This document shows, piece by piece, positions 1 through 24,500 of a DNA stretch of 24,500 nt. The stretch comes from an archaeon. Lineage in GTDB: Archaea > SpSt-1190 > DYHY01. The translations under genes and the position numbers were made by a program. The stretch lies in the NCBI GenBank assembly GCA_043803745.1, contig JAZDJS010000028.1:1-24500 (forward strand), in the 5' to 3' direction. How positions within the stretch are numbered: position 1 is the first letter of the stretch; every line of letters starts with the position of its first letter. The notes beneath the pieces are model-generated. The model saw only the letters and a program-made list of their open reading frames with translations. It had not been told where the DNA came from and searched no databases.

Positions 1-764
1 GTTGCCGAATCCTTGAGCCGTGCAAGGCGCGCCTCGTACTCGGCCGCCTCTCTCGCGTTCTCAGTCTCTCGCGCAACTTTCCTATATGCATCCGCCTCTT
101 TCTCCCGCTTGTCGAGGAACCCGCGGAGGCCGCTTTCTTCGAAAACTTGCCTGACGGATTGCTCAAAGTCCCGGGCAACGTCCTCAGGGCAGTGTCCGAA
201 ACTGAATCCGGAGATGTAAACGCCGGTTCCGTATTCGGCGACTTCGCTGCCGCGTCCTCTATTGGCATTTGCTTGCGCGAAATTCCGGACTGCTTCCGGG
301 GCGAAGCCGAGAAGAAAGCCCATTCTCAGGATTGCGTCTTCGGGCTGTTTGACCAGGCTTTGGGTCTGCTTTTCAACCTCTTCGACAATCCGCGCGGAAT
401 CCCAACTCGATTCGTAGCGAAAAAGCGATGCGTTCTGCCTCATGACTTCCCTCGCGCTTTCGAGGTTGATTAGCGTTTCAAAGGAATTCACCCGGGCGAC
501 CGCGAGCTTATTCCTCCATGCATCATGCGATTTTACGACCAAATTGACATAGTTGAGCCGTTCGCAGTTTTCTACAGGGTCTCCGTCGCCGAAAATAAAA
601 ACGGGCTTTATACCTATCAGGCTTGACACAACGCCGTCGAATATTTCGGAATCGGAAAAGTCTCCGTATTGACCCACTGGAAGCCTGCCAAGTTGGTCTA
701 TTAGGCAGTCGACATTCTCCTGCGCGTAGTGGAGCCTTGGCTTTCCCGCTGTGGAACGTCCCAT
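1..764 (-). CDS. Hypothetical protein, 3' end runs off the window (>=254 aa; absent from the supplied ORF track)
   Basis: My translation from ATG at 764 (MGRSTAGKPRLHYAQENVDCLIDQLG...RMGFLLGFAPEAVRNF...EAAEYEARLARLKDSA) has no stop before the edge. TTTATAAA lies at 789-796, ~25 nt upstream. The plus-strand ORFs here look like antisense shadows. Confidence 0.8.
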   Translation of the reverse strand, partial: MGRSTAGKPRLHYAQENVDCLIDQLGRLPVGQYGDFSDSEIFDGVVSSLIGIKPVFIFGDGDPVENCERLNYVNLVVKSHDAWRNKLAVARVNSFETLINLESAREVMRQNASLFRYESSWDSARIVEEVEKQTQSLVKQPEDAILRMGFLLGFAPEAVRNFAQANANRGRGSEVAEYGTGVYISGFSFGHCPEDVARDFEQSVRQVFEESGLRGFLDKREKEADAYRKVARETENAREAAEYEARLARLKDSA

Positions 765-839
765 TCAAGGGAATTGATATACGTCCGATTTATAAATATT
801 GACTATTTTCAAGTGGTTATTTAGTCGTTCGGGGAGGGC

Positions 840-2294
840 CTAATAGAAAACCTTTCTCCTCGCGCTTTTCGTCCAGAGGAAAACCCCGACTAGGGAAGGG
901 ATTGCGACAAATGCAATCCAAGCCCCCTGGGCGAATTTTGTGACGAGCAGGATAAGGAAAACCACGAAGGTGACAAGCGCGCCAGTCGAATTCACAAGCA
1001 GATGGAAGGCGAATTCCGCGGATTTCCGGAACTTTTCCCGCTCGAAAATCGGGAGTTTCTTCCTCTCCCGGACCCAATGTATGACCATCCCGAGCTGGGA
1101 AAGGGTGAACGAGAGGAAAACCCCGACTGCGTAGAGGGGGAGCATCCTCTGTTCCCTTGCGCCGAAGGCAATTGCTACAAGGGATGCCGCAAAGGTAAGG
1201 AGGATTATGCCGTTGCTGAAAACGAGCCTTCGCCCGACATATGCAAGCTTGGAGGGAAGATAGCCGTCCCGCGCAGCAAGGGAGGACAGCCTCGGGAAAT
1301 CCGCAAAGGAGGTGTTCGCTGCAACGGAAAGGATCAGGAAGGTCGTCAGCTGCATGAAATAGAAGAACAGGCCCTTGCCGAAAACGGCTCCGCCAATCTG
1401 GGACAGGACGGTCGTATTCGCGCCCTCAAGTGCGACAATTCCGTATGCTTTCGCAAGGAAGGAAATCCCGAGGAACATTGACGAGAGGAGAAGGACCATT
1501 GCAATAAGGGTCTTTCCGGCGTTCTCGCTTTCAGGCGGCTTGAAGGCAGGTATCCCGTTAGAAATCGCCTCGATTCCCGTGAGCGCCGTGCAGCCCCCCG
1601 CGAACGCGCGGAGGATCAGGAAAAGTGTTATCGGCCCAGTCAGGGCAAGGGCCTCTGCAGGCGCAGGAAGGGGGACGATCTGCCCAGTCAGATATTTGTA
1701 GAATCCGGCGGCAAGCAGGGAAAAAACCGCGAAAACGAATGAATAGGTCGGTATTGCGAAGAAGGTTCCGCTTTCCTTGACGCCCCGGAGATTCATCCAG
1801 CCGATGAAGAATATTATCGCAACGACAAGCTCGATTCTCAGGGGGGAAACAATCGGGAACGCCGAGATAAGCGCGGCAACACCCGCTGAGACGCTTACGG
1901 AAACAGTCAGGACATAGTCGACGAGGAGCGCACCAGCCGCGAAAAGGCCCGGAAGCGCGCCAAGGTTCTCCCTTGAGACGACATAAGACCCCCCGCCGTT
2001 CGGATATGTGTGGACGGTCTGGAAATATGAGAACCCGACGACAAGCATCAGGGCGGCGATTGCAAGGGAAATCGGCAGGGAAAGCTTGAGCGCCGCGACC
2101 CCTCCGGCAAGAAGGACTAGCAATATTGCTTCTGTTGCATATGCAGTCGAGGAAAGGGCATCGGACGAGAAGACCGCGAGCGCGATAGTCTTCCGGAGGC
2201 GCTCCCCGAGCGCATGCTCAATAGAAATCCTTTTTCCAATGAAAAAATCCTTAACACCCTCCCAAGGCGTTTTGTATCCAAGAACAGAATCCAT
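840..2294 (-). CDS. APC-superfamily permease, KimA/YdaO-type (probable K+/H+ symporter), membrane domain only
   Basis: TM1 signature FSSDALSSTAYATE, YPNGGGSYVVS, GCTALTGIEAISNG, AANTSFADFPRL, LYAVGVFLSFTLSQ; about 12 hydrophobic segments. Confidence 0.88.
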   Translation of the reverse strand: MDSVLGYKTPWEGVKDFFIGKRISIEHALGERLRKTIALAVFSSDALSSTAYATEAILLVLLAGGVAALKLSLPISLAIAALMLVVGFSYFQTVHTYPNGGGSYVVSRENLGALPGLFAAGALLVDYVLTVSVSVSAGVAALISAFPIVSPLRIELVVAIIFFIGWMNLRGVKESGTFFAIPTYSFVFAVFSLLAAGFYKYLTGQIVPLPAPAEALALTGPITLFLILRAFAGGCTALTGIEAISNGIPAFKPPESENAGKTLIAMVLLLSSMFLGISFLAKAYGIVALEGANTTVLSQIGGAVFGKGLFFYFMQLTTFLILSVAANTSFADFPRLSSLAARDGYLPSKLAYVGRRLVFSNGIILLTFAASLVAIAFGAREQRMLPLYAVGVFLSFTLSQLGMVIHWVRERKKLPIFEREKFRKSAEFAFHLLVNSTGALVTFVVFLILLVTKFAQGAWIAFVAIPSLVGVFLWTKSARRKVFY

Positions 2295-2398
2295 ATGTGG
2301 TCTTTGTTTTAGCGCGTTTGTCTGCTGACGGCATCACTCCTTCGAATTGCCGGAGGCGCTCCGGGTTTTTAAAGGATTTTCCCCCTCATGAAACGGCA

Positions 2399-2809
2399 TT
2401 AGCCTTGTCGCTGCTGGAACGCATTCCTGAAAGCGCTGTAAACTGCATCCTGGGCGGTTTTCCGCACGAGTTCGCAGTATTTTATGCGACCTTTCCCAGT
2501 CAAATCCCCAGCTCCTGCCCGGGGAAACTGGAAATCGCACTTTCCCTTTGCGTTTCCATAAGGTTCGGCAAGCTCAACATAAGCCCCGCCAGTGTTCCAG
2601 ACGCTGCTTAGCGCGGAGCGCACCTCGTATTTCCCCAGGATATCCGGCAAAGCTTCGAAAGCAGCCTCGAAATTCCCAAGGTCAAGGAACTCGAACAGAA
2701 CGGGCCTCAGATAGATTTTGCTGAGAAGTCCTTCCCAGCCAATCGGGTCCATAGTTTCCCGGATGAGGTTGTCCTGCATCCGGTTAATCGCGTCTCTTGC
2801 CAGGCCCAT
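2399..2809 (-). CDS. Hypothetical protein
   Basis: 136-aa ORF; GGAGGT SD-like motif upstream of the ATG; starts 2 nt after the stop of the upstream small ORF. Confidence 0.65.
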   Translation of the reverse strand: MGLARDAINRMQDNLIRETMDPIGWEGLLSKIYLRPVLFEFLDLGNFEAAFEALPDILGKYEVRSALSSVWNTGGAYVELAEPYGNAKGKCDFQFPRAGAGDLTGKGRIKYCELVRKTAQDAVYSAFRNAFQQRQG

Positions 2810-2811
2810 GT

Positions 2812-3012
2812 TCAGGGAACCTCCCGGCCCCAGGAGGCAACAACATCATAGAGGAAAGCCGGATGGTTCTTTCTTTCCGGGTCGATATTGCGCACCTCAC
2901 GGACATACGCAACATCCACCCTGCCCGTCAATTCCCCGGCAACGGGAATCCTGGCTTCCTCAGACTCCCTGAACGCGTCGAAGGAAACTCTCGAGGAATC
3001 GGTTGCCGGCAT
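2812..3012 (-). CDS. Small hypothetical protein
   Basis: ORF downstream of a TATA-like TTTATAAG (3041-3034). ATG 3012 preferred over 3021 by promoter spacing. Tightly coupled to the next ORF. Confidence 0.5.
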   Translation of the reverse strand: MPATDSSRVSFDAFRESEEARIPVAGELTGRVDVAYVREVRNIDPERKNHPAFLYDVVASWGREVP

Positions 3013-3033
3013 AGCAAGCATACCAAAAGCTTT

Positions 3034-3070
3034 CTTATAAATTTAACCACTAACCAGTAAGTATATAAAG
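3034..3070. promoter_or_regulatory. Back-to-back archaeal TATA boxes
   Basis: TTTATAAG on minus (3041-3034) and TATATAAAG on plus (3062-3070), each ~22-25 nt from a start codon. Confidence 0.6.
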
Positions 3071-3093
3071 GAGTCCGGGGTAAGATATCCCAG

Positions 3094-3420
3094 ATGGAAG
3101 CGGATGAACTCCTCCTGCTCAGGAAACTTGAAAGTCACCTTTCCGGGAAATACGGAGTGAAGAACACGAAAGGGGGCGAGGTTCTTGACAGGGCGTGCCA
3201 CATTGACACGGTCCTGATTGCCTCGGATGAAAAAACGGAAATCTGGAAGAGCATTTCAGTTGAGCCGATCTGTTCCGGGCACGGGCCGATTTTCAAGATA
3301 ACCTGCGAAATCGAGGAGGAGCACAAGAGCCTCGGAATCTCGAGGAAGCAGAAGACCGAGGAGCTCGTTTTTGCTGGGAACGGTCCGCTGCCTTCGGGTT
3401 CCTTCACTAGGCTTCCCTGA
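3094..3420 (+). CDS. Hypothetical protein
   Basis: 108-aa ORF with a TATA box at the right spacing; convergent overlap with the lysS stop. Confidence 0.6.
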   Translation: MEADELLLLRKLESHLSGKYGVKNTKGGEVLDRACHIDTVLIASDEKTEIWKSISVEPICSGHGPIFKITCEIEEEHKSLGISRKQKTEELVFAGNGPLPSGSFTRLP

Positions 3421-4945
3421 GCCTTTTCACCAGTTTCTCCCTATCGATGAATCCCACAAGGGTCGCAAGCCTCGGTCCTTTTGTCTTCCCGAAAACCGCG
3501 AGATAGAACGCCTCGAAGAATTCCGCCGGCTTGCATCCGGCAAGCGCGGGAACTTCCCGTATCCTTGCGAGTTCGCTCCCCTCAACGAAATCCGCAAGAA
3601 GCCTCAGGGCCGCGCGCGCGGGAGCTCCGATTCTCCTCGCCTCGGCAGGAAGAGTCCCCTTGAACGAGAAAACTATTTCCTCGGGAGCATAGCCCTGCCC
3701 GACCCATTCCCGCGCAAAGGAAAGGCGCTCCCTCAGTTCCGGTGAATCGATTCCGAGCTTTTCAACCGCATCCGAATCCCTCTCGAAAATCTGCGCAAGA
3801 GTCACGGCATGGCTGAAGGGAACGTTCTTGGGGATCTCCCCCGGAACCTCGCCGGAAACCTGGGAAAGCTCGTAAATCCTCCGGACGTTCTCCTCCCCGC
3901 TCCCGGCAGGTTCAAGCCCGAAGTAAATCCGCTCGTATTTGTCATATTCGTCGAAAAGCCTGATGAGCGTGTAACCGGACGGGTCGAAGTCGAGCTGGGC
4001 TCGCGGCCGGGTCTTGATGAGGAGGAACCTAAGAAGCACGGGGGGTATGAGCCGGACGGATTCCTCAGCCGAAACCCCGAGCCCCTTCGATGTCGACATC
4101 TTCCTTCCCCCTATCAGGAAGAATTCGTATCCAAAGCCGTACGGATGCGCATATCCGAAAACCTCGTCAGCAAGGACGTCTGAAACCGCCCGCGAGCCGG
4201 TTTTCGTATAATGGTCCTTTCCCGCAAGCTCGACATTCACTCCGAGGACGGGCCATCTTGCAGCCCACTCAACCTTCCAGGGGAGCTTGCCGTTCCCGTT
4301 GAACGGGGAGAGCGCGCCCTCATGCCCGCAGCCCTTCGCCCATTCGACCTTGTTCGGGAGGCACCGGTATTTCACCGTTTCCCCGCTCCATTCATATGCG
4401 GAGGTCGAGCCTATCTTCCCGCACTTTTCGCAGATCGGCTGGAAAGGGAGCTCGTCCTTTTTCGCCCCGGAAACCCTCTCGTTTATCTCGTTTATTTTCG
4501 CCGCATTGTCCAACGCGGTCCTTATCTGCCCGTTCAGTTTCCCGGACGAATAGAGCTCGGAAAGGTAGAATATCCTGGCCTTCGCCCCGAGAATGGGGAA
4601 AAGCCGCGCGAATCTTTCAGCATAGCATTTCCCAAAGGTCGGATAGCCCTGTTCCGGGGAGGGAATCCTGCAGAACGGCTTGCCGAGATGTCCCTCGAAC
4701 TCGGGCGGCAATCCTGCGTTCATCCTGTCGAAAGCGTCCATGTCATCGAACTCGTAGAAGAATTCAGCTTCGAGTCCCGCTGCGCTGAACGAGCGCCGGA
4801 TTGCGTCGTGTATTATGACGCCCCTTAGCGAGCCGACGTGGACAATTCCCGAGGGCGTTTTCGCGTCGTTGATTACGAACTTCCCCCCCTTCCCGGAAAA
4901 TTCCCTTGCAAGGGAATCGGTCCAGTAAACGTTTTCCCCGTCCAT
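3407..4945 (-). CDS. lysS: Lysine--tRNA ligase, class I
   Basis: TPSGIVHVGSLRG (HIGH-like), DDMD, CEKCG, GKLPWKVEWAARW, GKDH, KMSTSKG (KMSKS-like), KGPRL. Start moved to ATG 4945 after an SD-like GAGGGGTG. Confidence 0.97.
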   Translation of the reverse strand: MDGENVYWTDSLAREFSGKGGKFVINDAKTPSGIVHVGSLRGVIIHDAIRRSFSAAGLEAEFFYEFDDMDAFDRMNAGLPPEFEGHLGKPFCRIPSPEQGYPTFGKCYAERFARLFPILGAKARIFYLSELYSSGKLNGQIRTALDNAAKINEINERVSGAKKDELPFQPICEKCGKIGSTSAYEWSGETVKYRCLPNKVEWAKGCGHEGALSPFNGNGKLPWKVEWAARWPVLGVNVELAGKDHYTKTGSRAVSDVLADEVFGYAHPYGFGYEFFLIGGRKMSTSKGLGVSAEESVRLIPPVLLRFLLIKTRPRAQLDFDPSGYTLIRLFDEYDKYERIYFGLEPAGSGEENVRRIYELSQVSGEVPGEIPKNVPFSHAVTLAQIFERDSDAVEKLGIDSPELRERLSFAREWVGQGYAPEEIVFSFKGTLPAEARRIGAPARAALRLLADFVEGSELARIREVPALAGCKPAEFFEAFYLAVFGKTKGPRLATLVGFIDREKLVKRLREA

Positions 4946-4946
4946 T

Positions 4947-5666
4947 TCAGCCGCCACCCCTCGGAGCAAGGAGCTCTACATATTCCCCGATTTCAGCCTC
5001 CGAAATCGAGCAGCCGTTCTCCTTCACCGCAATGAGCGCTCCGAAAAGGAGGTCGTGCCCCCTCTCGTTACAGCAGACTTTCTTCAGCGCGCCGTTCGTG
5101 AACCCGACAGCAACGAGCTCTGCGGACCTTATTGCCGAAAGGCTGGAAAGTGCGGCGGAAAGCTCGGAAAGATTCTCTTTCGATATCCCGATTTTCTTCC
5201 CCGTCCGCATCTCAAGGGATTCGTGGAGTGTGAGGGGCGCCTCTATCAGCAGCCGCGTAGTCTTCTCGTCAACAAGGATCGTCCCGCACCCTATTGCAAG
5301 GGCAAGGCCTATTGCATCGGCTTCGCCATAGTCAATCAGGTGGATTGGCCTGCCCTCCGCGTGGAAGATGCCGTTCGCAAGAGCCATTACCCGCCCCCCG
5401 ATTTCCCGCGCCTTTCCCGCAATCTCCTCCTTGTCGATGACCGAAAGGTCCCCTCTTTCCGCGAGCGAGGAAATCCTGACAGCCTCAAGGCGGAAAGACT
5501 TGGTCGAAATCGGCGTGTCAATAACTTCTTTCCTCACCCCGATTGGTATGTAGAATTTCACCCCGGATTTCGTGAATTCCGAAAACAATTCGAGCAGGCA
5601 GACCTCCGCAAGCGCGATTATGCTTGAGGAATCGCACACGAGTTCCTTCAGAGCCGCCCTTGCCAT
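4947..5666 (-). CDS. PIN-domain protein (putative ribonuclease)
   Basis: LVCDSSSII, V..EV, IDYGEADAIGLA and LVDEKTTR give the acidic PIN pattern; start ATG 5666. Confidence 0.8.
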   Translation of the reverse strand: MARAALKELVCDSSSIIALAEVCLLELFSEFTKSGVKFYIPIGVRKEVIDTPISTKSFRLEAVRISSLAERGDLSVIDKEEIAGKAREIGGRVMALANGIFHAEGRPIHLIDYGEADAIGLALAIGCGTILVDEKTTRLLIEAPLTLHESLEMRTGKKIGISKENLSELSAALSSLSAIRSAELVAVGFTNGALKKVCCNERGHDLLFGALIAVKENGCSISEAEIGEYVELLAPRGGG

Positions 5667-5667
5667 T

Positions 5668-6219
5668 TCAGCCGCCTCCCCCCCCGAGAATCTCCTTTGC
5701 AAGCTTGAACCGTTCAAGAAGGGAGAAGCTCTGCTTCTGCTCATCGCTCATCTTCGTCTGGCCGACCTCCTTGAGAACGTCCCATTTGCTCGCCCCGGTG
5801 AGGTTGGTCGCGGTCCCGAGGGAAAGCCCGTATGCGTAGAGCGTTGACGCCTTCTTGCTGAGCGCCTTGTCGGTTACCTGGGAAACGAAGCGCCCGACCG
5901 ATTCGTCGAGCTTCTTGATGTCCGCGAGGACCTCGTCAAGCTTCTGCGGCTCCTCGAGGGAGATGCGCAGGTCGTTCCTGAGGTCAATTACGAAATCCCT
6001 CCATCGCATCTCGTCCTTCCGGTAATAGTCCTTGTTGAAAACCTTCGAGAGGGAATAGCAGATTACCGATATCTTTATCGAGACGGGGTCCCTCGTGAAA
6101 GGCACGTCCTTCAGGACGTGGTTCGCAATATCCTTCATCTTCTTCGGGCTTCCCTCGGCTATCGCAGCCAGGAGTTCTTTTATTGCGGAAGAGTTTTCCT
6201 TCCGGAGCGGGACTTCCAT
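5668..6219 (-). CDS. Helical protein with a C-terminal HTH resembling UPF0175 antitoxin-like proteins
   Basis: LYAYGLSLGTATNLTGASKWDVL resembles the UPF0175 HTH. True start is ATG 6219; the longer track ORF is antisense to xpd. Confidence 0.65.
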   Translation of the reverse strand: MEVPLRKENSSAIKELLAAIAEGSPKKMKDIANHVLKDVPFTRDPVSIKISVICYSLSKVFNKDYYRKDEMRWRDFVIDLRNDLRISLEEPQKLDEVLADIKKLDESVGRFVSQVTDKALSKKASTLYAYGLSLGTATNLTGASKWDVLKEVGQTKMSDEQKQSFSLLERFKLAKEILGGGGG

Positions 6220-6279
6220 GATATTTCCGGAAAATTCCCGAGGGCAGTATTTTAAACACTTGCTGGGCCCTCCTCCCAT

Positions 6280-8148
6280 ATGGCAGCCCAGGCGTTCCCA
6301 TTTGCGAGAATCCGCGAGGGCCAGAGGGAAATGGCTGCCGAGGTCGCCGCCTGCATTGCCGGAGGGAAAAACCTCGTTGCCCACGCCCCTACAGGAATCG
6401 GGAAAACCGCCGCAGCCCTTGTCCCCGCAGCCGAATGGGCGGATTCCTCCGGCGGAACAGTCTTCTTCCTGACCCCGAAGCATTCCCAGCACCGGATTGC
6501 GATTGAAACGCTGAAGCTGTTGAAAGCCCAGGGGCTGAAGATTTCGGCAGCCGATTTCATCGGGAAGAAATGGCTCTGCCAGGTTTCGGGCGCCCAGGAG
6601 CTTGCCGGGCGGGACTTTCTCGACTATTGCGCATCTGTCAGACGGGATGAAATCTGCCCCTTCTACAACAGGACCTTCCGGAAAAGCCAGGTAACCGGAG
6701 AAGCGAAAAAGGCTGCGGAGCTCCTTCTCGAGAAGCAGCCCCTTCACGTTGAGGAGGCGGTCGAGCTTACGAAGATTTTCTGCCCGTATGAGGTGATGGC
6801 TCTTGCGGCGAAATCCGCGAATTTCATTGTCTGCGACTATTACCACCTCTTCAATCCCCGCTCAGCCGCAAGCTTCCTTTTCAAGACCGGAAAGACCTTC
6901 GAGGATGCCGTGATAATAGTTGACGAGGCGCACAACCTCCCCGAACGGATACGGGAGACGCTCTCAAGCAATCTTTCGGAAATCGGGCTTGTCCGGGCTT
7001 CGCGCGAGCTTGCCGAGTTCGGGCAGTACGACCTTTCGGAAATCGTCGAGCAGATTGGCTTTGGCTTCCGGAAGCTCGGAAAGGCCCGTGTCGGCGACGA
7101 GCGGGAGGCGATGCTTTCAAAGGAGGATTTCACGGGGATAGTTTCATCCTGTTTCGGCGACTCCGACACATTTTCCAAGAAGATTAAGGAGGCTTCCGAC
7201 GAAATCCGGAGGAAGAAGCGGAAAAGCGCTGCCGGGGCGCTTTCCTCCTTTGTCGAGGACTGGCTCGGTCCTGACGAGGGCTATGTCCGGACAATCAAAG
7301 TCAGGAAAACCAAATCCGGCAAGCCCTTCTCAGTAATAACCTACAGGTGCCTCGACCCCGCAATCGGCTCGAAGGAGATAGTAGGCTCGGCGCGCTCGAC
7401 AATCCTGATGAGCGGGACACTTGTCCCGACCAAGATGTATGCCGAGCTCCTCGGGCTTGACGAGGGGAAAACAGTTGTCAAGAGCTTCCAATCCTCATTC
7501 CCCCCGGAGAACAGGCTGAACGTGATTGCAACGGGAGTCACCACCAAATTCTCCTCCCGCGGCGAGAACCAGTACAGGAAGCTTGCCGGGACAATCGAGC
7601 GGGTTGTTGCGGAAACTCCCGGAAGCGTTGCCGTTTTCTTTCCCTCCTACATACTGAAAAGCGAGATTTCCGCGCTGATCCAATTCCCCCAGCCGGTCTA
7701 CAGCGAGAAGCAGGAAATGGACAAGAAGGAGAAGACCGACTTCCTCAGGCAGTTCTTCTCGGAAAAACGTGCAGTCCTCCTCGCTGTCGCGGGCGGCTCC
7801 CTATCCGAAGGGGTCGATTTCCCGAAGAACGTCCTAAAGGGAGTCGTTGTCGTCGGCCTCCCCCTCCAGCAGCCGACCCTTGAGACGAAAGCGCTCATCG
7901 ACTATTACCAGAAGAAGTTCGGGCGAGGCTGGGATTACGGCTACCTTTATCCCGGCATCTCGCGCGCAATCCAGGCGGCCGGGCGGATGATCAGGTCAGA
8001 AAGCGACCGGGGGGTCGCGGTCTTCCTTGACGAGCGCTATACTTGGGCAAACTACAGAAAATGCTTCCCCCCGGAGCTCAAGACAGTCACCAGCGCGTTC
8101 CCTGAGAAGCTCGTGGGGGAGTTCTGGAATAATAAGGGAAAGGAATAA
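6280..8148 (+). CDS. xpd: XPD/Rad3/DinG-family Fe-S DNA helicase
   Basis: Q motif (REGQ), APTGIGKT, four Fe-S Cys (WLC, DYC, ICPFY, FCPYE), DEAH, SGTL, SEGVDF, QAAGRMIRSESD. Confidence 0.93.
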   Translation: MAAQAFPFARIREGQREMAAEVAACIAGGKNLVAHAPTGIGKTAAALVPAAEWADSSGGTVFFLTPKHSQHRIAIETLKLLKAQGLKISAADFIGKKWLCQVSGAQELAGRDFLDYCASVRRDEICPFYNRTFRKSQVTGEAKKAAELLLEKQPLHVEEAVELTKIFCPYEVMALAAKSANFIVCDYYHLFNPRSAASFLFKTGKTFEDAVIIVDEAHNLPERIRETLSSNLSEIGLVRASRELAEFGQYDLSEIVEQIGFGFRKLGKARVGDEREAMLSKEDFTGIVSSCFGDSDTFSKKIKEASDEIRRKKRKSAAGALSSFVEDWLGPDEGYVRTIKVRKTKSGKPFSVITYRCLDPAIGSKEIVGSARSTILMSGTLVPTKMYAELLGLDEGKTVVKSFQSSFPPENRLNVIATGVTTKFSSRGENQYRKLAGTIERVVAETPGSVAVFFPSYILKSEISALIQFPQPVYSEKQEMDKKEKTDFLRQFFSEKRAVLLAVAGGSLSEGVDFPKNVLKGVVVVGLPLQQPTLETKALIDYYQKKFGRGWDYGYLYPGISRAIQAAGRMIRSESDRGVAVFLDERYTWANYRKCFPPELKTVTSAFPEKLVGEFWNNKGKE

Positions 8149-8176
8149 AAACAGCTTTTCCGAATCAGTTCCGCAT

Positions 8177-8713
8177 ATGGAACGAACACTGGTAATGGTA
8201 AAGCCCGACGGAGTCAAGAAGAAGCTTGTCGGGAGGGTAATCAGCCGCATTGAGGATTCAGGCCTTGCAATTGACAACATCAAGATGTTCACCCCAACGA
8301 AGGAGCTTGTCGGGAAGCATTATGCCGGCGGCGAGGACTGGAAAAGGGGCGTTGGCGAGAAAACCGCGAAAACTTATGCACAATACGGGATTGACATGAA
8401 GAAAGCGCTTGGAACCGACAACCTGCTGGAAATAGGGACCCTTGTCAGGGGTTGGCTAATCGAGTACCTTTCTTCCGGGCCAGTTGTCGCGATAGTGGTC
8501 TCGGGAAACCACGCTGTCGATAATGTCAGGAAGCTTGCCGGGGCAACGGTGCCGATTTTCGCGAACCCGGGGACAATCCGCGGGGACTGGTCAATAGATT
8601 CCCCCGACCTTGCTAACGGGGAGAAGCGCGCTGTCGAGAACATTGTGCACGCATCCGGGACCGTCGAGGAAGCCGAAGCTGAGATAAAATTGTGGTTTCC
8701 GGAAGCCAAGTAG
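8177..8713 (+). CDS. ndk: Nucleoside-diphosphate kinase (long-insert type)
   Basis: MERTLVMVKPDGV, SGPVVA, PGTIRGD, NIVHAS (catalytic His); start ATG 8177. Confidence 0.95.
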   Translation: MERTLVMVKPDGVKKKLVGRVISRIEDSGLAIDNIKMFTPTKELVGKHYAGGEDWKRGVGEKTAKTYAQYGIDMKKALGTDNLLEIGTLVRGWLIEYLSSGPVVAIVVSGNHAVDNVRKLAGATVPIFANPGTIRGDWSIDSPDLANGEKRAVENIVHASGTVEEAEAEIKLWFPEAK

Positions 8714-8782
8714 AGCCAAGTAGATAGAAAATACCCTGTTCTGGCTTCCGACTTCGTCCGCTCAGCCCGAAGCCAAGTAGAG
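8700..8782. repeat. Duplications of the ndk 3' end with an internal inverted copy
   Basis: GAAGCCAAGTAGAG at 8702-8715 and 8769-8782; AGCCAAGTAGA also at 8714-8724; TGGCTTCCG (8742-8750) is the reverse complement of 8700-8708. Confidence 0.85.
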
Positions 8783-8878
8783 GGAATATCGGAAAGTTTC
8801 TCTCCTTGCTTATATCTGCAAAAGTTCTTCTCGGACAAAGGGGAAAAAATTTAAACCATGGACTCTTATGGTTTCGAC

Positions 8879-9109
8879 ATGGCAAGAAGGAACGTCACCT
8901 CGATACAGGTCAGCCCACAGCTTCTCAGCCTCCTGAAAAGGAGGAAGTTCGCCGAGAAGGAAAGCTATGAGGAGGTAATCCTTTCTCTGATAGAGGATGT
9001 CACCGAAATTTCCGAGGAAGCAAAGGAGGAAATCGCCTCGGCCAGACGTGAGGCAAGAGCCGGAAAAGTCGTTCCCTTTTCAAAGGTCCGGAAGGGACTG
9101 GGTATTTGA
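8879..9109 (+). CDS. Putative antitoxin (RHH-like N-terminus), RelB-type partner
   Basis: TSIQVS...ESYEEVILSLIE N-terminus and GKVVPFSKVRKGLG tail; TGATG overlap with relE; TTTAAA at 8850 favours ATG 8879. Confidence 0.8.
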   Translation: MARRNVTSIQVSPQLLSLLKRRKFAEKESYEEVILSLIEDVTEISEEAKEEIASARREARAGKVVPFSKVRKGLGI

Positions 9110-9360
9110 TGTACGAGGTTTTTTTCACTGAACGGGCCCGGGACCAGCTTGGCAAGCTTCCAAGAGAAGACAGGGAGAGGATTTCCCGGGCAATTGAACG
9201 GGCTCGGTTCAGGCCCTTCGACTATTTCATCCGGCTTGTCGGGGACAGCGCACACAAGCTTAGGGTCGGCAACTACCGGATTATCGCCGACATTGACGGA
9301 AAGAAACTGGTAATCCTGGTTCTTAGGGTTGCCCACAGGAAAAACGTTTATGACCTCTGA
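9109..9360 (+). CDS. relE: RelE/ParE-family toxin
   Basis: YEVFFTERARDQL..., KLRVGNYRII, C-terminal HRKNVY. Confidence 0.9.
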   Translation: MYEVFFTERARDQLGKLPREDRERISRAIERARFRPFDYFIRLVGDSAHKLRVGNYRIIADIDGKKLVILVLRVAHRKNVYDL

Positions 9361-9361
9361 A

Positions 9362-9943
9362 TCAGTTCTGCTTCTCAACAGTCCCGCCGGTTGAAACGCG
9401 CCCGCCCTTCCACTGCCCGTCATATGCCCTGTGCAAATCCCCGACAGCCTGCTTGAAGACAACCCCGAGCATCCGGGCTCCGAGTTCGAACCTGAACGGC
9501 GCGCCTCCAAGGTTCGCGATTGCAAAGGTCAATTCACCCTTGTATCCCGGGTCGGTTTTCGTTCCCATGAGGTAGACCCCGCACCGGTGCAGCGTGCTCC
9601 TCGGGTAAATATGTATCATCAGATGGACGGGCGGCTTTCCCTCCTCGACAACTATCTTCTCGGCAGGGGCGTGGACTTGTTCAACCGTCTTCACAAGGAA
9701 ATAATCTCCCGGAGCCATTACAACAACCTTGTTCCCGTCAGTCTTGATATCCGCTATCTTGACGATTTCCGGGCTCCGCCTTTCAGCTACCCCGAGGAAC
9801 CCCTCCCCCGAAAGCTTGTAGACCTCTCCCGCCCGGAGGTCGAACCCGACCCCTTCCGGATTCTTCAACTCTCTCTCAGAAAGGCCCTCAATCAGCTTGT
9901 GCTTTTCGTTAAGTTCAAGGATTCTCTTCGCTGTCAGAATCAT
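9362..9943 (-). CDS. dCTP deaminase/dUTPase superfamily protein, probably a dUTPase
   Basis: GFDLR, PRSTLHRCG, TDPGYKGELT, YDGQW. No Glu at the deaminase position after DPGY. Confidence 0.85.
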   Translation of the reverse strand: MILTAKRILELNEKHKLIEGLSERELKNPEGVGFDLRAGEVYKLSGEGFLGVAERRSPEIVKIADIKTDGNKVVVMAPGDYFLVKTVEQVHAPAEKIVVEEGKPPVHLMIHIYPRSTLHRCGVYLMGTKTDPGYKGELTFAIANLGGAPFRFELGARMLGVVFKQAVGDLHRAYDGQWKGGRVSTGGTVEKQN

Positions 9944-10446
9944 TTTATCACAACTTCGGAGATTCCAGGAATCGCCTTCAGCTTCGTCAGGAGGTCTCCT
10001 GCAAGCTTCTGGTCCGTCACGACAACAATCTTCGGGTCGGACACGATTCCCGTGTCATCGGCGATAATCTGCCTTATCGAAACCCCCGAATCGGAAATTT
10101 CCTTCGTGATCCTCGCAAGGACGCCCGGGTTTTTCGCCGAATCGGTCCCCTTGAGCTCGATTACCCCCAGGTTGTTCTCGATTGCAACGTCGGAGAGGTC
10201 GAGAGTCGCCTTGAATTTCGAGAAAATCCTCTTCAGCTCCGGATTCCCGAGTATCGTCTTCTCGGCGGCGGTTACCGCGCGCCTGTCAACTCCGATTGAG
10301 CGGGAGAATTTCGAGTCGGAAATCTCGACCCCGTTGCAGAATATCCCGCCTTTTTCCCCTACGGAAAACCCGCGCTTCAGCATCTCAAGCGCAACGGTTT
10401 TCTGAGCAGGATACCTGTCCAAAAGAAGTTTTATCTTCTCCCACAT
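9940..10446 (-). CDS. ACT-domain protein (COG2150-like predicted regulator)
   Basis: YPAQKTVA..ML..GFSV, GVDRR, PGVLARIT...GVSIRQII; ATGA overlap with the next gene. Confidence 0.85.
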   Translation of the reverse strand: MWEKIKLLLDRYPAQKTVALEMLKRGFSVGEKGGIFCNGVEISDSKFSRSIGVDRRAVTAAEKTILGNPELKRIFSKFKATLDLSDVAIENNLGVIELKGTDSAKNPGVLARITKEISDSGVSIRQIIADDTGIVSDPKIVVVTDQKLAGDLLTKLKAIPGISEVVIK

Positions 10447-10660
10447 ATCTGGGAGGGCAGGCCAGGTGGTTTTTAACCATTTTGCCGAAGCCTGCTTTGC
10501 TCAAAAAGCAGTATTTGCCCGCAAAGTCAATGTGTTGTCTCACGTTGCCGGCGTCCCGTCTTCAAGGTCCGGAGTTAAGATACCTGGAAAAATATTCCGC
10601 CCCGAGCCCTTGCCGCCTTTCCTACACTAAGCTTTTAAATTCAAATTGATTACCACTAAC

Positions 10661-11398
10661 ATGGGGATAACTGGTATATACTTTCACACAGCAGAGAAAA
10701 TGCCCGAGATTCCTGATGGCACCGTTCAGCTGTGTTTTGCGTCCAATCCATATTCAGGCAGGCCGGATGGCAAGCTTGACAAGGAAGAATACTTGGCTTT
10801 TTTAGGAACCGTCTACTCCGAATGTTTCCGGACTCTCAAGCCGGGCGGAATATTCGTGACCCTGAACACGGACCTGCGGGACCACGCAAAATACAACCGC
10901 GGCGACCGGAGATTTGACGGAAGACTCTGGCGCAAGCACAACGATATTGCGCTAGTTGCCGAAGATTTGGGATTAAGACATTTCTGGACCGTGATATGGC
11001 AGAAAACGGCAGGAATTCCCGAGGTGAAGTATTTCGACGGAAGGATAATCGGTTATTCCTACGTCCAATTTTTCTGCAAAGATCGCCTGCCTCCGGGAGG
11101 GAATCCTCTTGAGGAACATCCCGATGTCTGGCCTTTGGAAGACGCGATGATAAGAGTTGATTCGAACGGATATGAATTTACCGAAGCTATTCATCCGGAA
11201 ATACCAAGAAGATGCATTAGGCTGTTTACGAAGGAAGGCGATGTTGTTTTGGCGCCGTTCACAGGGTCAGGAACAGTGCAGGCAGCGGCCCATGAGCTGA
11301 ATAGGAATTGGGTTGGCTATGAAACCAACAAAAATCTCGAAAGGCTCATTTCCGAAAGCATATTCGGCCCAATACGACCGGACATCTACAAAGCCTAG
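10661..11398 (+). CDS. N4-C/N6-A DNA methyltransferase-like protein (beta order) with atypical motifs
   Basis: Motif IV reads SNPY, then RTLKPGG, DVW, HPE, and motif I reads VLAPFTGSGT followed by RNWVGYE; TTTTAAAT upstream. Confidence 0.85.
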   Translation: MGITGIYFHTAEKMPEIPDGTVQLCFASNPYSGRPDGKLDKEEYLAFLGTVYSECFRTLKPGGIFVTLNTDLRDHAKYNRGDRRFDGRLWRKHNDIALVAEDLGLRHFWTVIWQKTAGIPEVKYFDGRIIGYSYVQFFCKDRLPPGGNPLEEHPDVWPLEDAMIRVDSNGYEFTEAIHPEIPRRCIRLFTKEGDVVLAPFTGSGTVQAAAHELNRNWVGYETNKNLERLISESIFGPIRPDIYKA

Positions 11399-12558
11399 GC
11401 TCCGCGTCCCGAAACTATCTTCACGATATCCCCGCTTTTCAGTCGGGTTTCCGCGGAAATTCTCATTTTCGTCCGGGCGTTAACCGCCGAGATGAAGTTT
11501 TTCGCAAGGTCCGTGTGTATTGCCCCCGCAAGTTCCGGCGGGGTTGAGCCGTCCGGGAGCAGGACCGCGTCCGGAAGGATGTTTCCCGCCTTGTCGGAAT
11601 ATTTCCCCTCGTTCTCTACCGGATAGACTACTATTTTCCCAAGGAGCTTGAAAGCAGCAGTTTCGATTGTCTCCTCGACCCCGGTTGAGGCGTATTTCTC
11701 GATTTTCTTCCCGATTACACCCAGGGCCCTTTCCTGCTCGGGTGCGAGTTTCCCGATTATTGAGAATTTCCCGGCTCCCGGCGAATAGTCTATCAGCCCC
11801 CTTGCCGCAGCCTGGCGGAGCGCAAGTTCCCCCTCGGAAAAAACCGGGACAATCGGGATTTCGGGAAATTCCTTCTTCAGCTTCTCGAAATTCCCCTCGG
11901 AATCGGGAAGATCTATCTTGTTAGCCGCGATTATTATCGGCTTCGATTCTTTCCGGAGTATTTTCGCGAACTCAAGGAGACTGTCCTCCTTCGGCGAGAA
12001 GTTCTGCAGAACCCGCGCAACCCGGTCCCTCCCGATATTCAGGCCGGAAAGTATGTCGGAAAAAACGTCAATTGCCTTTTCCATTTTCAACCTTCTTTCA
12101 ACAACCTTCCAATGCTTTTGGAGGATTCCCTCGAACCACCAGTCTATCTCCTCTGAAAGGAAGCGAACGTCTCCGGCCGGGTCGTGCCCGCGGGTAAGGT
12201 TCCCTTCCGCATCGGTTGTTCCGGAGACGTCAACAACGTGAATCAAACAGTCCGCCCTTGCAAGGTCGGTGAGGAACTGGTTGCCAAGCCCGCGCCCCTC
12301 ATGCGCGCCCGGAACCAGTCCCGCAACGTCAAGGAGCTCGACCGGGACATAGCGCGTTCCAGCTTTGCAGGAGCCGTGCTTCGGGTTGCAAGTCACCTTA
12401 AGTTCCGCGCACGGGCATTTCGCCCGGACATATGCAATCCCGCGGTTCGGCTTGATTGTCGTGAACGGCCTCGGGGAAATCGCAACGTCAACCAGTGTCG
12501 CCGCCTTGAAGAAGGTCGATTTCCCGCTTGAGGGCTTGCCAACAATCCCTATGAGCAA
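11395..12558 (-). CDS. ychF: YchF/Obg-family translation-associated GTPase/ATPase with TGS domain
   Basis: GKPSSGKST, PFTTIKPN, DVAGLVPGAHEGRGLGNQFL, NKID, IHTDL; TTG start after an SD-like AGAGGT. Confidence 0.92.
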   Translation of the reverse strand: MLIGIVGKPSSGKSTFFKAATLVDVAISPRPFTTIKPNRGIAYVRAKCPCAELKVTCNPKHGSCKAGTRYVPVELLDVAGLVPGAHEGRGLGNQFLTDLARADCLIHVVDVSGTTDAEGNLTRGHDPAGDVRFLSEEIDWWFEGILQKHWKVVERRLKMEKAIDVFSDILSGLNIGRDRVARVLQNFSPKEDSLLEFAKILRKESKPIIIAANKIDLPDSEGNFEKLKKEFPEIPIVPVFSEGELALRQAAARGLIDYSPGAGKFSIIGKLAPEQERALGVIGKKIEKYASTGVEETIETAAFKLLGKIVVYPVENEGKYSDKAGNILPDAVLLPDGSTPPELAGAIHTDLAKNFISAVNARTKMRISAETRLKSGDIVKIVSGRGA

Positions 12559-13079
12559 AGCCGGCCAACCTCTTCAAGGAGCTTTTTCAGGTTCTCCAGC
12601 TGCCTGCATTCCCCGAATTCCTTCCTGAATGAATCGATGACTTCCTCATGGGTCGCAATCCCGCCGGGAAAAATCCTCTTGTCAGCATAGGAAAGGAGTC
12701 TTTCTTCCATTGTCAAGGGCATGTAGATTTTCCCTGCCGGGAGTCCGATTTTTGCAGCCTCCTCATCGTCAATCCCGCTCCCGAGGTGCCGCTCAATCAT
12801 TTTGCATATTTCCTCGTCAACGCCGTAGGAGCGGACAATAGCGGCGCCGACAACGCCGTGGTGGGGTCCTTCCGAGCGCGCCCTTGCAATGTCATGTAGG
12901 AGCGCCGCGGCAAGAAGGGCGGGCAGGTTTATCTTCAGCTTCGGGCCTATTTTCTCCGCAAGGGTTTTCGCATAGTTGCGCACACTGATGCAGTGCTCGA
13001 TCACGTTCTCTGGCGTTCCTTCCCGCTTGTGTATTGACATGCATTGTTCTTCAGTTGGAATCATTTTCTTTTTCTTCAC
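12549..13079 (-). CDS. HD-domain (HDIG-like) phosphohydrolase
   Basis: VIEHC, ALLHDIAR, HGVVGA, ERHLGSG, EERLLSYADK; alternative start ATG 13064. Confidence 0.88.
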   Translation of the reverse strand: MKKKKMIPTEEQCMSIHKREGTPENVIEHCISVRNYAKTLAEKIGPKLKINLPALLAAALLHDIARARSEGPHHGVVGAAIVRSYGVDEEICKMIERHLGSGIDDEEAAKIGLPAGKIYMPLTMEERLLSYADKRIFPGGIATHEEVIDSFRKEFGECRQLENLKKLLEEVGRLCS

Positions 13080-13134
13080 TCCATCTCATTTATTCTAGGC
13101 TCAGACTTCGCCCAGCTGCGCCGGACTTCTTCAT

Positions 13135-14088
13135 TCAGCGCGTCCGGCTCGGCTTTCCTTCGCTCATGTATTCGCAGAACCGGCAAGTCTCCCTTGAGGA
13201 GAGTTCCCCGCAGTTTCCGCATATCCTTGGCTCCGCCCTAAAAAAGCCTTTGCGCAAAACGGGCAGTATTCTGTCCGCTGTCGAGACAATCGAGTATTTT
13301 GTCCCCGGATGGGCATCCTCAATCGAGTTCATCGCGTTCCTAACAGTTTCCCGCAGGGCTGTCGAGGCATAGGGGCAGACGGCTGAATCGAATTCCCAGC
13401 CGTTGAGCATCGCAAAGACGGCAACCTCCCTTTCCGGAATAATCCTCAGGGGTTTCACCCTCTGGACGAACCCCTTGAATCTCGAAACCCCGACCTTCGC
13501 CCCGAGCCTGACCATCTTCTGGACGTCGCCCCTTACGAAATCCATTATGACGGATTCAGCCTCATCGTCAAGGTTGTGGCCGGTCGCAACCTTCGTGCAG
13601 CCTTCCCGCTGGGCAGCCTTGTTAAGGAGATAGCGTCTGATGACTCCGCAGTATGAGCAAGGAGTCAGCCCCTTCCCCTCGGAATCCCTCGGAATCCCTC
13701 GGACAACCGAATCAAGGGGTTTCCCGAATTCCTTCCTTGCGGAAATGACTATGTGTTTTATCCCCAGCTTCTTGCACGTCTTTTTGGCAAGCCCAAGGGA
13801 ATGCGCCCTATATCCGAAAATCCCCTCGTCAACTGTTATCGCAACAATGGAGATGTCCTTCCTTTTCGAAAAGAGCTCGTGCAGCACATGCAAAAGGACT
13901 GTGCTGTCCTTCCCAGCGGAATAGCCAATTGCAATTCTGTCTCCGGAGGAAATCAAATCCTCCTGCGCAGTATGCCTCTTTATCCTCTTCCATGTTTTCT
14001 TCAGAAAGTGCTTCGAGCAAAGGGGCTCTCCGCAGTATTTCAGCTCGATTACCGGCCCGTTCTTGCACCCCTTGGCGAAGCAGTCCAT
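13135..14088 (-). CDS. tRNA 2-thiolation enzyme, NcsA/TtuA/Ctu1 family
   Basis: N- and C-terminal Cys/His Zn-finger motifs, PP-loop SAGKDS, CSYC, TGHNLDDEAES, CPY. Confidence 0.92.
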   Translation of the reverse strand: MDCFAKGCKNGPVIELKYCGEPLCSKHFLKKTWKRIKRHTAQEDLISSGDRIAIGYSAGKDSTVLLHVLHELFSKRKDISIVAITVDEGIFGYRAHSLGLAKKTCKKLGIKHIVISARKEFGKPLDSVVRGIPRDSEGKGLTPCSYCGVIRRYLLNKAAQREGCTKVATGHNLDDEAESVIMDFVRGDVQKMVRLGAKVGVSRFKGFVQRVKPLRIIPEREVAVFAMLNGWEFDSAVCPYASTALRETVRNAMNSIEDAHPGTKYSIVSTADRILPVLRKGFFRAEPRICGNCGELSSRETCRFCEYMSEGKPSRTR

Positions 14089-14091
14089 CTT

Positions 14092-14307
14092 CTATCCTCC
14101 GGAAATTATCGAAACAATCTCGACCTTGTCTCCCGGAGAGATTTTTTCGGATTCGGCAACAAGCCTTCCGTTCCGCCGGACAACGACGGTTTCCCTGTTT
14201 ATCCCGAGCTTTTTCAGCAGATTCTCGAATGTCTCCCCGGGGCTTATCTCCTCGCGGGAGGATTTCCCCGGAATCCTCTTGACAAGTATCTTGAATCTTT
14301 TGGTCAT
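14092..14307 (-). CDS. Ubiquitin-like sulfur carrier (SAMP2/ThiS/MoaD family)
   Basis: 71 aa, beta-grasp pattern (VVVRRNG, GDKVEIV), C-terminal SGG; 3 nt upstream of the ncsA-like gene. Confidence 0.92.
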   Translation of the reverse strand: MTKRFKILVKRIPGKSSREEISPGETFENLLKKLGINRETVVVRRNGRLVAESEKISPGDKVEIVSIISGG

Positions 14308-14323
14308 TTGGTTTCCGCCCCCG

Positions 14324-14386
14324 CAGCCTGTTTTATGCTTAATCCCTGGCAGTTCTTCTCAGGCGTGCCGAACATAAAACAGGCTG
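14324..14386. repeat. Perfect 14-bp inverted repeat with 35-nt spacer
   Basis: CAGCCTGTTTTATG (14324-14337) / CATAAAACAGGCTG (14373-14386). Confidence 0.9.
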
Positions 14387-14449
14387 GCGAAACTTTCGGC
14401 GCGATTCTCAACCGGAAGAATTAAAACCCGCCTTCCATTTCATCGGAGA

Positions 14450-15664
14450 ATGTTCGGTCCGAACCTCCAGAGAATCCGCAGCGACTTTCCCGTCCTTTCC
14501 CGATGCACCTACTTCGACAACGCCTGCATGACTCTCAAGCCCCGCCAGGTAATCGAGAAAATGAACGAATATTATTCCGAATACACCGCCTGCTCGGGAA
14601 GGAGTGCCCATCGGCTTGCCGACCGGACCGGGACGGAAATGGAGCTTGCCCGGGCTGCAATTGCGAGGCAGATTGGGGCTAAAAGGGACGAGGTGGTTTT
14701 CCAGCGGAACACGACCGAGGGGATAAATCTCGTAGCAGGCTCGCTTGAATTTTCCAAAGGGGACGAGATTCTCACAACCGACATCGAGCACAACTCGAAC
14801 CTCCTTCCCTGGCAGAAGGCGGCGGCAATCTCGGGGGCGACCCACAGGGTGATTCCCACCAATTCCGAATTCCAGCCAGATTTCGACTTTCTTGCTTCGG
14901 AGCTGAAAAAGGGGCGGGTGAAGCTTGTCGCGCTTCCCCTCGTCTCAAACATATCCGGCACAAGGATGCCTGCTGAGAAGATTTCCCGCCTTGCCCATTC
15001 AGCCGGCGCACTCGTCCTTGTTGACGGCGCACAGGGAGTTCCATCCTCAAGGACATCCGTTTCATCCCTTGGCTGCGACTTTCTTTGCTTCTCCGGACAT
15101 AAGATGTGCGGTCCGACGGGAACCGGAATTCTCTGGGGGCGGAAAAAACTCCTCGAGGAGCTGCCGCCTTTCCTTGTCGGAGGGGAGACTGTCGCGAACT
15201 CCACGTATTCCTCCGCCGATTATGAAAAGCCGCCGGCGAAATTCGAGGCAGGCCTCCAGGATTATGCGGGAATAATCGGGCTCGGGGCCGCTTCCAACTA
15301 TTTGCAGAAACTCGGGTTCGGCTTCATCGAGGGCCGGAAGAGAAAGCTCGTCAAGGTTCTTGTGGAAGGACTCCGGAAAATTCCGCAGGTGAGGCTGATC
15401 TCTCCTGAACGCCCGGCGGAATATTCCTCCGCCCTTGCGAACTTTTCAGTCGAGGGCCTAGACCATCACCAGGTCGCAATAACCCTTGACGAGGTCGGGA
15501 AAATCGCGCTGAGGAGCGGGCGCCACTGTGTCCATTCCTGGTACAATTCCAGGAAAATTTCCGGCTCAGTGAGGCCGAGCCTCTATTTCTACAACACCGA
15601 GGGCGAGGTTGAATTTTTCCTGAAAACCCTTTCAAGGATAGTCAGCGACCTTTCCCCAGCCTAA
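14450..15664 (+). CDS. sufS: Cysteine desulfurase, SufS/CsdA type
   Basis: YFDNA, NTTEGIN, EHNSN, DGAQ, SGHKMCGPTG (PLP Lys), FEAG, RSGRHC (catalytic Cys). Confidence 0.92.
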   Translation: MFGPNLQRIRSDFPVLSRCTYFDNACMTLKPRQVIEKMNEYYSEYTACSGRSAHRLADRTGTEMELARAAIARQIGAKRDEVVFQRNTTEGINLVAGSLEFSKGDEILTTDIEHNSNLLPWQKAAAISGATHRVIPTNSEFQPDFDFLASELKKGRVKLVALPLVSNISGTRMPAEKISRLAHSAGALVLVDGAQGVPSSRTSVSSLGCDFLCFSGHKMCGPTGTGILWGRKKLLEELPPFLVGGETVANSTYSSADYEKPPAKFEAGLQDYAGIIGLGAASNYLQKLGFGFIEGRKRKLVKVLVEGLRKIPQVRLISPERPAEYSSALANFSVEGLDHHQVAITLDEVGKIALRSGRHCVHSWYNSRKISGSVRPSLYFYNTEGEVEFFLKTLSRIVSDLSPA

Positions 15665-16128
15665 GCGGAGATGTCTGCTTCAACTGCTCCGGAAATTCGG
15701 ACAATTTCCCTCGGGGAAATCCTCAGCAGGCTCTGGGAATCTCCTCCTCCGCCGAGGACAAGCTCGCGCCCAAGAACAAGCGGGTCAATCAGTATTTTCA
15801 GGCCCTTAAAACCCTCGAAAACCGGCGGAACGCCTCCCGCCGGATAGCCCGTTGTTTCAAGGACCTCCTCGGGGCTCGCAATCCGCACCTTTCCCGTGCC
15901 GCAAAGGAGCCTGAACTTTCCAAGGTCAAGCCTTTTGTCTCCGGGGATTATTGCTATAATGGGGACGTTTTCAGCAAGGACAACGACGGTCTTTATCAGG
16001 TCCCCTTCTCCAACGCCCGCCTCCTTCGCGGCTTCGGCAACGGTGTGAACGCTTCCCGAGAACGAGATTATTTCCCCGGCGGCTCCGCGTTCCTTCAGAA
16101 ATGCTTCCAGCCGTTCCCTCGATGACAT
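15661..16128 (-). CDS. YbaK/EbsC-family aminoacyl-tRNA deacylase
   Basis: HTVAEAA, LIKTVV, TGYPAGGVPP, GGG; true start ATG 16128. Confidence 0.9.
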   Translation of the reverse strand: MSSRERLEAFLKERGAAGEIISFSGSVHTVAEAAKEAGVGEGDLIKTVVVLAENVPIIAIIPGDKRLDLGKFRLLCGTGKVRIASPEEVLETTGYPAGGVPPVFEGFKGLKILIDPLVLGRELVLGGGGDSQSLLRISPREIVRISGAVEADISA

Positions 16129-16159
16129 TGCGCTATCCCCCGGCAGGAACGTGAGAAAC

Positions 16160-16167
16160 TTTATAAA
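16160..16167. promoter_or_regulatory. Palindromic TATA box between divergent genes
   Basis: TTTATAAA lies ~31 nt from the minus start (16128) and ~25 nt from the plus start (16193). Confidence 0.55.
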
Positions 16168-16192
16168 ACAGCGGCAAATTGGCTTTTCCACA

Positions 16193-16618
16193 ATGGCAGT
16201 TGCAAGAATGTTGCTAACGAAAATCGAAGGGAAGCTTAACGAAGATGCAAAGGTAGAGGGGGGCCAGCTTTCAATCTCAACGAACAGCAGGGTCGAGCAC
16301 ATTGCAATTGAGGACATTGGCAAGCAGAAGGTTGTAGTTGCCAAATGGGGACTTGATGTCGAATACTCCCCGAACGTCGGCAAGATAGTCGTGGAGGGCA
16401 AGGTATATGTCACTGGCGACCCGGAAAAGATAACCGAAAAAGCGGGCACGGGGATAACTTTGGTTGCCGAAGAGGCGCGCCACGTCCACCAGGCAATACT
16501 CCGGCTTCCGCTGATTGTCGCAGTCAACGTTGCAAGGGAGCTCTCGCTTCCGCTTCCGATGAATTTCCCGACGGTTGAGATTTCCGGAGCTCAAAAGGGC
16601 AAGTCAAAAAGCGGATAG
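16193..16618 (+). CDS. Conserved archaeal protein, probable SecB-like fold
   Basis: Beta-rich N-half (VEYSPNVGKIVVEG), then a helix and ARELSLPLPMNFP, the pattern of archaeal SecB-like proteins; start ATG 16193. Confidence 0.65.
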   Translation: MAVARMLLTKIEGKLNEDAKVEGGQLSISTNSRVEHIAIEDIGKQKVVVAKWGLDVEYSPNVGKIVVEGKVYVTGDPEKITEKAGTGITLVAEEARHVHQAILRLPLIVAVNVARELSLPLPMNFPTVEISGAQKGKSKSG

Positions 16619-16876
16619 GGAAAAAACGGAGTAGACTTTCCCGGCGATTTCCCGCGTCTTTTTCTCGTCAAGGAGCTTCTTGAAGAGTATTTTTCCGCTT
16701 GAATAGAGTGAGAATTCCACGCCCCCGGGCGTCCGGATTACGGCAACGTAAGGGGTCACCGCAAGGATGGTTCCGATGGAATCGAGCTTGTTTCTCTCCT
16801 TCACGAGGTTTATCGCAGCCTCCTTGTCCGGCGTGACCTGATATGCAGTTTCAGAATCGCAGAGCTTGAGCTTCAT
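16604..16876 (-). CDS. Small protein resembling the C-terminal domain of long ThiF/MoeB proteins
   Basis: LCDSETAYQVTP...TPYV...FSLYSSGKILF; ATGA overlap with the thiI-like gene. Confidence 0.65.
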   Translation of the reverse strand: MKLKLCDSETAYQVTPDKEAAINLVKERNKLDSIGTILAVTPYVAVIRTPGGVEFSLYSSGKILFKKLLDEKKTREIAGKVYSVFSLSAF

Positions 16877-17808
16877 TGCGCGCGGGCCACCTCGAAGAAA
16901 TTTTCACGTTCAACCACCTCTGCTTGATTTTCCGAAAAATACTTCTCGCCCAGCCTTCCAATTTCCCCTCTCGACAGGAAACTGAGCGGGCAAAGCTCAA
17001 GGATTCCGAACTCCCTTTCGGGCGCGCCCGAGGATTTCCCGGTTACAATTGCCATGCATCCCCTGGCAAGCGCAATTTCCTCCGGGCGCGCCCCGGCGGC
17101 CAGGACAGAAACCCGCAGTTTCTTTTTCGGGAAAAAGTCCAGCGCGCGCCCGAGGATTTCCGCGGACTTTCTGCCCTTGTCCGCGGGAGCGAAAAACTCG
17201 AGCGAGCATCCCCGCTTGGCGGCTTCCAATCCCGCCAGCACCGATTCCCCGCTTCCATCGAGGAGGACGAGGGCGCGCCCCTCGATTCCGTACGGGATTC
17301 CGCCCGCCCCCGGGATTCTTTCGAAATATATGTAGGAAGCATCCTCCCTTAGGTCGACGAAAATCTCGCTTTCAGGATTCGTCAGGTCGACTTTAGCCTC
17401 CGGGAATTTCTCAAGGATTTCTCCGCCCAGAGCCGCGGCGAACTCCTGCGAAGTGAACGGAAGCTTCCCCGCCCGCTTCGCCCTTACCGCAAAAGTCCTT
17501 CCGACCGTTTTCACTTCTTCAAGGCATTTTCCGAGCAAAGCCTCCAACGGGGAAAAGTCAAGCTCAATTGCCGGGGAAACGGAGGCAACTCCGAAAACCC
17601 GGGAAATGACCGCGCAGGCTTCTCTCCCCCGCCCTTCAGGGACCCTTGCGACAATCCGCCCGCTCCGGGTTTTGAAAAGCGTTCCCCCAATTCCTTTGTT
17701 CGAGAGGAAGTTCATTATGTTCGAGAAAAGGGTCTGCTCGAAATCTATCCTCGGTCCCCCGCTCTTCAGGGCGATTTCCCCGGTGCGCACAATGACGATT
17801 TCCTCCAT
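16873..17808 (-). CDS. thiI: ThiI-like protein: NFLD and THUMP domains plus a degenerate, shortened PP-loop domain
   Basis: VRTGEIALKS, VFGVASVSPA, TFAVRAKRAG, VDLTNPE, GAGGIPYGIEGRALVLL, KRG; the SGGxDS position reads DGSGES. Confidence 0.8.
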   Translation of the reverse strand: MEEIVIVRTGEIALKSGGPRIDFEQTLFSNIMNFLSNKGIGGTLFKTRSGRIVARVPEGRGREACAVISRVFGVASVSPAIELDFSPLEALLGKCLEEVKTVGRTFAVRAKRAGKLPFTSQEFAAALGGEILEKFPEAKVDLTNPESEIFVDLREDASYIYFERIPGAGGIPYGIEGRALVLLDGSGESVLAGLEAAKRGCSLEFFAPADKGRKSAEILGRALDFFPKKKLRVSVLAAGARPEEIALARGCMAIVTGKSSGAPEREFGILELCPLSFLSRGEIGRLGEKYFSENQAEVVERENFFEVARAQ

Positions 17809-17922
17809 TCCGGATTGCCCCCGAACCCGCCTTTTAAGAAAGCGGGTGGGGAACTATCCAGGACCGCCCGGGACCGCAGGAGAAAACACTATTAAAAAGG
17901 ACGGGTTGGGAGGAGACGCCGA

Positions 17923-18007
17923 GCTGAGGTAGCGAAGCGGTTAACGCGCCAGATTGCTAATCTGGTTTCCCGTAAGGGATGCATGGGTTCGAATCCCATC
18001 CTCAGCG
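17923..18007 (+). tRNA. tRNA-Ser(GCT)
   Basis: Acceptor GCTGAGG/CCTCAGC plus discriminator G; anticodon stem CCAGA/TCTGG with loop TTGCTAA; long variable arm TCCC-GTAA-GGGA; T arm ATGGG-TTCGAAT-CCCAT; no encoded CCA; TATTAAAA upstream. Confidence 0.97.
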
Positions 18008-18323
18008 CTCGCATATTCTATTGAAAATCACGATAGGCTCGCGCTCCGGACTTCATCCATACAATCGAACGATAGGCTCAGCCTCAGCGCTCAAGCCCTT
18101 CTTTTTCACGAAAAAGAAGCCCTTGATGGGAAGAAAAAGGTTGCGCGCCAATGACGCGCTTTTGGGCGCGCGGGTTCCCGAGACCGGGGAGGTTGAGGTC
18201 CGTGCCAGCGCACGGGGAATCCCATCCTCACTAGCGCTCGCATATTCTATTGCACGTCACAAAAGGCTCGCGCTCCGGACTTCACCCATACAATCGAACG
18301 ATAGGCTCAGCCTCATTAGCGCT
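17991..18323 (+). repeat. Two ~100-bp direct repeats beginning in the tRNA-Ser 3' end
   Basis: 17991-18091 versus 18217-18323: about 6 substitutions and two 3-nt insertions by eye. Confidence 0.92.
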
Positions 18324-18459
18324 GAAACCTGTCATGGGAAAAGAAAGAAAAAAGTCCGCAGTCTTCCAGAAAAAGCCGCAACCGTCCGGGAACACCTTCC
18401 ATTTGTCTTCAGTCAGTTACACTGCCAAATTATTAAACCAGACTAGACAAGCTTGCCAA

Positions 18460-19308
18460 ATGGGTGGGAAAACCGAACTTCTTGCAGTTGGAAATTGCCA
18501 GTATTTCGAGGTTCCCGCCAACTTCCCTGACGGACTCGAAGCGGCGCTTCCAAGGGCTCTTGCCCGTCTGCAGCAGGAGCGGGATGCTGTTGAGAAGGAG
18601 GCGGCCATTGAAATTGCCCTGACCCTTTCGACAAACCTTGGCCCGCCAGGCAGGGTTCGCCCAAAGCAAATCTCCGAGTTCTCCTGGTATCTTGAAAGGG
18701 AACTGCGCAGTCCTGACGTTTTCGACGGGTTGGATGATATCCAAGCATACCTGAAGGGGCGGCTGGTTGTGTTCTCCTACGCAAGCTCGTCCATTGTTTC
18801 CGCCCAGAACCATTTGCGGATGGTCGGGTCAGGAGTAGTTTCCCCCGGCGAAAAATACGAGACGAGTGAAAGATTCCTTGAAGAGGTTTCCGGAATCCCG
18901 GCAAGGGAGCTCGGAGCGGAACTTCTCGCCCCGCTAGTGCCGCTTCTTCCGGAGGGAACCCTTCCCGGGAGGTTTGGCGGTGATGAAGAAGACGAAGAAG
19001 AAGAGATACCTAACGGAAGCTATCTCGCGGACTACCTTTTCTCGGCAGCGCTCATCTCTCCGAACGCTTTTCTGGAAGCTGCCGAGGAGATTTCAGCAGT
19101 TGCAGGGAAGCTCCCCAAGAAAGAGCTCCTGGGATATGCAAGGTTCATGCGTGGAATCGAGACCTTCTCAAAGCTCCTCGAGGCGTCCAATCTAAACAAC
19201 CACCCGAAGAGGTTCCCTGCAAGAATTCTGGAATCTGCAAAGAGGATTTTCCAGGACAGCCTTGACTATTGGCCCCAGGCAAGCGAAACATACGATTTGC
19301 TGAAGTGA
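18460..19308 (+). CDS. Hypothetical protein (282 aa, acidic patch DEEDEEEE)
   Basis: TTATTAAA at 18430-18437 then ATG 18460; the track's N-terminal extension runs through the repeat and is unlikely. Confidence 0.75.
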   Translation: MGGKTELLAVGNCQYFEVPANFPDGLEAALPRALARLQQERDAVEKEAAIEIALTLSTNLGPPGRVRPKQISEFSWYLERELRSPDVFDGLDDIQAYLKGRLVVFSYASSSIVSAQNHLRMVGSGVVSPGEKYETSERFLEEVSGIPARELGAELLAPLVPLLPEGTLPGRFGGDEEDEEEEIPNGSYLADYLFSAALISPNAFLEAAEEISAVAGKLPKKELLGYARFMRGIETFSKLLEASNLNNHPKRFPARILESAKRIFQDSLDYWPQASETYDLLK

Positions 19309-19335
19309 GGCACCCCCGCCCCACGAGAATTTTCC

Positions 19336-19720
19336 TTTTTTGACAGTGTCAGTGCGGCCAACAGCCGGCCTCGATAAGAGCGGAAAAGTTCAGCATGCAA
19401 ATCTCCTTCGCGGCTCCGCTCAGGATTTCGGGCCCCTGCCCTCAACCTTACACAGTTTCTTTTTTGACCGTGTCAGTGCTGCAGCACAGATGTCCTGCCT
19501 TTGACTGGATTGTCTGCAGGCAAGTCTGAGGACCAAACGACTTTTTTCTTTGTAAAAGTTCTCCTCAGAGAATCAACGTTCCACCTGAAAAAAAGGGGTT
19601 CTGTGCCAGCCCGGCTGCTAAGAGCCGGATTTTCCCTTTTGAGAACATTCGGTCGCTCCCGCTCAACAGCCGGCCCTATTTTAGGTTCCCTGCAATAGAA
19701 GGGGGTTCGCTTGCGGACCC
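19336..19720. repeat. Mosaic of partial copies of the SRP RNA 3' end with REP-like hairpins
   Basis: 19357-19403 copies 19755-19798; TTCTGTGCCAGC at 19599-19610; CAACAGCCGGCC at 19664-19675; TTTTTTGAC(A/C)GTGTCAGTGC twice (~19336, ~19460); hairpin at 19702-19720. Confidence 0.85.
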
Positions 19721-19754
19721 CACGCATTTGATGAAACTTTCGTAAAGTTTCTGT

Positions 19755-20030
19755 GCCAGCAGCCGGCCTCGATAGCGGAAAAGTTCAGCATGCAAATCCC
19801 TTACCTCCATTCCGCAACCCCAAGGACACGCCACAAAGGACTTATGGTTGCTTCCTTCCGGATCTGGCCCGTTCAGCCTAGCGGAGCTCCGTTGGGACGA
19901 AACTTCGCCGTTGGGGGAGCTTGTAGGGGCTGAATTCCCCGAAACCTCCGCCGACCATCAGCCTGCCGTAAAGCCCGTTTGCAGTCCCTCTTGCGAGTTC
20001 AGGTCAGGGCTAGTAACCCGCCTAGCTGGC
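19755..20030 (-). ncRNA. ffs: Signal recognition particle RNA (7S/large SRP RNA)
   Basis: Helix 8 signature GCCAGATCC-GGAA-GGAAGCAACC (within 19870-19846); 5' GCCAGC pairs with 3' GCTGGC; long helix-5 pairing; Alu-like 5' end; ATTAAAA ~25 nt upstream. Confidence 0.9.
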
Positions 20031-20110
20031 GAGAAACAAGGACATCCGAGGGTTTTAATCCTTTCTTTTCGGCCGTGAACGACCTTTTATTTGGAAAGAA
20101 CGGGCGTTCC

Positions 20111-20135
20111 TAGGCAGCCCGCCCCTTAGCTGGCG
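20111..20135. repeat. Degenerate copy of the SRP RNA 5' end
   Basis: TAGGCAGCCCGCCCCTTAGCTGGCG versus TAGTAACCCGCCTAGCTGGCG (20011-20031). Confidence 0.6.
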
Positions 20136-20254
20136 GAAGCAACTCATACCTTCCCGGTTTCAAAACTTCCGAATCGTGCGTTCCCCCTTACGTATTCACT
20201 GAAGTCAGTTCAGTTAAGAAAATAAAGGGCAAGTCGAATTAACCTGCCGAAAGG

Positions 20255-20896
20255 ATGGCAACCGCCCTCATTGCCGGCTATGGAACCAAGTTTCACACAG
20301 GCACCTATGTTAACGAGAATGCAATTTTTCGCGCCTATGACCTTTCAAGGGACGACCAACTCCCGGAACAGGCTTTCCTTATCGGGGAACTTTCCGGAAT
20401 GCCCCAATTCGACCGGGTCATTGGTCTTGAGCCTTCGGAGAGCGCAGCCCATTTGGATTATGCGGAAAAGCTTTCGCAAAGGAGCGGAGGCAGGTTCGAA
20501 AGGGTTCTCGGAAAGATTCCGGCAACTGAAGAGGAGCTTGCCAGTTTCCCGCAAGGCCCCGCTGGCAGGAACGCCCGATACGACGCGGTCTTCCTCCCCC
20601 ACCTCGTCTGGATTGCGGCAAGGAAAGGAGAGGACAACACGTATTTCGACCCGGAGGGAACCCGTGAACAGCTGGAAATTTTCCTCAGGGCAGCGGCTTC
20701 GCTCCTTGCTCCGGAAGGGAAGCTCTTCGTTGTTGAATATACCTCGCAGGGCTCAGATTCTCCGAACTCGGATTGGAAGCGTCTCGTTTCGGTAATGGGC
20801 TCAGAAGCGGACTTTTTCAGGCGGGTTTCCCTTCAAGAAAAATCATCTTTCGATTCTCACAGGGACCATCTGGGAGTCTACCTGAGGAGCATTTGA
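20255..20896 (+). CDS. Divergent class I SAM-dependent methyltransferase-fold protein
   Basis: ALIAGYG (motif I-like), VIGLEPS, YDAVFL, AASLLAPEGKLFVVE. Confidence 0.6.
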   Translation: MATALIAGYGTKFHTGTYVNENAIFRAYDLSRDDQLPEQAFLIGELSGMPQFDRVIGLEPSESAAHLDYAEKLSQRSGGRFERVLGKIPATEEELASFPQGPAGRNARYDAVFLPHLVWIAARKGEDNTYFDPEGTREQLEIFLRAAASLLAPEGKLFVVEYTSQGSDSPNSDWKRLVSVMGSEADFFRRVSLQEKSSFDSHRDHLGVYLRSI

Positions 20897-20933
20897 CGTT
20901 TTTAAAAAGGGCGTTGCAGGTAAGGGAAACAGA

Positions 20934-21887
20934 ATGCTAACGGAAGGAGAAGTGCTGCTCCCGAAAATACTTTCAGAGATTCGGAATGCAAAAGCGAAGC
21001 GGATTCTCATTCATCTTCCGGCAGGCTTTTCCAATCTCGCTTTCGAAATCCAGAGGACCGCACCAAAGAAAAAGCAAATCCTCTTCTGGAGCGAGGGCTG
21101 CTACGGCGCCTGCGACATCCCGCATTTGCAGGCCCGCGCTCTCAAGTGCGGTTTGATTCTCTCAATTGGGCATTCCCCGATGCGCCACTGGAACAAGCTG
21201 CAGGTTCCCGTCAGGTTTGTAGAGTATTCCAAAGGAAGGCCCGAGGATTTGCGCATTCCGGAAAGCGTTAACGCGATCCCCGGGAAGAAAATAGCTCTTG
21301 TCGCATCAAACCAGTTCCTCCACCTGATTCCGGAGGCGAAAAGACAGCTGCGGCGCGCGGGAAAGGTTCCGCTTGTCGGGAAATCCGGGGCAATGTGTTC
21401 GGTCGACGGGCAGGTAACTGGCTGCGATTTCGTCTCGGCCGCCCGGTTCCGCGGGCGCGCAGACGCTGTCCTTATTCTCGGGGAGGGCTCATTCCATTCC
21501 TCCGGCTTGGTAGACGCAGCCGGAATCCCCTGCTACCAGCTTGATCCTGCTGAAGGGCTTTTGAAACTAATTTCCCCGGAAAAGTCCAAGAAAATCAATT
21601 TCCTCTATGCGAAAGGACGGTTCGGAATTCTAGTCTCGTCAAAGCCGGGCCAGGAGCATCTCGGGCTTGCGCTTGAACTGAAGAAGAAACTCGAGGCAAT
21701 CGGGAAGACCGCGATAATCCTTGCCGGGGAAACATTCTCTTCCCAAATCCGCAACTTCTCAGATATCGAGGTCCTGATAACTGCCGCCTGTCCGAGGATT
21801 TCCGACGATTCGGAAAGCTATGGTCTCCCGATTCTTTCAGCTGAGCAAGTCCTGACTGCGCTTGCCGAAAATAACCGAACGAACTGA
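20934..21887 (+). CDS. dph2: Diphthamide biosynthesis enzyme Dph2
   Basis: CYGACD, GHS, GQVTGCD, FH, SSKPGQ, ACPRI (three Fe-S Cys). Confidence 0.92.
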   Translation: MLTEGEVLLPKILSEIRNAKAKRILIHLPAGFSNLAFEIQRTAPKKKQILFWSEGCYGACDIPHLQARALKCGLILSIGHSPMRHWNKLQVPVRFVEYSKGRPEDLRIPESVNAIPGKKIALVASNQFLHLIPEAKRQLRRAGKVPLVGKSGAMCSVDGQVTGCDFVSAARFRGRADAVLILGEGSFHSSGLVDAAGIPCYQLDPAEGLLKLISPEKSKKINFLYAKGRFGILVSSKPGQEHLGLALELKKKLEAIGKTAIILAGETFSSQIRNFSDIEVLITAACPRISDDSESYGLPILSAEQVLTALAENNRTN

Positions 21888-21923
21888 AGGAACCTTTTTA
21901 AAGTGGCCACAGATTCCGCGGGA

Positions 21924-22523
21924 ATGAGTACCCGGAAACAATATCGCGAAATCAGTGAGGAGTGGGCGCGTTGTGTTAATCAAATCTATCTAGAGGCAAG
22001 CGGAGTTTTGGCTAGCGCGCCGGAAGCGGACATTGATTTCCGTGACTGGAGATTCCATTTCCAGGGAAGTCAGGAAACGCCCGAGATGACTGGATTCGAG
22101 ATTTCCGGTCAAGCGATCGGAAAAGTCGGACCAACCGGCAGAATCGACCTTGGGGATTTGGTCATCGGAGGCCTCCTCAGCCTCATGGATTCGGAAAAGT
22201 TCCAGATAAGGGACCCTTCAGTCGTTGAATACCGCGGCTATGGCGAAGGTGAAGACAGATATGAATTCGGGCATTCCTGGAGGGGTGCCGGGGCGCGCCA
22301 GATCGATTTCGTGCTGCAGCCTTTTTCAGACTACATTAAAGTAGAATTCGCGGGTTTGAAGCCGACAAAGGAGCAAACCGCAGAAATCCTGGTGGTCCTT
22401 GCAGGAAAGCCGCAATACGGCAGCCCCCTTGTGCATGCTGCGATAAAGGCCGGGCATTTCCTGAAACAAGGAGTTCCCGGGGCAAGGATTACTGAAATGA
22501 ACCCTAGTTATGCCGGAGACTGA
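21924..22523 (+). CDS. Hypothetical protein (paralog A)
   Basis: TTTTTAAA ~22 nt upstream of ATG 21924; shares motifs with the next ORF. Confidence 0.75.
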   Translation: MSTRKQYREISEEWARCVNQIYLEASGVLASAPEADIDFRDWRFHFQGSQETPEMTGFEISGQAIGKVGPTGRIDLGDLVIGGLLSLMDSEKFQIRDPSVVEYRGYGEGEDRYEFGHSWRGAGARQIDFVLQPFSDYIKVEFAGLKPTKEQTAEILVVLAGKPQYGSPLVHAAIKAGHFLKQGVPGARITEMNPSYAGD

Positions 22524-23211
22524 TTCAAAGATGCAAATGCTGAGACCTTGGAAGAAGAAGCAGCGGGAAACGAAAGAACTGCTCGCCCAAACAGTTTACC
22601 CGAAACTTGTTGCGGATTCCGCTCCAAAAATCAAGATTTGGGTAAGCACAGGCAATGAAGAGTTCACGTTCGCATTCGGCCCTGGGAGCCAAGGATATGA
22701 TGTTACTCCGGAGCTCTTGAAACTCTCAGTTCCAGCCGGAAAATATCTCGGGGAAAACGATTCGGACGAATTCCCCGATTACCTTGTCGGGGCGCTTTCG
22801 GCAGCTGCAAAAGCCCTTGGAGGGATTGAATCCCACACTGTAGAGTATTCCGGCTTCCCCGAGCCGGGCAGGGAGGAATACCACCGGATTGAAATCGGGG
22901 CCGAGGGGCGGGAAGGCGCGCGGGTCATCCTCTCCAAGAAAGGCAGCCAGCTTGAACTGACTTTCCAGAATTACACCCCCCTTGAAACTGCAACCGAAAT
23001 CCTTATTGCAACACTTAGGCATGTGCCTGAATTCACAAGATTTGAGCGGGCAGTCTATGGGACAGCCGACTTTTTCTCAAGGCACATAAGAGTGTCCGGA
23101 GAAATCCCCGAGGAACTGCTAGGAAGACAAAGGTATGGTTCGGAAGATGAGCTTGCAGGGGAATCCGGTCCGGAATCCGGTCGCTTCAGGGGTCGCCCGC
23201 CATTCTGCTGA
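22510..23211 (+). CDS. Hypothetical protein (paralog B)
   Basis: 233-aa ORF overlapping the previous stop; shares motifs with both neighbours. Confidence 0.75.
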   Translation: MPETDSKMQMLRPWKKKQRETKELLAQTVYPKLVADSAPKIKIWVSTGNEEFTFAFGPGSQGYDVTPELLKLSVPAGKYLGENDSDEFPDYLVGALSAAAKALGGIESHTVEYSGFPEPGREEYHRIEIGAEGREGARVILSKKGSQLELTFQNYTPLETATEILIATLRHVPEFTRFERAVYGTADFFSRHIRVSGEIPEELLGRQRYGSEDELAGESGPESGRFRGRPPFC

Positions 23212-23283
23212 GCGAGGAAATCGACTATTTTACGGCTTTATCGGAAGAAGCTTTTTAACTTGGGAGTAGGTATATTGGTCAAG

Positions 23284-23853
23284 ATGGCGGGGGGAGACGA
23301 CAATCCAAGAGTCCTAAAGGCGGAGCAATATCTGCAACAGCTCCGGCTTGTCGAGGACGCTCTTTCCGAATCGGTCGGAAAAGCCCGAATGAAAGAGACG
23401 GGCCCAATAGAGGCGTTCTCGGGAACTGGCGAGTCGGTTTCCCTTGTCCGCAGGGTCAGCCCTTGTTCGGGAGCCGAAGATGCCGAATTGACCCTTTCCG
23501 GATTCGACGAAATGGGTTATTCAGCCGGAGATTATGCCAAGGTCAAAGCAGGCCTTGCCTTTCTGGGTCTTGGATCCGGCTTTGGCAAGCCGACAGAAGT
23601 CTGCCTTTGTGAAGGGCATTACAACGTTTTCTTCGGAACAACCCAGAAAAATTACCTTTCCCTCAGGAAAGACGGTCCGGAACTTTCCTTGACACTACAC
23701 ACTGAAAACCCCCTTCCTTCTGAACTGCTTTTGGAATTCGCAGGCTGCGTCACGAACCCGGACAAGTACGTGGCTGCGGTGAAAACCGCCGTCAGGGAAA
23801 TTGCTCGAGACGCAGTTTCGGGATATTTCGGGCGGGCAGGAAATCGCCTTTAA
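23284..23853 (+). CDS. Hypothetical protein (possible paralog C)
   Basis: TTTTTAAC at 23252-23259 then ATG 23284; C-terminal similarity to paralog B. Confidence 0.72.
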   Translation: MAGGDDNPRVLKAEQYLQQLRLVEDALSESVGKARMKETGPIEAFSGTGESVSLVRRVSPCSGAEDAELTLSGFDEMGYSAGDYAKVKAGLAFLGLGSGFGKPTEVCLCEGHYNVFFGTTQKNYLSLRKDGPELSLTLHTENPLPSELLLEFAGCVTNPDKYVAAVKTAVREIARDAVSGYFGRAGNRL

Positions 23854-24500
23854 GCAAAGCCCTTTTCAACAACCGAGAATTCTGCAGTTTTCCCTTCCGG
23901 CAGGGAGCGGGATTTGTAGATGATCGCCTGCCTTTTCCCTTCCCCGGTCTTCTCAAGAAGGACGATTGTCTTCGGCAGATATTCCATGACCGCGCCCCCC
24001 GCAAGCCCGATTTCCCCGTCTTTCTTCCGGTAGGTGTGCCCTGTGACAAGGACCGGGATGTTTTTCTCGGAGGCGATTTTGTTCAGCTCGGCAATCTGCG
24101 CAGATAACCTGAGGTTAACTTCCCGGGCGGTACGGTCAGTCAGGAGAAGCCGGTAGTTGTGGACAATTGAATCGACTATTATCGCCGAGCATTTTTGCTT
24201 CGATAGAGCAAGGACAACTTTCTCCTGGCTCCTGAAATCGAAGATTCTTTTCAGCAAGATTCTCTTCAAATCGGCTTTCGGGCCTATCTGCAGTATTCGT
24301 TCAGCCGAAAGTCCGCCCTCGCTATCGAGGAAAGCGACCGGTCCGCTTCTCAGGCACGCCAGAGCCAGAAGAATCCCGAAGGTCGTTTTTCCCGAGCCGG
24401 GCGGCCCGCAAACCGAGGTTACAACCCCCCGGTCGAAACCGCCTGAAAGGAGCCCGTCAAGATTTCCAACTCCGATCGGAACCTTTTCCCCGGTTTCCAC
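23850..24500 (-). CDS. radB: DNA repair and recombination protein RadB (start at or beyond the window edge)
   Basis: LDGLLSGG, GPPGSGKT, DSEGGLS, IIVDS, GG, KSRSLPEG at the basic-patch position; short RecA core only. Confidence 0.88.
   Translation of the reverse strand: METGEKVPIGVGNLDGLLSGGFDRGVVTSVCGPPGSGKTTFGILLALACLRSGPVAFLDSEGGLSAERILQIGPKADLKRILLKRIFDFRSQEKVVLALSKQKCSAIIVDSIVHNYRLLLTDRTAREVNLRLSAQIAELNKIASEKNIPVLVTGHTYRKKDGEIGLAGGAVMEYLPKTIVLLEKTGEGKRQAIIYKSRSLPEGKTAEFSVVEKGFA

Follow-up and report, generated by a model that had tools for sequence, protein, structure and literature searches.

Several elements are known to settle at tRNA genes. In A. boonei, casposon insertion comes with a 15-bp duplication overlapping the 3′ end of tRNA-Pro, and a segment of the T loop is required as a leader, as set out in the excerpted part of that report (PMC5137440). 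Excerpts of two further reports describe the 21.4-kb element PYG1, with 44-bp repeats around the element and a partial tRNA duplication (PMC9897764), and a recombinase-bearing 1.8-kb element at a tRNA-Thr locus (PMC3293823).

We analysed a 24,500-nt stretch of DNA (the window, at its full length) from the 1.2-Mb, 90% complete assembly of a small uncultivated archaeon (genome G000). Three independently assembled relatives were compared, namely the congeneric G001 as well as G003 and G004. The ndk, tRNA-Ser and SRP RNA genes of the window are followed by inserts of 53–138 nt that are bracketed by an 11–14-nt direct copy of the gene end. We read these loci as footprints of very small (about 30–130 nt), non-coding, non-autonomous insertions at the outer gene boundary, and assign this reading a probability of roughly 40%. 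Since the last 11–21 nt of the gene are present as direct copies on both sides of each insert, the gene end stays intact and a dead copy is pushed outward.

Gene-end units in the window

An earlier note on this DNA had described units composed of a gene end, an inverted copy of it, a short core and a direct copy. At ndk this description was fully confirmed, with the following features:

8027–8713, plus strand: ndk gene (Pfam NDK, E = 6.4e-36), given as the longest ORF; the true start is probably further in
8702–8715, plus strand: target copy 1 (exact repeat), the last 14 nt of the locus, ending in the stop codon TAG (8711–8713) plus 2 nt
8716–8724, plus strand: partial direct copy (9 nt) of 8706–8714
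8742–8750, plus strand: inverted copy (9 nt) of 8700–8708, adjoining the core and paired with 8700–8708 in the minimum-energy fold
8750–8767, plus strand: core in its short form, fitting GAYYTYG-N-SCTCRGCC
8769–8782, plus strand: target copy 2, an exact 14-nt copy of 8702–8715, followed by native downstream sequence

Of the 67 nt of the insertion block (8716–8782), 33 are copies of the neighbouring 20 nt, as two direct stretches (9 and 15 nt) and an inverted one (9 nt). This locally copied sequence speaks for an explanation that needs neither element nor dedicated enzyme: replication or break repair would stall at the ends of heavily transcribed genes, and microhomology template switching would copy nearby sequence, direct or inverted, or similar distant loci. 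The growing strand would return a dozen bases upstream, and the gene end would thus be duplicated. Templated insertions are known from polymerase-theta-type end joining and microhomology-mediated break-induced replication, and inserts made by template switching in break repair contain direct and inverted flank copies with junctions of 1–3 shared bases. Such events are sporadic and have no conserved core, and they are not known to affect every second tRNA gene of a genome at one set position. We regard template switching as possible, if rather doubtful.

The tRNA-Ser locus contains two units and a dead tRNA fragment:

17923–18008, plus strand: tRNA-Ser(GCT) gene (ARAGORN; Rfam tRNA, 66.8 bits)
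18000–18010, plus strand: target copy 1 (repeat), the last 9 nt of the tRNA plus 2 nt
18011–18081, plus strand: 71-nt insert made of two related sub-units with a short partial target copy between them
18049–18081, plus strand: long-form core, inside the 71-nt insert
18082–18092, plus strand: target copy 2 (repeat)
18170–18239, plus strand: dead copy of the tRNA-Ser T arm and acceptor 3′ strand, split in the T loop
18226–18323, plus strand: second complete unit, behind the dead T-arm copy (target copy 18226–18239, core 18278–18310, target copy 18311–18323)

Both the direct copy (18000–18010/18082–18092) and the core (18049–18081) of the first unit are present as claimed. The inverted stem proposed for it is not convincing; it proves to be a direct copy of the final bases of the target, short and palindromic in part, and folds no better than shuffled sequences (z 0.00). 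The dead copy is split in its T loop by a 39-nt two-hairpin insert (18178–18216), and split copies of this kind also occur at other tRNAs of the genome. In the second unit, both target copies carry a 3-nt insertion at the identical position.

A T-rich hairpin trailer (18093–18169) lies directly 3′ of target copy 2 of the first unit; such a trailer follows many tRNA genes in the genome.

At the SRP RNA gene, both ends are affected:

19753–20032, minus strand: SRP RNA gene (Rfam Archaea_SRP, 50.4 bits, E = 7.4e-10, below the gathering score of 96.5)
19599–19610, minus strand: outer copy of a 12-nt repeat consisting of the last 8 nt of the SRP RNA plus 4 nt (inner copy 19749–19760)
19611–19673, plus strand: hairpin unit on the strand opposite the gene, with arms 19611–19617 and 19667–19673 and a core-like stretch at 19648–19666
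19357–19403, minus strand: 47-nt copy (2-nt insertion) of SRP positions 19755–19798, about 400 nt past the gene's 3′ end
19399–19428, plus strand: weak hairpin with a core-like loop (19408–19421), its left arm being the edge of the 47-nt copy
20018–20135, minus strand: SRP 5′ end, with a 14-nt repeat (86% identical, 20018–20031/20122–20135) around an insert of about 90 nt

The first of the two hairpins reported here, which interrupts a copy of the final 20 nt of the SRP gene, is real and lies on the strand opposite the gene; the second (19399–19428) is weak (z +0.55), and both cores are degenerate and fall outside the strict motif given below. Single 7-nt arms such as those at SRP are short, and the arm words recur at several other places in the window, as expected if such similarities arose by chance. 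Chance may indeed account for single weak hairpins such as 19399–19428.

Gene-end duplications in the genome and its relatives

To see how often gene ends are duplicated, we searched for copies of the last 11 nt of each tRNA gene (at most one mismatch, within 500 nt). In G000 a copy lies downstream of 21 of the 40 tRNA genes and upstream of none. Downstream copies were likewise present at 12 of 29 tRNA genes in G001, 9 of 26 in G003 and 11 of 31 in G004, with no upstream copy in any of them; pooled over the four assemblies (126 tRNAs), this amounts to 53 downstream versus 0 upstream copies. The mirror image was found for the first 12 nt of the tRNA, which are copied upstream at 8/40 genes and downstream at 0/40; at some 5′ gene ends the duplicated stretch is these first 12 nt or more. 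In an unbiased scan of exact repeats near tRNA 3′ ends (43 pairs), 22 repeats end between –5 and +4 nt from the tRNA end and a single one at +5 to +20. Genome-wide, 519 exact direct repeats of at least 11 nt with a spacing of 25–220 nt were detected, compared with 41–56 in three mononucleotide shuffles. Among protein genes (ORFs of at least 100 aa), the stop codon lies in the upstream copy of 15 repeat pairs and in the downstream copy of 6.

These results support the proposal of the earlier note that ndk, tRNA-Ser and SRP are instances of a single phenomenon found across the genome, in which gene ends are duplicated and the genes themselves stay undisrupted. The asymmetry over 126 tRNAs in four assemblies and the excess of repeats rule out chance similarity as the source of the duplications. 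Assembly artefacts, which had been named as a possible refutation, are excluded for the duplications because three independently assembled relatives show the same architecture. Chance and artefact together are thus left with hardly any probability.

The duplications start either 11–15 or 17–21 nt before the tRNA end in all four genomes; mostly they start at 11–15 nt and finish 0–3 nt past the end. Their length varies from 11 to 21 nt and reaches up to 47 nt at SRP. Variable length is compatible with template switching, which would not by itself explain edges this sharp relative to tRNA structure, nor a pattern limited to particular lineages. The longer duplications (17–21 nt at tRNAs, 47 nt at SRP) start in the T loop, as attachment sites do, and partial tRNA duplications around integrated elements are well documented. 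The loci might therefore be scars of viruses or plasmids that used a tyrosine integrase to enter the 3′ part of tRNA or SRP genes, duplicated the attachment site and were later almost wholly deleted. Against such scars, the inserts measure 30–130 nt and not kilobases, more than 20 different tRNAs as well as ndk and other protein genes are affected within one 1.2-Mb genome, and identical tandem units are present. We consider this origin very unlikely.

A filled and an empty version of one site could be compared at tRNA-Val(GAC). Relative to its two paralogues, which belong to the same genome and are not strains, the filled gene has a single, cleanly delimited extra block of 67 nt, made up of a 52-nt insert and a 15-nt duplication; the tRNA and the downstream module otherwise align. 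Between G000 and G001, the inserts at eight of nine orthologous tRNAs were no more alike than shuffled sequence, and orthologous tRNAs carry different kinds of insert. The nine tRNA pairs themselves are 0.91–1.00 identical, save for a cross-pairing of two different tRNA-Met(CAT) genes (0.65), and the two target copies differ at only 0–1 of 11 positions.

Near-identity of the outer copy to the gene end, together with conservation of core and target copy alone while the rest of each insert diverges, would also fit a host function, in which core and gene-end copy form a maintained RNA or DNA signal, for example a module for processing, for termination or as a decoy. Roughly every second tRNA gene has no such unit, however, and sister species have different insert kinds at orthologous tRNAs. 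A host signal of this type appears quite improbable to us.

Core, inverted arm and make-up of the inserts

The inserts at ndk and tRNA-Ser have in common a bipartite core, GAYYTYG-N(2–38)-SCTCRGCC, located at the insert end that adjoins the outer copy; many inserts in this family of genomes finish in the same way. This strict motif matched 36 times in the genome and 9 times in a reversed-genome control. Nine of the 36 strict cores follow a same-strand tRNA at a distance of up to 200 nt (0.12 expected); none follows one on the opposite strand. Among 41 genomes, the short form was enriched only in G000 (11 matches, control 1), G001 (5, control 1) and G003 (5, control 0). The core is confined to one family of genomes, and the end duplications reach further. 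The claim of a shared loop core thus stands for ndk and tRNA-Ser and gains from the enrichment and orientation behind tRNA genes, but does not extend to the degenerate SRP cores. A looser version of the pattern was uninformative: it gave 724 matches, and their arms were no better than permuted ones, in line with chance similarity. Core-like sequence also occurs away from duplicated gene ends:

13104–13153, plus strand: two adjacent core-like copies with a 7-bp hairpin inside, in the spacer between two minus-strand genes

This pair, which has a 30-nt relative on contig C51, showed no target duplication.

The strict orientation of the core behind tRNAs (9 same strand, 0 opposite) would suit a host signal, which is harder to reconcile with its restriction to one genome family when the duplications are wider. 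For attachment scars, it is unexpected that one core adjoins different attachment sequences. The two bases that end the core (CC) nearly always also start the outer copy, as microhomology would give in template switching; a conserved, oriented core at unrelated loci is not expected from that process, which would have to draw on one type of donor again and again.

The arm beside the core had been claimed to match the local target. In 20 tRNA units, none of 2000 label permutations reached the observed mean similarity between arm and own target, and for 34 distinct strict cores compared with the upstream 59 nt none of 300 permutations did so. The match is therefore above chance, but a hairpin with a templated stem is limited to a minority: a score of 12 or more against the 18 nt that follow the core was reached by the arms of only 6 of the 34 distinct strict cores. 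The own target ranked first for the inverted arm in 5/20 tRNA units, and an inverted target copy just 5′ of the core is clear in only some of the units, roughly between one quarter and one half. It is wholly absent from minimal units such as the 32–33-nt one behind tRNA-Ile of G001. Direct copies inside the inserts had their own target first in 4/20 units; such partial copies are in line with template switching. Measured against shuffles, the hairpins show no unusual thermodynamic stability (z –1.62 to +0.55), which argues against a host signal. Most stems are local, and one sub-family (contigs C15, C38 and C47) has a conserved stem in common.

The inserts are non-coding and typically about 30–130 nt long (15 to 245 nt across the four genomes). 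Terminal inverted repeats were not found in 26 inserts (mean score 7.27 versus 7.09 ± 0.34 when permuted); 145 of 500 permutations reached the observed mean and a single insert scored at least 12. This again agrees with template switching. When nine insert segments of the window were compared with the genome by blastn, only short matches of 15–30 nt and no near-identical copies were obtained. Insert copies share the core only, about 20 nt, and thus do not resemble a recently active element family. The suggested "sequence-programmed" mobility was accordingly not borne out, as the inserts do not form a set of near-identical copies derived from a master element. None of the inserts matched an Rfam family, a further point against a host signal; the window matches only tRNA and SRP RNA plus one chance sub-threshold hit.

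The statement that the window encodes no mobilising enzyme proved correct. Across G000, no match was found for Y1_Tnp (PF01797), the TnpB zinc-ribbon domain, the IS110 DEDD domain or the reverse transcriptase domain RVT_1, and no HUH/Y1 or reverse transcriptase gene, two of the kinds that the earlier note had named, was detected. Phage_integrase (PF00589), a search that covers tyrosine integrases, also had no match in this 90% complete genome, which counts against attachment scars; template switching would require neither transposase nor integrase. A link to GIY-YIG nucleases had been suggested too. It was not supported: the genome has one GIY-YIG gene (a 98-aa ORF, contig C21 at 4804–5016), and the 1.2 kb of surrounding sequence that was read showed no core. 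Cas1 (PF01867) had no match in G000, G003 and G004, though all three show duplications, and the Cas1 of G001 sits in a Cas12a-Cas4-Cas1-Cas2 locus with a CRISPR array, not in a casposon.

For the insertion reading speak the frequency of the units, their polarity and sharp edges, the filled and empty tRNA-Val sites, the turnover between genomes, the oriented core, the stop-codon counts at protein genes and the parallel with casposon geometry. Against it stand the lack of a candidate enzyme, of terminal inverted repeats and of near-identical copies, the restriction of the one filled/empty comparison to paralogues, as well as the variable duplication length and the partial direct and inverted copies inside inserts, which are unusual for a single transposase. 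If insertion is correct, an integrase or nuclease acting in trans, encoded outside the assembly or of no recognised family, may nick the two strands about 13–15 bp apart. At tRNA genes the first of these nicks would lie in the T loop or immediately behind it and the second at the gene end; a short DNA segment would be joined in, and gap filling would then make the direct copy. By analogy, this geometry would be that of casposase/Cas1 integration beside the T-loop "leader". Inverted copies could stem from occasional fold-back priming in gap repair, and tandem arrays from unequal exchange between copies.

An unlikely extension would be an unrecognised target-reading mechanism common to DPANN archaea, which puts the core at the gene boundary and copies the target's last bases directly and sometimes inverted. 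The stem of each new copy would then fit the site where it sits and might direct further insertions there or stabilise them. If true, the element would mark gene ends and programme itself, without a transposase gene.

Comparison with known systems

No described mobile element or repair process explains the pattern fully. MITEs, REP/BIME sequences and Rickettsia palindromic elements are likewise small, non-coding, hairpin-prone intergenic repeats, often behind genes, and conserved stems occur in one sub-family of the inserts. Unlike MITEs, the inserts have no terminal inverted repeats, their duplications are long and variable (11–21 nt) instead of short and fixed, only about 20 nt are shared between copies and no parent transposase family was found. 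As regards REP/BIME, the stems give a mixed picture, most being local and one sub-family sharing its stem, and a RAYT/Y1 gene was not found.

IS200/IS605-type elements carry bases complementary to the target just upstream, beside a sub-terminal hairpin; these guides are 4–5 nt long, no target duplication arises and a Y1 transposase is needed. The inserts resemble them in holding target-complementary bases, whereas neither Y1 nor TnpB was found here.

The attL/attR scars of SSV-type, pNOB8-type and PYG1 elements, as far as the excerpted sources describe them, show the same direct repeat of the tRNA 3′ part, one repeat belonging to the intact gene and the other to a dead fragment. In the known cases the repeats enclose 9–23 kb of element DNA with an integrase, and each element uses a particular tRNA. 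The present inserts are tiny, they occur at half of the tRNA genes and also at SRP RNA and protein genes, and the integrase domain was not found.

Casposons are multi-kilobase elements with terminal inverted repeats and genes for a polymerase and a casposase; the present inserts have 30–130 nt and none of these repeats, and three of the four genomes with the pattern yielded no Cas1, that of G001 belonging to a CRISPR locus. The inserts differ further in targeting many different genes and in containing a conserved core and sometimes an inverted target copy. In their choice of site the two are nevertheless alike: according to the excerpts of the A. boonei and M. mazei work on the Cas1-family casposase, casposons also enter the tRNA 3′ end beside the T loop and leave the gene intact, with a target duplication of about 14–15 bp over the gene end (PMC5137440), and the duplications described here mostly start 11–15 nt before the tRNA end.

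Gene-end duplications at the ndk, tRNA-Ser and SRP RNA loci

The window is contig C28 of an archaeal genome (G000) of 1.23 Mb in 51 contigs, which is 90% complete. The window encodes an archaeal SRP RNA and one tRNA-Ser(GCT). The Pfam-named genes across the region are ndk, then, behind an unnamed small ORF, a ParE-type toxin, and further a dCTP deaminase-like gene, an ACT-domain gene, an N6/N4 DNA methylase, an Obg-like GTPase, an HD-domain gene, a PP-loop ATPase, a class-V aminotransferase and a THUMP-domain gene. No restriction enzyme was recognised beside the methylase gene (10646-11398). The minus-strand gene for the PP-loop ATPase contains, at about 13670-13705, a short run of tandem repeats of ~10 nt each.

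Inserts were found behind ndk, tRNA-Ser and the SRP RNA gene, each bracketed by direct copies of the gene end. We call such an insert a unit, the bracketing sequences target copies, and the one farther from the gene the outer copy.

Features of the three loci
8702-8715, final 14 nt of ndk with the stop codon
8716-8782, 67-nt block behind ndk, including the second copy
8716-8724, partial direct copy, 9 nt
8742-8750, inverted copy of 8700-8708, 9 nt
8750-8767, core, 18 nt
8769-8782, exact second copy of the ndk end
18000-18010, final 9 nt of tRNA-Ser and 2 nt more
18082-18092, second copy of 18000-18010
18093-18169, conserved T-rich hairpin, then a short conserved tail
18170-18239, dead copy of the tRNA-Ser T arm, split in the T loop by 39 nt
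18226-18323, second complete tRNA-Ser unit
19611-19673, 57-nt hairpin unit, on the strand opposite to the SRP RNA gene
19753-20032, minus strand, SRP RNA gene
20018-20135, duplicated SRP 5′ end

The block behind ndk reads as the partial direct copy, 17 nt of unknown origin, the inverted copy, the core and the full direct copy. The gene end and the downstream genes of ndk are different in G001, a congener, and in G003, of the same family, and the junction could not be aligned with that of G000. Between the convergent ndk and dCTP deaminase-like genes are a small ORF and the ParE-type toxin gene (8858-9360; Pfam ParE_toxin, E 3.1e-07); the ndk locus of G001 has a different downstream sequence, without this pair.

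Behind tRNA-Ser the two target copies enclose a 71-nt insert, which closes with a 33-nt long form of the core. The trailer with the T-rich hairpin, which stands behind many tRNA genes of this genome, does not begin until after the second target copy. Hairpin and tail stand directly behind many tRNA genes, or behind the outer end copy, in G000, G001 and G003. Both target copies of the second unit share a 3-nt insertion at the same place; therefore this unit formed on a variant target. At the SRP locus, the final 8 nt of the gene and 4 nt more recur 150 nt downstream, a copy of the final 20 nt is split by the 57-nt hairpin unit, and some 400 nt off there is a copy, 47 nt long, of the 3′ region. 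An insert of roughly 90 nt is likewise flanked by copies of the 5′ end of the gene, as at tRNA 5′ ends. The earlier note had described target-templated hairpins at all three loci. Its tRNA-Ser stem and second SRP hairpin proved weak, and the hairpins lack thermodynamic support, with none of six folds clearly more stable than shuffles (z -1.62 to +0.55).

Duplicated gene ends across the genome

ARAGORN identified 40 tRNA genes in G000. A copy of the final 11 nt with at most one mismatch was present within 500 nt downstream of 21 of them and upstream of none (0/40); an inverted copy of these 11 nt was found downstream of a single tRNA (1/40). This pattern has its mirror image at the 5′ boundaries of genes: the first 12 nt were copied upstream of 8/40 tRNAs and downstream of 0/40, at a distance of 93-211 nt (e.g. 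on contigs C19, C21 and C49). There were 519 exact repeats of 11 nt or more at spacings of 25-220 nt, compared with 41-56 in shuffles.

Since the test with the final 11 nt detects only duplications that contain the end of the gene and is blind to others, we also collected every exact repeat with a gene-side copy beginning between -40 and +150 relative to a tRNA 3′ end, which gave 43 pairs.

Position of the end of the gene-side copy relative to the last tRNA base
Deeper inside the tRNA, 4/43 pairs
Within -5 to +4, 22/43 pairs
+5 to +20, 1/43 pairs
+21 to +60, 5/43 pairs
Beyond +60, 11/43 pairs, many of them later array members

This distribution, with 22 pairs ending within -5 to +4 and only one in the interval that follows, shows that the duplication edge at the gene end is real. 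The duplications fall into two classes by start point: 11-15 nt before the tRNA end, immediately past the T loop, and 17-21 nt before it, within the loop. Protein-gene ends are duplicated as well: counted on crude ORFs of at least 100 aa, the stop codon fell in the upstream copy of 15 pairs and in the downstream copy of 6; a few of the 15 are tRNA or core repeats seen from the antisense strand. On contig C36 (about 30300-32700), two tandem pilin-like genes, whose starts resemble class III signal peptides, each carry several cores, local hairpins and gene-end copies directly after the stop codon.

The core and its facultative templated arm

Many inserts end in the bipartite motif GAYYTYG-N(2-38)-SCTCRGCC, the core, which abuts the outer target copy. 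As the pattern was defined on G000 before it was counted there, reversed-genome controls and counts in relatives are the fair measures. Full (strict) fits numbered 36 in G000 and 9 in the reversed genome. Of these 36, nine follow a tRNA on its own strand at a distance of no more than 200 nt, where 0.12 would be expected; the opposite strand has none at such positions, and one core lies upstream of a tRNA. Across 41 genomes, a short form of the core stood out only in G000 (11, control 1), G001 (5, control 1) and G003 (5, control 0); in G002, which is 84% complete, the count was 0. The right half of the core holds a 5-nt word that we take to be recognised by some type IIS enzymes.

No Rfam family matched the core. 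That the inserts are a host RNA or DNA signal seems unlikely to us. We also considered the core as a dead copy of the T arm of its own tRNA and rejected this: the last 24 nt of 15 inserts were no closer to their own tRNA than to others (1172/2000 permutations reached the mean) nor were they closer than shuffled sequence (8.47 vs 8.73 +/- 0.50). In viral contigs, the at least 119 matches to the pattern (17 fixed bases, variable gap) were single, scattered and at chance level. Twelve core pairs in inverted orientation, 0.3-4 kb apart, might mark the ends of larger elements; several are merely neighbouring tRNA loci.

The earlier note had proposed that the inserts carry an inverted copy of their own target. 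When we took the best local match to the reverse complement of the own target in 20 tRNA-linked inserts, the mean of 11.85 was reached by none of 2000 label permutations, so this part of the claim stood, but the arm proved facultative. The own target ranked first in 5/20 units for inverted copies and in 4/20 for partial direct copies, and about 8/20 inverted matches were no better than average. We then scored the arm, taken as the 14 nt just 5′ of the core, at 34 distinct strict cores. Against the upstream 59 nt, the mean was 11.47 (permuted 9.16 +/- 0.33; 0/300), with scores of at least 12 in 11/34 (permuted mean 4.5). The match to the 18 nt after the core was weaker (8.00, permuted 7.30 +/- 0.30, 3/300; at least 12 in 6/34), and for sequence further downstream 21/300 permutations reached the observed mean. 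Thus, pairing of the arm with the gene end is no worse than its pairing with the outer copy. The loose core pattern was uninformative genome-wide (724 matches; arms scoring at least 12 in 6.4%, vs 5.3% permuted). Minimal units without an arm exist, such as a 32-33-nt unit repeated twice behind tRNA-Ile of G001. These results indicate that the templated arm is real but facultative.

Turnover, origin and comparison with known systems

Several observations speak for insertion. The sole comparison of a filled and an empty site is between paralogues: tRNA-Val(GAC) has one clean 67-nt block that its two paralogues lack, made of a 52-nt insert and a 15-nt duplication and placed between the tRNA and a downstream module common to them. 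Nine same-anticodon tRNA pairings were compared between G000 and G001, eight of them orthologues with tRNAs 0.91-1.00 identical, the ninth two different tRNA-Met(CAT) genes crossed (identity 0.65). Inserts were at the shuffled level in 8/9 pairings (0.36-0.55 vs 0.37-0.51), and only the orthologous tRNA-Met pair was alike (0.73). Between the two target copies there are 0-1 differences in 11 positions in both genomes. Therefore, the content of the sites turns over within the genus while the duplication pattern persists. Downstream duplication of the tRNA end was found in 12/29 tRNAs of G001, 9/26 of G003 and 11/31 of a further relative, G004, and upstream duplication in none. The pattern thus reaches at least another family of the same order, where the inserts carry other motifs.

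The inserts have no terminal inverted repeats and no near-identical copies in the genome, and their duplication length is variable, all of which argues against a conventional element. In the G000 assembly, which like the others is a metagenome assembly from which mobile elements and repeats may be absent, we found no Cas1, tyrosine integrase, Y1 transposase, TnpB domain, reverse transcriptase or IS110 transposase. Scars of integrase elements appear an improbable source of the inserts. A Phage_integrase domain was not found in G000, not even as a XerA-like gene, which may reflect its incompleteness (90% complete). The link to GIY-YIG nucleases suggested in the earlier note did not hold, as the single GIY-YIG gene has no cores in the 1.2 kb around it. 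A casposase within the genus was rejected: the sole Cas1, in G001, belongs to a CRISPR locus of type V-A. This locus (contig C3, 92000-102691) is complete, with Cas12a, Cas4, Cas1, Cas2 and the start of the array at the contig end.

We tentatively favour, with a probability of roughly 0.4, small non-autonomous insertions made in trans by a putative enzyme. Each duplication has one edge immediately past or inside the T loop of the tRNA gene and the other at the gene end, both of them constant positions. Gap filling would leave the direct copy, fold-back priming during gap repair could produce the inverted copy, and exchange between copies may give rise to arrays. The main rival, to which we give clearly less weight, is enzyme-free template switching during replication or repair at heavily transcribed genes. 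It would explain the mix of direct and inverted local copies, the CC common to the junctions and the missing element features, but a conserved, oriented core is not easily explained by it.

Should the inserts be true insertions, a small element marks roughly half of the tRNA genes in a minimal genome, and SRP RNA as well as protein genes besides. The targeting rule of this element would be the exact gene boundary, and no described element class fits its long duplications, locally templated arms, and lack of inverted repeats and of an enzyme gene. They would then offer a testable entry into how tiny symbiotic archaea reshape gene ends, into the origin of dead tRNA fragments and of some unusual leaders, trailers and introns, and into whether "leader plus ruler" integration of the Cas1 type occurs in the absence of Cas1. 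If they arose by template switching without an enzyme, nature would have left in them an exceptionally clear record of this kind of repair at genes with high transcription. On the practical side, gene-end copies confuse the annotation of tRNA and non-coding RNA in DPANN genomes.

Searches of the literature on archaeal tRNA-gene fragments and introns, Micrarchaeota/DPANN tRNA repeats and casposon duplications turned up no account of inserts like these. Table S3 of PMC9897764, which lists partial tRNA genes from other taxa, may bear on them. The inserts lack a defining feature of each family tested, whether Cas1, inverted repeats, a Y1 gene, an integrase or a kilobase element; we therefore class the inserts with small insertion repeats, in no named family. 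Closest in look are REP or MITE repeats. Closest in working is casposon/Cas1 integration: according to PMC5137440, the casposase uses a T-loop segment as leader and duplicates a 15-bp stretch reaching the tRNA end, the same geometry of T loop and gene end as the duplication edges described here.

Follow-up and report, generated by a model that had tools for sequence, protein, structure and literature searches.

We found an SRP (7S) RNA gene of 280 nt on the minus strand of the window, that is, of the whole stretch of 24,500 nucleotides analysed here, at positions 19753-20032 (Rfam RF01857 search). The window is contig C28 of an archaeal assembly of 1.23 Mb in 51 contigs. The genes around the SRP RNA gene have archaeal housekeeping roles and encode a class I lysyl-tRNA synthetase, an XPD-type helicase, a diphthamide synthesis protein, a ThiI-like protein and a RadA-like ATPase. 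Among the window genes we found no integrase. Many of the open reading frames in the window are without a known family. The first-pass annotation had placed an SRP RNA gene at 19755..20030, which is the right location; the strand is the minus strand, and the coordinates and pairings given there hold when read on the reverse strand.

Upon searching with three SRP covariance models (CMs), RF01857 (Archaea_SRP) was found to span model positions 1-317 with 50.4 bits (E 3e-10 in a 1-kb search and 8.6e-11 in the genome), RF01854 (Bacteria_large_SRP) to match 19755-20030 on the minus strand over model positions 1-256 with 54.8 bits (E 8.6e-8), and RF00169 (Bacteria_small_SRP) to match 19806-19903 with 38.5 bits. 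The first two fit the gene end to end, and all three scores are below the respective gathering scores (96.5, 60 and 40 bits). At gathering thresholds Rfam reports tRNA only in the window and leaves the SRP RNA unreported, with RF01857 silent at 50.4 against 96.5 bits, as had been anticipated by the suggestion that archaeal models may overlook the gene. The gene is single-copy, with one full copy returned by blastn of the gene against the genome, and it is contiguous from the 5' strand of helix 1 to the 3' strand of helix 1. No second SRP RNA fragment was found in the genome beyond a 14-nt match at 12.9 bits. The parts of the RNA, from 5' to 3', are as follows.

20053..20059, minus strand: putative archaeal TATA box, A/T-rich ATTAAAA, about 24 nt upstream of the predicted 5' end
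20025..20030, minus strand: helix 1, 5' strand GCCAGC, pairing with GCUGGC at 19755-19760 (RF01857 CM alignment)
20001..20019, minus strand: helix 3 and its loop, which contains AGCCC (CM alignment)
19988..19997, minus strand: extra mini-hairpin CUC-GCAA-GAG between helices 3 and 4 (12-nt insertion in the CM)
19963..19984, minus strand: helix 4 (CM alignment)
19892..19906, minus strand: conserved helix 5 motif, 5' strand GAAGUUUCGUCCCAA, fitting the archaeal consensus uGA...CGuCC, with covarying pairs
19880..19891, minus strand: stretch CGGAGCUCCGCU where the helix 6 branch is expected, paired with the 3' strand (40 model positions reduced to 1 nt; constrained fold)
19837..19879, minus strand: helix 8, predicted SRP54 binding site, with the GGAA tetraloop at 19856-19859 (motif CAGAUCCGGAAGGAAGCA; RF00169; pairs covary)
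19809..19836, minus strand: helix 5, 3' strand adjoining helix 8, UUGUGGCGUGUCCUUGGGGUUGCGGAAU (CM alignment, constrained fold, covariation)
19755..19760, minus strand: helix 1, 3' strand GCUGGC (CM alignment)

The ATTAAAA box is likely an archaeal TATA box, and a TTAAAA-type box lies at an equal distance upstream of the gene in all four genomes of the family. Within the RNA, the terminal helix 1 and the Alu-like domain that the annotation had described are both present: helix 1 comprises 6 bp (20025-20030 with 19755-19760) and closes both ends, and helices 2-4 all align to RF01857. The helix 3 loop AGCCC is complementary to the helix 4 loop GGGCU, and the two covary in relatives (MAFFT alignment, judged by eye). 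Given this retained complementarity between the two loops, the Alu domain looks functional.

A possibly enlarged helix 4 had also been proposed; the alignment instead places a separate 10-nt hairpin, CUC-GCAA-GAG (19988-19997), between helices 3 and 4. It occupies the site of the UGUNR linker, which in this RNA reads UGAA followed by the hairpin. The mini-hairpin is found in 4/4 family genomes, with compensatory changes in the stem and stable tetraloops (CCU-GAAA-GGG in G001, GGAAC-UUCG-GUUCC in G002 and CCCC-GCAA-GGGG in G003). Such a conserved, tetraloop-capped gain in the Alu domain, together with the many window reading frames of no known family, could be taken to mean that an unrelated protein took over the scaffolding role of SRP19, for example on this hairpin or on the helix 5/helix 8 stem. 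We consider this unlikely, as no candidate protein emerged, the hairpin belongs to the Alu domain and is remote from helix 8, the helix-6-less RNAs of other families have no such hairpin, and bacterial SRPs manage with Ffh alone.

Next, we examined the S domain. In the CM alignment the helix 6 subtree, comprising 40 model positions of RF01857, is replaced by 1 nt. Exactly 23 nt (19869-19891) separate the UCGUCCC motif from the GGGCCAG of the distal helix 8 stem, in agreement with the earlier estimate of about 20 nt between the TCGTCCC motif and helix 8, and the pairings proposed on that occasion (CCCAA/UUGGG, GGA/UCC, CCGC/GUGG and AGG/CCU) are found in the sequence and fit a continuous helix 5-helix 8 stem. 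The conserved helix 5 strands GA...CGUCC and GGGUUGCG are both present, and helix 8 carries, with CAGAUCCGGAAGGAAGCA in the 19846-19863 region, its GNRA tetraloop and conserved internal loops. Taken together, the hairpin insertion in the Alu domain, the deletion of helix 6 and the divergent helix 5 explain why the Rfam score is so low.

The palindrome CGGAGCUCCG was considered as a real helix 6, a possibility that the annotation had itself named. The palindrome lacks a GNAR loop, and in relatives its columns are paired with the 3' strand; it was therefore rejected as helix 6. When the S domain is folded by itself, the canonical stem, for which a constrained fold gives −31.7 kcal/mol, is not the minimum free energy structure; that structure (−34.8 kcal/mol) is a competing local hairpin that draws in the palindrome. 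Single-sequence folding of the whole RNA is no better than that of shuffles (z −0.23), and since it gives no signal, the evidence on helix 6 is comparative.

We therefore turned to a sample of 41 genomes, made up of this genome, relatives of it and a selection of further archaea. An SRP RNA match at E<=0.001 was obtained in 38/41 genomes and SRP19 was above the Pfam cut-off in 12/41. All 12 SRP19-bearing genomes have RNAs of 306-344 nt with a hairpin of about 40 nt at the helix 6 position, and the hairpins that were read through end in GNAR-type loops (GGAG, GAAG, GUAG). An SRP RNA match exists for 26 of the 29 genomes without SRP19 above the cut-off, and helix 6 is missing in 23 of these 26 (22 of the 37 aligned SRP RNAs, plus that of G003, which was placed separately). 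The remaining three are G006 and G008, with a shortened UUCG-capped hairpin, and G017, with a full helix 6 and a GGAG loop. In residue-level alignments of five relatives the same 40 positions are reduced to 0-4 nt, and the length of the S domain is near-constant, at 100-103 nt, in the 23 trimmed RNAs.

In a first pass with MAFFT and RNAalifold the variable middle part of the stem came out misaligned, with no more than 23 pairs recovered, and for this reason the structure was given by hand and the sequences were realigned with a covariance model. This model (R1) describes an unbranched S domain of 102 positions and 32 pairs. It scores all 23 helix-6-less RNAs at 60.3-96.9 bits over the full length of the model (the RNA of the window, which was part of the training set, at 72.2 bits), and 14/15 helix-6-bearing RNAs match it at 23.4-47.1 bits, several of them partially. 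Across the 23 RNAs, standard pairs fill 86.7% of cells, compared to 39-48% in controls whose 3' partners had been slid along by 1-3 columns, and double-sided changes occur in 29/32 pairs. The covariation score is 0.711 against 0.13-0.21 in the slid controls, and 0/500 shuffles reach the observed values; as the alignment was fitted to the tested structure and the RNA of the window had gone into the model, these figures lean towards that structure, with the margin over the slid controls still large. The unbranched helix 5-helix 8 stem in the 23 RNAs is thus supported by covariation. For the RNA of the window, these sequence comparisons confirm that helix 6 has been cleanly lost, and helix 5 would run unbranched into helix 8.

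When extending the analysis to a second small-genome phylum, that of G021 (genomes at least 80% complete, 24 families), we obtained an SRP RNA match in 99/101 genomes, of which 85/99 are 266-289 nt long. The 14 longer RNAs comprise six with a helix-6-less S domain of 99-105 nt and extra length elsewhere, five with an insertion of about 33-41 nt in the helix 8 apical loop (four aligned; L101 by match length), one with about 88 nt in the helix 8 apical loop, and two that match weakly. No helix 6 was seen among these 14 longer RNAs.

We then investigated whether the protein that binds helix 6 is encoded. In this genome, Pfam PF01922 returned no SRP19 match at E<=10, our own profile built from eight archaeal SRP19 sequences gave a best E of 2 against 24,101 six-frame open reading frames (at least 30 aa, filters off), and a motif search for the P.Y.D...GR core of SRP19 gave nothing SRP19-like. 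The genome is 90% complete in 51 contigs, and for this genome alone one missing small gene is possible. Upon applying PF01922 to the phylum of this genome (for which the collection has 17 species genomes, including two of 3.6-3.8 Mb), SRP19 was found in 0/17 genomes, eight of which are at least 90% complete, and in the phylum of G021 it was found in 0/101, which amounts to 0/118 for the two small-genome phyla together. In contrast, the same procedure detected SRP19 in 37/38 genomes of a control phylum, that of G039, including 30/30 high-quality genomes and assemblies that are 81-89% complete.

PF01922 finds no match in Sulfolobus acidocaldarius, one of four archaeal controls, which we take to have an SRP19, and divergent SRP19s can thus escape the profile. 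Similarly G017, at 100% completeness, carries an entire helix 6 that ends in GGAG, yet neither profile gives an SRP19 match in it. Owing to these two cases, non-detection is not proof of absence in any single genome. SRP19 nonetheless appears to be absent, and what carries weight is the agreement of the missing RNA site with the missing gene over many genomes.

These same cases, and the unassembled 10% of the genome, are what would favour an SRP19 or a helix 6 that is present but was missed, the former as an unassembled or divergent gene and the latter coming from a separate gene piece or arising through RNA processing; passages of PMC4731332 describe permuted SRP RNA genes, as in Thermoproteus. 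We judge this very unlikely. The contrast between the two small-genome phyla and the control phylum, where even less complete assemblies are positive, argues against a missed SRP19. A helix 6 encoded elsewhere is opposed by the contiguity of the gene from helix 1 to helix 1, by the lack of any second fragment beyond the 14-nt match, and by contigs from RNA libraries that bridge the junction.

These contigs are metatranscriptomic and come from four libraries of four studies, mapping within 19788-20021: X1 covers 19802-20021, X2 19795-19932 without differences from the gene, X3 19788-20002 and X4 19790-19955. All four bridge the helix 6 junction and 0/4 add letters, so an error in the assembly of this genome does not account for the trimmed sequence. 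They are compatible with expression of the SRP RNA, although DNA may be present in RNA libraries and contigs say nothing on where transcripts end. One X2 contig (record 3) has an internal joint at the palindrome, where it goes back 138, which we took for an assembly artefact.

Additionally, the genome retains the other components of the pathway. SRP54 is an intact open reading frame of 445 aa whose M domain matches PF02978 with 102.7 bits, and the SRP54 M domain was found in 41/41 sampled genomes. An FtsY-like SRP-type GTPase lies about 2 kb upstream of SRP54 on the same contig (two PF00448 GTPases, C31), and SecY was found in the genome. SRP54 is 86%, 79% and 65% identical to records labelled 'archaeon', 'Candidatus Micrarchaeum sp.' and 'Candidatus Altiarchaeota archaeon', respectively, and 34-35% identical to bacterial Ffh. 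The SRP19-independent archaeal SRP proposed by the first-pass annotation is therefore supported by the lack of an SRP19-binding helix, by the 0/17 count for SRP19 in the phylum and by the presence of SRP54, FtsY and SecY.

About 350 bp downstream of the gene, at 19357..19403 on the minus strand, we detect a 47-nt partial duplicate of RNA positions 235-278, its 3' end (91.5% identity over 47 nt, blastn E 1e-9; repeat families D4 and D5). In comparison with the same-genus genome G001, the gene alone aligns (79.6% over 294 nt) and its flanks do not. The nearby duplicate, the low Rfam scores, a minimum free energy fold that is not significant and the small-genome lineage would fit a decaying pseudogene, in an organism that relies on its host or on SRP-independent targeting. 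This is the least probable of the explanations that we considered. The gene is the sole copy, its pairs are kept by compensatory change, and the predicted SRP54 site (the GGAA loop and the flanking internal loops) is intact; moreover SRP54 keeps an open frame and its M domain is ubiquitous in the sample, the promoter-like box is conserved, and the sequence occurs in RNA libraries.

The annotation had described the architecture as Bacillus-like, and this description stands, with RF01854 fitting over its positions 1-256. It had left the origin between reduction and transfer. A Bacillus-type large SRP RNA acquired horizontally from bacteria would account for the end-to-end RF01854 match, its higher bit score (54.8 vs 50.4) and an Alu domain without helix 6, which is the Bacillus type. 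However, the E-values favour the archaeal model (8.6e-11 vs 8.6e-8), and the RNA of the same genus scores 60.7 bits with the archaeal model and 40.1 with the bacterial large model. Scores with the archaeal and the bacterial large model are both available for 21 helix-6-less RNAs, and in 19 of them the archaeal one is higher, by up to 97 bits and despite the 40 missing positions, the two exceptions being this RNA and that of G012. Furthermore, the partner SRP54 is archaeal, with far higher identity to archaeal records than to Ffh, and at the homologous site a short UUCG-capped hairpin persists in G006 and G008, the large genomes of this phylum, in which SRP19 was not detected. We therefore regard acquisition from bacteria as highly improbable. 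Reduction is favoured over transfer because of these remnant hairpins in genomes without detected SRP19 and because the archaeal model wins in 19/21 RNAs.

With regard to the order of events, we infer a reductive loss in which SRP19 went first and helix 6 decayed afterwards. A quick single-gene tree of SRP54 (SH-aLRT; G013, G014, G016, G019 and G036 left out) groups the helix-6-less families f1, f2 and f3 with a support of 97 and places the remnant-bearing family f4 outside, though this placement is not firm and the deeper nodes are unresolved. Helix 6 may have been lost more than once, since a remnant survives inside one of the phyla. It is an even call, in our assessment, whether whole archaeal phyla normally have a two-component SRP, made of SRP54 and a helix-6-less RNA of about 270-280 nt, so that the case would not be a peculiarity of a single genome; SRP19 would then have been lost first, the arm eroded later, and the UUCG remnant would represent an intermediate. 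In a bolder version, deep-branching lineages would have kept an ancestral state without helix 6, and SRP19 together with helix 6 would have arisen later, as an invention shared by other archaea and eukaryotes.

Overall, we consider it highly probable that 19753-20032 on the minus strand is the functional SRP RNA of a small-genome archaeon that has lost helix 6, with a particle that most likely consists of the RNA and SRP54. Such a particle would contain SRP54 and the 280-nt RNA only. By analogy with bacterial Ffh on 4.5S or Bacillus-type RNA, the SRP54 M domain would bind the internal loops of helix 8 directly, with no helper. The GGAA tetraloop and helix 5 would serve the FtsY cycle and targeting to SecYEG, and the Alu domain would contact the ribosome.

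The archaeal SRP is presented in reviews as SRP RNA with SRP19 and SRP54 (PMC2905702), and the same 2010 review places SRP19 genes in all archaeal subgroups, coexisting with helix 6. Passages of PMC2905702 and PMC6098224 state that archaeal SRP54 binds SRP RNA without SRP19 in vitro, and their review text and a reference title indicate that SRP19 is dispensable in Haloferax volcanii; SRP19-free archaeal work is cited there as Yurist et al. 2007, Diener and Wilson 2000 and Tozik et al. 2002. A particle of SRP54 and RNA is consistent with both the published binding by archaeal SRP54 and the dispensability of SRP19 in H. volcanii. In the main texts of the papers searched, we found neither a description of an archaeal SRP RNA that lacks helix 6 nor one of small-genome archaea that have lost SRP19. 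What is described here is a variant of a well-known RNA and not a new kind of system. The new points are that SRP19 goes undetected in two phyla as against a positive-control phylum, that a sister family has a helix 6 remnant, and that the Alu domain has an extra hairpin.

Contrary to the textbook archaeal SRP, two phyla thus show SRP19 in 0/118 genomes and RNAs trimmed accordingly. There is also a practical consequence, as a universal and essential RNA gene is left unannotated, or possibly labelled bacterial: 10/23 helix-6-less RNAs are below the gathering score of RF01857 and 9 of those 10 are also below that of RF01854, which creates the risk. A dedicated covariance model would be the remedy.

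When compared with canonical RF01857 RNAs, such as those of Methanocaldococcus jannaschii and Archaeoglobus fulgidus, the RNA shares helix 1, the Alu helices 2-4, the loop-loop complementarity, a long helix 5 with the GGGUUGCG motif and a helix 8 capped by GGAA, and it likewise has an archaeal SRP54 as partner and a putative archaeal-type promoter box. It differs from them in the absence of helix 6, in an SRP19 that is not detected, in the replacement of the UGUNR linker by UGAA and a GNRA-capped mini-hairpin, and in its score (50.4 vs 96.5 bits). With the Bacillus-type RNA of RF01854 it has in common an Alu domain, helices 5 and 8 and the lack of both helix 6 and SRP19; in Bacillus, the SRP has HBsu as a further component. 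Unlike that RNA, it falls below the 60-bit gathering score, it resides in an archaeal host with an archaeal SRP54, and its relatives favour the archaeal model. On this comparison, the likeness to Bacillus is one of loss and not of common descent with Bacillus. A functional parallel is H. volcanii without SRP19, which, along with the in vitro binding of SRP54, shows that an archaeal SRP can work without this protein. That case and the in vitro ones are laboratory deletions or reconstitutions in which helix 6 is kept, whereas here SRP19 and its site on the RNA appear to be naturally missing across phyla. Nature would thus offer a counterpart to the deletion of SRP19 in Haloferax. It would also define a minimal SRP of archaea, open to reconstitution and to comparison with that of bacteria.

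We find that in the two large genomes of the phylum (G006 and G008, 3.6-3.8 Mb) the SRP RNA retains a helix 6 shortened to ~28 nt, in which a UUCG loop replaces GNAR (L018:203-349 and L017:1597-1743, respectively). The helix 8 loop of both RNAs deviates from GGAA (CCUUGAUCGG), and the SRP19 search of these two genomes returned no match. In G017, a 100%-complete genome, the SRP RNA (L007:1501-1815) carries a canonical helix 6 with a GGAG loop, and no SRP19 was found in this genome by either Pfam or our own profile, which exposes the limits of the SRP19 search; either G017 encodes a divergent SRP19 or the gene is absent from the assembly.

Additional structural elements were observed in the SRP RNAs of relatives. 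An additional ~18-nt hairpin (CUCUCCCGUUUACGGGAG) lies in the helix 5 3' strand of G015 (L048:196-332), beside the conserved GGGUUGCG-type motif, and the RNA of G012 (L046) is interrupted between helices 3 and 4 by an inserted hairpin, whose site is that of the hairpin specific to the window's family. Furthermore, in the other small-genome phylum the helix 8 apical loop holds, exactly within it, an insertion of ~33-41 nt in several SRP RNA genes and of ~88 nt in one. In G033 (L014), 28 nt are inserted at this position. The SRP RNA genes of the other small-genome phylum with a helix 8 loop insertion are:

L093:121-254
L097:119-252
L094:61-202
L098:61-196
L101:119-254
L092:112-287

These insertions may be tRNA-type introns.

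On another contig of the source genome (C31), an FtsY-like GTPase (6691-7278) and SRP54 (9068-10405) are encoded on one strand, ~2 kb apart. Within the window, we observe the following features:

10646-11398, + strand: N6/N4 DNA methylase (PF01555), neighboured by ORFs without known family
17923-18008, + strand: tRNA-Ser(GCU)
18250-19308: 352-aa ORF without Pfam family, after the tRNA-Ser(GCU) repeat
19332-19358 and 19456-19482: 27-nt repeat, adjoining two of the SRP RNA 3'-end copies
19357-19403: 47-nt partial SRP RNA duplicate, 91.5% identical to the 3'-terminal 44 nt (RNA positions 235-278)
~19600-19632: third, weaker look-alike of the SRP RNA 3' end

The methylase may be part of a restriction-modification system. 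At the tRNA-Ser(GCU) locus, 83 nt starting from the last bases of the gene (18004-18086) recur 229 bp further on (18233-18315) with 93% identity. When the same-genus genome is compared with the window, the alignment is confined to the SRP RNA gene itself. The 47-nt duplicate lies ~350 bp downstream of the SRP RNA gene. It looks like the partial copy of a target that remains when an element inserts at the 3' end of an RNA gene, but no integrase was found near it.
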